From NCBI GenBank assembly GCA_963663225.1, contig OY760142.1, positions 1,508,509 through 1,572,508 of the forward strand: DNA of 64,000 nucleotides. The letters are read 5' to 3'. The DNA comes from Nitrospirota bacterium (GTDB taxonomy: Bacteria; Nitrospirota; UBA9217). The stretch's first letter is position 1. Each line of letters begins with the position of its first letter. The position numbers were made by a program, and so were the translations under genes. Under the pieces are notes generated by a model. It saw only the letters and a list, made by a program, of their open reading frames with translations, was not told the DNA's origin and ran no database searches. Below are positions 1-64,000 of this stretch, in pieces.

Positions 1-2
1 CT

Positions 3-896
3 TCCATTGCCCAGAAGCCGTTTGCCAAGGAAGGCTTCATCCGCCACCTTCCCATGTTTCTGTCCGGTCTTTCCGAGTACCGGAGCCTTCCGACCATTGC
101 GCCTGTACCGTTCCGTGATCTGTTCAAAAAGATCAAACAGCCGCCGAGCAAAACAAAAATTGCGTTTTTCTCCGGGTGCGCCATTGACTTTGTGTTCCCC
201 AGAATCGGTGAAGCCCTGGTCAAGGTGCTGAATAAGGCGGGGATTGAAGTTGTTTTCCCGGATTCGCAGTCATGCTGCGGCATCCCGCACTGGGGCAGCG
301 GCGCTTTTGACATGGCGGCCCTGGCAGCGGCCCACAATATCAAGCCGCTTCTTGCGGAAGACGTGCAGTATGTGGTTACCGCTTGCGCGACCTGCGCGAC
401 GGCCCTCAAAAAAGAATGGCCGCATGTGCTGAAAGATGAGAAGATGGAGGCACTGGTCCCCGATGCTGAGAAACTGGCTGCAAAGACAGTGATGTTCTCG
501 GAATTAGTGAATAAGCTGATAGAAGAGAAGAAACTGACCCCAAAGGATGGGCAGCAACTGCAAAGAATCACCTATCATGACTCCTGTCATGCTAGACGGC
601 ACGTGGGGATTTATAAAGAACCTCGTGCGGCACTTACTGCGGCTGGATATGAGCTGAAGGAAATGGTGGAACACGATACCTGCTGCGGCATGGGCGGATC
701 GTACACGGTGAAACAGCCGAAGCTTTCCATGAAAATGCTCCAGCGGAAACTGAAAAATATTGAGGATACGGGTGCGGAATATGTATGTGCCGAGTGCCCC
801 GGTTGTCTCATTCAGCTGGCTGGAGGGCTGGATAAATCAGGATCAAAAATAAAGGCAAAGCATCCGGCAGAGCTGCTGCTGGAAAAACTGAAATAA
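3..896 (+). CDS. CCG-domain (Fe-S)-binding oxidoreductase, GlcF/GlpC/LutA-like, 5' partial (runs off window start)
   Basis: Two cysteine-rich CCG-type motifs (FFSGCAIDF...SCCGIPHWGSG and YHDSCHARRH...DTCCGMGGSY). The frame is open to the window edge. Confidence 0.55.
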   Translation, partial: SIAQKPFAKEGFIRHLPMFLSGLSEYRSLPTIAPVPFRDLFKKIKQPPSKTKIAFFSGCAIDFVFPRIGEALVKVLNKAGIEVVFPDSQSCCGIPHWGSGAFDMAALAAAHNIKPLLAEDVQYVVTACATCATALKKEWPHVLKDEKMEALVPDAEKLAAKTVMFSELVNKLIEEKKLTPKDGQQLQRITYHDSCHARRHVGIYKEPRAALTAAGYELKEMVEHDTCCGMGGSYTVKQPKLSMKMLQRKLKNIEDTGAEYVCAECPGCLIQLAGGLDKSGSKIKAKHPAELLLEKLK

Positions 897-1138
897 CCAT
901 TGCCTGGGCGCGGAAACACGAGCACGTTTCTCGCTGGTTCAAACTTGCAAATGAACTGTTTCCGCGTCCAGCTACCCTTTTTCTTTACAATTTTCTCCCC
1001 TCGATTATTCCCCGAAAAATTGGGTGACCATGCTTCTGCGCGGCCAGCAGGAAATGCATCTTTTTGTGACATGTTTTACCCCGGTTTGCCAAAATTTCTG
1101 GTTAGCCTTGTTTTTTTGTTTCCTGATGTATCCAGGTT

Positions 1139-1147
1139 GGTGTATAA
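1139..1147 (+). promoter_or_regulatory. extended -10 element (TGTATAAT) upstream of the first REC-PilZ gene
   Basis: tggTGTATAATt lies about 27 nt before the ATG at 1174. No good -35. Confidence 0.3.
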
Positions 1148-1173
1148 TTATGAAAAACGACGCAGGGGTGAGC

Positions 1174-1935
1174 ATGGCAACAAATACATCGCGGAAGAAA
1201 CAAGACACGGTGACGAGATCGGACCAATTTTTATTGATTGTAGAAAGCGAGCCAGATAATCTCAATTACGTGTCCGCGCTTCTCACGCGGTTTAAGTACC
1301 AGACCCGTACTGCAGCAAGTGCTGCCGAAGCCTCGGCAATTATCGCAGAAACAGTACCGCCACTCGTAATTACATCGGCGTTTCTCCAGGATATGGACGG
1401 AGTGGAATTTATCAAACAACTGAAGAACGACCCGCGTACTGCCCACGTTCCCTGTATTGCATTAACCAGAGAAGGAGACCTGTACCAGGAAGCGCGCTGC
1501 TTTGAAGCAGGGGCAGCAGAATGCTTCTCCCACCCGATTTCCGCCGAACTGCTGTACAGGACCGTACAAGCCATAATCGAACCGACGCCACGCAAAAACA
1601 TGCGGGTTCAGACTATGCATCCGGTGAAAGTGACCAATACGCCACGTGACGAGCGGGAAGGTATCTATACTCTGGATCTGTCGGAGCAGGGGATGTTTGT
1701 CCGCACAGCTGAGCCCGCCCCTCTTCATACGCGGCTTTCCCTCCAGCTGGATCTTGAAGGTCAGACGATTCCGTTGGAGGCTGCTGTTTTGTACCAGTGC
1801 AGAGGAGACGCAAACCCGTATCACGAACCAGGGATGGGATTGGGTTTTGTCCAGATAACACAAGAAGATCAGGAATATCTCCGAAAGTTCATACTGGAAG
1901 AAGTCATGCGGGGCATTCCTCACGGGCATGCATGA
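1174..1935 (+). CDS. response-regulator receiver + PilZ domain protein (paralog 1 of 3 in tandem)
   Basis: REC-like N-terminus (LLIVESEPDN...QDMDG). C-terminal PilZ signature RKNMR (RxxxR) and DLSEQG (DxSxxG). Start chosen at the internal ATG with GGGGTGA RBS; the track ORF begins at 1024. Confidence 0.65.
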   Translation: MATNTSRKKQDTVTRSDQFLLIVESEPDNLNYVSALLTRFKYQTRTAASAAEASAIIAETVPPLVITSAFLQDMDGVEFIKQLKNDPRTAHVPCIALTREGDLYQEARCFEAGAAECFSHPISAELLYRTVQAIIEPTPRKNMRVQTMHPVKVTNTPRDEREGIYTLDLSEQGMFVRTAEPAPLHTRLSLQLDLEGQTIPLEAAVLYQCRGDANPYHEPGMGLGFVQITQEDQEYLRKFILEEVMRGIPHGHA

Positions 1936-2015
1936 GAATACTACATAATCAGCCGGATACGATTGCATAAACTCCGGATTGCTGCAATGAAACATGCTTC
2001 ACAAGGGAGTCCATC

Positions 2016-2780
2016 TTGACTGACAACAAATCACAGAAGAAAACTCCGGGCAATCTTGATCGAAAAAGCCGTTTCCTGCTGGTGATAGACAGCAATGCCG
2101 AGAACGTTTCCCACTTATCCGCACTGCTTCGTCGTTTTAATTATCCGACATTCTGTGCTCCCACTGCAAAAGAGGCCCTTGAAATCGCGGCAACCGCAGT
2201 TCCTCTCCTTATTCTTATTTCCCTCGACTGTTTAGAAATGGACGGCTATGATCTCATGCGGCGGTTTAGGGAATCCCCACAGACTGCCGCTGTTCCCTTA
2301 ATTGCATTGAGCAAGCAGCAGGATAGGACTGTAAGAACACGGTGCCTGGATCTGGGAGCAGTCGGCTGCCTCTTTTATCCGATTTCCGCCGAAGCATTGT
2401 ACCGGGTTGTCCAGGTTGCTATAGAAAAAAACCCGCGTTCCTGCATGCGTATTCAGACGAACCAGCCGGTAAAAGTAAATGATATAAAGCATGACAGCCT
2501 GTATGGCGCATATACGCTGGATCTGTCAGAGCGCGGCATGTTCCTTCGAACGGCTAATCCCGCGTCTGCAAAAACGAAGCTTCCGCTTCAACTTGACTTG
2601 AACGGCAGAATTATTAATACCGAGGGAGAAGTGCTCTACAGCTGCAAAGCGGGTGATGAGCCGTATAAAGAACCGGGGATCGGCCTTAAGTTCACCCAGC
2701 TTGAATCAAAAGACCGGGAATATCTCCGGAATTTTATCAGCGAAGAAGTTGCGCGAGATAAGGCAGAGGACGAAAAATAG
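2016..2780 (+). CDS. response-regulator receiver + PilZ domain protein (paralog 2), TTG start
   Basis: Same architecture as paralog 1. RSCMR and DLSERG motifs. AAGGGAG RBS 7 nt before the TTG. Confidence 0.65.
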   Translation: MTDNKSQKKTPGNLDRKSRFLLVIDSNAENVSHLSALLRRFNYPTFCAPTAKEALEIAATAVPLLILISLDCLEMDGYDLMRRFRESPQTAAVPLIALSKQQDRTVRTRCLDLGAVGCLFYPISAEALYRVVQVAIEKNPRSCMRIQTNQPVKVNDIKHDSLYGAYTLDLSERGMFLRTANPASAKTKLPLQLDLNGRIINTEGEVLYSCKAGDEPYKEPGIGLKFTQLESKDREYLRNFISEEVARDKAEDEK

Positions 2781-2877
2781 CGAAATGGTTGCCTGTACTG
2801 TTGCTGGTACGCATGATTTTTGAAAATCCTGCTCGGCGAATCAGTTGTAAAAATCTGTTCATACGAGGGCTATAAGC

Positions 2878-3639
2878 ATGGCGAACTATGATTCTGCCAA
2901 GCCTTTATACCGGCACACGCTTGGAAAACCTACCATCCTTGTTGTGGATGGCGACCTCAACAGCAGCTTTTACATGACCACCCTGCTGAAACGGTTCAAC
3001 TATGAGCCCTGCACGGCAAGAACCGTCGACGAAGCCCTCGACATGACGGTGAGCATGAAAATCTCTCTTCTCATCGTATCGTTGTCTTTAAGGAATATGG
3101 ATGGCCCTGAGATCGTGCAGCGCTTTAAGACGAGTTCGGCAACTGAGACCATTCCTCTTCTTGGACTCTCGAGAAAAAACGATCCGGCCATGATGCACTG
3201 TTGCATGCAAGCCGGGGCGGCTGATTGCCTTGTGCAGCCGGTTCCCGCTGAGCAACTGTACCGAACCGTCCAGAAGGCAACCGAAGCAAAACCACGGAAG
3301 GACATCCGCATTCGGACGCTCCAACCGGTAAAAATAGGCCAATCGTTGCCCGAAACGTTTGAGGCCGCATGCATCCTTGATTTGTCGGAACGCGGGGTGT
3401 TTTTACATGCCATGAAACAACCCCCCGTAAACGCAACACTCTCTCTGCACATTGATCTGAATCACGTTATTATTCCGGTAGAGGCAGTGGTTGTATACAG
3501 TTATCAGGCTCCGGGCGGCCCCTCTCCGAGAGTGGGAATGGGGCTTGAGTTTGTAAAAATCGCCCCGGAAGACCAGGGATATATCCGGCAGTTTATCCGA
3601 GACGAAGTGACGCGGGGGATCGCACCTGTCAGTGCCTGA
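2878..3639 (+). CDS. response-regulator receiver + PilZ domain protein (paralog 3)
   Basis: RKDIR and DLSERG motifs. REC-like N-terminus. Confidence 0.65.
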   Translation: MANYDSAKPLYRHTLGKPTILVVDGDLNSSFYMTTLLKRFNYEPCTARTVDEALDMTVSMKISLLIVSLSLRNMDGPEIVQRFKTSSATETIPLLGLSRKNDPAMMHCCMQAGAADCLVQPVPAEQLYRTVQKATEAKPRKDIRIRTLQPVKIGQSLPETFEAACILDLSERGVFLHAMKQPPVNATLSLHIDLNHVIIPVEAVVVYSYQAPGGPSPRVGMGLEFVKIAPEDQGYIRQFIRDEVTRGIAPVSA

Positions 3640-3707
3640 TAGACGGCTGCCTGAAACGCTGATGTTCTGTTAAAGCAATCCTCTTGCAGAAATGAGGAAA
3701 TACCCGG

Positions 3708-4292
3708 TTGCCGAATTCTTCCACAACATACTACGATGATGATGAATTACGCGAAGCGCTGACTCTGGTCAATTCGTACAGGACGCTTCACGAAATTTAC
3801 GGGTTATTTTACGGCTGCATGGCTGCGGCAAAACGCGTGGATTCCTCGCAGTACCTGCCTCTGGTGTACGATGTGGACACCGAAGACAACATATCGGCGG
3901 AAAACAGCGAGAAGGTTCACAACAATCTCATATCTCTCTGGAATTTTGTCGCGCGCTGGAAGCCGCAGGATGAGCCATTTTCTTTTCCCGATCAGGTCTA
4001 TTCCGACACTGCCCAGGGGCTGCTTGAGCATGCGGCCGATGATATGGCGCTGATAGAATATTTTAAAAAAGGGCTTGAAATGGCAGGCATGCCTCAGTCG
4101 CCCGCGATTGCAACTGCGATGCGCGATCTTGATGCTGTTACAGGCCAACTACAGCATTATGCCGAAATGTATGAAGCCGTGGATCCGGAAGCGGAGGTAA
4201 AAAACCTAAAAGCATCTGAACAGAAATTTGAAGAACTGGAAGAGGCCATAGCCCGCAGCATAGCCAGAATAACCATGGTGAAAAAAAAATAG
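3708..4292 (+). CDS. UPF0149 (YgfB/YecA-like) family protein, TTG start
   Basis: About 190 aa, with LHEIYGLFYGCMAAAKRVDSSQYLPLV resembling the YgfB N-terminal motif. Weak by-eye similarity. Confidence 0.4.
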   Translation: MPNSSTTYYDDDELREALTLVNSYRTLHEIYGLFYGCMAAAKRVDSSQYLPLVYDVDTEDNISAENSEKVHNNLISLWNFVARWKPQDEPFSFPDQVYSDTAQGLLEHAADDMALIEYFKKGLEMAGMPQSPAIATAMRDLDAVTGQLQHYAEMYEAVDPEAEVKNLKASEQKFEELEEAIARSIARITMVKKK

Positions 4293-4382
4293 TTTACCCG
4301 CCGCAGTCCATCCAGCATTTTCCCCCAAGACTGCATACTATTTCGTTTGGTATCGATAACGAGGTGCCGCGTTCTCTATCGG

Positions 4383-5162
4383 TTAATCACCGGGATTTTC
4401 ACGCTGCGGCAGTATCGCATACAGAAGATATTCAACATTGCCGTCCTGGCCGGTGATCGGCGACTGAATAACACCTTGTATCTGGAGACCGCAATTACCT
4501 GCGAAATTTTTGATTCTGTCCACCACCTCGGTTCTCGCAGCCGCATCGCGCACGATACCGCCCTTTCCAACCCTGCCTTTTCCCACTTCAAACTGGGGTT
4601 TTATGAGAGCAATGAGCTTTGATCCCGGTTTTAAAAAGTTTAAAACAGGCGGAAGCGTCTTTTCAAGAGAGGTGAACGAAACATCAATAACTGCCATATC
4701 AACGGGTTCGGGTATACGCGTTGGATCCATGAAACAGATGTTTGTCCGTTCTATTACGATTACTCGCGGATCCTGCCGCAGTTTCCATGCCAGCTGGCCA
4801 TAGCCCACATCAACAGCATAGACTTTTCGCGCCCCGTGCTGGAGCAGGCAATCAGTAAAGCCGCCGGTTGAAGCTCCCACATCAAGGGCTGTTTTACCCT
4901 CGACAACTACGCTAAATTCACTCAAGGCCGCCTCGAGCTTTAACCCTCCGCGGCTTACGTAGGGCAGCCCTTTTCCCAGAAGACGGAGATCAGCGGTTTT
5001 CGATACCAGCGTACCGGCTTTGTCCAGTTTCCGGCCGTCTACAAGAACCAAACCTGCAAAAATGATAGCCTGCGCTTTTTCCCGGCTTTCCGCAATGCCG
5101 CGTTCCACAAGCATGCGGTCAAGGCGGAGTTTATCGGTTTTTTTATCCCCTGGTTTGGTCAT
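4383..5162 (-). CDS. tlyA: TlyA-family 16S/23S rRNA (cytidine-2'-O)-methyltransferase
   Basis: S4-like N-terminus (LDRMLVERGIAESREKAQAIIFAGLVLVDG) plus FtsJ-like methyltransferase motifs (LDVGASTGGFTDCLL). Start taken at internal Met MTKPGD. Confidence 0.75.
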   Translation of the reverse strand: MTKPGDKKTDKLRLDRMLVERGIAESREKAQAIIFAGLVLVDGRKLDKAGTLVSKTADLRLLGKGLPYVSRGGLKLEAALSEFSVVVEGKTALDVGASTGGFTDCLLQHGARKVYAVDVGYGQLAWKLRQDPRVIVIERTNICFMDPTRIPEPVDMAVIDVSFTSLEKTLPPVLNFLKPGSKLIALIKPQFEVGKGRVGKGGIVRDAAARTEVVDRIKNFAGNCGLQIQGVIQSPITGQDGNVEYLLYAILPQRENPGD

Positions 5163-5331
5163 GAGAAAGTAAACCACGCGACATACTGCCGTATGGGTGA
5201 GCCTATCAGAAGCATGATGGTGTGTCAACGGACATTATAATAAGCTTTTTGTTGACGTATTTGTTGGTGCGGTCTAAACTATTCACATATGCAGACGTCT
5301 AATCTGACAGCGAGAGCGGGAGGTCCGGAAT

Positions 5332-5670
5332 ATGAAGAAAAATCATGTCTTGTGCTTCTTTGTCTTGGTAGTAACAATTCTCTTGTGCAGCACGGTTTTT
5401 GCTGATTCTTTCAGCTGCCCTGGCGGGATTATTTCCGATGGCGACAAAAGCCCTGACGTTTTCGCAAAATGCGGGCCGCCGGATTTCCGGGATTCCCATC
5501 AGGAAGAAGTAAGTCAACGGGTCGATTCGGACACGAAAAAAACAATTTATATTGCAGTGGAAGAATGGACGTATAACCTCGGGCCGAATCAGCTCATGCG
5601 GATTGTTGTTCTGAAAAACGGGACGGTTGCAGAAATCCGGACCGGTAAATACGGATATGCAAAACCGTAA
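5332..5670 (+). CDS. small secreted protein, DUF2845-like
   Basis: Signal peptide. SFSCPGG...KCGPPD...EEWTYNLGPNQL...LKNGTVAEI pattern resembles DUF2845. Confidence 0.4.
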   Translation: MKKNHVLCFFVLVVTILLCSTVFADSFSCPGGIISDGDKSPDVFAKCGPPDFRDSHQEEVSQRVDSDTKKTIYIAVEEWTYNLGPNQLMRIVVLKNGTVAEIRTGKYGYAKP

Positions 5671-5746
5671 CAATGAAGCCGCCCGGTATGATGCCGGACG
5701 GCCATGAACAGTTTATAAATTATAACGGGCCGCGCGCAAACGCCGA

Positions 5747-7675
5747 CTATACATCCCGTTGCTTTCGGTTTGCCATCGGTGCCACTGCTTTCAGGCGGGA
5801 TGTTTCCAGGAAGCCTTTCAAGGAAGCATAAATTCCTTCCGCATCAAGGCCGTATTTTTGTCTCAGAACCTTCTGAGGTCCGTGCTCGATATAACTGTCC
5901 GGAAGTCCTATACGCAGTGTTTTTATTCCGGTTAACTTCAGTGCATCGAGACATTCCAGTACGGCGCTCCCGAAACCACCGAAAAGTGCGTGTTCTTCAA
6001 CGGTCACGATGCGGCCGGTTTTTCGGGCCATCCGGAGTATCATCTCTTCGTCAAGCGGTTTTGCGAAGCGTGCATTTACTACAGCAACTGAAATTCCTTC
6101 TGCTGCAAGCCGTTTCGCAGCATCAAGCGCGGGAAGTACCATATTGCCGATTGCGATGATTGCGGCATCCGTGCCGTCCAGAAGGATTTCCGATTTTCCG
6201 ATTTCTAAGACTTTCAGGTCCTGGTCCATGGGTACGCCGAACCCGGCGCCGCGGGGATAGCGGACCGCGGACGGGCCCGGCCATTCGGCTGCGGTTTTGA
6301 TCATATGCTGGAGTTCGTTTTCGTCCTTAGGAGACATCAGGATCATGTTGGGAACATGGCGCAGATAGGCGATGTCAAACACGCCGTGGTGTGTCGGGCC
6401 GTCTTCTCCCACAAGCCCTGCGCGGTCGAGAGCAAGCGTTACCGGAAGATTTTGAAGACAAAGATCATGCACGATCTGGTCATAAGCGCGCTGGGTAAAC
6501 GTTGAATAGATGGCCGCCACGGGGTGCAGTCCCTCCGCGGCAATTCCGCACGCGAACGTCACACCGTGGGATTCGGCCAGGCCGACATCAAAAAAGCGGT
6601 TCGGAAATTTCTCAGCGAATTTGTCAAGCCCGGTGCCGTCCGACATTGCTGCAGAAATAGCGACAATGTTATTGTTCTCTTCTGCCAGCCGGAGCATGGT
6701 TTGCCCGAAAACAGCAGTATAGCTGAGGACCGGCTGTGCCGGTTTTTTTGCCACAAGCTCGCCCGTCTCCGGATCGAAAGGCGGTGTACCATGGTACTGA
6801 GACGGCTCGCACTCTGCGAAGTCGCATCCCTTTCCTTTCTTTGTAATTACATGCACGAGGACAGGCCATTCGATATTTTTGGCATTTTTAAACATCTCAA
6901 GCAGATTGTCGATATTGTGTCCGTCAATCGGGCCGATATACTGAAAACCGAGCTCCTCGAAAAGGATGCCGGGTACGAGCAGTCCTTTGAGGGATTCCTC
7001 GGCTTTTTTGGCGAAATTGAACATGGACTCACCGACTCGAGGGATTCCCTGAAGAAAATTTTTTGTTTCGACGCGAAGCTTCGTGTAAAACTGTCCGGAC
7101 ATGAGCCTGCTGAGATACGAGGACAGAGCACCGACGTTGTGGTTGATCGACATTTCGTTGTCATTCAGCACAACAATCATTTTTCTCTGCAGGTCTCCGG
7201 CCTGGTTAAGTCCTTCAAAAGCGAGGCCGGCAGAGATGGACCCGTCGCCGATGACGGCGATCACATGGTAATCTTCCCCTTTGATGTCGCGCGAGACAGC
7301 CATGCCGAGCGCCGCAGAAATGGACGTGCTTGAATGGCCCACGCCGAAATGATCACACGGGCTTTCTGCGCGCTTGGGGAACCCGCTCAAACCGTCGTGT
7401 TGCCTTATCGTACGAAACTGGGCCCGCCTGCCGGTAAGAATCTTGTGGGCGTATGCCTGGTGCCCGACGTCCCAGACAATGCGGTCTTTCGGTGTGTTAA
7501 AAGCGTAGTGCAGGGCGATCGTCAAATCGACCACACCGAGACTGGATGCCAGATGGCCGCCGGTCTTTGATATGACATCGATGATTTCCTGCCTGACTTC
7601 CTTTGCAAGTTCCGGAAGGTCTTTCTGGGGAAGAGCTCTCAAGTCTTTTGCGTCTTTGATTGAATCCAGTAACAT
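5747..7675 (-). CDS. dxs: 1-deoxy-D-xylulose-5-phosphate synthase
   Basis: 642 aa. N-terminus LLDSI...DLR...L..LA.E.R, the TPP-binding GDG motif, and full-length transketolase-like order. Confidence 0.95.
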
Positions 7676-7783
7676 GAATACCTCGTGAACAGTTTCCGGC
7701 CGCCAAATAATTAGATTCCTGCGCAGGCCGATGTTATCAATCCCGAAACAGTGCCGGCAGCAGCTGCAGCTCGATAAAGAAGA

Positions 7784-8674
7784 TTAGTTTACACGGTTAA
7801 TAATGTATTTTGCCAGTTCCCGCAAGGGGTCGGCCTTGCGGTCAAAATCTCTCAGTGAGAGAATTGCTTTGTCTACCACTTCCACTGCCCTGCGCCGTGA
7901 TTCTTCAAGGCCGTAAAAGCTCGGGTAGGTTTTTTTGTCCTTTTTAAGGTCGCTCCCGACATCTTTCCCGATTTCCTCCTGCGTGCCGGTGATGTCCAGA
8001 ATATCGTCGGCGATCTGAAATGCGAGGCCGATCAACTCACCGTAGCGGGTTAATGCGGCAAGTTGACGTTTTCCGGCTCTCGCATAAAGCGCACCAACCC
8101 GTACTGATGCACGGATGAGAGTCCCGGTTTTGTGCGTATGGATATATTCGAGTGTCGGAAGATCGACGTCCTTGCCTTCTGACTCCATATCCACCACCTG
8201 GCCTCCCACCATGCCGAAGACGCCTGCAGCGGTTGCAATTTCTTTTGCAACAATCAAAAGCCTGTTTGCAGGGACAGTCTTGGTTCTCCGTGGATCAGTC
8301 AAAACCTCGAACGCCATGTTTAACAGGCCGTCGCCAGCAAGGATGGCGATGGCTTCACCATATACTTTGTGACAGGTTGGCCTTCCCCGCCGGAAATCAT
8401 CATTGTCCATCGCCGGAAGATCGTCGTGAATCAGAGAATAAGTGTGAATAAGCTCCAGGGCGCCTGCAAGAGGAAGCACGCCGGCTGTTTTGCCGCCCAG
8501 TGCCTCGGATGCCGCGATCGCAAGGATGGGCCGAACGCGCTTGCCGCCTGCGAACAGGCTGTAACGCATTGCCTCGTGCACGGAAGAGGGGAAAGTCTTT
8601 GAAGGCGGCATCAGCTTGTCGAGCACCTTATCTACACTGTTTTTTCTCTGAGAAAGATATGTTTTTATGTCCAT
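7784..8674 (-). CDS. ispA: (2E,6E)-farnesyl/geranyl diphosphate synthase
   Basis: Polyprenyl synthetase motifs LIHDDLPAMDNDDFRRG and FQIADDILD. Confidence 0.85.
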   Translation of the reverse strand: MDIKTYLSQRKNSVDKVLDKLMPPSKTFPSSVHEAMRYSLFAGGKRVRPILAIAASEALGGKTAGVLPLAGALELIHTYSLIHDDLPAMDNDDFRRGRPTCHKVYGEAIAILAGDGLLNMAFEVLTDPRRTKTVPANRLLIVAKEIATAAGVFGMVGGQVVDMESEGKDVDLPTLEYIHTHKTGTLIRASVRVGALYARAGKRQLAALTRYGELIGLAFQIADDILDITGTQEEIGKDVGSDLKKDKKTYPSFYGLEESRRRAVEVVDKAILSLRDFDRKADPLRELAKYIINRVN

Positions 8675-8695
8675 GGCTAAAATTTGAACCGTCCT

Positions 8696-8926
8696 CTACT
8701 CGTTTTCATCTTCAAAAGGTTTTACCGTCAGTTTTCCCGATGAGTCTTTCAGCAGGATTTCCACCTTTCGCTCCGCTTCTTCGAGCCGCTTGCTGCAGAT
8801 GCGGGAAAGCTTGATCCCTTCCTCAAAGAACTTCAGAGACTGTTCAAGCGGAAGGTCTCCCTTCTCAAGTTCCTGTACAATCTCTTCCAAGCGCGCAAGC
8901 GCAACCTCAAACTTTTTTTCTGCCAT
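8696..8926 (-). CDS. xseB: exodeoxyribonuclease VII small subunit
   Basis: 76 aa with FEVALARLEEIVQELEKGDLPLEQSL. Classic xseB-ispA-dxs order. Confidence 0.85.
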   Translation of the reverse strand: MAEKKFEVALARLEEIVQELEKGDLPLEQSLKFFEEGIKLSRICSKRLEEAERKVEILLKDSSGKLTVKPFEDENE

Positions 8927-9222
8927 GAGGCTTATACTCTCCGAAGCATGTCCTCTGATAGTTGTTTCGCGTTCTGCAAGCTTTAATTATATCCGGATAT
9001 GCCGGTGAAAATCAAGGCAAAATGATTGCATAAGGCAGGACAGGCAGTATTGCGAGAATATTCCACGGTTCCAGTTTCTGGCATGAAGGTTCGCTCAGAG
9101 GGGTATATTCGCGCTGTTCCAGGAGAAAAATCAGGGGTACACAAAACAATCCGTCGCAAGTCGGTCAGGTGAAAAAACGGGATGCTGTTCCTCCAGTTGA
9201 GAAATAGTTGCTGACTCGCTGA

Positions 9223-9822
9223 TTAAACCCCAGTGCGGCGTTTTTTTCTCATCCATAACTGATACAGCACGAAAACGGCGACAACAGCAATAGAAACGCC
9301 TCCCAGAATATTGTGAATTACAGCTGTTTGGCGTTTCCATTCTTCGCCCAGAAAGTAACCCAGAGAAATATACAATACCGTCCAGATAAGTGTGCCTGAG
9401 AATGAAAAAAAAGCAAATTCCGTAAAAGACATTCTCGATGTCCCTGCGACGATTGGCGCCAGGTGCCGTATACCGGGAAGAAAATTGGAAAACAACAGCC
9501 CCCATTTTCCTGCGTGGCCGAACCAGGCGCGTATTTTCGTCAACTGCTCCGGGTTCAGGCGCAGCCGGCCGGCATATTTATGTACAAAATAGAAACCCAT
9601 TGCCCTGCCTAATAGATAATTGACCGTCATGCCGAATATGCAACCGAAGTATGCAGCGGTGACCGTGGGCAGAGGGAGAAGTTTACCTGAATAAATAAAA
9701 TAGCCAAGATAGCCGAGAAGCAAGTCATTCGGGACTGGAGCACCGATGACTCCACCGGCAAATACGCCAAAAATGATGCCATAGCCGTGAAGAGCGATCC
9801 AGTGAGCAATAGCCTGTATCAT
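9223..9822 (-). CDS. DedA/SNARE-associated family membrane protein
   Basis: Polytopic membrane protein with a DedA-type G(x)nFxxxG core. Confidence 0.7.
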   Translation of the reverse strand: MIQAIAHWIALHGYGIIFGVFAGGVIGAPVPNDLLLGYLGYFIYSGKLLPLPTVTAAYFGCIFGMTVNYLLGRAMGFYFVHKYAGRLRLNPEQLTKIRAWFGHAGKWGLLFSNFLPGIRHLAPIVAGTSRMSFTEFAFFSFSGTLIWTVLYISLGYFLGEEWKRQTAVIHNILGGVSIAVVAVFVLYQLWMRKKRRTGV

Positions 9823-9892
9823 GTATTTATTTTAACAGAAGGCAATAGTTTTACAGTGGTTTTTTTCAGAAAACGATTTGACATGCAGACGG

Positions 9893-10450
9893 CTAGCGTT
9901 GGGGAGATTTTTTTCGGTTCATGGCTTTGCCGAGGTATTTGTTGACAGGGTTTGAACGGTCAAGAAAAGATACAATCGGTTTTTTTCTTGCACCGAGGCT
10001 TCTGAGTTCTTTCTTGATCGCTGTATGGAGAGGATCATAATGGAGTCCCTGGTAGAAAGCAGCAACCGCATTCTTTTTTTTGCCTGCAGCCACGTAGGCC
10101 TTCCCAAGGTTGAGGTAGAGGACCGGGAACAGCAGCTCTTTGCCGACCACACCGGCATTTTTCTGCACCATTGAAATGGCTTTGGTGCAATTGTCCACCC
10201 CGCTTCTATGTTTCTTGTCGACGCTGGCCTGCAGGCTGCCATAGAATGAAATGACGAACGGATCATCCGGACACATTACCATGGCACGCTGTATAACAGC
10301 ATATGCACTTTTCTTGTTCCCTTTCAGGAGGTAGCCGTTTACCGTCCGGATGTATTCAATCGGTTTTAGCTCCCGAACTCGTTCATTCGGATCGTCTCCT
10401 GCAGCGTCTTTTGTCCGTTTCGGTTCAGGTAAGTCATCCATGATTTGCAT
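9893..10450 (-). CDS. TPR-repeat protein
   Basis: TPR-like helices (YLNLGKAYVAAGKKKNAVAAFYQGLHYDPLH). Start set at internal Met with GGAG RBS. Confidence 0.45.
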   Translation of the reverse strand: MQIMDDLPEPKRTKDAAGDDPNERVRELKPIEYIRTVNGYLLKGNKKSAYAVIQRAMVMCPDDPFVISFYGSLQASVDKKHRSGVDNCTKAISMVQKNAGVVGKELLFPVLYLNLGKAYVAAGKKKNAVAAFYQGLHYDPLHTAIKKELRSLGARKKPIVSFLDRSNPVNKYLGKAMNRKKSPQR

Positions 10451-10719
10451 CTCCGCTTTCGATAGAAAGTTTGATAACAAGCTCCGGGGAACTCCGGGCC
10501 TTGCTGTGCACATGCTTCAACGTATATTTTTCAGTCATAATAGCAGAAATATCGAAAAGAATTTGTGATTTTGCTCACACGATTTTTTTTGTTTTCGTCA
10601 GCCAGTATGAGCCAATATAAATGCGCTTGCCAGTTGAACCATAACAGATAAGTCTTTACCGGCGAACCGCTCCGGCACAAAATACTTGTTGTGTTATTGT
10701 AAAATATACCTTCGGAAGT

Positions 10720-11688
10720 TCACCATAACTTCGGCAGTTTTTCTATGAGTATGCCAGCACCGATGCGCCTGCTATATCGGTTATAGTCGATAAGACTGAG
10801 GCCATAGCCATCGAAGTATTGAACAAAAAATTTTAAATCGTTTTTAAGCGGTATGGTAAGGTTCAGTTGGGTTGAGCCAAAGTTTGAACGCTCTCGTAGA
10901 TTGTTACGCACAGTAAGAAAGAGGTCTGCTCTGGTTGTTCGGTATCCTGCCGTTAGTTCTCCATAACCCATATAGCGGGTAATATCGGGATTATCATCGC
11001 CGTGTGCATCTGCAGGAGATGATTTCGAGCGTTCGGGAATACGGTACCATGGTTTCAGGATCAGGATAAGATGTTCCCACTCCAGAACAATCTCTCCATA
11101 TATGCGGTTCCAGCTCCGTGAGTCAGATCCTCCCTGACCGTTCGACTCATGAATCACGCTGTATTTTGTCCATATTTTCCCCAATCCGAGAACCGAAGGA
11201 CTGTAACTGAACGTCGCCATGAGTTCCGGCGCATAGTTCGTTTCGCGGAAAGGAGAGGAACCATTGCTATTGAACGCCTGCCAAAAGGAAACTTGTGTAT
11301 AGCCGAAGGCGAGGTTGCCATCTGTCCAGGGGATGGCTGTAATCGGGATCTTGAAGCTTAATTGAAACTGCAATTCCCAATCCTGATTTGCCCGGTCGCC
11401 CCGGCTCAGCGTCCGGTCATATGCCGCAATTGCGTACAGAGGCTTATAGGGGCGCAGGAAAAAGTAGTCGGTCTTTTCAGGCGCCGTGGCGGTAGAATTG
11501 CTGCATACAGAAGCGGTTACGGCCGGTGCTGAAAAAAGAGTACCGCCTGCCGTGCTTTTTGCAGAGGTGGTTTCCAGCAACTCTTCCGCAAGAGACGGTG
11601 AATGAAGCAGTAAAGCGAACGCCAACACCGAAACCAGTAACATAAATCCGGAGCAGCGCCCTTGCAGAAAGAAAGATTTGAAAAACAT
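10720..11688 (-). CDS. pldA: outer-membrane phospholipase A (OMPLA)
   Basis: Signal peptide. YTQVSFWQ and catalytic HESNG motifs. Beta-barrel-like composition. Confidence 0.75.
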   Translation of the reverse strand: MFFKSFFLQGRCSGFMLLVSVLAFALLLHSPSLAEELLETTSAKSTAGGTLFSAPAVTASVCSNSTATAPEKTDYFFLRPYKPLYAIAAYDRTLSRGDRANQDWELQFQLSFKIPITAIPWTDGNLAFGYTQVSFWQAFNSNGSSPFRETNYAPELMATFSYSPSVLGLGKIWTKYSVIHESNGQGGSDSRSWNRIYGEIVLEWEHLILILKPWYRIPERSKSSPADAHGDDNPDITRYMGYGELTAGYRTTRADLFLTVRNNLRERSNFGSTQLNLTIPLKNDLKFFVQYFDGYGLSLIDYNRYSRRIGAGILIEKLPKLW

Positions 11689-11957
11689 TTACCCTCCTTG
11701 CTTCAGAATCCATATCACTCACAAATTGATAATTGCTCTTCCCTAGATTAATTACGACAAGGCAAAACCTATGCCGCAGGGTGAGAAACGCCGGTTCTCT
11801 TTTGCAAGTATGGCCGCAAACATGAGGAATAGTCAAGATCTAAGGAACGCATATACACAAAAAGCGGTGCGTGCCTTGCAGGGGAACTAAATTTTATCCG
11901 GATTTGTCTCTCCTCCCGGCACTTTTACGCTTGAAATCGCCCTATTATTCTGATAGT

Positions 11958-12467
11958 ATGAAATTCTCAGGAGGCATAGTGCAGAGGGCGGATCTTACAA
12001 CCAGATCAGTCGCAGGATTTGTGGATATCCTCCTTATTATCGGATTGGCAAGACTGCCAGACGCATTCGGTTTTTTATCCGCAGCAGGGTACATCCTCAT
12101 TCGAGACGGACTGCTCAATGGTCAAAGCATCGGGAAAAAACTCATTGGTCTTCGGGTGATAGCATACGAAACATCCGGATCTTCGATGAGCTACCGAGAG
12201 TCAATTATCAGAAATGTACCACTCGCCATAGCTTTTTTCTTCTTTTTAATCCCCTATGTAGGGTGGGTTTTGGGCCTGCTGGTCCTCAGCGTGGAATGCC
12301 TGACCGCCCTCGGTGATGACGAGGGGATGAGAATTGGAGATATGCTTGCGAGAACGCGCGTTGTCTGCAGGGCCCCTGCCTCAGAGACTCCAAAAGATGA
12401 CAGGGGACAGCAGCCGACCGATACTGCCCTGACCAATACGGGCGAATCCCCCGATTCACGGAAATGA
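11958..12467 (+). CDS. RDD-family membrane protein
   Basis: Two-TM topology with R..D..D pattern (IRDGLLNGQSIGKKLIGLRV). Confidence 0.5.
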   Translation: MKFSGGIVQRADLTTRSVAGFVDILLIIGLARLPDAFGFLSAAGYILIRDGLLNGQSIGKKLIGLRVIAYETSGSSMSYRESIIRNVPLAIAFFFFLIPYVGWVLGLLVLSVECLTALGDDEGMRIGDMLARTRVVCRAPASETPKDDRGQQPTDTALTNTGESPDSRK

Positions 12468-12590
12468 TGACGGAGAAGAAAATCACAAACAGTTCAGGAG
12501 CCGGTATTGCAATCGGCAGCTTTGACGTCCGAGATGGCTGTTTTCTTGCTTGTAATTCATGTTTAATTTTGAAAGGAGTTTTTGCGCACA

Positions 12591-13616
12591 ATGATTATTA
12601 ATACTATCATGGGTTGGTTCTCAAATGATATGGCGATAGATTTGGGGACGGCGAATACCCTGGTTTACGTAAAAGGAAAAGGAATCGTTTGCAATGAACC
12701 TTCGGTTGTTGCTATTTCCGTGAAGACCGGGAAAGTGCTTGCTGTTGGTGCCGGAGCAAAAAAAATGCTCGGCCGTACACCAGGGGATATTAAAACGATC
12801 CGGCCGATCAAGGACGGTGTTATTTCCGACTTTGATGTTACCGGAGAAATGCTCAAATATTTTATCCAGCGGGTTCACAACCGGCAGCGATTCATGCGTC
12901 CGCGCATCGTTATCGGCGTGCCGACGGGGATCACGCAGGTGGAGCAGCGTGCTGTCAAAGATGCCGCCATCACCTCCGGAGGACGTGATGTGTATCTGAT
13001 AGAGGAACCCGTAGCAGCTGCCATCGGGACGGGACTGCCCATCTCTGAACCTTCGGGCAATATGATTGTCGATATCGGCGGCGGCACCACGGACATTGCC
13101 GTAATCTCGATGGATGGAGTGGTGTACAGCAAGGCCATCCGCGTCGGCGGCGACAAGATGGACGAGGCCATCATCAACTATATTAAACGTAAATACAACC
13201 TCCTCATCGGTGAGATGATGGCCGAACAGATCAAGCTTGAGATTGGATCGGCATATAAAATGGACAGCACCCGTATGACCATGGAGATTAAAGGTCGCGA
13301 CCTGGTCTCCGGCATACCCAAGACGCTCATCCTTGACGACGATGAAGTGCGTGAGGCTCTGGCGGAACCCATTGCCCAGATCCTGAACGGCATCAAGCTT
13401 GCGCTTGAAAATACTCCTCCGGAACTCTCGGCAGACATTGTTGACAAGGGCATTGTCCTGGCGGGCGGCGGGGCGCTCCTGAAGGGGCTGGATGTTTTTC
13501 TCAGAGAAGAAACATCACTTCCCATTATCATAGCGGAAGACCCTCTTACCTGTGTTGCGCTTGGTGCGGGCAAGGTCCTCGACGATGAGGAAATACTGCA
13601 AAAAGTCATCATGTAA
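12591..13616 (+). CDS. mreB: rod-shape-determining protein MreB
   Basis: Actin-like ATPase motifs [18 protein letters not shown] and [21 protein letters not shown]. The track ORF starts at a TTG at 12582. Confidence 0.9.
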
Positions 13617-13677
13617 AGCGTGCCGGGGATATTGCTGTTTGATTACCTGGCAATACTGAACGGAAAGATACCGGCCG

Positions 13678-14484
13678 ATGCTCGGATTTGTCTCGAAGCA
13701 CAGAAAATTTTTTTTCATCTTCCTTCTTTTTGTCATCCTGTTCTGGCTGATTACCGTGCAGGTAAAAAACGGGCGTTTTTTGTTTATGGAAAAACCTGTT
13801 CTGGCCGTGTCAGGTTTTTTTGAGAGAATGATAACCAAAACATTCACGGCTGTAGAAGCTGTCGGCAATCATTATGTGCTGCTTGTGCAGACACAGCGGA
13901 ACAATGAGCGGCTGAAAGAAGAAAATGATCGACTGCGGCTCGAAAGCGCGGTTGTAAATGAGCTGCTTGCCGAAAATGGGAGGCTTCGTGACGCCCTGGC
14001 GTTTAAACAGCTGTACCAGCCGACGTCAATCATGGTCCAGGTAATCGGCAAGGAAATGTCTCCCGTCTCCGCCACCATAACGATCGGCAAGGGCTCCGAC
14101 CAGGGCATCAAGAAGGATATGGCGGTCATTACGCCGTCGGGTGTTGTGGGAAAAGTGCAAACAGCGCTTTCCGGATCGGCTAAAGTCATTCTGCTGACCG
14201 ACCCGGGAAGCACCCTTGCTGTACGAGTGCAGAGAAACCGTGAAGAAGGACTGCTGGAAGGCAAGCTGGTGAACTGCGCTCTCAAATATGTTTCCTACTA
14301 TGCCGATATCCAACAGGGGGACCTGCTTGTCACCTCAGGACTTGATGGCGTTTATCCGAAGGGCCTCGCCGTGGCCACCGTTGTGAAAGTCATAAAACGC
14401 GAGACGAGCGCGTTCCAGACAGTTGTTGCGGAACCTGTCGTCCGATTTTCGCGTTTGGAAGAAGCATTGGTACTGACAAAATGA
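13678..14484 (+). CDS. mreC: rod-shape-determining protein MreC
   Basis: N-terminal TM, coiled-coil, and beta-domain GDLLVTSGLDGVYPKGL. Confidence 0.8.
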   Translation: MLGFVSKHRKFFFIFLLFVILFWLITVQVKNGRFLFMEKPVLAVSGFFERMITKTFTAVEAVGNHYVLLVQTQRNNERLKEENDRLRLESAVVNELLAENGRLRDALAFKQLYQPTSIMVQVIGKEMSPVSATITIGKGSDQGIKKDMAVITPSGVVGKVQTALSGSAKVILLTDPGSTLAVRVQRNREEGLLEGKLVNCALKYVSYYADIQQGDLLVTSGLDGVYPKGLAVATVVKVIKRETSAFQTVVAEPVVRFSRLEEALVLTK

Positions 14485-14993
14485 AGGCCGGCGTATATTG
14501 CGTTTTTTTCTTGCTGATCATTCCGTTTCAATCAAGCTTGTTCAACCCTCTGGCGATAGCGGGAATTAAACCCGACCTTGCATTTTCTTTTCTCTATATT
14601 ATCGGGCTTCTTACCGGCCCTGGTGAGGCAACACTCGCCGGCATGGGTGCGGGGTTGCTTATCGATATTGGATCTTCGAGCTTTCTCGGAGTCACCGGGA
14701 TCAGCCGAGGTCTTCTTGGTCTTTCCGCCGGCCTGCTCGGGAAAAAAGTGCTTGATATTACGAGCCCATCGAACGGCATATTTATGACTGCTTTCAGCTT
14801 GCTGGAAGGGGTTATTTTTTTGTTTTTTCTGCAGATTGTTTACAGCGACCTTCCTTTCCTCAACCTTGTGATAGAGCGTATTCTGCCTCAGGCGATCTAC
14901 ACCGGCGTACTCGGGATTATATTACTGAGATTAATAACCGAAAAAAAAATTCTGCCTGTTCTGATGAGAAGGACTGCTCAAAAGGAGTTGTAG
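14481..14993 (+). CDS. mreD: rod-shape-determining protein MreD
   Basis: 170-aa hydrophobic protein sitting between mreC and mrdA. Start overlaps the mreC stop. Confidence 0.6.
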   Translation: MKAGVYCVFFLLIIPFQSSLFNPLAIAGIKPDLAFSFLYIIGLLTGPGEATLAGMGAGLLIDIGSSSFLGVTGISRGLLGLSAGLLGKKVLDITSPSNGIFMTAFSLLEGVIFLFFLQIVYSDLPFLNLVIERILPQAIYTGVLGIILLRLITEKKILPVLMRRTAQKEL

Positions 14994-16805
14994 ATGTTCC
15001 ACGAAGAGAGCCCCGCCGCAATTCAGAAAAGGCTTCCCCTGCTGGCAATTTTCATTGTTCTCGGTATTGTGGTTCTTTTTACCCGTCTTTGGTATCTGCA
15101 GGCGGTCCGCGGTGAATACTACTATGAGCAAGCGGAGAACAACCGGATCAGACCGGTAAAGCTCAGGCCGCCGCGGGGAATAATCTTTGACAGAAACGGC
15201 AAGCCGATCGTCGAAAACGTGCTGACGTTCGATATCTCGCTCGTCCCTGAAGACGCCACAGACCTCGATGCGACCATAAAAAGACTGTCTGCAATCGTCA
15301 AAGTCGATCAGAACACAATCCGACAGATACTCGATGATGCTTCTACGGTCAGAACGAAATACGAACCGGTGAAAATCAAGGAAGAAGCACCCTGGGACGA
15401 AGTAACCGTCGTTGAAGCACACCTGGACGATCTGCCCGGCGCCATTATTGAGCCTGAGCATCGCAGGCATTATCCGTATGGCGGAACCGCCTCTCACCAA
15501 CTCGGTTACCTCGGCAAGGTCTCGCAAAGCCAACGCAAGCAGCAGCAAACCGACGTCGGATTGCTTACCGGCCAGGGGGGGCTTGAAAAAATCTATGACA
15601 AAATTTTGCGTGGAACGGCAGGCAGACGCATGATCCAAGTAAATGCGGCGGGCAGAAAAGTCAAGGATCTCGGCATCGTGGAGCCCAGACCGGGTGATGA
15701 CATTTTTCTGACTCTTGATCTTGATGTCCAACGGGCCGCAGAAGAGGCGCTCGGCAGCCGCCCTGGTTCCGTTGTAGCAATGGACCCGAATACCGGGGAA
15801 ATTCTCGCGATAGTAAGTCATCCCAATTTTGACCCGAACCTGTTTCCCCGGGGCATTGCTCCCAAAGACTGGGTTCGTCTGACCAATGATCCTTCGCATC
15901 CGCTTTATAACCGTGCAATTCAGAGTGTCTATCCGCCCGGTTCTGTTTTTAAGATTCTTGTTGCACTGGCAGGACTCGATTCCGGCGTGATCGATCCCGA
16001 TGAAAAAATAACATGCAAGGGCTCTATCAAGAGCGGCAAGCATTCCTTCCGGTGCTGGAAGGGTCATGGCCATGGTCCCATCGCATTTCACCAGGCGCTT
16101 GTCGAATCCTGCGACGTATATTTTTATCTTATGGGTGACCGCATCGGGTTCGACCGTATTGCGCAATACGCAAAAAAGCTGGGACTCGGCAGCCTGACTG
16201 GAATCAATCTCCCTGATGAAAAGGCAGGGTTGATACCAACGACGGACTGGAAAAAGAAACGCACTGGTGAGGCCTGGTATGCGGGAGATTCCTATATCAA
16301 CTCCATCGGCCAGGGGTTTGTTCTTGTCAGCCCTCTTCAGGCCGCGCGAATGATCGGCGCAGTTGCGAACGGAGGCCATCTCTATCAGCCGCTGCTGCTG
16401 AAGCAAACCAGGAACAGAGAAACGGGAGACATTAAAACGTTTTCATCAAAGCATCAGGACGTCGTTCATCTTGACCCTGATGCGCTTGCCGAAGTGAACC
16501 GGGCGCTTGCAGGCGTGGTCGCAGAACCGGGAGGAACCGGACATGCCGCGCAAACGCTCTTTGCAACGGTGGCCGGCAAGACCGGAACTGCGCAGGTCGT
16601 TTCGCAGAAGACCCCGGGCAAAAAGCTGTCAGGAAAAACGCAGGACCATGCCTGGTTCGTTGCATATGCGCCGGTTGAAAATCCCAGAATAGCAGTGGCT
16701 GTTTTGGTCGAGCATGGAGGGCACGGCGGCGGAGCGGCGGCGCCCGTGGCAAAAGCGGTCATTGAGGAGTATATGAAAAATGCAGAGCCAACGATGGTTC
16801 ACTAA
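14994..16805 (+). CDS. mrdA: penicillin-binding protein 2 (peptidoglycan D,D-transpeptidase)
   Basis: Transpeptidase motifs SVFK, SCD and KTGTA. N-terminal TM. Confidence 0.9.
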   Translation: MFHEESPAAIQKRLPLLAIFIVLGIVVLFTRLWYLQAVRGEYYYEQAENNRIRPVKLRPPRGIIFDRNGKPIVENVLTFDISLVPEDATDLDATIKRLSAIVKVDQNTIRQILDDASTVRTKYEPVKIKEEAPWDEVTVVEAHLDDLPGAIIEPEHRRHYPYGGTASHQLGYLGKVSQSQRKQQQTDVGLLTGQGGLEKIYDKILRGTAGRRMIQVNAAGRKVKDLGIVEPRPGDDIFLTLDLDVQRAAEEALGSRPGSVVAMDPNTGEILAIVSHPNFDPNLFPRGIAPKDWVRLTNDPSHPLYNRAIQSVYPPGSVFKILVALAGLDSGVIDPDEKITCKGSIKSGKHSFRCWKGHGHGPIAFHQALVESCDVYFYLMGDRIGFDRIAQYAKKLGLGSLTGINLPDEKAGLIPTTDWKKKRTGEAWYAGDSYINSIGQGFVLVSPLQAARMIGAVANGGHLYQPLLLKQTRNRETGDIKTFSSKHQDVVHLDPDALAEVNRALAGVVAEPGGTGHAAQTLFATVAGKTGTAQVVSQKTPGKKLSGKTQDHAWFVAYAPVENPRIAVAVLVEHGGHGGGAAAPVAKAVIEEYMKNAEPTMVH

Positions 16806-17910
16806 CCTGCCCTGGGGCATGGTCGGGCTTGTTTTCCTGATCGCACTGTTCGGCCTTGCAGCGGTATACAGCGCGACGTATACGGTACGAGGCCCTTCAC
16901 CTCTTTATTACAAACAGATTGTCTGGATAGGCATCGGAATGGTTGTGATGTTTCTTGCGCTTATTCCGGACTACCATACGGTTGGGCGTTACGCATACAT
17001 CCTTTATGCATTGTCGCTTGTGCTGCTTCTGCTGGTCATGATAATGGGAAAGACCGGGATGGGAGCACAGCGATGGCTTTCCATCGGCCCTTTCGCGTTT
17101 CAACCATCGGAACTGGCAAAATTATCCATCACACTCGCGCTGGCGAGGTACTTTGCCGATACTGCAAGACACGGTGGGTATAATCTGAAGGATCTGGCCA
17201 TCCCCGGCGTCATGGTGCTGGTGCCGCTTTTGCTCGTGCTGAAGCAGCCCGACCTCGGCACTGCTCTCATGCTGCTGCTGACGTCCTCGCTTATTGTCAT
17301 GCTTGCGGGGATACATCTGCGGTCGGTCGCCGTGGTTCTCGTTACCGGCTTAGTAATCGCGGCGCTTGTGCTTTTTGTACCGCCCGTGCGCAACAAGATT
17401 TGGGGATCGCTCAAGCCGTACCAGCAGAACAGAATCAAGGCTTTCATTGATCCGAGTTCAGACCGGCTTGGGAGCGGCTACCATGCGAATCAGTCGAAAA
17501 TAGCCGTAGGATCAGGCCAGATTACCGGCAAAGGCTTCCGGAAAGGCACGCAAAGTCAGATGGCTTTCTTGCCTGAGCGCCACACAGATTTTATTTTTGC
17601 GGTCATCGCGGAGGAGACAGGTTTTCTTGGCAGCACGATCCTGATTCTTCTGTATCTGATCCTTCTTCTGGTTGGTGTTGATACGGCAAAAAACGCTAAA
17701 GACCGTCTCGGGGTGCTGATGGCTGGAGGTATCGTATCGATGATATCTCTTTACGTATTCATCAACGTGGGCATGGCGGTAGGTATCGTGCCTGTTGTGG
17801 GAGTGCCGCTCCCGCTTGTAAGTTACGGCGGAACTTCCATCATTACCACCTTCCTTGCTCTTGGCCTGCTTCTCAACATCCAGACGAGGCGGTTTATGCT
17901 GTTTTACTAA
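16780..17910 (+). CDS. rodA: peptidoglycan glycosyltransferase RodA (SEDS family)
   Basis: FtsW/RodA topology. Overlaps the mrdA 3' end by 26 nt. Confidence 0.85.
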   Translation: MQSQRWFTNLPWGMVGLVFLIALFGLAAVYSATYTVRGPSPLYYKQIVWIGIGMVVMFLALIPDYHTVGRYAYILYALSLVLLLLVMIMGKTGMGAQRWLSIGPFAFQPSELAKLSITLALARYFADTARHGGYNLKDLAIPGVMVLVPLLLVLKQPDLGTALMLLLTSSLIVMLAGIHLRSVAVVLVTGLVIAALVLFVPPVRNKIWGSLKPYQQNRIKAFIDPSSDRLGSGYHANQSKIAVGSGQITGKGFRKGTQSQMAFLPERHTDFIFAVIAEETGFLGSTILILLYLILLLVGVDTAKNAKDRLGVLMAGGIVSMISLYVFINVGMAVGIVPVVGVPLPLVSYGGTSIITTFLALGLLLNIQTRRFMLFY

Positions 17911-17984
17911 TACGCTGCCACTTCCTTGATGCCTGTGCAAAGTCCAAGAAAATTCAGCAAGCCGCGCGTGTATAAAGGAGCCTC

Positions 17985-20657
17985 ATGTTTGAACGTTTTT
18001 TGCCGCTGGTAAGCAAGCCGGCGCGGTATATTAATGCGGAAATCAACAGCGTTCGGAAAGACTTTTCGAAGGTCAAAACGAAAGTCTGTCTTTTTTTCCC
18101 CGATACCTATGAAGTAGGCATGTCTCATCTCGGATTGAAAATCCTCTATCACATTCTGAACACCCGGGAAGACACCGCCTGCGAACGGGTGTTTTCCCCA
18201 TGGACGGACTATGAAGAGCGGCTCCGCGCCTCCGAACACAAGCTCGCAAGCCTCGAATCAAACCTGCCTCTTTCTGAATTCGACATTCTCGGAGTTACGC
18301 TTCAATATGAGTTGTCATACTCGAATATTCTGACGGCTTTGGACCTGGCAGGCATCCCGCTCCGTGCAGCAGACAGGACCGACAAACATCCGATTGTTAT
18401 CGCAGGAGGGCCCTGCACTATGAATCCGGGGCCGCTTTCCGATTTTATCGATGTTTTTTTTCTCGGTGATGCGGAAGAGGCCGTGCATGAGCTCGTTGAG
18501 CTTAAACAGCAGCATAAACGCCGACAGGTTTTTCTTGAAACCATTGCCCGTCAGGAAGGGTTCTATGTGCCGGAAATCGGCACGAAGGGTGTTACCAGGA
18601 GGTTTCTTGAAAGTCTCGAGCACGCCTCTTATCCGGCTAAACCGGTGCTTCCATTTTTAAAACCCATACACGACAGAGTCACGGTAGAGGTTGCCAGAGG
18701 ATGTATCCGGGGGTGCCGGTTCTGCCAGGCAGGGATGATTTACCGGCCCTATCGCGAACGAAGTCCTGAAACCGTCAAAGCCCTGCTTCACGACTCCCTG
18801 CGTTGCACGGGATATGAAGAGCTGTCTCTGGCCTCGCTCAGCGCAGGCGATTACACCGGCATCCAACCGCTTGTCGTCGATTTGATGAAGCAATACCATG
18901 ACAGCCGCGTTTCGATTTCTCTTCCTTCTCTTCGCGTGGGAACGCTTACGCCGGAAATGGTGCAGGCCATTGCTGATACACGCAAAACCGGATTTACGCT
19001 TGCGCCGGAAGCGGGAACTGAGCGCCTTCGCAATGTCATCAATAAACCGCTGAGTGACAGCGACCTTTTTCGCGCTGCGGAAACTATTTTTAAAAACGGT
19101 TGGAATGTCCTTAAGCTGTATTTTATGATCGGACTGCCGACGGAAACCGATGAGGACCTGGACGGGATCGTCAGGCTCGTCAACGAAATCTTTGCTCTCG
19201 GCAGAAAAGTGTCGAAGCGCGGGGTGCAGTTGAATATTACGCTGTCCTCGTTTGTTCCAAAACCGCACACCGCTTTCCAGTGGACCGGGCAAGCCTCATT
19301 GGAGGAAATACGCACCAAGCAACGCTACCTGGAACAAAGGCTTCGGCGACGCGGTATTGCGCTAAAACCGCATAATGCTGAAATGAGTCTGCTAGAAGGG
19401 GCTTTTGCGCGGGGTGACAGAACGCTCGGCAGGGTGATTCAGGAAGCGATGCGGATCGGCTGTCGGTTTGATGCTTGGAGTGAATGCTTTGATTTCAGAA
19501 AATGGGAGGAGGCGTTCGCAAAATTTGGGGTTGCAATGCCCGATTATGCGTGCCGTACTTTTAAAAAAGAAGAACCCCTTCCGTGGGAATATGTGCACAG
19601 CGGGATCTCCAAAGAATTTTTCCAGACCGAATATCAACGCGCTTTGGCTGCAGAAACCACGGAAAACTGCAGAATGGAATGCAGACAGTGCGGGCTGGAG
19701 TGCAAGGACGGCGGGACCCCATCATTGGGAAAACCGGCCGCGCTGGCGCCGCATTGGGAATATGTGCACAGCGGGATCTCCAAAGAATTTTTCCAGACCG
19801 AATATCAACGCGCTTTGGCTGCAGAAACCACGGAAAACTGCAGAATGGAATGCAGACAGTGCGGGCTGGAGTGCAAGGACGGCGGGACCCCATCATTGGG
19901 AAAACCGGCCGCGCTGGCGCCGCATTCGGCGCCTCCCAAAACTGCATCTGTCGCGGACTCCCAGGAACAGAAATCAAACGGAATCGAACCCTCTGTCCGA
20001 ATCAGATTTCAATATGCAAAAACCGGCCGCATAAGATTTCTTTCACATCTCGACCTGATGACCCTTTTTCATCGGGCAGCAGTGCGAGCGGAAATCCCCC
20101 TGATGTTTTCCCAAGGGTTCAACCCGCATCCAAAAATCGCTTTTAGTCCTGCCCTATCCGTCGGCATGGAAAGCGAAGCGGAATATTTGGATATGGAAAT
20201 CAGCCATCTCACCAGCCTCGATCACATCACGCAGGCGTTCAGTAATGCATTGCCGAGTGGAATACAAATCAGGAAATCACGCATTATTCCTTTAAAAGCA
20301 CCGTCGCTTTCCGGAAGTATCAGCAGGTATGTCTATACGGTCAGAGTTCCAGCCCCTTATTCTGACATCGTCGATCATCGTTTGACGGCGTTCTCAGCCC
20401 AACCAACAGCGCTGGTGGAAAAAGAAGGGAAAAAAAAGGACATCAAACCGCTTATCGAATCGATAACACACGAACCATCCTCTGGCACGATTATCGCAAC
20501 GCTGCAGGACAGCGCCGAATCCAAAATACGCATTCAGGATGTTCTCAAGATTCTTTTTGATGCATCCCCTGAGGATATTCCATTCTTTGAGATCGTCCGT
20601 ACTGCGCTTTATGCAAAAAAACAGAACCAGTGGATAGACCCTCTGGAAAATATCTAG
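17985..20657 (+). CDS. B12-binding radical SAM protein (TIGR03960-like) fused to a DUF2344/TIGR03936-like C-terminal domain; contains an in-frame 57-aa tandem duplication
   Basis: N-terminal B12-binding-like region, CxxxCxxC radical SAM motif (GCIRGCRFCQAG), and a C-terminal about 230-aa DUF2344-like domain. Sits in the rodA-...-rng neighbourhood. Confidence 0.7.
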   Translation: MFERFLPLVSKPARYINAEINSVRKDFSKVKTKVCLFFPDTYEVGMSHLGLKILYHILNTREDTACERVFSPWTDYEERLRASEHKLASLESNLPLSEFDILGVTLQYELSYSNILTALDLAGIPLRAADRTDKHPIVIAGGPCTMNPGPLSDFIDVFFLGDAEEAVHELVELKQQHKRRQVFLETIARQEGFYVPEIGTKGVTRRFLESLEHASYPAKPVLPFLKPIHDRVTVEVARGCIRGCRFCQAGMIYRPYRERSPETVKALLHDSLRCTGYEELSLASLSAGDYTGIQPLVVDLMKQYHDSRVSISLPSLRVGTLTPEMVQAIADTRKTGFTLAPEAGTERLRNVINKPLSDSDLFRAAETIFKNGWNVLKLYFMIGLPTETDEDLDGIVRLVNEIFALGRKVSKRGVQLNITLSSFVPKPHTAFQWTGQASLEEIRTKQRYLEQRLRRRGIALKPHNAEMSLLEGAFARGDRTLGRVIQEAMRIGCRFDAWSECFDFRKWEEAFAKFGVAMPDYACRTFKKEEPLPWEYVHSGISKEFFQTEYQRALAAETTENCRMECRQCGLECKDGGTPSLGKPAALAPHWEYVHSGISKEFFQTEYQRALAAETTENCRMECRQCGLECKDGGTPSLGKPAALAPHSAPPKTASVADSQEQKSNGIEPSVRIRFQYAKTGRIRFLSHLDLMTLFHRAAVRAEIPLMFSQGFNPHPKIAFSPALSVGMESEAEYLDMEISHLTSLDHITQAFSNALPSGIQIRKSRIIPLKAPSLSGSISRYVYTVRVPAPYSDIVDHRLTAFSAQPTALVEKEGKKKDIKPLIESITHEPSSGTIIATLQDSAESKIRIQDVLKILFDASPEDIPFFEIVRTALYAKKQNQWIDPLENI
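19584..19925 (+). repeat. perfect tandem direct duplication, 2 x 171 bp, in-frame inside the radical SAM gene
   Basis: Copy 1 (19584-19754) and copy 2 (19755-19925) are identical by eye. They encode (P/H)WEYVHSGISKEFFQTEYQRALAAETTENCRMECRQCGLECKDGGTPSLGKPAALAP twice. Confidence 0.9.
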
Positions 20658-20784
20658 CCCTGTCTCTTCAGCAGAAGCCGGTTGACCGCCTCAGGCTTTT
20701 GTCCCAGACATTTTTGCTTTATCTCTTGTATTCAATCACATCCTCATATACAATAGTAAAAGATATCATGCATGAGGAGAAGCT

Positions 20785-22290
20785 ATGTCATCCGAGATCA
20801 TCGTAAACGCGGGCCGGGAAGAGACGCGCGTGGCCCTTACAGACAACGGTCTGGTTACGGAAATATATATCGACCGTAAAAAAGACCGCGGCGTTGCCGG
20901 CAATGTATATAAAGGCCGTGTCATGAAAGTGCTGCCCGGCATGCAGGCTTCCTTTGTGGACATCGGACTTGAAAAGTCCGCTTTTCTTTACGTGGGGGAC
21001 GTTTTTGACAGCACCTCGGAATATACCCCGATGATGGACGATGAAGGACTTGAGCTCGAGGTTGAGCCGAAGCGAAAGCGTGCATATGCCACCCAGATTG
21101 AAGACCTGCTTCAGGAAGGGCAGGAGATCCTCGTGCAAGTTTCGAAAGAGCCGATCAGCACCAAAGGCGCGCGGGTCACCACCTACATCAGCATTCCCGG
21201 CCGGTATCTGGTCATGATGCCGGGTGTCAACCATATCGGTGTTTCGCGGCGGATCGAAAACAGCGAGGAGCGAAACCGGCTCCGTGAAATCGTGGGCAGG
21301 CTCCGGAAACCGAACACGGGTTATATCATCCGGACTGCGAGCGAGGGCAGAAGCGAAGAGGATTTTACCGCAGACATCGAGTTTCTCGGCAGATTATGGG
21401 AGAATATTCAGCGGAAAAAAGAACGGACGTCCGCCCCAGCGCTCATGCACAATGAGCTTGACCTCGTTTTCCGCATTATACGGGATATCTTCACCCGGGA
21501 TGTGGACAAAATGATCATCGACTCGTCCGAAGAATACCAGCGAGCAAAAGAATTCATCGATTCCTACCTTCCCCAGCTCAGCAGGCGTGTAAGGCCCTAT
21601 GAGGGCGACGACCCTATTTTTGATCACTACGGTGTGGAAATTGAAATTTCACGCGCTCTTGGCAGAAAAGTCTGGCTCAAGTCGGGGGGATACATTATCA
21701 TCGACCAGACGGAAGCGCTTACCACCATTGATGTTAATACCGGACGATATGTGGGAAAGCGGACGCTGGAAGACACGATCCTGAAAACAAACCTTGAGGC
21801 GGTACGCGAAATCGCCTATCAGTTGCGGCTCCGGAATATCGGCGGCATTATTATTCTTGATTTTATCGATATGGAACGCGAGGACAACCGCCGCAAAGTA
21901 TATTCGGCTCTTCAGGAAGCCCTTGCCATCGACAAGGCAAAAACGACCATATCCCATATTTCACCGATCGGGCTTATAGAGATGACCCGCAAGCGGATAC
22001 GCGAGAGCCTGGGCAGAACGCTTTGCGAACCCTGTCCGTATTGCGATGGGCGGGGCTATATTAAATCGGCACGGACAATCTGTTACGAGGTTTTCCGGGA
22101 AATCAGGCGTGCTTTTTCAAATGCGGATGAAAAGAAAGCTCTGGTGACCGTTAACTCAGTGGTCGCTGATTTGTTGTACGACGACGAGCGGCTGGGAGTT
22201 GAGGAACTGGAAAGGGAATTTCAAAAGAAAATCGTCATCAAGGCCGATCCCAATCTTCATCAAGAACAATATGAAGTCGTTATGGTCTGA
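20785..22290 (+). CDS. rng: ribonuclease G/E family endoribonuclease
   Basis: S1 domain N-terminus. RNase E/G catalytic core (DIDVNTG...IGGIIILDFIDM). C-terminal Zn-link CPYCDGRG. Confidence 0.85.
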   Translation: MSSEIIVNAGREETRVALTDNGLVTEIYIDRKKDRGVAGNVYKGRVMKVLPGMQASFVDIGLEKSAFLYVGDVFDSTSEYTPMMDDEGLELEVEPKRKRAYATQIEDLLQEGQEILVQVSKEPISTKGARVTTYISIPGRYLVMMPGVNHIGVSRRIENSEERNRLREIVGRLRKPNTGYIIRTASEGRSEEDFTADIEFLGRLWENIQRKKERTSAPALMHNELDLVFRIIRDIFTRDVDKMIIDSSEEYQRAKEFIDSYLPQLSRRVRPYEGDDPIFDHYGVEIEISRALGRKVWLKSGGYIIIDQTEALTTIDVNTGRYVGKRTLEDTILKTNLEAVREIAYQLRLRNIGGIIILDFIDMEREDNRRKVYSALQEALAIDKAKTTISHISPIGLIEMTRKRIRESLGRTLCEPCPYCDGRGYIKSARTICYEVFREIRRAFSNADEKKALVTVNSVVADLLYDDERLGVEELEREFQKKIVIKADPNLHQEQYEVVMV

Positions 22291-22341
22291 TCAGACTGCC
22301 TGAATACGGCGCAGGCGGCAGCTCCGGAAAACGGGTTTTCG

Positions 22342-22719
22342 CTACGCGCTTTTCTGCTTCAACATCGGCTCAATAACCATCCTGTCAATATCCTCCGGGC
22401 GAAACGGTTTCTCAATATACTGCACTCTTCCTTTTTTCTGCAGCAATGCTTGCAATTCCAGCGACCACGATGCCGTCATGATGATGACCGGAACGGAAGG
22501 ACACTGCTTTTGGGCATACTCAATGACAGTATATCCATCAAGATTCGGCATTACCAGATCGGTCAGAATCATATTCACGCAGTTTGATTCGAGCAGATGA
22601 ATGGCCTTCTCCCCGTCTCCCGCAGTCAGTACGGTCAAGTCGGGTACTCTTGAGCAAAGATAGGATGCAAGTGTATCGCAAAGAGTCTTATTATCATCAA
22701 CGATAAGAATGGTTCTCAT
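22342..22719 (-). CDS. single-domain CheY-like response regulator
   Basis: 125 aa with LIVDDN...DLVMPNLDG...K REC signature. Confidence 0.75.
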   Translation of the reverse strand: MRTILIVDDNKTLCDTLASYLCSRVPDLTVLTAGDGEKAIHLLESNCVNMILTDLVMPNLDGYTVIEYAQKQCPSVPVIIMTASWSLELQALLQKKGRVQYIEKPFRPEDIDRMVIEPMLKQKSA

Positions 22720-22983
22720 GGCTGTCCTATATAAGCGTATAAGAACGAATTAGTACACCTCTTTTTATTAATTAGCAAAATGGATACCAGACGGATAACA
22801 GCAGGATAATGCAGGAAATGACCGGTAATAGCAGATTGAATTGTTCCTTGGATGATTATTTTGGCTGACCCATTTTGATCAGGGATCAGAAAGGAGGCAT
22901 CAGATCAGCAGATACGGAGTTTTTCCAAAATGCACGGAATATCGGAGAGGTTTCTTGGTGCTTTGCGGTTATGTGAAGCTTTA

Positions 22984-24363
22984 CTATGAGTTGGTCTTAA
23001 TCTTTCGCTTTAACGTGGATAAGGATATTCCCAGGGCTTTTGCTGTTTTTGTAAAATTATTTCCAAGTAGTTCCAGCGCATACCGGATATGCCTTTTTTC
23101 CAGTTCATCGAGAGAGATAATTTCGTGCGAATTTGCCGGCTGTGCGTCCGGCACAGGGGCCGGAGGATTTTTTTTCTGATCAAGCAGCAGGGACGGGCGG
23201 AGTTCCGCACCATGCTGAAGCATCAGGGAGCGCTCCAGGACATTTCTGAGTTCGCGCACATTGCCCGGCCAATCATATGCCATAAGCTGCTTCTGTTCCT
23301 CGGAAGACAGGGCCGTTATTTTGTTTGCATTCAAGGTTCCCAGCAGATAGTTGGAGAGTGCCGGAATATCGCCGCGCCGCTCCCGCAAAGGCGGAAGGTG
23401 GATCTGCAGCACGCTGAGTCGATAAAAAAGGTCTTTGCGGAAGGTTTTGCCTGTAGCGCTGCTTAAGTCGACACCGGTTGCGGCTATGATACGGACATTA
23501 ACAGACCGGGCGGACGTCCCGCCCAGCTTGCGTACAAGCTTGTCATCGATCACGCTCAAAAGCTTGGCCTGCAGGTGCGGAGGCATTTCCCCAATTTCGT
23601 CGAGAAACAGGGTGCCGCCTTCCGCCATCTCAAAGATGCCCTTTCGTGACGCAGCTGCGCCGGTAAACGCCCCTTTCTCATAGCCGAACAGCTCCGCTTC
23701 AATCAATGTTTCGGGCAAGGCGGCACAGTTTATGCTGATGAACGGTGCCGAATTTCTTGCACTTTGGTAATGAATTGTTTTTGCCAGCATTGTTTTGCCG
23801 GTACCTGTTTCTCCGGTGATGAGAACCGGCGAGTCGGAGCGTGCGGCAAGCTCCTTCATTTTCATGATTTCGCCCAGATTTTCTCCACCGATAAAAACCG
23901 TTTCTGCATTTTCGCGAGTTCCTCGATAGTTCTGAAGCTGCTCATATCGTTCCAGTTCCAGAGTCCTAAGCGCTTGCCCGACCGCCAGACGCAGTGCCTC
24001 AAGTTCAAAAGGTTTTGTCAGGTAATCATATGCACCCTGCCTTATGGCCGCCACGGCATGCTCAAAGCTGGGATAAGCGGTTGCAAAAATGATTTTAGTT
24101 TGGTCGTTGTATTTCAGAATTTCGGGGCAGAGCGTGTGGCCTTCCGCGTCCGGAAGCTGCTGATCAAGCAGCACGACGTCGACTGTTTGGCGGGAGCATA
24201 CGGTGATTCCTTCTTGTGCGGTGTGTGCCGTGAGCACAGCAATTTTCCCCTTGTCAAAGTAATCTTTTACCGCCTCGGCATATATCCTGTCATCGTCAAT
24301 GACAAGTAATGTCTTTTCACCATCGCGCTGCACCACAACAGCCTCCCTCTCATTACATACCAT
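22984..24363 (-). CDS. sigma54-dependent two-component response regulator (NtrC family)
   Basis: REC (LLVIDDD...LLDQQLPDAEG), AAA+ sigma54-interaction domain (GETGTGKT, GAFTGA, ESELFGYEKGAFTGA) and C-terminal Fis-type HTH. Start placed at internal ATG; the track ORF is longer. Confidence 0.85.
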   Translation of the reverse strand: MVCNEREAVVVQRDGEKTLLVIDDDRIYAEAVKDYFDKGKIAVLTAHTAQEGITVCSRQTVDVVLLDQQLPDAEGHTLCPEILKYNDQTKIIFATAYPSFEHAVAAIRQGAYDYLTKPFELEALRLAVGQALRTLELERYEQLQNYRGTRENAETVFIGGENLGEIMKMKELAARSDSPVLITGETGTGKTMLAKTIHYQSARNSAPFISINCAALPETLIEAELFGYEKGAFTGAAASRKGIFEMAEGGTLFLDEIGEMPPHLQAKLLSVIDDKLVRKLGGTSARSVNVRIIAATGVDLSSATGKTFRKDLFYRLSVLQIHLPPLRERRGDIPALSNYLLGTLNANKITALSSEEQKQLMAYDWPGNVRELRNVLERSLMLQHGAELRPSLLLDQKKNPPAPVPDAQPANSHEIISLDELEKRHIRYALELLGNNFTKTAKALGISLSTLKRKIKTNS

Positions 24364-24627
24364 ATGCTGCTTTTTAGCTGTAGTTGGTGCAAATGTACGC
24401 GGAGGAAGCAGTTTTGTCAAGAGGAAGGATTTGCAATGAAGCAATACGGACAGAGGCCGATATAAACCCTGGGTAATTGAACTGTCACGGGAAAGCATAC
24501 GTCCATTTTGAAATAACTATACAGAAAATTCTTGATTTTTTGGCATGGTCCGATGGTTGGGAAGAAGGAGTAAATAAATTTTTTTGATAAAACTAAAAAT
24601 TGCAATAAGGGTATCAGCTCGACATAA

Positions 24628-24660
24628 GCCGGAGTGCTCCGCAGTCGCGGAGACTCCGGC
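24628..24660 (-). terminator. GC-rich stem-loop just downstream of the sigma-factor gene
   Basis: GCCGGAGTGCTCCGCAGTCGCGGAGACTCCGGC is a nested inverted repeat lying just 3' of the stop at 24677. The U-tract is weak. Confidence 0.35.
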
Positions 24661-24676
24661 ATGAACGGCTTCAGTG

Positions 24677-25651
24677 TTACAGCATTTCTTCAAGACTGAT
24701 GGTCCTGGTTGTGGTGATGTTCCTGAGCTTCTTGAGCGCCTGCTCCTGGATTTGCCTTACCCGTTCCCGGGTAATTTTGAGGGCTTTACCGATGCTGTCC
24801 AGGGTCCGTGGTTTTTCGCCGTCCAGTCCAAACCGCAATTCAATGACTTCCCGTTCAATATCGCGAAGTTCTGCAAGCCACTCATCGATATGTTTCCGTT
24901 TGCGGATTTCATCCGAGGCTTCCATGGGAGAAAAAGCTTTTTCATCCTCAAGAACGCTTTGAAGTGTGTCCTCCTCGTGATCCCCGATCAGCATATCCAG
25001 AGAATACGTTTCGCGGAGCACTTGAGACAGGCTTCGCACTTTATCGATGCTGATGTTCATTTTTTTTGCAATTTCATCCAGGCCGGGTTCACGGCCAAGT
25101 TCCTGCGTCAGGGAGCGCACTGTCGCAGAATATGAGTGTACCATGCCCGCGACATGCACCGGAAGACGAATGATCCGGGCTTGATTTACAATAGCCCGTT
25201 CGATTGCCTGTCTGATCCACCAAACGGCATACGTGCTGAATTTCAAACCGCGCTGATACTGAAACTTTTCGACCGCCCTGATAAGGCCGAGATTGCCCTC
25301 TTCCAGAATGTCGGCAAAGGGCAGCCCCCGGTTGATATATTTTTTGCCGACGGCAACCACGAGCCGAAGGTTTGATTCGATCATGGCCTTACGGGCCCGG
25401 TCATCTCCCTCGGCAATTCTTTTTCCCAAGGTCTGCTCTTCCGCAAATGTGAGAAGAGGAAAGCTTCTGATGTCTTTGAGGTAGTATTTAACTGCATCCA
25501 GGTCCTTTGCAGGGGTCCGGCCGCGTTCCTTAATCTGATCGAACTTGCTGCCTGAATCTTCGCGCGCTATTTCCATTCTCTCGTCAAGTTGAAGATCAGG
25601 TTCAAGAAAATCCGACACTGACAACTCAGGTTCCATAGTCATTGTGCTCAT
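24677..25651 (-). CDS. group-2 sigma-70 family RNA polymerase sigma factor (RpoS/RpoD-like)
   Basis: Regions 2-4 are present ([37 protein letters not shown], and [28 protein letters not shown]). Size of about 325 aa suits RpoS-like. GGAG RBS. Confidence 0.8.
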
Positions 25652-26046
25652 TATTGTCTCCTCGTTCTTCGTTTGGAAATGCATAAAAATGCAACGTATT
25701 GTTTTTGTTTATGGTACAGGATGGTTCTGTAATTTGTTGCGGGCAATACGCTACTCTATGCAAACAGGAGGCCAAGACAAAAAATAATAAAGGATTAAAT
25801 AAATCAGTATGTTAACGAGTAAAAAGTTATAAAAAAATGCGGACCCATTCAAAATGACCTATCTATTTTGTGGTAGCATTCATTTTCAACAGTCTTTAAC
25901 AAAAATTTTTTCGCTGCATCATAAATAATGAGAGGAAATGATATCTGCATAAAATGACGCGGAGGTAATTGATGGCAAGCAGGAAGCTGTAATGGGAAGC
26001 GTTGCGTGACAGAAAGGAATTACAAATAGTGCAGCGTGGTTGTCTG

Positions 26047-26892
26047 TTACTGTGTGACGAGAATATTATCAATCAATCTTGTACGTCCCAGCCGGACTGC
26101 GACCAGTATGGCCATTCTCGGTGTGGTAGTGGAGAGCGGAGCAAGGGTCTCCGGATCGACAATTGCGATGTAGTCAATGCTGAATTTTTCTTCTTGCGTC
26201 AGTATGCGGTGCATTTCAAGCCGAATTTTCTCCGGTTCATTCATGCCTGACTTCACCAATTGTTCAGCAGCAGAAAGAGCTTTAAAAATCGTTGCTGCAA
26301 CCTGGCGCTCTCCGGTATTTAAGTACGTATTGCGGGAACTCATTGCAAGGCCATCCGTCTCGCGAATGGTAGGCTGAACGCATATTTTGACATCCATGTT
26401 CAGCTCCTGTACCATATGTTTAATCACCATGCACTGCTGGTAATCTTTTTGGCCGAAAAAAGCAGCATGGGGTTTGACAATATTGAAGAGTTTCGCCACC
26501 ACCGTTGCGACACCGCGATAATGACCCGGCCTTATGGCACCTTCCAGTATGTCGGATATGCCGTCCACCGTAACGAAAACAAAAGGTTTTTTCGGATACA
26601 TTTCCTGTGGATCGGGCATAAAGAGAAAATCAACTCCGGCTGTTTTGCACTTTAAGCAGTCTCCTTCATGATCCCGCGGATAACGGTCGAGGTCTTCCGT
26701 GGGCCCGAATTGAGTCGGATTGACAAAAATACTGGCACAGACGATATCAGATTCCTGTCGAGCCTGCCGCATGAGAGAAAGATGGCCCTCGTGCAAAAAA
26801 CCCATGGTGGGGACAAAACCGATTCTTTGCCCCTGTTTTCTGGCGGAATCTGCCAGCGACTGCATTTCAGATAGGTGAGTAATTATGCGCAT
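26047..26892 (-). CDS. panC: pantoate--beta-alanine ligase
   Basis: VPTMGFLHEGHLSLMRQAR with HIGH-like motif; the full sequence is PanC-like. Confidence 0.9.
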   Translation of the reverse strand: MRIITHLSEMQSLADSARKQGQRIGFVPTMGFLHEGHLSLMRQARQESDIVCASIFVNPTQFGPTEDLDRYPRDHEGDCLKCKTAGVDFLFMPDPQEMYPKKPFVFVTVDGISDILEGAIRPGHYRGVATVVAKLFNIVKPHAAFFGQKDYQQCMVIKHMVQELNMDVKICVQPTIRETDGLAMSSRNTYLNTGERQVAATIFKALSAAEQLVKSGMNEPEKIRLEMHRILTQEEKFSIDYIAIVDPETLAPLSTTTPRMAILVAVRLGRTRLIDNILVTQ

Positions 26893-26976
26893 AAATTTCG
26901 GCCGGACACGTGTGGTCGCACGTGCCAGCCCCGCTCCGTAGGTCGAGTTTTTTGATAAACAGATATCTCCGAATCG

Positions 26977-27402
26977 CTATTTCCCGAGCAGGTTCATAAA
27001 TGTGTCGTGGTGCTTTTCTTCGTCTGCGAGAATTTCCTCGAACAATAAGCGCGTGGTTGAATCGCTTTCCGATACTGCTTGCTTAATGATTTCCTTGTAG
27101 AGGTCAATGGCCTCTTCTTCCGCGCGTGCATCCGCTTCAAGCATTTCCTTTGTTGATGTCACTACCGTGATAGGGTCCGGCTTGGTGGTCGGTATGACAT
27201 TAAAATAGAAGAGCCGTTCGGCTATTTTCTCCGCGTGCTTCATTTCCGCAATTGCCACCTTTTCGAATACGTCGGAGAGGCCGGCTGATTCAAGCCCTTT
27301 TGCCATGACATGCTGCCACATATATTGAACACTCACCTGGATTTCCCGTGCAATGGCGCTGTTCATCATATCCGTTAGTTTGCTGCTTGCTTTCTGTACC
27401 AT
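26977..27402 (-). CDS. bfr: bacterioferritin-family (ferritin-like diiron) protein
   Basis: 141 aa with diiron ligand pattern E...EMKHAE...E...EEKHHD. Confidence 0.65.
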   Translation of the reverse strand: MVQKASSKLTDMMNSAIAREIQVSVQYMWQHVMAKGLESAGLSDVFEKVAIAEMKHAEKIAERLFYFNVIPTTKPDPITVVTSTKEMLEADARAEEEAIDLYKEIIKQAVSESDSTTRLLFEEILADEEKHHDTFMNLLGK

Positions 27403-27587
27403 GGGTATTCTCCTTTCGTATTAATACTGACGTCGCCGTTGGTGACACAACTGAAAACGGACTCTTCGTCCGCATCAGCGTTCCTGTTTGCATCGTAGCA
27501 TCAAACACCAGCGGTTTCAAGGATAAATATTTTTACAAAATGAAATTTTGTTTTGTAACTCGTGCTGTTTTGAGCGTCAGCCTCTGG

Positions 27588-29318
27588 TCATCGGCCTCGC
27601 TGGCCTTTTGTCGCAGCAGAGAGTCTCACCCGAATCGCAGGAGAGCGGTTTACTGCGCTCGCGACGGCCTTGAATGATGCAACGGAAATGTTCGAATCAA
27701 TGCCGACCCCGAAAAACTTCTTGTTGTCGATATCCTCAATCTGGATATATGCTGCTGCCAGTGAGTCCGATCCTTGTTCAAGAGCGTGCTCATGGTAAGA
27801 GACCAGCGTGAAGTCAATGTTCAACTCTTTTTTAACGGCATGACAAAACGCGTCCACCGGGCCGTTTCCCGTCCCGGCTATCCGGCATTCCGCACCGTTT
27901 ACCAAGACGGAAGCCTTTATTTCGGATACGCGTGGATGCTCTTTTTCTTTCGGCACCGGCCGCTCCCTGATTTCACATGTTTTAAACAGCAGCGGTCCGT
28001 TCGACGCAAGATATTCCTGCTCAAAAACCTCAAGGATTGCCTGGGGCGGAACCTCACTGCCTGTTTTATCTGAAACTGCCTGAATAATCCGTCCGAATTC
28101 CGGGTGCATTTCCTTCGGGAGAATAAAACCGAACTCCTTCTCCATTATGTAGGCGATGCCGCCCTTTCCCGACTGGCTGTTGATTCTGATAATGGCCTCA
28201 AAAGTCCTGCCCACATCCGTGGGGTCAATAGGTAAATAGGGAACTTCCCAAATCGGGCTCCGACTATCCTGATAGTTTTTTATTCCCTTATTGATTGCAT
28301 CCTGGTGGGAGCCGGAAAAAGCCGTATATACCAATTCTCCTGCATAAGGCTGACGTGCATGAATCTGCATCTTGGTGCATTGCTCGTAGACATCAACAAT
28401 CCTGCCGATATTATGAAAGTCAAGCTTTGGGTCAATACCCTGTGAGAACAGATTTAAGGCAAGCGTCACGATATCAACATTGCCTGTTCTCTCGCCATTT
28501 CCGAACAGTGTTCCCTCGACCCGGTCTGCGCCTGCCATCAGGGCGAGTTCGGTGGCGGCGACCGCCGTCCCTCTGTCATTATGAGCGTGGAGGCTCATCT
28601 CAAGCGTGTCGCGGTTTTGAAGATGTCTGCACATCCATTCGATTTGATCGGCATACACATTGGGTGTTGCCATTTCGACAGTGGAGGGAAGGTTCAGGAT
28701 CATTTTGTTGTCGCGCGTAGGCTGCCAGACGTCCATCACGGCCCGGGAAATTTCCAGGGCAAACTCCAGCTCGGTTCCGGTAAAACTTTCCGGTGAATAC
28801 TCGTAGAAAATCTTTGTGCCGGAAATTTTTTTCGTCTCGTCCCTGATCAGACGGGCGCCCTGCACCGCGATATTCAGAATTTCCGATTTTTCCCGGCGAA
28901 ATACAACCCGGCGCTGCAGCTCAGACGTCGAATTATAGAGATGCACAATAACTTTATTTGCCCCGCGGACTGCCTCGAATGTTCTTGTAATCAGGTGCTC
29001 CCGTGCCTGGGTCAATACCTGTATGCACACATCATCAGGAACAAGTTTTTTTTCAATGAGCAGCCGGGTAAAATCATATTCAACTTGCGATGCTGAGGGA
29101 AATCCGACTTCTATTTCCTTGAATCCCATCTGCACAAGCAGATTGAACATGTCCAGCTTTTCGTTGAGGCTCATCGGGGTGGCTATTGCCTGATTGCCGT
29201 CCCTGAGGTCCACACTGCACCAGCGTGGCGGGTGCGTAATGGTATTGGAAGGCCATTGCCGGTTCGGGAGGTCAACCTGAGGAGCCGGCTTATATTTGCG
29301 AGCTGACATGTTATTCAT
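27588..29318 (-). CDS. leuA: 2-isopropylmalate synthase (long, LeuA2/actinobacterial-type)
   Basis: WCSVDLRDGNQA, FKEIEVGFPSASQ, HxH metal site (LHAHNDRGTAVA), and a C-terminal regulatory domain. Start at MNNMSARKY with AGAGAGG RBS; the start coordinate is uncertain by a few nt (29309-29318). Confidence 0.9.
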   Translation of the reverse strand: MNNMSARKYKPAPQVDLPNRQWPSNTITHPPRWCSVDLRDGNQAIATPMSLNEKLDMFNLLVQMGFKEIEVGFPSASQVEYDFTRLLIEKKLVPDDVCIQVLTQAREHLITRTFEAVRGANKVIVHLYNSTSELQRRVVFRREKSEILNIAVQGARLIRDETKKISGTKIFYEYSPESFTGTELEFALEISRAVMDVWQPTRDNKMILNLPSTVEMATPNVYADQIEWMCRHLQNRDTLEMSLHAHNDRGTAVAATELALMAGADRVEGTLFGNGERTGNVDIVTLALNLFSQGIDPKLDFHNIGRIVDVYEQCTKMQIHARQPYAGELVYTAFSGSHQDAINKGIKNYQDSRSPIWEVPYLPIDPTDVGRTFEAIIRINSQSGKGGIAYIMEKEFGFILPKEMHPEFGRIIQAVSDKTGSEVPPQAILEVFEQEYLASNGPLLFKTCEIRERPVPKEKEHPRVSEIKASVLVNGAECRIAGTGNGPVDAFCHAVKKELNIDFTLVSYHEHALEQGSDSLAAAYIQIEDIDNKKFFGVGIDSNISVASFKAVASAVNRSPAIRVRLSAATKGQRGR

Positions 29319-29373
29319 AATGCCTCTCTTTAAAAGAAATCGTACAAGGTTAATAATCAAACGTACTGAGTGC

Positions 29374-29408
29374 AAATAAAAAAGCCACGGTAATTTTCCG
29401 TGGCTTTT
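29374..29408 (-). terminator. intrinsic-terminator-like hairpin plus U-tract in the leuA 5' region
   Basis: On the minus strand: AAAAGCCACGG-AAAATTA-CCGTGGCTTTT followed by TTATTTG, about 56 nt upstream of the leuA start. Confidence 0.45.
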
Positions 29409-29665
29409 GTAGGGAATCCAGTGTTTTATTTCTATCAGCACAAGTGAATAGAATTTCTCCCCAGCCACGGCAAGTTGAGTTCTGCCGCCAAACGAGCGAG
29501 TTTAAGATTGAGGAGGAATACATCTATCATAAGTTGATATTAAGGCAACGCATGACTGGTGTCAAGAAAAATATGCCTTCATCGGAGCAAAAATCATAAA
29601 GCGAGTTGTCGCACGTCCGAAAAAAAGCAATCCTGTGCATGCAACGAAAATGCATCCGTACTCAA

Positions 29666-30289
29666 TCATTGAACCTGAGGAAGCAGTTTTTGGACGTCAT
29701 GAAAAAGCTTTGCTGTAAAGCCTGCTTTGCTTGCCGGAAAGGGGACGAGACAGGTCAATGTGCCGCCGGACAGCAGGGAGTACCCGAGAAAGATAGAAGC
29801 CATGTCCTCATGAATATATTCGGCAACATGGCTTGGGATATCAGAGCGCTGAGAATTATGGCTTATGATTTTTTCACGAGACAACTCATCTATAAACCGT
29901 TCTGCAAATGAATAACAAGGTCCGTACCCGTGAAACTCCAGATCAGCAGTAACAACATAAGTCAAGAAGGTCCATGGCAGAGTGGCAGCCGATTCTACTC
30001 GTTCAGTAAATTTCCCCAGGCGTAATTCAGAAAGCAGCAGCTTGCCGATTGCCTTGATTTCGCTGCAAGTATTTCGCGTGGACAGGAGGAGGTCCAGCGC
30101 TTTGACGGGCTGTGCTTCTAATCCGTGATCTGCAATACAGTCTTTGATTTTTTGGATTTCGATGGTGTCGAAACCGTTCGCTTCCCGCTGGTTTACCGCA
30201 TCCATCGCCTGGTATGCATCAAGATAAAAGTTGATATTTCTGGCAGGAATATGTCCTGCCAATTCGAGTAAATATTGCCCGGAGTTCAT
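29666..30289 (-). CDS. hypothetical protein
   Basis: ORF of about 207 aa at moderate GC. No recognisable family by eye. Start uncertain. Confidence 0.4.
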   Translation of the reverse strand: MNSGQYLLELAGHIPARNINFYLDAYQAMDAVNQREANGFDTIEIQKIKDCIADHGLEAQPVKALDLLLSTRNTCSEIKAIGKLLLSELRLGKFTERVESAATLPWTFLTYVVTADLEFHGYGPCYSFAERFIDELSREKIISHNSQRSDIPSHVAEYIHEDMASIFLGYSLLSGGTLTCLVPFPASKAGFTAKLFHDVQKLLPQVQ

Positions 30290-30952
30290 AATTTTTACCA
30301 ATCTGTGCAAATAACGAAGCTGCCGTAGCTTGCCTGTTCAGTGCAGGAAAAGTTTGAAATTGATCATCCGTTATGATCGAGATTGCGAGATACTCCGGAA
30401 TCAGTTATATAGCAGTTGTTTCTCTAGAGATGAAGGGAGCTCACATGATAAATGAATTTTCTAATCTTACAAGGAGGAGTTTTTTCTGTCAAGAAGTTTA
30501 AGCATAGATTGACACACTGCCTGCTCAAAGTAGCAGCATATTGCATTAGTATGTAAATAATTTCAAATTATAACATTATGCAATACTGGCAAATTGGTTT
30601 TTAGGTGAATACTGATTTAAAAAAACTGTCAGATATTCAGGGAGAAACCCGCCAGTGAATACATAAAACTGCGAGTCATTCTTTCAAGTTATATTATCAA
30701 TAATTTTCTTCCTGTCTTCCACACTTATCATGGCTGAGGAGTTTTAGTAATCGTTACACAGTAAATCTTAAATTCATTAATGTAATATTATGCAATCTTC
30801 TGTAGACAAAAAATTTCAATGTAAATATAAACTTTGGCTTGCAACTTTTTTTACGCTGTGCTAGTTTTCATAGAGGTATACTTATATGCAAAGTTATAGT
30901 AAATTGATAAAACAGTACACGCTTATTCAATTCAATTATTTGGAGGAGAGAA

Positions 30953-33049
30953 ATGTTGGGATCATTCATAATGAATTTTGTGTATGTATTGATTATTGCT
31001 GCAGGCATCGTTCTGATCTGGCAGGCAATTATTGTCGTTCGCGGGATAGAAATTGCTGTTGTTGAGCGCAGGCTTTTCGGTAAGAAGATGGAGCCCGGCA
31101 GGGTCGTCGCATTGTCGAATGAAGTAGGCATTCAGGCCAGAACGCTCGGCCCAGGTCTCCACTTCTTGATACCCTTTCTTTATAAAGCAAAAAAATATCC
31201 GTTTACTATAATAGCGGATAATGAGGTTGGTATTATAGAATCCATTGATGGCGACCCGATTCTACCCGGCAAAATATTCGCGAAGGTAGTGAGTGGCCAT
31301 AATTCCTTTCAGGACGGTGAAACGTTTATGAAAAATGGCGGGCAGAAAGGCCCCCAAATAGAAATTTTGCCGCCAGGTAACTATCGTATCAACACGGTTC
31401 TTTTTAAAACAATAAAACAGCCAGCTGTTGTGATTAACCGTGGAAAGATTGGTCTTGTTACTTCCATGGATGGTACCCCTATTTCACCTGGACGTCTTCT
31501 GGCAAAAAAAGTAAATGGCCACTCGAACTTTGAAGATGGACAGGCCTTTTTGAACAACGGCGGGCAGAAAGGCCCCCAAATCGAAATCCTTTTGCCGGGG
31601 ACTTACCGCATTAATACGGACCTTTTTCGTATTGAAATACAGGATGCAACAGTTATTCCCGCCAATAAGATTGGATTGGTCACTGCACTTGATGGGCAGC
31701 CGTTGCCGGAAGAAGAATATGTGGCTAAATCCGTTTCCGGACATAACGATTTTCAGGATGCATCAACATTCCTGGCGGCCGGCGGGGAACGCGGTCCTCA
31801 GTTTGATGTGCTGAAACCCGGAACCTATTATATCAATCCGCTGATATTCAAGGTTGAGCTGGATGATGTGGCAGTTGTAGAACGCGGTCAGGTTGCGGTA
31901 GTTGTATCAAATGTGGGAGAAGAACCGGTCCAGATTAGAAGCCTCATTGAACAGACCGCAAAGAAGGAAAACGTCTCAACTGGAAGCGATTCATATAAAG
32001 AAATAGAAAACCGTTTCAATGTAGGGATAGAGCGATACGTTGTGCCAAAAGGATTCCGCGGCATCCAGCAGGAAGTGGCTGGTCCGGGCATCTATTACCT
32101 CAATAGACGCGCTTATATCGTTTATGTCGTCGATACGACCAACATAACTATAGACTGGGACGACTCAAAGGACACTCGCTTCGATCCGCTTAAAGTTATT
32201 TCCCGGGATGGGTTTGAAATCAGCGTATCTGTGAAGGTCGTGATACGAGTAAGGCCGGACCAGGCACCGTATATGGTCGCGAAGATCGGGTCCATAGAAA
32301 ACCTGGTTCTTCATGTTATTCACCCAATGATAGATTCCAGTTTCCGGAACCAGGCTTCGTCCACGTCAGCCATGAATTTCATGCAGGACCGGCAGGATGA
32401 GCAGCGCAAAGCAGAAGACCGGGCGCGAGCGGAACTTGAACGATATCACGTAGAGTGCGTTTCTGTGCTGATTTGCCAGATCAATCTCCCACAGGAGCTG
32501 ATGGATACACAGACGAAGAAGATAATCGCTCAGCAACAACAGGCAATGTATCAGGACCAGCAAAAGGCAGAGCAGGCCAGAATTGCGATGGAAAAAACCC
32601 GCGCAGAGGCTGAACAGCAGACAAATCTTGTGGAAGCTGAAATCGGCGTAAAAATTTCCGAGCAGAATAAAATGAAGGCAATCAGGATCGCCGAAGGAGA
32701 TGCTGAAAGCATTAGATTACGTGCGGAAGGTCAGGCGAAGGGAATTAAGGCTACCGGTGAAGCCGAGGGAGCAAAAATTCTCGCCATGGGCCAAGCCACT
32801 GCCAAGGCGTACGAGCTTCAAAACAAAGCTGTCGGACAGCAAGGGGTCACTGCTATTGAAATTGCGAAGCAAATTTCCGCGGGTAATGTAAAAGTCACTC
32901 CCGATTTTCTGATCCAAGGCGACGGCAATTTGGGAGGACTTCTTTCTGCCTTTCTGACGGGGAAAATTTCTAGCATGTCCAAGCAAGCACTTCCACAACC
33001 AGCGAAAAGCGGGGATAAAGTTGCTTCAGATGAGCCAATGGATAGTTGA
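30953..33049 (+). CDS. flotillin/SPFH (band-7) family membrane protein carrying three internal 74-aa repeats
   Basis: N-terminal TM, SPFH-like core, and a C-terminal Glu/Ala-rich coiled coil (AEQARIAMEKTRAEAEQQ...AEGQAKGIKATGEAEGAKILA) typical of flotillins. GAGGAGAG RBS. Confidence 0.7.
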   Translation: MLGSFIMNFVYVLIIAAGIVLIWQAIIVVRGIEIAVVERRLFGKKMEPGRVVALSNEVGIQARTLGPGLHFLIPFLYKAKKYPFTIIADNEVGIIESIDGDPILPGKIFAKVVSGHNSFQDGETFMKNGGQKGPQIEILPPGNYRINTVLFKTIKQPAVVINRGKIGLVTSMDGTPISPGRLLAKKVNGHSNFEDGQAFLNNGGQKGPQIEILLPGTYRINTDLFRIEIQDATVIPANKIGLVTALDGQPLPEEEYVAKSVSGHNDFQDASTFLAAGGERGPQFDVLKPGTYYINPLIFKVELDDVAVVERGQVAVVVSNVGEEPVQIRSLIEQTAKKENVSTGSDSYKEIENRFNVGIERYVVPKGFRGIQQEVAGPGIYYLNRRAYIVYVVDTTNITIDWDDSKDTRFDPLKVISRDGFEISVSVKVVIRVRPDQAPYMVAKIGSIENLVLHVIHPMIDSSFRNQASSTSAMNFMQDRQDEQRKAEDRARAELERYHVECVSVLICQINLPQELMDTQTKKIIAQQQQAMYQDQQKAEQARIAMEKTRAEAEQQTNLVEAEIGVKISEQNKMKAIRIAEGDAESIRLRAEGQAKGIKATGEAEGAKILAMGQATAKAYELQNKAVGQQGVTAIEIAKQISAGNVKVTPDFLIQGDGNLGGLLSAFLTGKISSMSKQALPQPAKSGDKVASDEPMDS
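31214..31882 (+). repeat. three in-frame tandem repeats (period about 222 bp / 74 aa) within the flotillin-like gene
   Basis: GHNSFQDGETF...GGQKGPQIEILPPGNYRINTVLF, GHSNFEDGQAF...GGQKGPQIEILLPGTYRINTDLF and GHNDFQDASTF...GGERGPQFDVLKPGTYYINPLIF. The copies are diverged, not identical. Confidence 0.7.
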
Positions 33050-33419
33050 TCAGAGATTGGATGGTTTGGGCTAAGCCGAATATGTCGTGCAGACGCTGAG
33101 GATGCATGATATGCATGTTTCTATCGTAAATAGAATATATATCATCCTGTTGCATAGAAGACGAAACATGTTTGATCTTAAGTAAAAACATGAGCTGTTT
33201 TTCATTATTTTACGATTCAGTGGAATTAGAGATGCGCGAGGATATTAGGGAGAATAGATAGCAAATAAACTTTAGCGATAAATTAAGTAATGAAAACTTC
33301 CTGTTTTATACAAATATTAAGACCAAGTGGCAAATATAGTTATCGAACAGCATCCTATAAAGCTAGAAATTATCATTTCAATAGTAAGTCAATTCAAAAA
33401 GAGAGGAGAGACCATAGGT

Positions 33420-33815
33420 ATGAACGATCAACAGATTGAAGTAAAAAAATCACTTCGTGCCAATAAAAAACTTTTTACACAATTGTTTGGTATCGGTATT
33501 ATCTGTTTATTTATTTTGCATTACGTTTATGGATTTATCCAAACTCCTGATAAGCTATTAGAAAATGCCATTCAACGCGGCATGTCGGCAACCTCTGTAA
33601 AAGCTGGCTATGCTTTTGGTATATTTTGTATATTTGCGTTGCCAATTCCCATGGCGGTTTCTTTTTTATCGTTATTAATAAAATCAAAAAGAACCCTATC
33701 ATCATTCATAAAGATATTATTTTACAGTCTCGTTCTTACGTTCATAGCAAGCATAGTGGTTGGGCTTGTATGTGTACCACGAGCCGTACAGCAGATCAAT
33801 TTTAATACTTTATAA
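33420..33815 (+). CDS. small hypothetical membrane protein (about 3 TM) in the low-GC island
   Basis: GAGAGGAGAG RBS before ATG. Hydrophobic helices. Very AT-rich codons. Confidence 0.35.
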   Translation: MNDQQIEVKKSLRANKKLFTQLFGIGIICLFILHYVYGFIQTPDKLLENAIQRGMSATSVKAGYAFGIFCIFALPIPMAVSFLSLLIKSKRTLSSFIKILFYSLVLTFIASIVVGLVCVPRAVQQINFNTL

Positions 33816-34048
33816 AAGCTTTTCGTTTGTTAGTAGCATGTATCAATTTCTTTCTGTATTCGCGAGTTACAAGATTTTGGCTATTGTGTAATTTTTCATA
33901 TAGAGGATTATGCAATGCACTTCGGGAGAGCAATTTTCTAAATAAATTGCGAGTTGCTTATGGTCTTTTTATCGAATAATCAATTCCTTATGAATAGGCA
34001 ACTTTAAGAGCTTTCCAGTAATGTGAGTGAAAGGTTCTTGTTATTGCT

Positions 34049-34555
34049 ATGGTAAAGAATAATGAATTAATTATAGTTGGCACGAAATCAAAGGTTGTTT
34101 TTTTTATTGTAAACTACCCGTTGTTAGTCATGATAATTATTGTTGGTTCTTTTGAGGTATTTGCTTTCTTTTATGGAGAAGATGTTACTCACATGCTCAG
34201 AGGTTTGATGTTGTTGCCTGCCGTTCTTTTGCCACAAGTCATGCTACTTTATATATTATCAAATAAGTGGTGCTATAAAATAGAAATAGATAAAACAAAT
34301 AATACTATAAATTTTTATCGTATATGCAATAGGGCCATGCGTACCTTTTTGACGAAAAAGATGAAAGTAGCTATTGGTGCTTATTGCCATATATATATTA
34401 ATAATGCTGATTTCATTTTGCCTGAAGCATATATACATGAGTTAGTATCGTATTTACCAAAAGATACTGTTGTTGAATACAAAGGTGCTCTTGGAAAATC
34501 CAAGAAAAAGTATTGGATTAAAATTAATAAGCCACTCATCCCTGACAGACGATAA
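34049..34555 (+). CDS. small hypothetical membrane protein (2 TM plus a possible bacterial PH-like domain) in the low-GC island
   Basis: N-terminal hydrophobic hairpin followed by a basic soluble domain. No family recognised. Confidence 0.3.
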   Translation: MVKNNELIIVGTKSKVVFFIVNYPLLVMIIIVGSFEVFAFFYGEDVTHMLRGLMLLPAVLLPQVMLLYILSNKWCYKIEIDKTNNTINFYRICNRAMRTFLTKKMKVAIGAYCHIYINNADFILPEAYIHELVSYLPKDTVVEYKGALGKSKKKYWIKINKPLIPDRR

Positions 34556-35019
34556 AAGCTGCACTTAAGTTAATGTCATTTTCTTCATTTAGCGGTTATA
34601 CAAGTTATAAACTGTATCCTGCATAGGATTTTTGCAAAAGCTGATGCAAAAAAGTAGGTACATCATTGATATCTGTTTAAATTAGGACATTAATGGTCAG
34701 GTTGAAGTATTGACCATACTGATTGTTCCTGTTAGAGGTGAAGGAAGAAACGAAAGAATCGGAACAGTGGCAGCTTTAGAGGAGAATATAGGGCCGATTT
34801 CATGCAGAATGGACGACTGTACGCTTCGTAATATTGTGGTTAAATCAATTCGTTGTCTGTCGCCGCAGCTATACAAGCAGGCTCAAGAGTTATTTTTAAT
34901 AAATCCTCAAAGGTATTGCGCAGTACTCATTCTTTCAAGCACAGGGTGACGTAGTTAAATAAATCGGCTTGCGATTAGGATTTGAGCAGCCAGCTTGAGT
35001 TTAGAATGAAAGACATTCA

Positions 35020-35928
35020 TCAAGGTGGGCATTTTGCGCATACCGAGGCAAATAACGATGTGCTGAGATAACGGTCGCCCCGATCAGGGAGGATGACAAC
35101 AACGACACCTGTTTTCATCTCTTGTATTTTTTGGAGAGCGCCTTGCACGGCGGCGCCGCTGCTCATACCCACAAACAGACCTTCTTCGACTGCTAGCCGG
35201 CGTGTAATGGTAAATGCGCTGTCATCATCCACGGTTCTGATCTCATCCAGTAAACTCGGATTGTAAATTTTGGGCACTATGGCTTCTGACATGTTCTTGA
35301 GCCCTTGTATCTTATGGCCGACGGTTGGTTCCATGCCGACAATGGTGATTGACCGGTTGTATTCCTTGAGCCTGCGGCTGCAGCCCATAAGGGTGCCGGT
35401 TGTGCCCATGCCCGCAACAAGGACGCTTATCGTGCCGTCTGTTTGAGTATAAATTTCTTTTCCGGTGGTTTCATAATGTGCGGCTATATTAGCCGGATTG
35501 TCAAACTGGTTCGGCATGAAATAAGCATCCGGATTTTCATTGTACAGTTTATGGGCGAGACGGATTGCGCCATCTGTTGCCTCCGCCCCGGGGCTGAGCA
35601 CCAGTTCAGCGCCAAACGCTTCCAGAATTTTTCTTCGCTCCAGACTGACGCACCCCGGCATCACGAGCTTGACTTTATAGCCTCTGGCGGCGCCTACCAT
35701 GGCGAGGCCGATTCCCGTGTTTCCGGATGTCGCTTCGAGAATAGTGGATCCTTTTTTAAGTCGCCCTTCCTGTTCCGCGATCTTTATCATGAACCAGGCA
35801 ACGCGGTCCTTTATTGATCCGCCGGGGTTGCTCCCCTCAAGTTTGGCGAGGAGCGCAACGTGCGGATTGGGGTTGATTTTATCCAGTTTCACCAGCGGTG
35901 TATTGCCGATGGAATCGAGTATGCTCAT
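35020..35928 (-). CDS. cysK: cysteine synthase (PLP-dependent, CysK/CysM family)
   Basis: PLP-lysine motif (NPGGSIKDR), TSGNTG, and GTGGT glycine loop. The internal Met was chosen as start. Confidence 0.8.
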   Translation of the reverse strand: MSILDSIGNTPLVKLDKINPNPHVALLAKLEGSNPGGSIKDRVAWFMIKIAEQEGRLKKGSTILEATSGNTGIGLAMVGAARGYKVKLVMPGCVSLERRKILEAFGAELVLSPGAEATDGAIRLAHKLYNENPDAYFMPNQFDNPANIAAHYETTGKEIYTQTDGTISVLVAGMGTTGTLMGCSRRLKEYNRSITIVGMEPTVGHKIQGLKNMSEAIVPKIYNPSLLDEIRTVDDDSAFTITRRLAVEEGLFVGMSSGAAVQGALQKIQEMKTGVVVVILPDRGDRYLSTSLFASVCAKCPP

Positions 35929-36191
35929 GTGCGGTATTCTCCCGGTGTTGTATAAATTTGAGCACTGAGTATAATAAATTCTTTGACGATACGCAACCTC
36001 AATGTGACTCCGTGCATTTGCCGGCAAATGGCAAGACCATACCATCGCGCCTATATGCTCCGCACACCGCAGGGGTTCCCTAAAACCGGATATTTCTATC
36101 GGGGGTTGACAAGGCAAACAAAATATCTTGTTTTTTTATTTTGTTTATACTATATTTTTTGTGCAGATCGTCTGTCGGGAGAAAAACAACC

Positions 36192-37493
36192 ATGAAACAG
36201 TATTTTGAGTTTGCCAAATACAATACCAGTTATCGGCAGGAAACGCTGGCGGGGATTACGACTTTTCTTACCATGGCTTACATTATCATCGTCAACCCGG
36301 CGATTCTCGAAGTAGCCGGAATGCCAAAAGGGCCGTCCATGACCGCAACAATCCTGTCTGCAGCATTTGGAACACTGATCATGGGTTTCTACGCAAAACG
36401 ACCTTTTGCCATCGCTCCCTACATGGGCGAGAATGCCTTCATAGTTTTCACCGTCGTAAAGGTGCTCGGCTATTCCTGGCAGACTGCGCTCGGCGCGATT
36501 TTCATAGCCGGAGTTTTGTTTACCATACTCACGCTGCTGAAAGTGCGGGGATGGATGGCGGATACTCTTCCGCAATCGCTTAAATACAGTTTTGCCGTCG
36601 GAATAGGCCTTTTTCTCGCATTCGTTGGGTTGAATGAAACAAGGATCGTATCTCTTGGCGTACCGGACGCTCCTGTCAGCCTTGGCGCGGTTTCACAGCC
36701 GCCCGTGTTGCTGGCGATTTTCGGTTTTTTCCTCATCGTTTGGCTTATGATGAAAAGGATACATGGCGCGATCATCATCGGTATTATTGCGATAACCGTG
36801 ATCTCATTTTTCGCGGGAATAACGAGTGTACCGCATTCGTGGATTGGTTTGCCGCCTGATCCGACCCCTCTTTTCGGCCAGTTGGATATCGCGGGAGCAC
36901 TGACGATCAAAAATCTGCCGGTTGTTCTTATTATTTTTGTCATGGCATTCGTTGACACGGTGGGGACGCTGATCGGCCTGTCTGCGCGCGGCAATTTGCT
37001 GGATGAAAACGGCAATCTGCCGCAGATTGAAAAGCCGATGCTCGCCGATGCGCTGGCGAACCTTATCAGCCCGCTGCTCGGCACAACTACATCGGGTGCT
37101 TACATAGAATCGGCGGCTGGAATTGAGGAGGGAGGTCACACGGGTTTTGTGGCCCTGGTGGTCGTTGGACTGTTTCTGTTCGCGTTGTTTTTCGCTCCGA
37201 TTCTGACTGTGGTTCCACCCCATGCGTACGGTGCTGCGCTCATTGTGATCGGTTTGTTAATGATCAGTCCTATTACAAAAATTGATTTCAGCGATTACAC
37301 TGAATTTATACCGGCCTTTCTCACGATAATCCTGATGGTCTTCACGTTTAACATAGGCGTTGGCTTGACGGCCGGATTGCTGGCGTATCCCGTTCTCAAA
37401 GTGCTCTCCGGCCGGTACCGGGAAGTCCCCGCAGGGATGTGGCTCTTTGCCGCATTGTCGCTGATATTTTACATCGTCTATCCCTACAAGTAG
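36192..37493 (+). CDS. NCS2-family purine permease (AzgA-like adenine/guanine/hypoxanthine transporter)
   Basis: YRQETLAGITTFLTMAYIIIVNPAIL N-terminal signature. Polytopic, about 433 aa. Confidence 0.75.
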   Translation: MKQYFEFAKYNTSYRQETLAGITTFLTMAYIIIVNPAILEVAGMPKGPSMTATILSAAFGTLIMGFYAKRPFAIAPYMGENAFIVFTVVKVLGYSWQTALGAIFIAGVLFTILTLLKVRGWMADTLPQSLKYSFAVGIGLFLAFVGLNETRIVSLGVPDAPVSLGAVSQPPVLLAIFGFFLIVWLMMKRIHGAIIIGIIAITVISFFAGITSVPHSWIGLPPDPTPLFGQLDIAGALTIKNLPVVLIIFVMAFVDTVGTLIGLSARGNLLDENGNLPQIEKPMLADALANLISPLLGTTTSGAYIESAAGIEEGGHTGFVALVVVGLFLFALFFAPILTVVPPHAYGAALIVIGLLMISPITKIDFSDYTEFIPAFLTIILMVFTFNIGVGLTAGLLAYPVLKVLSGRYREVPAGMWLFAALSLIFYIVYPYK

Positions 37494-37628
37494 ATAGTGC
37501 CTCCAACCGTCCGATTTCGTGTGCTGCGCGTATGCTATAATAACAAGTGGCACCGGTTTTGCCCTTTTCTAAGCACGCTGATTGCGTAATAGGACGTGGT
37601 GCCACATTCCACTTCCGGGAGGTGCTGT

Positions 37629-38210
37629 ATGGCCGCAAAAAAAATCCTGATGCTTGTCGGCGATTTTGTGGAAGACTATGAAGTTATGGTGCCATTCCAG
37701 GCGCTGCAAATGGTAGGGCACACCGTCCACGCTGTCTGCAGCGGCAAGAAGGCCGGTGAAAAGGTCCGCACCGCGGTGCATGACTTCGAGGGGGATCAAA
37801 CGTATTCTGAAAAACCCGGCCACAATTTCACGCTAAACGCGACGTTCTCAGAAGTAAAGCCGGAAAACTACGACGCACTTGTTCTTCCCGGCGGGCGGGC
37901 GCCTGAGTACATTCGTCTGGATGAAAAGGTGCTGAGCATAGTGCAACACTTTGCAAAAGCAAACAAGCCGATTGCTGCGATCTGTCATGGAGCCCAGGTC
38001 CTGGCGGCAGCGGGCATACTCCAGGGACGCAGCTGCTCCGCCTATCCTGCTGTGGGACCGGATGTTACCAGAGCCGGCGGAAAGTACATAGACATTCCGG
38101 TAAGCCAGGCCTATGTGGACGGCAATCTCGTGTCCGCGCCTGCCTGGCCGGCACATCCCGAATGGCTTGCGAAATTCCTTGACGTTTTGGGAACAAAAAT
38201 CACCCTGTAA
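37629..38210 (+). CDS. DJ-1/PfpI family protein
   Basis: Nucleophile-elbow cysteine AICHGAQVL and [15 protein letters not shown]-terminus. GGGAGG RBS. Confidence 0.8.
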
Positions 38211-38497
38211 TCAGGGTAATCCGCAGCGCGGAATCCCTGGATGTCAGCATGTACGCGATTTATAAAAACGGCGGCATTGTTTTGTCTTTTTATCGGTGTG
38301 AGTGTCTAAAAGCTGTGACTGATGCATGCAGTTTATCCGTACGTATTCTCTGATCTGTTTCACCGGAAAGCGGGGTGATTACAAACTGTTGCTGCTATTC
38401 TGACGTGCGAAATGCAAAGGGGAAGGACGCACGGACCATTTCAGACGATGTTCCGCACCGCTAAAACGACCTGAACCGGAAAAAAGGACCAGCGTTT

Positions 38498-39853
38498 ATG
38501 AACAGCACGAACCTGAAGAAAATACTCATTGCCTGCATTATTTGTTCAGTATCCATCCTGGCACTGCCTGCTTATGCGGAAGATGAACCTCTTGCGTACT
38601 CCCTGTCCTTCACGGACGCAGAACTGGATGACCTGCTTGCGCCTATCGCGCTCTATCCCGATCCCTTGCTGGCGCAGATGCTGCCTGCTTCCACGTATCC
38701 AACAGAAATAATTGACGCGGATGAATGGCTTCGAAGCGGAGGCACGGTGGCAGGTATTGACGGCCAGAACTGGGACGAATCCGTCAAGGCAATTGCCCAC
38801 TATCCCGACGTCCTGAGGATGATGGCCGACAATATGGACTGGACCGCCAATCTGGGCGATGCTTTTTTGAACCAACCTGAGGATGTGTCAAGATCAATCC
38901 AGCATCTGAGGCGGCAGGCAAGAGACATGGGCAACCTGTCCAGTAATGATAAACAGAGTGTGGACATTCTTGAAGAAGGCAACATCGAAATCATTCCTGC
39001 TCAGCCGCAGTATGTGTATGTCCCGGTGTATGATCCTACCGTCGTGTATTTCAGGCGGCCGTCGCTGAGCATTCCGCCATTTATACTCTTCGGTCCTCCA
39101 TTTCTCCTCGGCGGATGGCTCATCATGGATTTTAACTGGGGGCACCATGAGGTGATTTATCATGGCTGGAACCGTCCCGGCTGGGTCAATCATGCAAGAC
39201 CGTATGTACACGTGACGAATGTATATGTTAACAGAAGCAGGCCCGCCATTCAGCAGCGATGGAGGCATGATGCATCTCACGGCGACCCTGCAAAATATCT
39301 TATGACGCGGCCCAGTGGTCCGAAAGCAGACAGCTACTCCCGTATCGGCGAAGTCAGGGGAAAAGCCGTTGTTACACAACCCAAACCGGCCGGAAGGCTG
39401 TTCGATTCCAAGTCCGGTGTTCACACATATAGTAATCGCGGCAGGGAGAGCCGCGGCATAGTGCAGCAGCAAACGTCTCCATCGGCAATGCCCGGCACCA
39501 GTCCGCGAAGGACCATTCCGACGCCCCGCGTGAACGAGCGACCGACGGCACCTGCTCCCGCAGTTAGTCAACCGGTCCAGAAACCTGCTCAGCAGAGACC
39601 GGCAGGAATCAGCAGTGATAAAAAAATGACGAGCGGCACCGGACCTGCTCGTGAGGCACCACAAACCATAAAGCGGCCTTCGACCGCTTTCGGAGGTTAC
39701 CGCGGTGCAGACGAGGCCAGAGCACAGAGTATGCGCGGCCAGACCAGCCGTCAGAGCAGCGCAGGCGGTGCTTCATCTACCGTCCACCCGCCAAATCGGG
39801 GCGGCAATCCTCCCGCAGGCGGGCATTCATCGGGAGAAAAGCAACGTCGATAA
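38498..39853 (+). CDS. secreted DUF3300-family protein
   Basis: Signal peptide. LLAPIALYPDPLLAQMLPASTYPTEI motif typical of DUF3300. Pro/Ser/Ala-rich C-terminal tail. Confidence 0.55.
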   Translation: MNSTNLKKILIACIICSVSILALPAYAEDEPLAYSLSFTDAELDDLLAPIALYPDPLLAQMLPASTYPTEIIDADEWLRSGGTVAGIDGQNWDESVKAIAHYPDVLRMMADNMDWTANLGDAFLNQPEDVSRSIQHLRRQARDMGNLSSNDKQSVDILEEGNIEIIPAQPQYVYVPVYDPTVVYFRRPSLSIPPFILFGPPFLLGGWLIMDFNWGHHEVIYHGWNRPGWVNHARPYVHVTNVYVNRSRPAIQQRWRHDASHGDPAKYLMTRPSGPKADSYSRIGEVRGKAVVTQPKPAGRLFDSKSGVHTYSNRGRESRGIVQQQTSPSAMPGTSPRRTIPTPRVNERPTAPAPAVSQPVQKPAQQRPAGISSDKKMTSGTGPAREAPQTIKRPSTAFGGYRGADEARAQSMRGQTSRQSSAGGASSTVHPPNRGGNPPAGGHSSGEKQRR

Positions 39854-39905
39854 GAAATGTGAACGTTGGTAAAAGGATATTTTTTGCAGAGAAAGGAAGC
39901 ATATT

Positions 39906-40874
39906 ATGGCGACAAAGACCGGCAAGAAAACATTCCAGAATACTGCGCACGCGGTTGCTTTATTTATAATATGTGCGGCAATAATCACGATCGGGAGCAT
40001 GTCGGTTACAGCGCAACCAACGCAGCAGGTATTCTCGTCTCCGGAGGATGCATTGAAAGAATTGGCAGCGGCAGTTAAAACGAAAGACAAAACCGCGCTT
40101 GCCCGCATATTCGGGCCGTCCGGAGAAGAACTGCGCGCTACTGACGCGGTGCAGGCTGCCGCTGAATTCGAAGAATTTTCGAAATTATTGACGATGAAGG
40201 CAAGCTTGGTTAAAGAGAATGAGTCGAAAGTGGTCCTTTATATAGGAAATGAAAACTGGCCGTTTCCAATCCCGCTGATTAAAACGAACAATCAGTGGGT
40301 TTTTGATACAGAAGCAGGGAAAGAAGAAATTTTGAACCGCAGAATTGGCGAGAACGAGCTGACGGCCATCCTGGTTTGCCGTTCCTATGTAAAAGCCCAG
40401 CGTGAGTACGTACTGAAAGACTGGGATGGTGATGGAATTTTGGCGTACGCACAGAAGCTCCGGAGCGATCCGAACAAAAAGAACGGCCTCTTCTGGAAAC
40501 GGGTTCCGGGCGAACCGGTAAGCCCTCTTGGTGAACTCGTGGCGCAGGCCCGGATGGAGGGATACCGGAAGGAAAAGTCGTTATTTAAAGAAGAGCCGGT
40601 GCCTTTTCACGGCTATTACTTTAACATCCTCACGAAACAGGGCAAACGCGCACCGGGAGGGAAATATAGTTACATTGTAAATGGAAATATGGTCGGGGGA
40701 TTTGCTCTTGTTGCCTTTCCGGCGGACTGGGGCAAATCGGGAGTAATGACTTTTATTGTGAATCAACAAGGCAAGGTGTACCAGAAAAATCTCGGAGAAG
40801 AAACTCTGAAGATGGCCTCGAAAATGAAGATATACGATCCTGACGAGACATGGGCACTCGTTAAGGGCCAATAA
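39906..40874 (+). CDS. secreted DUF2950-family protein
   Basis: Signal anchor. GGFALVAFPADWGKSGVMTFIVNQQGKVYQKNLG motif typical of DUF2950. DUF3300 and DUF2950 proteins commonly sit side by side. Confidence 0.55.
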   Translation: MATKTGKKTFQNTAHAVALFIICAAIITIGSMSVTAQPTQQVFSSPEDALKELAAAVKTKDKTALARIFGPSGEELRATDAVQAAAEFEEFSKLLTMKASLVKENESKVVLYIGNENWPFPIPLIKTNNQWVFDTEAGKEEILNRRIGENELTAILVCRSYVKAQREYVLKDWDGDGILAYAQKLRSDPNKKNGLFWKRVPGEPVSPLGELVAQARMEGYRKEKSLFKEEPVPFHGYYFNILTKQGKRAPGGKYSYIVNGNMVGGFALVAFPADWGKSGVMTFIVNQQGKVYQKNLGEETLKMASKMKIYDPDETWALVKGQ

Positions 40875-41157
40875 TTTTTTGAACTCTGTTTTGTCCGAAC
40901 AGGGTTTTTCGAAATAAAGATTGGTTTAGCTGGAGTTTTCCGCAAGAAAGACCTAAAGGGGTCTGCGTTTATAAAACTACCGCAAATTCTGAACTCGTTC
41001 AATATCAACATGCTCGAAACCTATCGCCGGTAGTTGTTCGCATCTTTTCCCTCACGTTTTCCCCCCTATTACAGCAAAGATCGTATTTACTATTTAATTT
41101 AGCGGTTTAGAATATTATTGACATTATAATTTCCCTTTGCTACCTTATACCTAAGCA

Positions 41158-41180
41158 GTATGTGCGCTTGACGCACATAC
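41158..41180. promoter_or_regulatory. perfect 9-bp inverted repeat (GTATGTGCG-N5-CGCACATAC), a candidate operator
   Basis: About 90 bp upstream of the cytochrome promoter -35. Read directly from the sequence. Confidence 0.3.
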
Positions 41181-41270
41181 AAAACTAAACAGCTCTTATT
41201 AATTCAAAATCCAACGTCAATTTAAGAATAAAACTCATACTGCCAATTGATTAAAAAGTTCCGAGCTTCT

Positions 41271-41299
41271 TTGACAGGTGGCCTTTAAGAAGCTACAAT
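41271..41299 (+). promoter_or_regulatory. sigma70-type promoter: TTGACA-N17-TACAAT
   Basis: Consensus -35 (41271-41276) and near-consensus -10 (41294-41299) with a 17-nt spacer. AAAGGAGG RBS and ATG follow at 41319. Confidence 0.55.
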
Positions 41300-41318
41300 T
41301 TCCCCTAAAGGAGGTATT

Positions 41319-42575
41319 ATGAGGAAAATCGTCATATGCGCCAGCCTGCTGTTCGTAATCCTTCTTGCGTATTCTGCTTCCCCTGCCTACTCAAAGTCAA
41401 GCCAGCCCCAAATTAACGCTTGTGTTGCGTGTCATACCAGCGACCAAACCTTAAAGAAGCTGTTCATACCCCCCAAGGTCCAGGCCTCGGAAGGAGAAGG
41501 GTGAGCAGGGGTGCCACCGTCAGTTCCGGCGGAACTGATGTACAAGGCGTTCCTGGTTGACAAGGATTTGCTTGATCAGGACGCGCATTTTTCAGAAGGT
41601 TGCAGCCCGTGCCACAAAGGCAATGAAAAAGGAAAAGGCAAGGAAGGGGCACACCGCGGCATGGTAAAACGGCCGTCAGATAATCTTGCTGTCTGCGGAA
41701 AATGCCATGAGGATACTTCGCAGCATTACAAAACAGCTCTTCACTATACCTCAGCAGGCCAGATGCATGGAGTCAAGGCGAGATTCAATGAGAAGGAATT
41801 CAAAGCATTTGATCAGAAAGTCTTTGGAAAATCCTGCAGGAGCTGCCATGCATCCTGCGGAGATTGCCATGTAAAATCTCCATCCATAGGAGGCATCGGA
41901 ACAGGATTTATCAAGGGGCACCAGTTCGTAAAACGTGATGAAGGAAAAACATGCGGTATCTGCCACGGAGGCAGAGTGTATCCGGAATACACCGGCGACT
42001 ATGGCGGCTCAGCAGACGTCCATTACCAGAAAGGAATGCTCTGTCTGGACTGCCATAAAAAATCGGAACTGCATGGCAATGGTACGGCTTATCAAGGAAG
42101 AAAGGAAGTCCAGGGACGGCCTGCCTGCGTTCAATGCCATCCCCGGGGCAGTGAAAAAACGGACACCTCGAAGACCGCCCATGTCCAGCATGGAGACAAG
42201 GTGAGTTGCTATGCGTGCCATTCAGGGGGAACCTACAGAAACTGCTACGACTGCCACCTTGGGAAGGGTGCATCATCAAAACCCGGCTTTATCCTGGGAA
42301 TAGATCCACAGAATAAAAAAACCGTTACTACCCTGAGACTGATACCAACCGTACGGGACACATTCAAACCGGCAGGAATTTCTATGGCAGGTTTTGATGC
42401 GCTCCCGAACTACTGGGGCACGTCGCCTCACAATATCAAAAAGCGCACCGAACGCACCCGGTCGTGTGACGTGTGCCATCAGGAGCACAAGGATTTTCTG
42501 ACAAAAGAAGGATTGATACCAAACGGTTCCAAGGCGAATGAAGGCCTAATTTATGACTTTAAACTCAATAAATAA
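41319..42575 (+). pseudogene. secreted undecaheme c-type cytochrome interrupted by one in-frame TGA (41502-41504). It is either a nonsense or sequencing lesion, or a Sec/readthrough codon.
   Basis: Track ORFs 41319..41504 (signal peptide plus CVACH) and 41511..42575 (10 further CxxCH motifs, no signal peptide) share a frame and are separated only by TGA-GCA-GGG. Confidence 0.6.
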
Positions 42576-42589
42576 AAGGAGGATGCTTA

Positions 42590-43485
42590 TGATCAGGAAA
42601 CGTATGCTGCAAATGCTGGTGTTGGTTCTTATTGTGATGCTGGTGCCCGTGGTGGCGGCAGCACGGGATGCCGCCCCGATTGTATCAACAGACTGGCTCG
42701 AAAAGAACCTGAAAAACAACAATGTGGTGATTATCGATATTCGGAAGGTGGAAGAATACAAGGCAGGCCACATTCCCGGAGCGGTTAATGCGGTCTATGG
42801 AACATGGGCGATTATGAAGGGTGGCCTGAGAAATGAGCTGCCCGCAGCAGATGACTTGTTTGATGCAATTGGTGCCGCAGGTATTGAGCCGACATCAAGC
42901 GTGGTTGTCGTAGGGAATGTTGAAACAACACCCGATCGCACCGATGTTACGAGAGTTGCTTGGACACTCAAGTACGCAGGCATTGAAAATGTTGCACTGC
43001 TCGATGGTGGTTATAAAAAATGGTTGGCGGATAAAAAGACGATATCTACCGACGTGGTGAAAGCAAAAACAAAAACATACAAAGGAAAAATCAATGCCAA
43101 TCTTTTTACGAACAAAGACTATGTGTTAAGCCAACTTGGTAAGGCAACAATTGTCGATGTCAGGGAAAAAGATTTTTACGAGGGCAAGAAAAAATTCGAT
43201 TTTGTAGCTAAAGCAGGAAGAGTCCCCGGCGCAAAGAATTTGCCCACCTCACTTCCTTATACAAAAGAGGGGACATTCAAGGACAAAGCAGAACTTACTG
43301 CGATTGCGGCGAATGTTGTGGGAACCGATGTATCAAAAGAAATAATCACCTATTGTGATACAGGCAAAGTATGTTCAGCCTGGACATTCTTGCTGTCTGA
43401 AGTCCTTGGATACAAGAATGTAAAGGATTACGACGGTTCTATGGAAGAATGGACAAAAGATCCTAAGGCTCCGTTCGAACCGTAA
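42590..43485 (+). CDS. periplasmic tandem-rhodanese sulfurtransferase (thiosulfate/3-mercaptopyruvate sulfurtransferase-like)
   Basis: Signal peptide. Two rhodanese modules, the second with active-site Cys in YCDTGKVCSA. AGGAGG RBS. Confidence 0.8.
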
Positions 43486-43496
43486 GCAGTCTTACG

Positions 43497-43530
43497 AAAA
43501 CGGGCAGAATTTTTCTGCCCGTTTTTTTAT
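43497..43530 (+). terminator. Rho-independent terminator after the cytochrome-rhodanese unit
   Basis: AAAACGGGCAG-AATTTTT-CTGCCCGTTTTTTTATT, which is a classic GC stem plus T-tract. Confidence 0.75.
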
Positions 43531-43730
43531 TCCACCTGCGCTTAGTCCTCAGCGCCATCCTTCTCCGTGTCTTTTGCCACGATGCTTTCCAGCCCCAAAA
43601 TACGCCTTTTATAGCCGAAACAGGTATTGCACAAGAAAAATTAAAGTATTAAATACCCATTTCGGGCGATTTACTTTCACGGAAGACTATGGTATGTCAT
43701 CTGTTAACGATATTGAAGAGGGCATACGAG

Positions 43731-44504
43731 ATGAAAAATGATGGTGAATTTACGCAAGACGGTACCGAACAAAGAAAACATACCCTGCTAATTCTCGACA
43801 GAGAGCCGCAAGAACTTATTCGAATGTCAAAGCTCTTTGAGCGAATAGGTTATCAAACCGCTACAGCTAGGATGGGTTGCGAGGCATTCAAGACAGTAAA
43901 GAAGATAATTCCAAACCTGATTCTTACTGCGATGGACCTTGAAGATATGAGTGGAATTGCATTCATTAGTCAGCTCAGCCAAAACAGAAAAACAGAACAT
44001 ATTCCAATCGTTGTTTTGAAAGGTCCCCAGGATCTTGCCAGGGAACAAGATTATCTTGGCGCTGGCGCAGCGGTTTGCCTGTGTAAGTCGTCTTCGATCG
44101 AAACGATGTATCAAACAATGCAGAGACTCCAGAAGAAAGAATTGCGGGAAAAAATCCGCATTCAAACGCATCACCCTGTTAAGATTGAGACTGCCCCGTT
44201 CTGCGATCATTATGGCATGCACACACTGACGTTATCGGAACGGGGGATGTTTCTTTTCAGCAGGGTGCATGCCCCTGAAAATACCAGGCTTGCGCTCCGT
44301 ATTAATCTACAAGGACTTATCATTGCGGCCGAAGCCAGGGTTTTGTACAATGGCCGGTCACGACGTAGTTCTCATCAGGAGCCCGGGTTAGGGCTTGAAT
44401 TTATTACTATTGGACCTCAAGACCGGGAATGCATACGGACATTCATAAACAATGAAATAATGAAAGACATTCAGCCGAAAATTAGCCTGCAGCTATCTGC
44501 TTGA
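43731..44504 (+). CDS. response-regulator receiver + PilZ domain protein (paralog 4, unlinked to the tandem trio)
   Basis: Same fold order as the trio. REKIR and LSERG motifs. Start uncertain (track ORF starts at 43689). Confidence 0.6.
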   Translation: MKNDGEFTQDGTEQRKHTLLILDREPQELIRMSKLFERIGYQTATARMGCEAFKTVKKIIPNLILTAMDLEDMSGIAFISQLSQNRKTEHIPIVVLKGPQDLAREQDYLGAGAAVCLCKSSSIETMYQTMQRLQKKELREKIRIQTHHPVKIETAPFCDHYGMHTLTLSERGMFLFSRVHAPENTRLALRINLQGLIIAAEARVLYNGRSRRSSHQEPGLGLEFITIGPQDRECIRTFINNEIMKDIQPKISLQLSA

Positions 44505-44598
44505 TAATTTTTCCAGTTAATTTTTTCAATATGTGAACAATGGTTGGAATTTTGATATAATCATGACTAAAAGCGGCCTACAAATGGAGACCTTAGCT

Positions 44599-45132
44599 AT
44601 GCAGAGGGTACGCGGTACAGCCTTTATAATTATCCTGACATTTTTTGCAACGCTTCAGGCTTGTGTAGCGGGTGTTCATCTCCTGCCGAAATCGGCAGAC
44701 CCGTCGGAAATTAAAGGAACTTATACGCTTATACTCTATGGATGCCGGTACGCAGATGATTTGGAGAACGTGGCTGTTCTTGTAGACGCAAAAAACAAGT
44801 ATAAATTTGAAGTTTATGCGCTTGAAAACATGTATAAAGTAAAAAAAGAAGTTTCGGGTTCAGAGGCAATTCGTGAAGCAAACGCATTTATCAACTGCAG
44901 CATGCATACCGTATGGCAGACGGTGCTGCGCAGAATTTCCGATGCCGACGGCAGAACCATCGCATACGAACTGAAACCATTATACAGGCCATGGGAATTT
45001 AAGATTTCAGAAGTACTGTTGTCTTCGTACGTGTTGCACGACGACACGGTGACGGCTTACTTTACGCTTGATCCGTCGGTGAAAATGGACGATGGACCTT
45101 TAATCTGGCCAAGAACCCTGAGACGTTATTAG
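44599..45132 (+). CDS. hypothetical lipoprotein
   Basis: Signal peptide ending in lipobox LQAC. No family recognised. Confidence 0.45.
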   Translation: MQRVRGTAFIIILTFFATLQACVAGVHLLPKSADPSEIKGTYTLILYGCRYADDLENVAVLVDAKNKYKFEVYALENMYKVKKEVSGSEAIREANAFINCSMHTVWQTVLRRISDADGRTIAYELKPLYRPWEFKISEVLLSSYVLHDDTVTAYFTLDPSVKMDDGPLIWPRTLRRY

Positions 45133-45191
45133 AGTACGGCACGCTGTTCACAATGGCTGCAGTTTGTATCCAAGCAAGAGGAGAGACAAGT

Positions 45192-45596
45192 ATGCTTCAA
45201 AATAAGATCGTAGCCCGCTACCAGGATGGCCGTGTAATAAAAGGATTCACCAGCGATTTTATGCCTGGAAAAAATATGCTGCACCTCAGTGTCTTCGGCG
45301 CACAGCCGAATTCGAAGCCCATACCTGTTTCTGTTCAGGAGTTAAAAGCGATTTTTTTTGTCAAGGACTTTACGGGAAATCCTGCGTATCAGGACAAAAG
45401 AGAATTCGATCCGGAGAAACCGGTTGCAGGTCGGAAGATTAAGGTGATTTTTAAAGATGGAGAGCTTTTGGTAGGAACTACACAAGGGTACCAACCAGGC
45501 CGGATAGGATTTTTTGTCTTCCCGATAGACCCGAAATCGAATAATGACCGCTGCTTTGTTGTCTCTCCCGCCACAAAAGGTATCTGGCTCGTCTGA
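45192..45596 (+). CDS. hypothetical protein
   Basis: AGGAGAG RBS. 134 aa. No family recognised by eye. Confidence 0.4.
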   Translation: MLQNKIVARYQDGRVIKGFTSDFMPGKNMLHLSVFGAQPNSKPIPVSVQELKAIFFVKDFTGNPAYQDKREFDPEKPVAGRKIKVIFKDGELLVGTTQGYQPGRIGFFVFPIDPKSNNDRCFVVSPATKGIWLV

Positions 45597-45654
45597 TCAC
45601 AAGCCAGACATCCGAAAAAATGGAATGGATAATTGTTTCTGACCAAAATCCCTG

Positions 45655-46590
45655 TCAATATCCTGCAAGAATCATTTCAAGGAGTGCCATGCGGACATAC
45701 AATCCGTTTTCGGCTTGTTCGAAGTACTTGGCCCTCGGATCACGATCAACGGCAAAGCTGATTTCAGTCACGCGCGGCAGGGGATGCATAAGGATGGAGT
45801 TTTTTTTCATCAGGTCGAGAATCTCAGTATTGATGGTAAAGCGTTCACTCTCCTTCACTACCTCTTCGTACGTGCTTTGCGGGTCATCTTGAAAGCGTTC
45901 TCGCTGCACTCTTGTCTGGTAAATAACATCCGCAACTGGGGCGACTGCCCGCAAATCATCCGTTTCGCTCCAGGAAATCCGGTGTTCATCAAGGTATGCC
46001 TTAATGTCTTCGCCCATCTTTGTCTGGACCGGTGAAACGAAGATAATACGGTTATCGGGAAAATGTTTTGCGAGAAAATACGAAAGAGAGCGAACCGTGC
46101 GTCCGTGCGCGAGGTCGCCGACCATCGCCACCGTAAGCCCCTGGATCCCCGCGAACGACTTGCGTATGGTGTACAAATCGAGGAGCGCCTGAGTCGGGTG
46201 CTGGCCTTTGCCGTCTCCGGCGTTGATTACCGGTACTTTTGAAAATCGCTGGGCCCGTTCTGCGCCGCCTTCCTTATGGTAGCGAAGAACGATCACGTCG
46301 CAATACGTACTGATGACACGAATGGAATCTTCAAGGCTTTCACCTTTTGCTTTTGAGGAAAACTGCTGCGCATTTTCCGTGCTGATGACATCCCCGCCCA
46401 GGTGTTTCATGGCCGCCTCAAAACTTAACCGAGTTCTGGTGCTCGGTTCATAAAATAACGAGGACATAAGCTTTCCATGGAGGACGCGCTGGACCGGTTT
46501 TCGTTCCATTTTTTCTGCGACGCTGAAAATAGTATTTAAGGTATCTGCATCAAATTGTTGCGCTTCGATGACCCCGCCTAATTTTTTCAT
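45655..46590 (-). CDS. pyrB: aspartate carbamoyltransferase catalytic subunit
   Basis: STRTR, HPTQ and HPLP motifs. AGGAG RBS at the internal Met. Confidence 0.9.
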   Translation of the reverse strand: MKKLGGVIEAQQFDADTLNTIFSVAEKMERKPVQRVLHGKLMSSLFYEPSTRTRLSFEAAMKHLGGDVISTENAQQFSSKAKGESLEDSIRVISTYCDVIVLRYHKEGGAERAQRFSKVPVINAGDGKGQHPTQALLDLYTIRKSFAGIQGLTVAMVGDLAHGRTVRSLSYFLAKHFPDNRIIFVSPVQTKMGEDIKAYLDEHRISWSETDDLRAVAPVADVIYQTRVQRERFQDDPQSTYEEVVKESERFTINTEILDLMKKNSILMHPLPRVTEISFAVDRDPRAKYFEQAENGLYVRMALLEMILAGY

Positions 46591-47201
46591 GAACAGTCTC
46601 CTTAAAAAGTTTCTGAAGAATGGTTCGGCAGCAGCATAAAAACCGACTGTAATCCGATCGATTATAACATATTTCAAATTGTCGTATACCAGAAAATCAT
46701 AAATATACAGATAACCTGATAATAACAAGTATTGCGGGAATGATTAAAGTAGACTATAATTAAGCGTTCTATCGTTCCGAAGCATTATAGGGTACCATGC
46801 AGCGTATCGAATTGTAACCCAAAATAAGTAAGAGCTGTCAAGCATAGCCAACAGATAAAAAGAAAGGTGGCCTTATGCTCAGTTCAAACGTGCTGCTGCG
46901 AATTCCTATTCCCGCGTTTTTTCTCTCTCCGGACTGCTTGCCGGAGCAGTCCACGGGGAATCAATCTCACCTGACGAAGAAATTATCATTATCGGCGGCA
47001 ATCGAAACTATCCTCTATTATACGAATTCCTTCAACAAAGTAATGCCTGATCCAAAAGTGGCGCATACCTTGCTCGATAGGGGGAGATATGCCTTCACAA
47101 GCGAATAGCCGTCATAAAAAGAGCTATAATAAGTAACAAGTATCTAGCGTATCGAGGCCCACCGCATTCATGGTTAACTTCATGGACAAAAGGAGAAAAA
47201 A

Positions 47202-48188
47202 ATGAAAAGTCTGGTAAGCGTGCTTTGCATTGTAGTGCTCACAGTTGTTTTTACCGTACCTTCATTTGCAGCGGACAAGGACCAATATCCTTCTAAGGTA
47301 ATAACAATCATTGTGCCATTCTCCGCTGGGGGACCGTCAGACACGGTAGCCCGTCTGCTCGCTCAGGCCATGGGACCGGTCCTCAAGACGCAGATTATTG
47401 TTGAAAATGTCGGTGGTGCGGGTGGAACCATTGGAGCCGCCAGGGTTGCCCAGGCTTCGCCCGATGGATATACGCTCTTTGTGCATCATATCGGTCATTC
47501 CACGGCCCCGGCACTTTATCGCAAACTGCCTTACGACCCTATCAGGGATTTTGAACCGATCGGACTGGTCAATGATGGAGCAATGGCTCTGGTGGCCAGA
47601 AAAAATTTTCCTGCAGACAACCTCAAGGAACTGATCACCTATGTAAAAGCCAACAAGGACAAAGTCAATCTGGCCAATGCGGGCGTAGGCTCCGCTTCGC
47701 ATTTGTGCGGGATACTTTTTATGTCCGCCATCCAGACGGACTTCATGACTATTCCGTATAAGGGAACGGGACCGGCCATGAACGACCTTCTCGGCGGCCA
47801 GGTGGATTTCATGTGCGACCAGACGACGAATGCCACGAGCCATATCAAAGCCGGAAAAGTCAGGGTGTATGGCGTGACCACGAAAAAACGAATCGATTCC
47901 ATGCCGAATGTTCCTACGATGAGTGAGGCGGGCCTTCCGAATTTTACGATAACCGTCTGGCATGCCCTGTATGCACCGAAAGGCACGCCAAAACCGATTA
48001 TTGCGAAGCTCTCAAAGGCTTTGCAGGAGGCACTGAAGAACCCCGTCTTAAAACAACGGTACGCCGATCTGGGCTCCGAACCTGTTGCGCAGAACCGCGC
48101 GACTCCCGAGGCCCTCAGAGCTCATCTCAAGGCTGAAATCAATAAATGGGGACCGATCATAAAAAAAGCAGGTGTGTTCGCAGATTGA
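47202..48188 (+). CDS. tctC: tripartite tricarboxylate transporter substrate-binding protein (TctC/Bug family)
   Basis: Signal peptide. PYKGTGPAMNDLLGGQVD motif. Confidence 0.8.
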   Translation: MKSLVSVLCIVVLTVVFTVPSFAADKDQYPSKVITIIVPFSAGGPSDTVARLLAQAMGPVLKTQIIVENVGGAGGTIGAARVAQASPDGYTLFVHHIGHSTAPALYRKLPYDPIRDFEPIGLVNDGAMALVARKNFPADNLKELITYVKANKDKVNLANAGVGSASHLCGILFMSAIQTDFMTIPYKGTGPAMNDLLGGQVDFMCDQTTNATSHIKAGKVRVYGVTTKKRIDSMPNVPTMSEAGLPNFTITVWHALYAPKGTPKPIIAKLSKALQEALKNPVLKQRYADLGSEPVAQNRATPEALRAHLKAEINKWGPIIKKAGVFAD

Positions 48189-48203
48189 TCTGGGGAGGGT
48201 GGT

Positions 48204-48665
48204 TTGAGACATATAGTGCGCAACACAAAAGATTTCTGGATCGGCCTCATCTATATCGCTATCGGATCTGCTGCCCTCATAATCAGCAGAGACTATGGCA
48301 TGGGTACGGCGGTGAGGATGGGGCCGGCCTATTTCCCCATCATACTCAGCGTTCTTTTGGTTACGATCGGGATAATTTCACTTATTCGTTCATTTCTTAA
48401 ACCAGGCGGTCCTGTCGGCGACTTTGCATGGAAAGGCTTTTTCTTCGTCATCGCGTCGACCATCCTGTTCGGTTTTATCGTTCGGGGAGCAGGATTGCTT
48501 ATTGCGTTGCCTCTCCTGATAATCATCAGCTCCTGCGCAAGCACCCGTTTTCGCTGGCAGTACTCGCTGGCGTTGGCAGCCGGTGTGACCGTATTTTGCA
48601 TTTTGGTATTTCAAAAAGGGCTGGGAGTTCCGATTCCCATTGTGGGGCCATGGTTCGGACAATAG
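48204..48665 (+). CDS. tctB: tripartite tricarboxylate transporter small permease TctB
   Basis: 153 aa, 4 TM, sitting between tctC and tctA. Confidence 0.6.
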   Translation: MRHIVRNTKDFWIGLIYIAIGSAALIISRDYGMGTAVRMGPAYFPIILSVLLVTIGIISLIRSFLKPGGPVGDFAWKGFFFVIASTILFGFIVRGAGLLIALPLLIIISSCASTRFRWQYSLALAAGVTVFCILVFQKGLGVPIPIVGPWFGQ

Positions 48666-48796
48666 CATTGGGAGGAGGACGCTCCGGCCAGCATCGGGAT
48701 TTTAACTTAAAGCATGGACAGCTGGATTTTTTGAAAAATTAAAAACTGGACGCTCGTGAAAATTCTAAGCGGAAGTGCTGAACGTAGCGAGGGACT

Positions 48797-50296
48797 ATGG
48801 ATCTGATTGCCAATATTGGTTTGGGTCTGTCGACCGCATTAACGCCGACCAATCTGCTGTATTGTCTTATAGGTGTTTTTCTCGGAACCCTGATTGGGGT
48901 GCTGCCAGGACTTGGGCCGACCGCAACGATTGCGATGCTGCTGCCTGTCACCTTTACGTTGCCGCCGGTTTCCGCACTCATCATGCTTGCTGGCATCTAT
49001 TACGGCTCCCAATACGGTGGGTCTACAACATCCATTCTGGTCAATGTTCCGGGAGAGGCCGCTTCCGTAGTCACAGCGCTCGACGGATATCAGATGGCGC
49101 GCAAGGGACGTGCCGGAGTTGCCTTGGCTACCGCAGCAATCGGTTCCTTCTTTGCCGGCACGGTTTCGACAATCATCCTCGCTCTGTTTGCCCCGCCTCT
49201 GGCTGCTATTGCGCTTAAGTTTGGTCCTGCGGAATTTTTCTCTCTCATGGTTCTGGGACTCCTCGCTTCGATGGTCCTTGCGAGGGGATCGCTGCTGCAT
49301 GCTACCGGAATGGTTGTTCTGGGACTGCTTCTGGGGCTGGTTGGGGCGGATGTCAACACCGGCACCCAGCGGTTTACCTTTGGCATACCGCAACTTGCTG
49401 ATGGCATCGGATTTGTGGTGGTTGCCATGGGCATGTTCGGCCTCGCGGAGATCATCCGCAACCTGGAGCATGAGGAGCAGCGATCAACAATCGTGAACAA
49501 AATTTCGAGTCTGATGCCGACCAGAGAGGACTGGAAACGCATCGTAGGTCCGATTCTGCGCGGAACCGGGATCGGGTCAGCGCTCGGCATACTTCCCGGT
49601 AGCGGTTCCATTCTGGGGTCGTTTGCAGCGTATGCCATAGAAAAAAAAGTTTCGAAGCACGGCAAGGAATTCGGAACAGGGGCGATTGAGGGTGTTGCTG
49701 CACCGGAGTCGGCGAACAATGCCGGGGCCCAGACTTCCTTCATCCCGATGCTTACCCTGGGCATTCCTTCGAATCCTGTGATGGCGCTCATGATTGGAGC
49801 GATGATCATTCAGGGGATTCAGCCCGGTCCTTCCGTGATCAACGAACAGCCGGTATTGTTTTGGGGCATCATCGTTTCCATGTGGATCGGCAACCTCTTT
49901 CTTGTCATTCTTAACCTGCCTATGATCGGCATGTGGGTGCGCATTGTAAGCGTGCCCTATCAACTCCTTTTTCCGGCGATCCTGGTGTTCTGCGGCATCG
50001 GCGTATTCAGTTTGAATAATACCGAATTCGATATTTACCTCATGGCGTTGTTCGGCCTGCTCGGCTATATCTTCGTCAAATTGGACTGCGAGCCTGCTCC
50101 CATGCTGCTGGCGTTCATTCTTGGTCCGTTGATGGAGGAGTATATGCGCCGGGCGTTGCTGCTCTCGCGCGGCGATCCGATGATATTCCTTACGCGTCCG
50201 ATCAGCGCTACGCTGCTCGCGCTCGGCGCGCTCGCAATCGTTGCGGCCAGCCTCCCGATTTTTTATAAAAAACGCGAAGAAACATTTCGTGAATAG
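48797..50296 (+). CDS. tctA: tripartite tricarboxylate transporter large permease TctA
   Basis: 499-aa polytopic protein with TctA-type N-terminus MDLIANIGLGLSTALTPTNLLYCLIGVFLGTLIGVLPGLGP. Confidence 0.85.
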   Translation: MDLIANIGLGLSTALTPTNLLYCLIGVFLGTLIGVLPGLGPTATIAMLLPVTFTLPPVSALIMLAGIYYGSQYGGSTTSILVNVPGEAASVVTALDGYQMARKGRAGVALATAAIGSFFAGTVSTIILALFAPPLAAIALKFGPAEFFSLMVLGLLASMVLARGSLLHATGMVVLGLLLGLVGADVNTGTQRFTFGIPQLADGIGFVVVAMGMFGLAEIIRNLEHEEQRSTIVNKISSLMPTREDWKRIVGPILRGTGIGSALGILPGSGSILGSFAAYAIEKKVSKHGKEFGTGAIEGVAAPESANNAGAQTSFIPMLTLGIPSNPVMALMIGAMIIQGIQPGPSVINEQPVLFWGIIVSMWIGNLFLVILNLPMIGMWVRIVSVPYQLLFPAILVFCGIGVFSLNNTEFDIYLMALFGLLGYIFVKLDCEPAPMLLAFILGPLMEEYMRRALLLSRGDPMIFLTRPISATLLALGALAIVAASLPIFYKKREETFRE

Positions 50297-50396
50297 TAAA
50301 CAATTTCTTTAAGTCCTCCCAGATGATCGTATTGTCTCATAAGTCTTCCGGTTTCATTTTTTTCAGAAAAAAACTCTTAAAATCCATCTAACGCTT

Positions 50397-50412
50397 TGGC
50401 ACTATTTTTGAT
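50397..50412 (+). promoter_or_regulatory. sigma54-type -24/-12 element (TGGCAC-N5-TTGA), imperfect -12
   Basis: TGGCAC is perfect. The -12 reads GA instead of GC. Lies about 110 nt upstream of the ferredoxin-AOR pair. Confidence 0.3.
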
Positions 50413-50521
50413 CATTCTTTGTCTTTAGATCCTCCTCCCTGAGAATATTTACGATATAATAATAACCATAAACAACATCAGACAGACGAAACTTCTGTTA
50501 TGTTTCCCGAAAGGAAATGCC

Positions 50522-50956
50522 ATGAAAATACTGACAACGCCCAGAATGGAACGGTGCATCGGGTGCCATTCCTGCTCCCTGGCCTGTGCACGGCTGGTAC
50601 ACAAACGGCTGTCCTGGGACACTGCCGGTATTCGCATATCCTCATCCGGAGGACTCTCAACGGGATTTGAGGCCCGGACGTGCGTTGCCTGTGACCCAGC
50701 GCCGTGCGCCGCAGCCTGCCCTACAGGTGCATACTCGCAACGGAAAGACGGTGGCGTCATCGTGCGGAAAAATCTCTGCATACGATGCGGTGCATGCGAA
50801 CGGGCCTGCCCCGTGGACGCGATTTACCGTGATTTCACCGGCGAGCCTTTTGTGTGCATCCACTGCGGCCGCTGCGTTCCGTTCTGTCCGCACGACTGCC
50901 TTGAGTTGGGGGAAGCCGGAACCAGAACAGCGGCGGAGAAGGGGGCGGCGTCATGA
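50522..50956 (+). CDS. 4Fe-4S dicluster ferredoxin, probable electron-transfer partner of AOR
   Basis: CIGCHSCSLAC, CVACDPAPCAAACP, CIRCGACERACP and CIHCGRCVPFCP motifs. Stop overlaps the AOR start (ATGA). Confidence 0.75.
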   Translation: MKILTTPRMERCIGCHSCSLACARLVHKRLSWDTAGIRISSSGGLSTGFEARTCVACDPAPCAAACPTGAYSQRKDGGVIVRKNLCIRCGACERACPVDAIYRDFTGEPFVCIHCGRCVPFCPHDCLELGEAGTRTAAEKGAAS

Positions 50957-52692
50957 TCAGAAATCAATTCAGGGTGCTTGTTGTTGATCTGGCCACCGGG
51001 AAGGGCAACATCATCATGGTTGACGGAAGAGACAGCGTGGCCGGCGGCAGCGGACTTGCGGCGCTTTTGTTCGGCAAGTATGGCTATCCGGATCGTCCGT
51101 GGAGCGACGCGGAACAGCCGCTTATTTTTGCTATCGGTCCGCTTACCGGCTACTTTCCGCTCATGAGCAAGACCGTATGTGCGTTCAAGTCGCCATATCA
51201 CGACCAGTATGCCGAAAGCCACGGCGGCGGCCGTTCCGCACTTTCACTCCGTTTTGCCGATCTGGACGCGCTCGTGATTACGGGCAAGGCCGCGCGACCG
51301 TCCGCCTTGTCGGTGGGATCACGGCACTTGGAAGTAAAAGAAGTCCACTATCTCTGGGGCAAGGATCTTTTTTATACCGGGAAAATGCTGCGCAAAATGT
51401 TCACCGGTACAGGACATCGGAGCATTCTGCGCATCGGACCCGCGGGTGAGACCGGCTCTGCCATGGCAGGCATCAATGTGGATTCCTACCGCCATTTCGG
51501 CAGGCTCGGCGGCGGCGCGGTCATGGGCAACAAGAACCTGAAAGCTATTGTGATACAGGGTGACGGAAGTTTTCCTCTCATGGACTCCACGGAGTATCCG
51601 AAGCTGTTCCAAGAAGTCCATACCAAACTGACGGATACGGACATGATGAGCAAATACCACAATCTCGGTACGCCGGTGAATGTTGCGGTGCTGAATCAGA
51701 TCAAGGCGCTCCCTATCCGCAACCTTCAGCAGACTTTCGATCCGGACATCGGCGGTATTACCGGAGAAAAGTTTGCAGAGGCGGCGCTGCTCAGAAATGC
51801 CGCGTGTTCCGGCTGCCCTGTGGGGTGCATTCATATTGGTTTTGTCCGGGAACGATTCCAGGAAGAGAACCAGTATCTCTACCGTCAGGTTCCGTATGAC
51901 CATGAACCGATTTTTGCCGTGGGAGCCATGCTTTCGGTTAAAAACTGCTTTGCAGTGCTCGGGCTTCTTGACGTGGTGGAGAAGATGGGGCTCGATGTAA
52001 TGTCTGCCGGCGTAGCGCTTGCGTGGGCGACGGAAGCCATGGAAAAAGCCCTCATCACCACGCGGGAGACCATCGTTCCTCTTGCATTCGGCAACACGGA
52101 AGGATACAAAAAAGCAGTGGAGCATCTCGCGTACGGTTCGAATGAGTTTTATCGGATTCTCGCGCAGGGAACTCTGAAGGCGGCAGAACACTATGGCGGA
52201 AAAGATTTTGCCTGTGTCCTTGGGCAAGAAATGGGCGGATACGCAACCGGCGAGGTTTTCTTTACATCTCAGGCGCTCGGGTTCCGGCACTCCCATCTCG
52301 ACACGGCTGGATATACATACGATCAGAAGCAGACGGACAAAGATGTTCCGAAAGCTGTGGACTTTTTGATCAAAGACGAGCAGGGCCGAGTGTTTCTTAC
52401 GTCCATGGTTTCCTGTCTTTTTGCCCGCAATGTATATTCAGATGATTTGCTCGCAGCCTGCTTAAAATCAGTAGGCTACAGCACGCTTGCTGACAACATC
52501 GGTGCGGTCTCACGAAGCATACAGGCGCTCCGCTGGAAGACTCGTTTAGCGACCGGGTTCAAACCGGAAACAGTGACTATACCAAAACGTTTTTCAGAAC
52601 TGACTACCTGGAAAGGGTCGATTGATACTGCGTACATGCAGGGACTCATGAATGCCTATAGCCAGCGTATTCTTGCGTTGGGCAGGGAGTAA
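50953..52692 (+). CDS. aldehyde:ferredoxin oxidoreductase family (tungstopterin) enzyme
   Basis: AOR N-terminal domain (FRVLVVDLATGK...GGSGLAALLF) and a C-terminal domain with an Fe-S Cys pattern (CSGCPVGC). 579 aa. Confidence 0.85.
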   Translation: MIRNQFRVLVVDLATGKGNIIMVDGRDSVAGGSGLAALLFGKYGYPDRPWSDAEQPLIFAIGPLTGYFPLMSKTVCAFKSPYHDQYAESHGGGRSALSLRFADLDALVITGKAARPSALSVGSRHLEVKEVHYLWGKDLFYTGKMLRKMFTGTGHRSILRIGPAGETGSAMAGINVDSYRHFGRLGGGAVMGNKNLKAIVIQGDGSFPLMDSTEYPKLFQEVHTKLTDTDMMSKYHNLGTPVNVAVLNQIKALPIRNLQQTFDPDIGGITGEKFAEAALLRNAACSGCPVGCIHIGFVRERFQEENQYLYRQVPYDHEPIFAVGAMLSVKNCFAVLGLLDVVEKMGLDVMSAGVALAWATEAMEKALITTRETIVPLAFGNTEGYKKAVEHLAYGSNEFYRILAQGTLKAAEHYGGKDFACVLGQEMGGYATGEVFFTSQALGFRHSHLDTAGYTYDQKQTDKDVPKAVDFLIKDEQGRVFLTSMVSCLFARNVYSDDLLAACLKSVGYSTLADNIGAVSRSIQALRWKTRLATGFKPETVTIPKRFSELTTWKGSIDTAYMQGLMNAYSQRILALGRE

Positions 52693-52829
52693 AAATAAAG
52701 TTGTGCCGGTGATGTGCCACTATGTCGTGTGGCTATCCCTGCCTTGACTTGCAGCCTATATGACTGCCTAAAGAAATCGTTGTTTGCCTAATAACTCAAT
52801 TGATGCTTTGTATCACAAGCCTCTTGCTG

Positions 52830-53213
52830 TTATTGAGCATACTGTGCGATGCCGTTGCCGAATGACCAGTTCTCTTTCTTGACTTCAACAAGGTTGATCA
52901 GGACATCTTCCATCCGTACGCCCAGTTCAGCGTGCAATCGCTCGGCAATGATTTTATACAGAGCCTTTTTTGCCTCTGTAGTGCGTCCTTCATTCAATGT
53001 TATTTGTACTACTATGATTCCGTCAGTGCGCCGAATATCAAGATAGCCAGGATCATAGATCAGGCTGTCTGCATCGTGTTCCGTAATGATCTGAAAATGG
53101 TCGTTTCGGGGAACGTTGATTGTTTCGAGCATGGCATTGTAGACGATTTCTCCGGCCTTCCTGCCGAATGAATGCGGTTTTCCCTTCCTGAGCGAAATGT
53201 GAACGAGCGGCAT
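52830..53213 (-). CDS. tautomerase-family protein (Pro1 after Met removal)
   Basis: MPLVHISLRKG N-terminus. About 127 aa. Confidence 0.55.
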   Translation of the reverse strand: MPLVHISLRKGKPHSFGRKAGEIVYNAMLETINVPRNDHFQIITEHDADSLIYDPGYLDIRRTDGIIVVQITLNEGRTTEAKKALYKIIAERLHAELGVRMEDVLINLVEVKKENWSFGNGIAQYAQ

Positions 53214-53469
53214 TTTCAACCTCCTGTCTGAAATAATATATTGTCAAATAGAGATTATCTGAGCATATTTTTTCTGTACATGCACAAGTGCTTGCGATTT
53301 TTTCATTGTTAACACTATAGCACAAAATGAACGGTTCGACGTCGCTCGGGCACTATTTTGAACTTGCGTTTTGGAAATAAATAGACTATTTTTTTATCAA
53401 AGCATGCGCAGGCTCAAAATTTCCGAACACTGGTCGGGTTGAATTCTATTCAGGGATAGAGGGATTCGT

Positions 53470-54840
53470 ATGAAATCAAAGATTAAAACCGTTTATGTGT
53501 GCCAGTCCTGCGGAACCCAGTCGCCGCGATGGATGGGAAAGTGCCCGGATTGCGGCCAGTGGAACACCATGGTAGAGGAGCGTTTTGAGAAACCTAAGGA
53601 CGTTGGTGCTGCAAAGCAAGGAAATGGTTCGGAACCGCTTCTTCTGGGTGATATTCAGGCTCGCGACGAAGACCGGTTTGTTACGAGAATCGGTGAGCTT
53701 GACCGGGTGCTGGGCGGTGGAATAGTTTCCGGTTCGGTGGTGCTGGTCGGCGGCGATCCCGGAATAGGGAAATCCACGCTTGTGCTCCAGATGCTGAGAC
53801 AGGTATCCGAGCTTCGGGGCAAGGCGCTTTATGTTTCCGGCGAAGAATCGCCCGCACAGATCAAAATGCGCGCACTGCGGCTCGGTGTGAAAACGGACAA
53901 TCTCTATATACTTGCGGAAACACAGCTTGAAGACATTCTGCATGCCGCGGACGGACTGCAGCCGCAGGTGCTTGTTGTCGATTCCGTGCAGACGGTTTAT
54001 ACATCCGAGCTTCCCTCGGCGCCGGGCAGTGTGGGACAGGTGCGCGAAGTATCAGGCCGGCTTATGCTGTATGCAAAACGCACGGGCGTCCCGACCTTTC
54101 TGATCGGACATGTGACCAAAGACGGCGCCATTGCCGGACCACGCGTGCTGGAGCACATCGTCGACACGGTCTTGTATTTTGAGGGAGACAAGGGACATTC
54201 CTTCCGCATTCTGCGCGCGGTGAAAAACCGTTTTGGCTCCACGAACGAGATCGGTGTTTTTGAAATGAAGGAAAGCGGACTTGCGGAAGTTGCAAATCCG
54301 TCGGAGATATTTCTCGCCGAACGTCCGGCGGACGCCACCGGCTCGGTGGTGGTTTCCTCGCTGGAAGGGAGCCGCCCCATCCTGGCCGAACTGCAGGCGC
54401 TGGTTGCGCCGTCAAAACTTGCGATGCCGCGCAGGACCTGCATCGGAGTGGATTTCAACCGGGTTTCGCTCCTGCTGGCAGTCCTGGAAAAACGCATAGG
54501 CATGCATCTTATGGGCATGGACGTGTTCGTAAACGTGGTGGGCGGACTTGCGGTTGACGAGCCCGCGGTTGATCTCGGCATCGTCGCCGCGATTGCATCA
54601 AGCTTTCGTGAGAAGCCCATTCACGCGCAAACCGTGGTCATGGGGGAAGTTGGCCTGACGGGTGAAATACGCGGAATCAGCCAGGCTGAAGCAAGAATCA
54701 AGGACGCGGCAAAGCTGGGATTTACGCGATGCATTCTGCCGGCGCTGAATGTGGAAAAAATGGAAAAATCCGCTGCGTTAAAAAAAATGGAACTTCTCGG
54801 GGTTCGCTCCGTGGAAGAAGCCATGGAGCGTCTGTTTTAG
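53470..54840 (+). CDS. radA: DNA repair protein RadA/Sms
   Basis: N-terminal zinc ribbon (CQSCGTQSPRWMGKCPDCGQW), Walker A GDPGIGKST, KNRFG motif, and a Lon-like C-terminus. Confidence 0.9.
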   Translation: MKSKIKTVYVCQSCGTQSPRWMGKCPDCGQWNTMVEERFEKPKDVGAAKQGNGSEPLLLGDIQARDEDRFVTRIGELDRVLGGGIVSGSVVLVGGDPGIGKSTLVLQMLRQVSELRGKALYVSGEESPAQIKMRALRLGVKTDNLYILAETQLEDILHAADGLQPQVLVVDSVQTVYTSELPSAPGSVGQVREVSGRLMLYAKRTGVPTFLIGHVTKDGAIAGPRVLEHIVDTVLYFEGDKGHSFRILRAVKNRFGSTNEIGVFEMKESGLAEVANPSEIFLAERPADATGSVVVSSLEGSRPILAELQALVAPSKLAMPRRTCIGVDFNRVSLLLAVLEKRIGMHLMGMDVFVNVVGGLAVDEPAVDLGIVAAIASSFREKPIHAQTVVMGEVGLTGEIRGISQAEARIKDAAKLGFTRCILPALNVEKMEKSAALKKMELLGVRSVEEAMERLF

Positions 54841-54853
54841 CAAAGGCAACCGT

Positions 54854-56770
54854 ATGAGCAAAATCACTTTTTTCATTCCTTACCCGGAAATTATTCCCGT
54901 CGTGGAAGATGTTTTCCAGGAGCAGGGCACGGACGGCTGGGAGCTGGAAATTGTTTTGTCCAAGTTTGTGCGTGAAATCGCGGACTGGAAAGACACGGGC
55001 ACGGACGTTTTGATCGCCCGCGGCGTGACAGCCGCCGCCCTGAAAAAGATCGTGCGGGGCACGCCTGTGGTGGAGTTGCCGGTAAGCGGCTACGAAGTAA
55101 TGCGGGCCATTTGGGAATGTCAGAAAAAATACGCGCCCCGGAAGATTGCGATCGTCGGTTCCCGCGACATGATCTACGGTGTCAAGAAGATCGAAGAAAT
55201 AATCGGAATAGAACTTATGGTGGTGGAAGTGCAGCATGAAGATGAGGCCGAGTCGGTCCTTCAGGCGGTAAAGGACAGCGGTGTTTCGGTAATTATCGGC
55301 GGAGTCATGTCCACCTGGGTGGCAAAACGGATCGGTCTGCAGGCAGAGTTCATTCAGATAGGACAGGACGCAATATACCGGGCCTTGAGCGAAGCGAAGA
55401 GGGTTGCGCTCGTGCGACGGCAGGAACAGGAGCGGGGAGAGCAGTTTCGCGCGATTCTGGAGTATTCAACCGAAGGTGTTGTCGCCGTCGATGCGGACGG
55501 CGTCATTAATCTGATCAACGCGGCAGCCGTGAAATTGGCGAATGTGAACGAAGAGGCGGTCGGCCTCCCCGTGGACAATGTTTTTCCGCAACTGGGCCTG
55601 ACGAAAGCTCTGGAGTCCGGGCGCGCGGAATTGGGAGAAATTGAAACAATAAACGGACAGCCGATGGCTGTTAATCGGGTCCCGTTTTCCATCGGCGGCC
55701 AGGCGGTCGGCGCGGTGGCAACATTTCAGCCGGTGAGCGTGATCCAGGAACTGGAAGGCAAGATCCGGCGAAAGGTCTATCAGCGCGGCCATGTGGCGAA
55801 ACTGACCGCATCCAACATTCTGGGCAAAAGTCCTGCGATACAGCGCGCAATAGCCATTGCAAAAGAGTTCAGTGATATAAACTCAACCGTGCTTATTATG
55901 GGAGAAACAGGCACGGGCAAGGAAATATTTGCCCAAAGCATTCACAATGCAAGCGGCCGCAAAAAAGGCCCGTTTGTTGCTGTCAACTGCGCGGCCCTGC
56001 CGGAAAATCTTCTGGAGAGCGAATTGTTCGGTTACACGGAGGGGGCTTTTACCGGGGCGGCGCGCGGCGGAAAAATCGGCCTGTTTGAATTGGCCCATAT
56101 GGGGACGATATTCCTGGATGAAATTTCGGAAATATCGCATAAGCTACAGGGCCGTTTGCTGCGGGTGCTGCAGGAACGGGAAATAATGCGCCTTGGCGAC
56201 GACAAGCTGATCCCGATCAATGTGCGTGTTATTGCTGCCACGAACCAGGACTTGTATCGCTTGATGCGGAAAGGTCTTTTTCGCGAAGATCTTTATTACC
56301 GGGTTGATATCCTCCGGCTTGTTCTGCCGCCGCTCAGGGAGCGCCGTGAGGACATTATTCCGCTGCTGCATCATTTTTTGAAAGAATATTGCCACCACTT
56401 CAATAAAAAATTCCGGGATATCAGCCCAGAAGCCCAGCGGCTGTTTCAAGACTATTACTGGCCGGGCAATGTCAGAGAACTGCGGAATGTCGCGGAGCGC
56501 CTGGCGGCGCTCAGCCGGAGCGGCGTGATAGAGCCTGAAGATGTCGAGGGGATGTTCGCACAATCACCCGATCAAGCGCATGCCGCTGTGCCGGTGTCCG
56601 GGGTTGAATCCGCGTTGATGTACACGGCCGGCGGCACGGACCTGAACCGTACGCTGCTCATGAAGGCTCTGGAAGAGTCTCATTATCATTACGGAAAAGC
56701 CGCGGCTAAACTGGGTATCAGCAGAACCACTCTCTGGCGTCGACTTAAAGAAAACGATTCTCGGAAGTAG
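54854..56770 (+). CDS. sigma54-dependent transcriptional activator with PrpR-type N-terminal sensor + PAS + AAA+ + Fis HTH
   Basis: GETGTGKE Walker A. GAFTGA motif (ESELFGYTEGAFTGA). C-terminal HTH (AAAKLGISRTTLWRRLK). The N-terminal about 200 aa resemble the PrpR/AcoR sensor domain. Confidence 0.85.
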   Translation: MSKITFFIPYPEIIPVVEDVFQEQGTDGWELEIVLSKFVREIADWKDTGTDVLIARGVTAAALKKIVRGTPVVELPVSGYEVMRAIWECQKKYAPRKIAIVGSRDMIYGVKKIEEIIGIELMVVEVQHEDEAESVLQAVKDSGVSVIIGGVMSTWVAKRIGLQAEFIQIGQDAIYRALSEAKRVALVRRQEQERGEQFRAILEYSTEGVVAVDADGVINLINAAAVKLANVNEEAVGLPVDNVFPQLGLTKALESGRAELGEIETINGQPMAVNRVPFSIGGQAVGAVATFQPVSVIQELEGKIRRKVYQRGHVAKLTASNILGKSPAIQRAIAIAKEFSDINSTVLIMGETGTGKEIFAQSIHNASGRKKGPFVAVNCAALPENLLESELFGYTEGAFTGAARGGKIGLFELAHMGTIFLDEISEISHKLQGRLLRVLQEREIMRLGDDKLIPINVRVIAATNQDLYRLMRKGLFREDLYYRVDILRLVLPPLRERREDIIPLLHHFLKEYCHHFNKKFRDISPEAQRLFQDYYWPGNVRELRNVAERLAALSRSGVIEPEDVEGMFAQSPDQAHAAVPVSGVESALMYTAGGTDLNRTLLMKALEESHYHYGKAAAKLGISRTTLWRRLKENDSRK

Positions 56771-56995
56771 TTTAAACCAAATCCCTATAATCTTTCCTGG
56801 ACTTACCTCTCTTCCTTTTTCAGGGTACCTGCCGCCTATGGATTGTCTTTAGTAAAGATATATTTGCTGAATACTTTTCATGAGTAATGAAACATTTGAA
56901 ACATATGAAACGTAATCATTTTGCTGTTTCTGTAAAAAGTACGTATGGCCAGATATTTTTGTAATATATTCAAATAGTTATGTATGTATCTGGAT

Positions 56996-57011
56996 TGGTA
57001 TTGTTTTTGCT
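56996..57011 (+). promoter_or_regulatory. sigma54 -24/-12 promoter (TGGTAT-N5-TTGCT) upstream of the CODH-associated gene cluster
   Basis: GG at 56997-56998 and GC at 57009-57010 have the correct spacing. About 45 nt upstream of the GTG at 57056. Immediately downstream of the sigma54 activator gene. Confidence 0.5.
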
Positions 57012-57055
57012 CATACAGGAATGGCATCAAGCTATTGCAGAAAGGAGAAAAGCAG

Positions 57056-57801
57056 TGAAAGTAGACGAAACCAAATGCGTAGGATGTGGTCGTTGCGTTG
57101 CATACTGCACCATGGGAGCAATCGGTTTTACCAGTGACAACCATGGCCGGATATGCGCTCGCGTTGATCAGGAAGAATGCGTGGACTGCGGCGTATGCTA
57201 TCGGGCCGAGGTTTGTACAGGCAAGGCACTTTACGAACCGATGCCGGAATGGCCCCGGTCCGTACGCGGTACTTTCAGCAATCCGCTTGTGGAGCACAAG
57301 GAAACTCGAGTGCCCGGGCGGGGAACCGAGGAAATGAAAACCAATGACATTACCGGCCGTTTTAAGTTTGGGGAAGCCGGAATGGCGATTGAGATGGGAC
57401 GGCCGAGCACAGGGGCGCGTTTTTCCGACATCGAGAAGGTTGCCATGGCTATCGCATCGCTGGGAGGCATAGTTTTCGAACCGAGGAATCCCGTGACGAC
57501 GCTCATGGTTGATAAAAACGCCGGCAAGATGAATCCGGAAATCATGAATGAAAAAGTTTTGTCCGCAATTATCGAGATGACCGTTCCCCTGGGACGGGTC
57601 CAGGAGATAATTGCAGCCGTAAAAAAAGTGACGAAGGAGATTTCCACGGTATGCAGTTTTGACCTCACTTGCAAGGTTCATCAGGGAGATGCGACTCCTG
57701 CTTTTGACCTGGCCCTGGCAGCCGGTGTGAAGCCGACGCCCAACGGAAAAACGAACATCGGGCTCGGGAAACCGTTCTTTGTTGAGGAGGCAGCGCGATG
57801 A
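57056..57801 (+). CDS. Fe-S protein: N-terminal 2x[4Fe-4S] ferredoxin domain + about 170-aa domain of unknown function (GTG start)
   Basis: CVGCGRCVAYC and CVDCGVCYRAEVC motifs. AGGAGA RBS 6 nt before GTG. The C-terminal domain is unrecognised. Confidence 0.5.
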
Positions 57802-58439
57802 GCCATACATTACATCGGCGGGGAACACGGGAGAGTCTGAAGAAAGATTTTGTTCTGTTTGCCATGTCGGCAAAAGGCATTAACGAAGTGGGGTCCAATA
57901 CGAAGCTGAAACGGTTCCTTGAAATCGTGAGCGAATATGGCCCGGTGAATGTCGGCGACATGAGAACGGGAAACAGCTTTATAACCCCCCAGCAGGAGAT
58001 TGTCAACAAGACACGCGATACATCCATCGTGCATGGCGTATTCGACAACCGGGAGTCGCTCATCAAGGCGATGAAGGCGTTGAAAGATGAAGATCTGGGC
58101 ATCTCCGTGATCGTGTCCGGCCTTTTCGACGAGGTCCAGGAGTGCTGCAAGCAGGCCGGCGTCAAACGGCATACGTGCGAAACGTCTCTCGGCATTTGGG
58201 GGAAGACGGAGCGGCTGCCCGACGAAGATATTCTTCGGTTCACGACTATGTGCGGGCATGGCCAGGTGCCGTTTAATCTGGTCAGAAAGATGATTGCCGA
58301 TATCAAAGAAGGTAAACGGACGGTTCAGGAGGCGGCGGTGGAGTTGGCAAAACCCTGCCAGTGTGGAGTCCTTAATCCCAATCGCGCCGCAGAGATGCTT
58401 GAAGAAATACTGTGCCTGTGGGGCATACGGGTCTCTTAA
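57798..58439 (+). CDS. hypothetical Cys-containing protein (213 aa), translationally coupled to the upstream gene
   Basis: ATGA overlap with the preceding stop. GAGGAGG RBS. Cys motifs ECCKQ, MCGHG and CQCG. No family recognised. Confidence 0.45.
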   Translation: MSHTLHRRGTRESLKKDFVLFAMSAKGINEVGSNTKLKRFLEIVSEYGPVNVGDMRTGNSFITPQQEIVNKTRDTSIVHGVFDNRESLIKAMKALKDEDLGISVIVSGLFDEVQECCKQAGVKRHTCETSLGIWGKTERLPDEDILRFTTMCGHGQVPFNLVRKMIADIKEGKRTVQEAAVELAKPCQCGVLNPNRAAEMLEEILCLWGIRVS

Positions 58440-58472
58440 GAGCAAGGCGACTGTTTACAGGTGGAGGGAATA

Positions 58473-59027
58473 ATGAAACGTATCTGGGTGGACCGGGAAA
58501 AATGCCTGGGTTGTAAAACTTGCGAATTGCAGTGCGCAGTGGAGCGAAATTCAGTAACCAAAAAGCTGTTCGACGCGGTACGGGAGAACCCAAAGCCGGT
58601 AGCGCGTGTCGGGGTTTTCGGACCGAGCGGGGCGAGTTTTCCGCTCCAGTGTCGCCATTGTCAGGACGCCACCTGCTTGATGGCCTGCCCTGCGGGCGCA
58701 ATGCAGCGGGATCCGGAAACAGGGACGACGTTCGTTGCCCAGGACAAGTGCAGGGGCTGCTGGATGTGTGTTATGTCCTGCCCCTTCGGCACGGTAACTC
58801 CGTCGGCAAAATACAAAGTAGCGATGAAATGTGATGCCTGTGCGCATATGGAGCAGCCTGCCTGCGTCGCGTCCTGTCCGACCGGCGCGCTCGTCTATGG
58901 CGATGAGGAGGCGTATGCGAAGGTACTGGCTGTAAAGCGGGGCAACATAGCTGTTTTCGTCAATTCGACAGCGCCGCAAGGGCGGTCGAAGGCGCTCAGT
59001 TTGGACTTTTCAAAGGAGGATAAATAA
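58473..59027 (+). CDS. cooF: CooF-like iron-sulfur electron-transfer protein (multi-[4Fe-4S])
   Basis: Four ferredoxin-type Cys clusters (CLGCKTCELQC, CRHCQDATCLMACP, CRGCWMCVMSCP and CDACAHMEQPACVASCP). Confidence 0.7.
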   Translation: MKRIWVDREKCLGCKTCELQCAVERNSVTKKLFDAVRENPKPVARVGVFGPSGASFPLQCRHCQDATCLMACPAGAMQRDPETGTTFVAQDKCRGCWMCVMSCPFGTVTPSAKYKVAMKCDACAHMEQPACVASCPTGALVYGDEEAYAKVLAVKRGNIAVFVNSTAPQGRSKALSLDFSKEDK

Positions 59028-59031
59028 TCTT

Positions 59032-60480
59032 ATGAAAGAAGTTCGGAAAAAATCGTTTGATGCGGCCACCAATGAGATGCTTATCAAGGCCCATCGCTCA
59101 AAGACGGAAGTGATCTGGGACCGTGCTGACGCAATGCAGCCCCAGTGTGGTTTTGGACGCATGAACATCTGCTGCAGCGACTGTTCTGAAGGTCCCTGCC
59201 GGGTGAACCCGTTTGCCGACGTTCCGCAGCAGACGATATGCGGACGGACGCAGGCAGATCTGGTTTCCGGAAGTTTTCTGAAGCAGGCTGCGGACGGAGC
59301 GGTTGCTTTTGCCGGCCTGGGACTTGAGTTTAATGCAAAGCTGGACGCTCGTGCGCTGCAGACGGTATGCACGACCAGGGACAGTATGCTCGCTCCCGCG
59401 GATTATTCCTTCCGGGTATCGGAAATCGGCCAGACGGTTGCAAAGACATTGCAGGCGATCCGTGAGGTCAAGGAACAGGTATATGGAAAAACGGAACCCA
59501 AGGTTGTGGCAGCAAATATGGGCGCGCTGAAAGCCGATGCCGCAAACATTGTGCTGCTCGGCCATACGGCGCCCCAGCTTGTTCAGGCGGTCGTGAATGC
59601 CGCTTCAAAGCATGCGGTCCCGTGTAATGTCGTGGCTCTGTGCGGTGGTGAAGCGAACGGCGGGCTTCCGGTATTGACGAATTACGACTCGCAGGAAATG
59701 CCGCTGCTGACTGGAGCGGTTGATCTGCTGATTACCGGTTCGCAGTGTGTCATGCCGGCGACCGTGTCCTTGGCGAAAACCAGGAAGGTGGCACTGCTCG
59801 CTGCATCCGCATTGAATGATGAAAAGAAAATTAAAGAAGCTGTTGAAACGGCCGCACAGGCTTTCCAGCAGCGGCGTGGAAAAGATGTTCAAATTCCGGG
59901 TGCAGTGGAGCAGGTGAACTCGGGATTCACGGCGGCGAACAGCAAACAGGCATTTAAAGCATTGCAAACGGCAACCGCCAAGGGTGCTCTCAAGGGAATG
60001 GTCTATCTCGGCGGATGCGGTAATATCGCGCAGACCCAGGATGCCCGGATCGTCCAGACGGCCGAAAAACTGCTCGCGGATGGATATGTGCTTGTTACCG
60101 CCGGCTGTGCGGGCGCAGCTCTGGCAAAGGCGGGCATGTGCCGTCAGGAATATGCGGCGAGGGAAGGATTGAAGAACATCGCGGAGCTCAATCTTCCTCC
60201 GGTGCTTCATATCGGGGCTTGCCACGATGCCGATTGGTTCCTTGAGATGGCCAGGGACGCTAAAACAAACGGCGTGCCTGTTTTTGTCGTTCTGCAGGAA
60301 ATCAACCACAACAAGGTTCTGGCAACTGCCGTTGCCTTTGCCTCACAGGGATTAAAAACCTATGTTGATATGGGCGAAGCGGCAAGCCTTCCCGGGCTGA
60401 AACTGCCGGGGGAATTGCTTCCGCTGGCAGAATTGCCGCAGTTGATGCCGAAGCCGGCAGCCGTTGCCGCCGCACGATAA
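59032..60480 (+). CDS. cooS: Ni-CODH catalytic subunit family (CooS-like), compact 482-aa form
   Basis: N-terminal QPQCGFGRMNICCSDCSEGPCRVNP (CooS B/D-cluster motif). Segments matching C-cluster ligand regions (LKADAANIVLLGHT, ALCGGEA, GSQCVMP, LGGCGNI, TAGCAGA, PPVLHIGACHD). Confidence 0.7.
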   Translation: MKEVRKKSFDAATNEMLIKAHRSKTEVIWDRADAMQPQCGFGRMNICCSDCSEGPCRVNPFADVPQQTICGRTQADLVSGSFLKQAADGAVAFAGLGLEFNAKLDARALQTVCTTRDSMLAPADYSFRVSEIGQTVAKTLQAIREVKEQVYGKTEPKVVAANMGALKADAANIVLLGHTAPQLVQAVVNAASKHAVPCNVVALCGGEANGGLPVLTNYDSQEMPLLTGAVDLLITGSQCVMPATVSLAKTRKVALLAASALNDEKKIKEAVETAAQAFQQRRGKDVQIPGAVEQVNSGFTAANSKQAFKALQTATAKGALKGMVYLGGCGNIAQTQDARIVQTAEKLLADGYVLVTAGCAGAALAKAGMCRQEYAAREGLKNIAELNLPPVLHIGACHDADWFLEMARDAKTNGVPVFVVLQEINHNKVLATAVAFASQGLKTYVDMGEAASLPGLKLPGELLPLAELPQLMPKPAAVAAAR

Positions 60481-60495
60481 CGCTGGAGGATGCGC

Positions 60496-61710
60496 ATGTA
60501 TATTATCATTGGTCAGGGGATAGCGGGCGCCACGGCCGCCATGACGCTGCGAAAACTGGACCCCCGGACTCCCGTGACAATTATTACCGATGAACATGAT
60601 TATTTGTACAGCCGGATAGATTTGCCGGATATTATAGCCGGAAAACTGAAGCCGATTGACGCCATGCTCCAACAGGTGGAAAACCTTGCAAACGACAACG
60701 TAATCTGCATCATGGGAGACAAGGTTGCGGCAGTGACTCCTGCGCAAAAAACAGTAGAGCTCGCTTCAGGAACGCTCCTGAAATACACGAAACTGCTTTT
60801 TGCCACGGGATCCGCACCCATCATGCCGTCTCTTCCCGGCATTGACTCTCCCGGCGTGTACAGTTTGTGGACGATGCGTCAGGCAAAAGAGATCGTTCAT
60901 GCCGCTGAACGTGCTCAGAGTGCCGTGGTGGTCGGGGCGGGCTTGATCGGGCTTAAAACAGCGCTTGCGCTGAAAGCGCGCGGCTTGAAGACAACGATTG
61001 TTGAAAAACTGCCCCGCGTACTGCCGCGCCAGCTTGATGATGCATCCTCAGACATGCTGGCGGACAAAGTCCGAAGCAAAGGCGTTGATGTTCTGGTCAA
61101 TACGACGGTTGAGGGTATCGCGGTCTCTCAGGGGGCCGTGAGCGGCGTGCGTTTGTCCGGCGGTGTTCTTCCTGCCGAAATGGTCGTCATGGCCATCGGA
61201 GTAAAGCCGAACAAGGAGCTTGCTGCTGCAACAGGGATTAAAACGGGGCGCGGCATCATTGTCAATGAATTCCAGGAAGCATCCATGCCGGATATGTATG
61301 CCGCAGGGGATGCCGCAGAAGTACTTGATCCTCTTACCGGGGAATTGACGGTACCGGCCATCTGGCCGGTTGCTGTGGAGCAGGGCCGGATTGCCGCAAG
61401 CAACATGGCCGGTTTCAAGGAAACATACGACGGCACTGCCGCCATGAATGCTGTTGAAATCGGCGGCATGCCGCTGGTGTCGATAGGCGATATTGAAGGG
61501 AAAGCGGGCGACGTCTGCCTGATTGCGCAGAAATATGATGCCTACCGGAAAGTCGTTGTGCGCGATACTATTGTCAAGGGTGTGCTCTGCCTGGGAGACA
61601 TTCGCCAGGCGGGGGTGATCGGCAGACTGGTATCGCATCCCGTGGACATCAAAGAGGTTGAAAGGCTGATCTCTCCGTACTTCAGCTATGCAGATTTAAT
61701 AGCCGTGTAG
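60496..61710 (+). CDS. FAD-dependent pyridine nucleotide-disulfide oxidoreductase (FNOR-type partner of CooS-CooF)
   Basis: GxGxxG FAD motif (IIGQGIAGATAA) and second dinucleotide motif (VVVGAGLIGLKTA). GGAGG RBS. Confidence 0.8.
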   Translation: MYIIIGQGIAGATAAMTLRKLDPRTPVTIITDEHDYLYSRIDLPDIIAGKLKPIDAMLQQVENLANDNVICIMGDKVAAVTPAQKTVELASGTLLKYTKLLFATGSAPIMPSLPGIDSPGVYSLWTMRQAKEIVHAAERAQSAVVVGAGLIGLKTALALKARGLKTTIVEKLPRVLPRQLDDASSDMLADKVRSKGVDVLVNTTVEGIAVSQGAVSGVRLSGGVLPAEMVVMAIGVKPNKELAAATGIKTGRGIIVNEFQEASMPDMYAAGDAAEVLDPLTGELTVPAIWPVAVEQGRIAASNMAGFKETYDGTAAMNAVEIGGMPLVSIGDIEGKAGDVCLIAQKYDAYRKVVVRDTIVKGVLCLGDIRQAGVIGRLVSHPVDIKEVERLISPYFSYADLIAV

Positions 61711-61775
61711 TTTGCGATAAAACCGGCTTGCTCTCACAAAGGCGAGCTGATACAATGGACGCAAGGAGGTTGGCC

Positions 61776-62762
61776 ATGTCTATTAAAACGAAAGCAGCCC
61801 TGCTGAAAGGGCCTTACGACATTGATCTTATGGACCGCGAGCTGGTTTGCGGCGAAGATGAGGTTATCGTAAAGAACCATTTAATAGGGATTTGCGGGTC
61901 AGATAAGAGCTTTTACCGCGGACAGCTTCCGCCTAAAACAGCCGAATTCAGACAGGAGCCGAAATTTCCCTTCTACCTGGGCCACGAAAGCGGCGGCACT
62001 GTTGTTGAAATCGGTTCAAAAGTGAGGGATTTCAAAGTCGGCGACAAGGTCATCTGTTTTGGCTGGAACAACAATTATGCGACATACTTCCTTGCAAAGG
62101 ACTTCCAGTTGCAGCCAGTTCCGGACGGTCTGGAAATGGATTTTGCCGCTCTTGGTGAACCCATATCGTGCGCCATGTATTCCGGTCTTCATTCAGGGGT
62201 TCAGTTGGGAGACGTTGTTGTCGTCATGGGCGGCGGGTTTGCCGGGCAGATCATTGCGCAATGCGCAAAACAAAAGGGCGCCTATAACGTGATCGTGGCC
62301 GATGTTCTTGATGGAAAACTGAAACTGGCCAAACAATTGGGTGCTGATATAACGGTGAATCTGAAAAAAGACAACCTTGCGGCAGTCGTGTCGGATCTTA
62401 CAAAAGGCCGGGGTGCAGACGTGGTTGTGGAGGCGGCCGGATCGGAAAGCTCGTTCAACACAGCCTCTGAAATCATCAAGCATAACGGCAAATTTGTTTT
62501 TTACAGCTGGGTGACACAGCCCGTTACCCTGAACATCAGCCGCTGGCATGACGACGGACTGGAATTTGTGAATACCTGCCTGGTCCATCATACCTGGCGG
62601 GAGCGGTATGTCTGGACTCCCGCAACGCTCCGCCCCGTCATTCAGGGGCAGGTCCAGATCCGGCCGCTTATAACGAACGAGTTCAAGCTGGAGGATATCA
62701 AGGCCGGCTTTGATCTCGCCGACAAGGATGATACCGCGATCAAGATCGTTTTCAGAATCTAA
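61776..62762 (+). CDS. zinc-dependent alcohol/polyol dehydrogenase (MDR family)
   Basis: GHESGG zinc motif. NAD-binding GGGFAGQ. CAAGGAGG RBS. Confidence 0.8.
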   Translation: MSIKTKAALLKGPYDIDLMDRELVCGEDEVIVKNHLIGICGSDKSFYRGQLPPKTAEFRQEPKFPFYLGHESGGTVVEIGSKVRDFKVGDKVICFGWNNNYATYFLAKDFQLQPVPDGLEMDFAALGEPISCAMYSGLHSGVQLGDVVVVMGGGFAGQIIAQCAKQKGAYNVIVADVLDGKLKLAKQLGADITVNLKKDNLAAVVSDLTKGRGADVVVEAAGSESSFNTASEIIKHNGKFVFYSWVTQPVTLNISRWHDDGLEFVNTCLVHHTWRERYVWTPATLRPVIQGQVQIRPLITNEFKLEDIKAGFDLADKDDTAIKIVFRI

Positions 62763-63059
62763 GAGCGGATTGCACAGTAAGACCGCTGTGATATGAAGGA
62801 ACTGAGGGGGACGTTTTTGCCGCATGATTCTGCGGTGTAAACGTCCCCGCCTATTTTTGTGGCTGCAAAGAGCTGTTGATACCAGCGGTGAGAAGACAAT
62901 TTTTTCTTTCCCTTGTCCATAAAGAAATCCTTGACAACCCCTTGAATAAGCCCTACCCTTAAGCAAGAAATCAGATGTTATGCAGAAGATTATGGGCGTT
63001 CTATTGCCGGAATACCGCTGCTTCCACGACCAGAAGGACGAATATCTATGCAGAGTCCT

Positions 63060-63518
63060 ATGAAAAAGCTAATCTCCATCTTTCTGCCGGTGGTCTTGCT
63101 TTTTCTGGCTGCTGTTGCAGCTGTAGCCGTACTAGCGAACAATCTGAACAAAGAGAGCAAGCTGTTTGTGGACGCTGCTGTTCCTGCTATTATAGCGGAT
63201 TGGGACGTAAGGGAAATTCAAAAACGCGCCAGCCCCGAATTCAATGCAACCGTCGACTATGACGATATGCTGCAGATGTTTGACATCCTGCGAGACTTGG
63301 GGGATTTGCAGGAATATTACGAAGCTGCGGGCGAGTCGAAGATAACGATTTCTTTTGAAAGCGGCCTTGTGATTACCGCTTTGTATGAAGCAAGCGCTGA
63401 TTTTGAAGAAGGGTCTGCCGACATACAGATATCCCTCATCAGGCATGGCGGACAATGGCAAATCCTCGGTTTTAAGGTCGCTCCCGGTGAACGGGAAGAA
63501 AGAAAAAACATCATCTGA
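63060..63518 (+). CDS. hypothetical secreted protein
   Basis: Signal peptide (MKKLISIFLPVVLLFLAAVAAVAVLA). No family recognised. Start uncertain (63048 or 63060). Confidence 0.4.
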   Translation: MKKLISIFLPVVLLFLAAVAAVAVLANNLNKESKLFVDAAVPAIIADWDVREIQKRASPEFNATVDYDDMLQMFDILRDLGDLQEYYEAAGESKITISFESGLVITALYEASADFEEGSADIQISLIRHGGQWQILGFKVAPGEREERKNII

Positions 63519-64000
63519 TGAACACGCTTATCAGTACGATTGAAATACTGGGAATCATTGCTTTTGCGCTCACCGGAATTTACGAGGCGCGGAAAAAAGG
63601 GATGGATATAATCGGCGTTTACGCCGTGGCGATGATAACGGCCTTCGGCGGCGGGTCATTGCGGGACATCATTTTGAACCGTCATCCGCTCTTCTGGATC
63701 GAACATTCTCAGTATGCCATTTTGCTGCTGCTGATATCTCTTATATCGGTTGCGATCATGAAAGACAAGTTGAACCGCAAAGGAACGGTCACGCTTGTGC
63801 TGGCGCTCGATGCGCTCGGATTGGGGTTGTTCAGCGCGTCGGGTGCCTCGGTGGCCCACCAAGCCGGATGTACTGCATTCGTTTCGTCGCTGCTCGGGGT
63901 CATCACCGGCGTGTTCGGTGGGGTCATGCGCGACACCATCTGCAATGAAATCCCCTATGTATTTCAAAGGACTGAGCTGTATGCCACATGTTCCTTTATC
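63518..64000 (+). CDS. UPF0126/trimeric intracellular cation channel-like (YadS/YicG family) membrane protein, 3' partial
   Basis: ATG overlaps the previous stop. Duplicated G-rich motifs FGGGSLRDI and FGGVMRD. Runs off the window end, so it is absent from the ORF track. Confidence 0.5.
   Translation, partial: MNTLISTIEILGIIAFALTGIYEARKKGMDIIGVYAVAMITAFGGGSLRDIILNRHPLFWIEHSQYAILLLLISLISVAIMKDKLNRKGTVTLVLALDALGLGLFSASGASVAHQAGCTAFVSSLLGVITGVFGGVMRDTICNEIPYVFQRTELYATCSFI

Follow-up and report, generated by a model that had tools for sequence, protein, structure and literature searches.

This locus raises the question of which reaction is served by an operon in which a CODH-like protein and its usual redox partners are encoded behind two genes of no known family. 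The locus lies in a 64-kb stretch of Nitrospirota DNA, referred to here as the window, where six tightly packed genes on the + strand, encoding X, Y, CooF, mini-CooS, FNOR and a Zn dehydrogenase (ADH), are situated 3' of a sigma-54 activator gene (Table 1). At a distance of 4-10 kb on its upstream side, the window also contains tctCBA and a pair of ferredoxin and AOR genes. The evidence set out below makes X-Y the probable core of a redox enzyme not described before. In the literature searched, no description was found of X, of Y, of the sigma-54 control, or of a C-cluster-less sister group of CooS-like proteins.

Table 1. Features of the locus, in window coordinates
Feature	Position	Strand	Length	Characteristics
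Bacterial enhancer-binding protein	54854..56770	+		PrpR_N, PAS, sigma-54 AAA+, AAA lid, Fis-type HTH
Candidate UAS	56888..56914	+		three tandem 9-bp TGAAACAnn repeats: TGAAACATT TGAAACATA TGAAACGTA
Sigma-54 type -24/-12 promoter	56996..57011	+		TGGTATTGTTTTTGCT; GG 56997-56998, GC 57009-57010
Gene X	57055..57801	+	248 aa	2x[4Fe-4S] ferredoxin domain and ~185-aa orphan domain
Gene Y	57798..58439	+	213 aa	orphan family; ATGA overlap with X
CooF/HycB-type polyferredoxin	58473..59027	+	184 aa	PF13247 Fer4_11, 3e-19
Mini-CooS (clade G Ni-CODH-like)	59032..60480	+	482 aa	Pfam, CODH-II alignment, ligand conservation
FNOR	60490..61710	+	406 aa	FAD/NAD(P)-dependent oxidoreductase, pyridine-nucleotide-disulfide type
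Zn-dependent medium-chain dehydrogenase (ADH)	61776..62762	+	328 aa	polyol/threonine dehydrogenase type; PF08240, PF00107
Intrinsic terminator	62807..62859	+		17-pair interrupted hairpin, then UAUUUUUG; fold energy

Organization and predicted control of the operon

The locus is ordered as activator gene, three TGAAACAnn repeats, -24/-12 element, six genes and a strong terminator. The intergenic gaps are small (X/Y -4, Y/CooF 33, CooF/mini-CooS 4, mini-CooS/FNOR 9 and FNOR/ADH 65 nt), and promoter-like and terminator-like sites inside the six-gene unit show no excess over shuffled expectation. The unit is closed after ADH by the terminator, the hairpin of which (62807-62848, followed by a T-run) folds at -31.1 kcal/mol (z = -4.45), with 0 of 200 shuffles folding as well. 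The small gaps and the terminator support the assignment of the activator-adjacent genes to a single six-gene sigma-54 transcription unit, as had been proposed in an earlier sequence-only reading of the window. Several gene starts were refined relative to that reading: gene X and its 2x[4Fe-4S] domain were retained, but the start is GTG 57055, with AAAGGAG 7 nt upstream, given that the 57056 first proposed is out of frame, and the ATGA coupling of X to Y proved to be a real overlap. The start of the CooF gene, the identity of which was confirmed, is most likely ATG 58473, with a GGTGGAGGG ribosome-binding site (alternative GTG 58461), and that of ADH is most likely ATG 61776, with an AAGGAGG site, in an ORF that is open from TTG 61728.

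The activator matches PF06506 (PrpR_N, 6e-38), PF00158 (Sigma54_activat, 1e-66) and PF02954 (HTH_8), along with PAS and AAA_lid_14, and carries a GAFTGA motif in its AAA+ domain at 56042; its domains and GAFTGA loop bear out its previous description as a sigma-54 activator. The further label "PrpR-type" holds for the PrpR_N domain but not at the level of the protein, which falls below the cutoffs of both the PrpR equivalog TIGR02329 (391 against 499) and the PrdR equivalog NF041552 (419 against 795). Identity with PrpR or PrdR is thereby ruled out, the PrpR_N domain being all that is held in common. No RpoN box was found within the 64-kb window.

The -24/-12 element, confirmed at the GG and GC positions assigned to it in the sequence-only reading, precedes the start of gene X by ~44 nt. 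In the window as a whole, TGG-N9-TGCW, the bare pattern, shows no enrichment (18 occurrences, with 19.4 expected), whereas the stricter TGGYAY-N5-TTGCW is present twice where 0.38 would be expected; the promoter call is based on comparative data rather than on these in-window statistics. An element of the form TGG(C/T)A(T/C)-N5-(T/A)TGC(T/A) is present upstream of the module in most related activator-bearing loci, namely in ten of them (the window, L005, L007, L008, L011, L001, L020, L054, L088 and L098), with a GG/GC variant in L096, only a weak distant match in L094 and L095, and none found in L066. In nine activator-less loci, the upstream element and the repeats are both absent. Counted from the -24 element, the three 9-bp repeats are ~85-110 bp upstream, inside the 80-150 bp range expected of a UAS. 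The repeat motif has two exact overlapping matches, at 56888-56914, and no other exact match in the window; one further match, with one mismatch, lies elsewhere, giving a total of 3 against 0.48 expected that is reached in 0 of 100 shuffles. Two to three tandem 9-bp repeats precede the -24/-12 element in L005, L008, L011, L088 and L098, dispersed copies occur in L020 and L096, and 9-bp TGAAAC repeats are retained in Nitrospirota-labelled MAGs, Negativicutes and Bacillota. The computation thus shows that the promoter and the candidate repeats are conserved, and sigma-54 control of the module is predicted. The PrpR_N/PAS activator would probably sense a small carboxylic acid, bind the three TGAAACAnn repeats, ~100 bp 5' of the promoter, and switch the unit on.

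Genes X and Y

The N-terminal cysteines of X fall into two [4Fe-4S] sets (8, 11, 14, 18 and 42, 45, 48, 54), and Pfam recognizes only Fer4 families, in residues 1-54. The C-terminal domain of X has no match in Pfam or the PDB at E<=10 and no relative in NCBIfam, and possesses the motif WPR..R..FS.P..H..T..GRGTEEMKT, which is invariant among homologues; homologues of X form 1980 clusters. Y has no relative in Pfam, NCBIfam or PDB sequences, and a PDB fold comparison was also without a significant match. Outside the Fer4 domain of X, the two leading genes are therefore of no known family, and they are not CooC, CooT, CooJ or CooA, both as the sequence-only reading had held. Y opens with a conserved M-[ST]-H-T-L-H-R motif, almost always from residue 1, and contains an invariant C152-G-H154 ... 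C187-x-C189 arrangement that forms a putative Cys3His metal or cluster site. Around 40 polar residues are strongly conserved across Y and the C-terminal domain of X. On this basis, X would provide two [4Fe-4S] clusters and an orphan domain with many invariant residues of Arg, Glu, Lys and His, and Y would provide the Cys3His site and a conserved His-rich N-terminus.

Mini-CooS and its redox partners

The prototype of mini-CooS is WP_007288589 from Thermosinus carboxydivorans Nor1 (Techtmann et al. 2012, PMC3328121), and Inoue et al. 2022 (PMC8776680) assigned it to Ni-CODH clade G; a nearby cooF is the only genomic context mentioned in these papers. The protein encoded in the window scores 130 bits on PF03063 (Prismane, cutoff 27) and has its nearest PDB relatives in CODH-II and other CooS proteins (E 3e-49), but it reaches only 165.1 bits on the CooS equivalog TIGR01702, the cutoff of which is 478. 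The D-cluster ligands C39 and C47 and the B-cluster ligands C48, C51, C56 and C70 correspond one-to-one with residues 39-70 of CODH-II in the C. hydrogenoformans alignment and are invariant in the clade. For the C-cluster of CODH-II, we take the set to be His261, Cys295, Cys333, Cys446, Cys476 and Cys526, plus Lys563. Their equivalents are H178, C204, C239, C329, C359 and C397, plus K428, with C204 being the sole Cys opposite Cys294-Cys295 and equivalent by position only. The acid-base residue His93 is replaced by Phe93 in the window and by Phe or Leu in all group-1 mini-CooS sequences, and a stretch of ~83 residues that CODH-II has between positions 97 and 230 is absent, in addition to smaller gaps. 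This agrees with the lengths of ~430-490 aa, the several internal deletions and the preserved metal ligands by which mini-CooS is defined. The designation "CooS-like" is hence sound at the family level but does not extend to a CooS equivalog with His93. In the clade of the window, no C-cluster ligand varies across 45-95% identity, and neither does Lys563. The C-cluster is therefore under selection, and it may be the real catalytic site in this clade, with X-Y as electron acceptor.

CooF possesses 16 Cys in four [4Fe-4S] motifs of the CxxCxxCxxxC type and is equal in length to its T. carboxydivorans orthologue. FNOR matches PF07992 (1e-57), PF00070 and Rubredoxin_C, and its best NCBIfam match is PadH-like, at 251 bits, which is under the cutoff of that family. 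A four-motif CooF and an FAD/NAD(P) oxidoreductase thus adjoin the CODH-like gene, as in CODH-CooF-FNOR clusters. The last gene, described earlier as a Zn alcohol dehydrogenase, is confirmed as a Zn dehydrogenase, the closest solved relatives of which are threonine, sorbitol and ketose dehydrogenases.

This gene set could encode a conventional CO:NAD(P)+ oxidoreductase, in which mini-CooS oxidizes CO at a Ni,Fe C-cluster and passes electrons through CooF to FNOR, the route suggested for other CooS-CooF-FNOR clusters, X-Y is a dedicated ferredoxin-like second outlet or inlet for electrons without chemistry of its own, and ADH uses the NAD(P)H. The invariant D-, B- and C-cluster ligands and Lys563, the ferredoxin domain in X, the adjacency of CooF and FNOR as in published clusters (PMC6344411), and the carboxydotrophy of the prototype host T. 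carboxydivorans (PMC3328121) all agree with such a role. The replacement of His93 in every mini-CooS member and the low TIGR01702 score speak against it, as does the control by an organic-acid-type PrpR_N activator and not by CooA or RcoM. No CooC, CooT or CooJ was detected by Pfam in the operon and no CooC/ParA-type P-loop (GKGGxGK[ST]) was found within the 64-kb window. Furthermore, 14 of 26 aligned CooS-like sequences keep the B-cluster cysteines alone, and their operons contain the same five genes in varying order. This C-cluster-less version is accompanied by the activator and promoter at least in Moorella (L001) and Gracilibacter (L020), and by ADH in Moorella and Desulfosporosinus (L016, L024). 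Given that five-gene operons exist with B-cluster-only CooS-like proteins, the C-cluster is dispensable for the shared architecture. The conserved polar residues of X and Y also exceed the needs of a simple electron carrier, and conventional CO oxidation is therefore considered unlikely.

Distribution and partners of the X-Y pair

X-Y is present at ~25 of 25 assessable mini-CooS metagenome loci and at none of ~46 canonical CooS metagenome loci. The X-Y pair occurs in at least 592 species genomes. In a non-random sample of the family, consisting of the 79 genome loci most similar to Y of the window, X is directly upstream of Y in 76, a Zn dehydrogenase gene adjoins the pair in 12, and no recognizable partner is present within 6 kb in 34, some of which are on short contigs. 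X and Y are naturally fused in P0379, Y is fused to a CooF-like polyferredoxin in P0252, and in Syntrophales X is fused to a GltD-like FAD/NAD(P)H, FeS flavoprotein (Pyr_redox_2 and Fer4_20). At the loci of this last fusion, with Y, no partner gene of CooF, CooS, FNOR or AOR type lies within 6 kb, and the electrons must therefore be used or supplied by X-Y itself. From gene order and fusions, X and Y are predicted to form a heterodimer and a complex with CooF, mini-CooS and FNOR.

The alternative partners of X-Y comprise mini-CooS/CooF/FNOR, C-cluster-less CooS-like proteins, tungsten AORs, which follow X-Y in operons with or without a CooF-like gene between, and the fused GltD-like flavoprotein; X-Y is also found alone, in tandem paralogue arrays, or without a metalloenzyme neighbour. 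X-Y is thus an autonomous and widespread gene pair in anaerobes that is common also without mini-CooS, and the former view of X and Y as unusual CODH accessories is abandoned. Since X-Y is autonomous, with varied partners, the likely catalytic centre moves away from CO oxidation, against which the far commoner occurrence of X-Y without any CODH also counts. The coupling of CO to NAD(P)H and alcohol chemistry, as suggested in the sequence-only reading, may or may not take place. The conserved N-terminus of Y, the absence of CooC/T/J and the pairing of X-Y with two different metalloenzyme families would fit a role in maturation or metal delivery, with X and Y as factors for Ni (mini-CooS) and for W or Fe-S (AOR) and the His motif of Y binding the metal. 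This role appears far-fetched, given that X-Y accompanies C-cluster-less CooS-like proteins, is found in the GltD-like fusion, in tandem arrays and without metalloenzyme neighbours, and that chaperones rarely have 2x[4Fe-4S] ferredoxin domains or polyferredoxin fusions.

The neighbourhood themes of X-Y are heterogeneous. They include TRAP and TTT transporters, 2-hydroxyacid enzyme types (GlcD, YdiJ, Ldh_2, 2-Hacid_dh and LarA), Frc-like CoA-transferases, a TPP enzyme, AllF/G/H and cupin, with the TPP and CoA-transferase neighbours lying below every equivalog cutoff. In the window, the organic-acid theme is represented by the upstream tctCBA and ferredoxin-AOR genes. These neighbours hint that the substrate may belong to the small 2-hydroxy or 2-oxo carboxylic acids.

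Proposed function of the operon

The reading that we favour, with a confidence no better than even, is that the operon encodes a sigma-54-switched multi-subunit Fe-S/flavin oxidoreductase with an X-Y core and CooF, mini-CooS and FNOR as redox partners. Built around X-Y would be a new Fe-S oxidoreductase, linked to NAD(P), that serves the anaerobic catabolism of organic acids; we infer both the catalytic role of X-Y and the direction of electron flow. X-Y would be wired to NAD(P)(H) by a redox-partner module made up of CooF with its four clusters, mini-CooS with clusters B, D and C, and FNOR with FAD. This module would be analogous to AorA/AorB/AorC, except that a CODH-like protein occupies the catalytic slot. 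The polyol-type Zn dehydrogenase would act on a hydroxyl or carbonyl, either of the substrate of X-Y or of the product formed from it.

The strict linkage of mini-CooS to X-Y, and the alternation of AOR and mini-CooS at the same operon position, could also reflect internal C1 channelling of a CODH/ACS-like kind, in which X-Y makes or consumes a C1 carbonyl (CO, formyl or carbamoyl) from a 2-oxo acid in the C2-C4 range, such as glyoxylate, oxalate or oxamate, and delivers it to the C-cluster of mini-CooS, with AOR in place of mini-CooS in other lineages, oxidizing the corresponding aldehyde. The CO/CO2 and aldehyde/acid couples are both of very low potential, and genes of C2-acid and ureide types turn up repeatedly in the vicinity of X-Y (AllF/G/H, Frc-like CoA-transferases with a TPP enzyme, Ldh_2, GlcD and cupin), both of which favour such channelling. 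However, the C-cluster-less five-gene sets argue that no C1 hand-off is needed, the sub-cutoff scores of the TPP and CoA-transferase neighbours weaken the case, and the support comes from gene context, making channelling rather improbable. Its boldest form, which we hold to be a long shot, would make X-Y a new class of Fe-S enzyme, acting on a small 2-oxo acid by cleaving or forming a C1 unit at the carbonyl level. In the mini-CooS clade, CO or a bound carbonyl would go straight from X-Y to the C-cluster. Rather than scavenging CO, mini-CooS would in that case supply the CODH half of a machine of two enzymes, CODH/ACS-like and hitherto unknown, for the catabolism of organic acids.

Comparison with known systems

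The closest counterpart of the operon is that of T. carboxydivorans, which shares the order activator-X-Y-CooF-miniCooS-FNOR and has the promoter TGGCATGAAATTTGCT, whereas the Zn dehydrogenase is present only in the operon of the window. The two mini-CooS proteins are both 482 aa in length, with 52% identity and the same cluster ligands. CooS-CooF-FNOR clusters, reviewed in PMC6344411, are found in, for example, Geobacter sulfurreducens and Clostridium ljungdahlii/autoethanogenum. In these clusters, too, the genes for a CODH-family protein, CooF and an FAD/NAD(P) oxidoreductase are neighbours, and electrons are presumed to pass between NAD(P) and a site of low potential, but their CooS is a full-length protein of clade C, D or E (~630 aa) and they lack X-Y. 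The type of CooS found in the window differs from canonical CooS in being shorter by ~150 aa, in its lack of His93 and in the constant presence of X-Y.

The activator resembles the PrpR/PrdR family in its PrpR_N sensor followed by PAS, AAA+ and HTH_8, and differs in its sub-cutoff scores and its target operon. The tungsten aldehyde oxidoreductase AorABC of Aromatoleum aromaticum consists of the polyferredoxin AorA, the W-pterin subunit AorB and the FAD subunit AorC. The operon of the window follows the same three-part logic of polyferredoxin, low-potential catalytic subunit and FAD-NAD subunit, and PadH, to which FNOR comes closest in NCBIfam, is related; however, a CODH-like protein replaces the W-pterin enzyme, and X-Y has no counterpart in AorABC. 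GltD/NfnB/PreT-type NAD(P)H-FAD-[4Fe-4S] modules are fused to X in Syntrophales, as when such modules feed a catalytic partner, whereas the flavoprotein in the window is a separate FNOR of another subfamily, connected via CooF and mini-CooS.

Organisation of the operon

Downstream of the gene for a sigma-54 enhancer-binding protein (the activator), six genes on the same strand look like one transcription unit, judging from their sequence: consensus scans for sigma-70 promoters and terminators inside the operon gave no more sites than the shuffled expectation, and a terminator hairpin lies after the dehydrogenase gene, in agreement with the co-transcription proposed by the sequence-only reading. 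The consensus scans overlooked this true terminator because its loop is long, and the hairpin was folded separately. The proposed coupling of the first two genes, X and Y, through an ATGA overlap was seen. The start of X, earlier placed at 57056, was one base off frame and was adjusted to a GTG at 57055, which an AAAGGAG site precedes by 7 nt, and ribosome-binding sites favour the ATG starts at 58473 and 61776 for the CooF-type and dehydrogenase genes.

Features of the X-Y operon and its upstream region
Feature	Position	Strand	Remarks
Activator: PrpR_N, PAS, sigma-54 AAA+ with GAFTGA, HTH_8	54854-56770	+	
Intergenic region, 285 bp			between activator and X
Three tandem 9-bp repeats TGAAACATT/TGAAACATA/TGAAACGTA	56888-56914		about 85-110 bp 5' of the -24 element
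Predicted -24/-12 element TGGTATTGTTTTTGCT	56996-57011	+	position and cross-locus conservation
Gene X	57055-57801	+	
Gene Y	57798-58439	+	
CooF-type polyferredoxin	58473-59027	+	
CODH-family protein, 482 aa	59032-60480	+	
FAD/NAD(P) oxidoreductase (FNOR)	60490-61710	+	
Zn medium-chain dehydrogenase (ADH)	61776-62762	+	
Terminator hairpin and T-run	62807-62859		3' of the dehydrogenase gene; folding, -31 kcal/mol, z = -4.45

Sigma-54 promoter, repeats and activator

The GG and GC of the predicted -24/-12 element lie at the positions first reported for them. Loose sigma-54 patterns occur in the window at the same frequency as by chance, with no enrichment, so the promoter call rests on position and cross-locus conservation and not on motif count; the stricter TGGYAY-N5-TTGCW pattern occurs twice against 0.38 expected. 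The decisive evidence for a -24/-12 promoter is a comparison across related loci of other genomes with the same type of activator, where the module's first gene has the same element on its 5' side: TGGCATTTTTTTTGCT in L008, TGGCACGGTTTATGCT in L011, TGGCATTAAATTTGCA in L001 (Moorella humiferrea), TGGCATGATACTTGCA in L020, TGGCATCAAACTTGCT in L054, TGGCATGAAATTTGCT in L088 (T. carboxydivorans), TGGTATGAAAATTGCA in L098 and TGGTATTTTTCTTGCT in L007. Among other loci that have an activator, L096 carries a CGG variant in which the GG/GC spacing is kept, L094 and L095 have just a weak match distant from the module, and no element was found in L066. The element is absent from the 300-370 bp 5' of the module at the nine loci without an activator within 9 kb.

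Exact matches to the 9-bp repeat motif occur in the window only in the tandem array, and the three matches, including one elsewhere with one mismatch, compare with 0.48 expected. Tandem copies are also present in L005, L008, L011, L088 and L098, the last of which has TGAAACAAT in three perfect copies, and copies are dispersed in L020 and L096. The repeats are taken to be a putative binding site of the activator. With scores under the equivalog cutoffs for PrpR and for PrdR, the activator is neither of these proteins. Support for the regulatory side of the finding is good.

Similar sites were observed elsewhere in the window. Upstream of the X-Y operon lies a tctC-tctB-tctA tripartite tricarboxylate transporter operon (47202-50296). 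At 128 nt 5' of tctC is TGGCGCATACCTTGCT (47059-47074), which differs from the -24/-12 consensus at one position. Divergent from the transporter operon is an aspartate/ornithine carbamoyltransferase-family gene (45655-46728, minus strand), whose product may be biosynthetic (ArgF/PyrB) or catabolic (YgeW- or oxamate-type). Since TctA genes recur beside X-Y in other genomes, tctCBA could belong to the same regulon. Also upstream is a polyferredoxin-AOR (tungsten aldehyde oxidoreductase) pair at 50523-52692, in which a previously unlisted 143-aa CooF/AorA-like ORF (50523-50954) shares an ATGA overlap with the start of the AOR gene (50953-52692); about 110 nt 5' of the pair is the -24/-12-like TGGCACTATTTTTGAT (50397-50412), where the -12 C is replaced by A, and an imperfect inverted TGAAAC motif is located nearby (50351-50365). 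The only other strict TGGYAY-N5-TTGCW match, TGGTATCCATTTTGCT (22774-22789, minus strand), is just 3' of a second sigma-54 activator on the same strand (22984-24498, GAFTGA at about 23673), and no ORF of at least 140 aa follows it. TGGCACCGGTTTTGCC (37548-37563), one mismatch from the consensus, sits in the short space that separates a xanthine/uracil-family permease (36141-37493) from an ORF at 37596-38210. A DUF3300-DUF2950 pair followed by cytochrome c7/c3-like and double-rhodanese proteins (38498-40874 and 41511-43485) appears not to be connected with the X-Y operon.

The X and Y families

The two leading genes had been described as lacking a recognised family, and HMM and profile checks bore this out, giving no Pfam, NCBIfam or PDB relative beyond the ferredoxin domain. 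X consists of an N-terminal 2x[4Fe-4S] domain and a C-terminal domain of about 185 aa with numerous invariant charged residues and a very conserved motif, WPR..R..FS.P..H..T..GRGTEEMKT. R68, R71, H81, R89, E92, E93 and K95 are among the invariant positions of X. Six X C-terminal domains returned no Pfam family at E<=10, only scattered and inconsistent noise, and a profile search found no PDB sequence relatives of this domain. Y has no Pfam or NCBIfam match, with inconsistent noise in Pfam at E<=10 for four Y proteins, and PDB profile searches with Y, with X at full length and with its C-terminal domain alone gave ferredoxin-domain matches or nothing. Profile-profile comparison detected no relation between X and Y (probability 2%).

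Close homologues of Y are nearly all 213 aa long, the family-wide range being about 205-220 aa, and the conserved N-terminus of Y almost always begins at residue 1. All of 126 representatives at 50% identity have C152-G-H154 and 99% have C187-x-C189, together a putative Cys3His site; in the N-terminus R7 (97%), H6 (92%) and H3 (87%) are conserved. An AF2 model of Y was poor from a single sequence (pLDDT 63) and reached pLDDT 90 from 77 sequences. At 90% identity the X family comprises 1980 clusters and the Y family 1232, the latter with 899 representatives at 50%.

The mini-CooS and its sister group

The CODH-family protein, which the sequence-only reading called CooS-like, is a member of the Prismane/CODH family and keeps the cluster ligands, but its 165 bits on the CooS equivalog model fall short of the cutoff of 478, and it is about 150 residues shorter than CODH-II, the CooS reference of C. 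hydrogenoformans. Aligned to CODH-II, it retains the D-cluster ligands C39 and C47, the B-cluster ligands C48, C51, C56 and C70, equivalents of the C-cluster ligands (H178, C204, C239, C329, C359 and C397) and K428 at the Lys563 position, with Phe at the position of His93. It is a 'mini-CooS' as in T. carboxydivorans.

CooS-like proteins beside X-Y split into two groups. The first, with all ligands kept, includes the window, Nitrospirota-labelled MAGs, Acidobacteriota, Sporomusaceae and T. carboxydivorans. The second, from Moorella, Desulfosporosinus, Peptococcaceae, Oscillospiraceae and Syntrophaceae, shares 20-24% identity with the window protein and resembles CODH-II only in the N-terminal B-cluster domain; of the cluster ligands, only the four B-cluster cysteines are kept, with replacements at every C-cluster position and at one or both D-cluster cysteines. 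Its Moorella operon has the same genes (ADH-CooF-CooS-like-X-Y-FNOR); the PrpR_N activator there is divergent, and the promoter reads TGGCAT-N5-TTTGCA.

Within the window's clade the C-cluster ligands are invariant over 45-95% identity. In a reverse scan of metagenomes, where mini-CooS was taken at >=43% identity and canonical CooS fell at 27-34%, X-Y was in the operon of every assessable mini-CooS locus (about 25) and at none of about 46 canonical CooS loci. Invariant ligands, and the lack of any mini-CooS without X-Y, suggest that the C-cluster still matters in the mini-CooS clade. A CODH/ACS-like C1 hand-off is a rival reading of the operon.

Distribution and partners of X-Y

With one genome scanned per species, Y turned up in at least 592 genomes, spread over many anaerobic phyla. 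The closest contig, L005, is from a MAG labelled Nitrospiraceae and encodes proteins 94-100% identical to those of the window. Features within 6 kb of Y were counted at 79 loci, which are those most similar to the window's Y and not a random sample of the family. X lies directly 5' of Y at 76 of the 79; a CooS-like gene is present at 26, 24 of these with CooF and FNOR too; an AOR is found at 12, typically in the order X-Y-(CooF-like)-AOR; X is fused to a Pyr_redox_2 and Fer4_20 flavoprotein at five; and 34 have no recognisable partner. Natural fusions comprise X::Y (P0379), Y::CooF-like polyferredoxin (P0252) and GltD-like::X, and loci with GltD::X and Y have no CooF-, CooS-, FNOR- or AOR-like gene within 6 kb. 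A maturation role for X-Y, a further rival reading, was dropped as the main one because the pair occurs without any CODH.

Two or three tandem X-Y pairs lie beside TRAP or TTT transporters in Dehalococcoidia and a Deltaproteobacteria MAG (L044 6194-10618, L082 395-5850, L038 and L062), in what looks like substrate-specific paralogue expansion. Carboxylate transporters of the TRAP (DctPQM) and TTT (TctABC) types recur near X-Y, as do 2-hydroxyacid enzymes (GlcD-, YdiJ-, Ldh_2-, 2-Hacid_dh- and LarA-type), polyol-type Zn dehydrogenases and Frc-like CoA-transferases accompanied by a TPP enzyme; a methylmalonyl-CoA-decarboxylase-like carboxyltransferase is also found.

Some loci have an operon of a TPP enzyme, X, Y and one or two Frc-like family III CoA-transferases (L036 7574-13569, L037 and L040 4064-8390). 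At these Desulfobacterota-type loci no TPP enzyme or CoA-transferase reaches its NCBIfam equivalog cutoff, the best matches being acetolactate synthase, Oxc, HACL and Frc, so oxalate/oxamate stays a lead; the substrate may be of oxalyl-CoA or 2-hydroxyacyl-CoA type. AllF/AllG/AllH, of oxamate carbamoyltransferase type, amidohydrolases and a PucR regulator occur near X-Y at four to five loci. These clusters (L087 5451-16320, L048, L056, L060 and L030) also hold an M20/M42 peptidase, an SDR, a nucleoside ABC transporter and a purine nucleoside phosphorylase, and are an anaerobic ureide/purine-degradation context.

Proposed function and comparison with known systems

For the enzymatic part, the best reading is a multi-subunit Fe-S/flavin oxidoreductase with X-Y at its centre, for which mini-CooS/CooF/FNOR would be one among several interchangeable redox-partner modules. 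The operon might instead simply encode a CO:NAD(P)+ oxidoreductase for which X-Y is the electron outlet; that the pair is catalytic and not a wire is suggested by the GltD::X and Y loci that lack such partners, by the many invariant polar residues and by the expansion into paralogue arrays. A small carboxylic acid of the 2-hydroxy or 2-oxo type is the best guess for the X-Y substrate, made with low confidence. The X-Y pair forms a large orphan family whose members are linked to AORs, to CODH-like proteins or to NAD(P)H flavoproteins, and a new Fe-S enzyme that serves anaerobic carbon metabolism is likely hidden in it.

Sigma-54 control as such, the mini-CooS and the pairing of CooF with FNOR all belong to known kinds. 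Literature on mini-CooS, clade G and sigma-54 with CODH, searched outside subscription-only papers, yielded no description of X-Y; nor did the searchable literature mention that X-Y is an obligate partner, that its family is autonomous and broad, that it pairs alternatively with AORs or GltD-like modules, that promoter and repeats form a conserved circuit, or that there is a sister group without the C-cluster. Mini-CooS was first noted in T. carboxydivorans, likewise with 482 aa (PMC3328121), and later assigned to clade G (PMC8776680). Published genomic-context surveys held one or two clade G sequences or left the clade out, and recent ones passed over mini-CooS for want of sequences. This outlier of the Ni-CODH family, unexplained since 2012, now has X and Y as its known invariant partners, a regulatory circuit that is conserved and is of organic-acid and not CO-sensor type, and a sister group that retained the operon and lost the C-cluster. 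The cultured T. carboxydivorans Nor1 has the same operon (activator-X-Y-CooF-miniCooS-FNOR), its mini-CooS being 52% identical to that of the window, and together the partners, circuit, sister group and cultured host make the purpose of mini-CooS directly testable.
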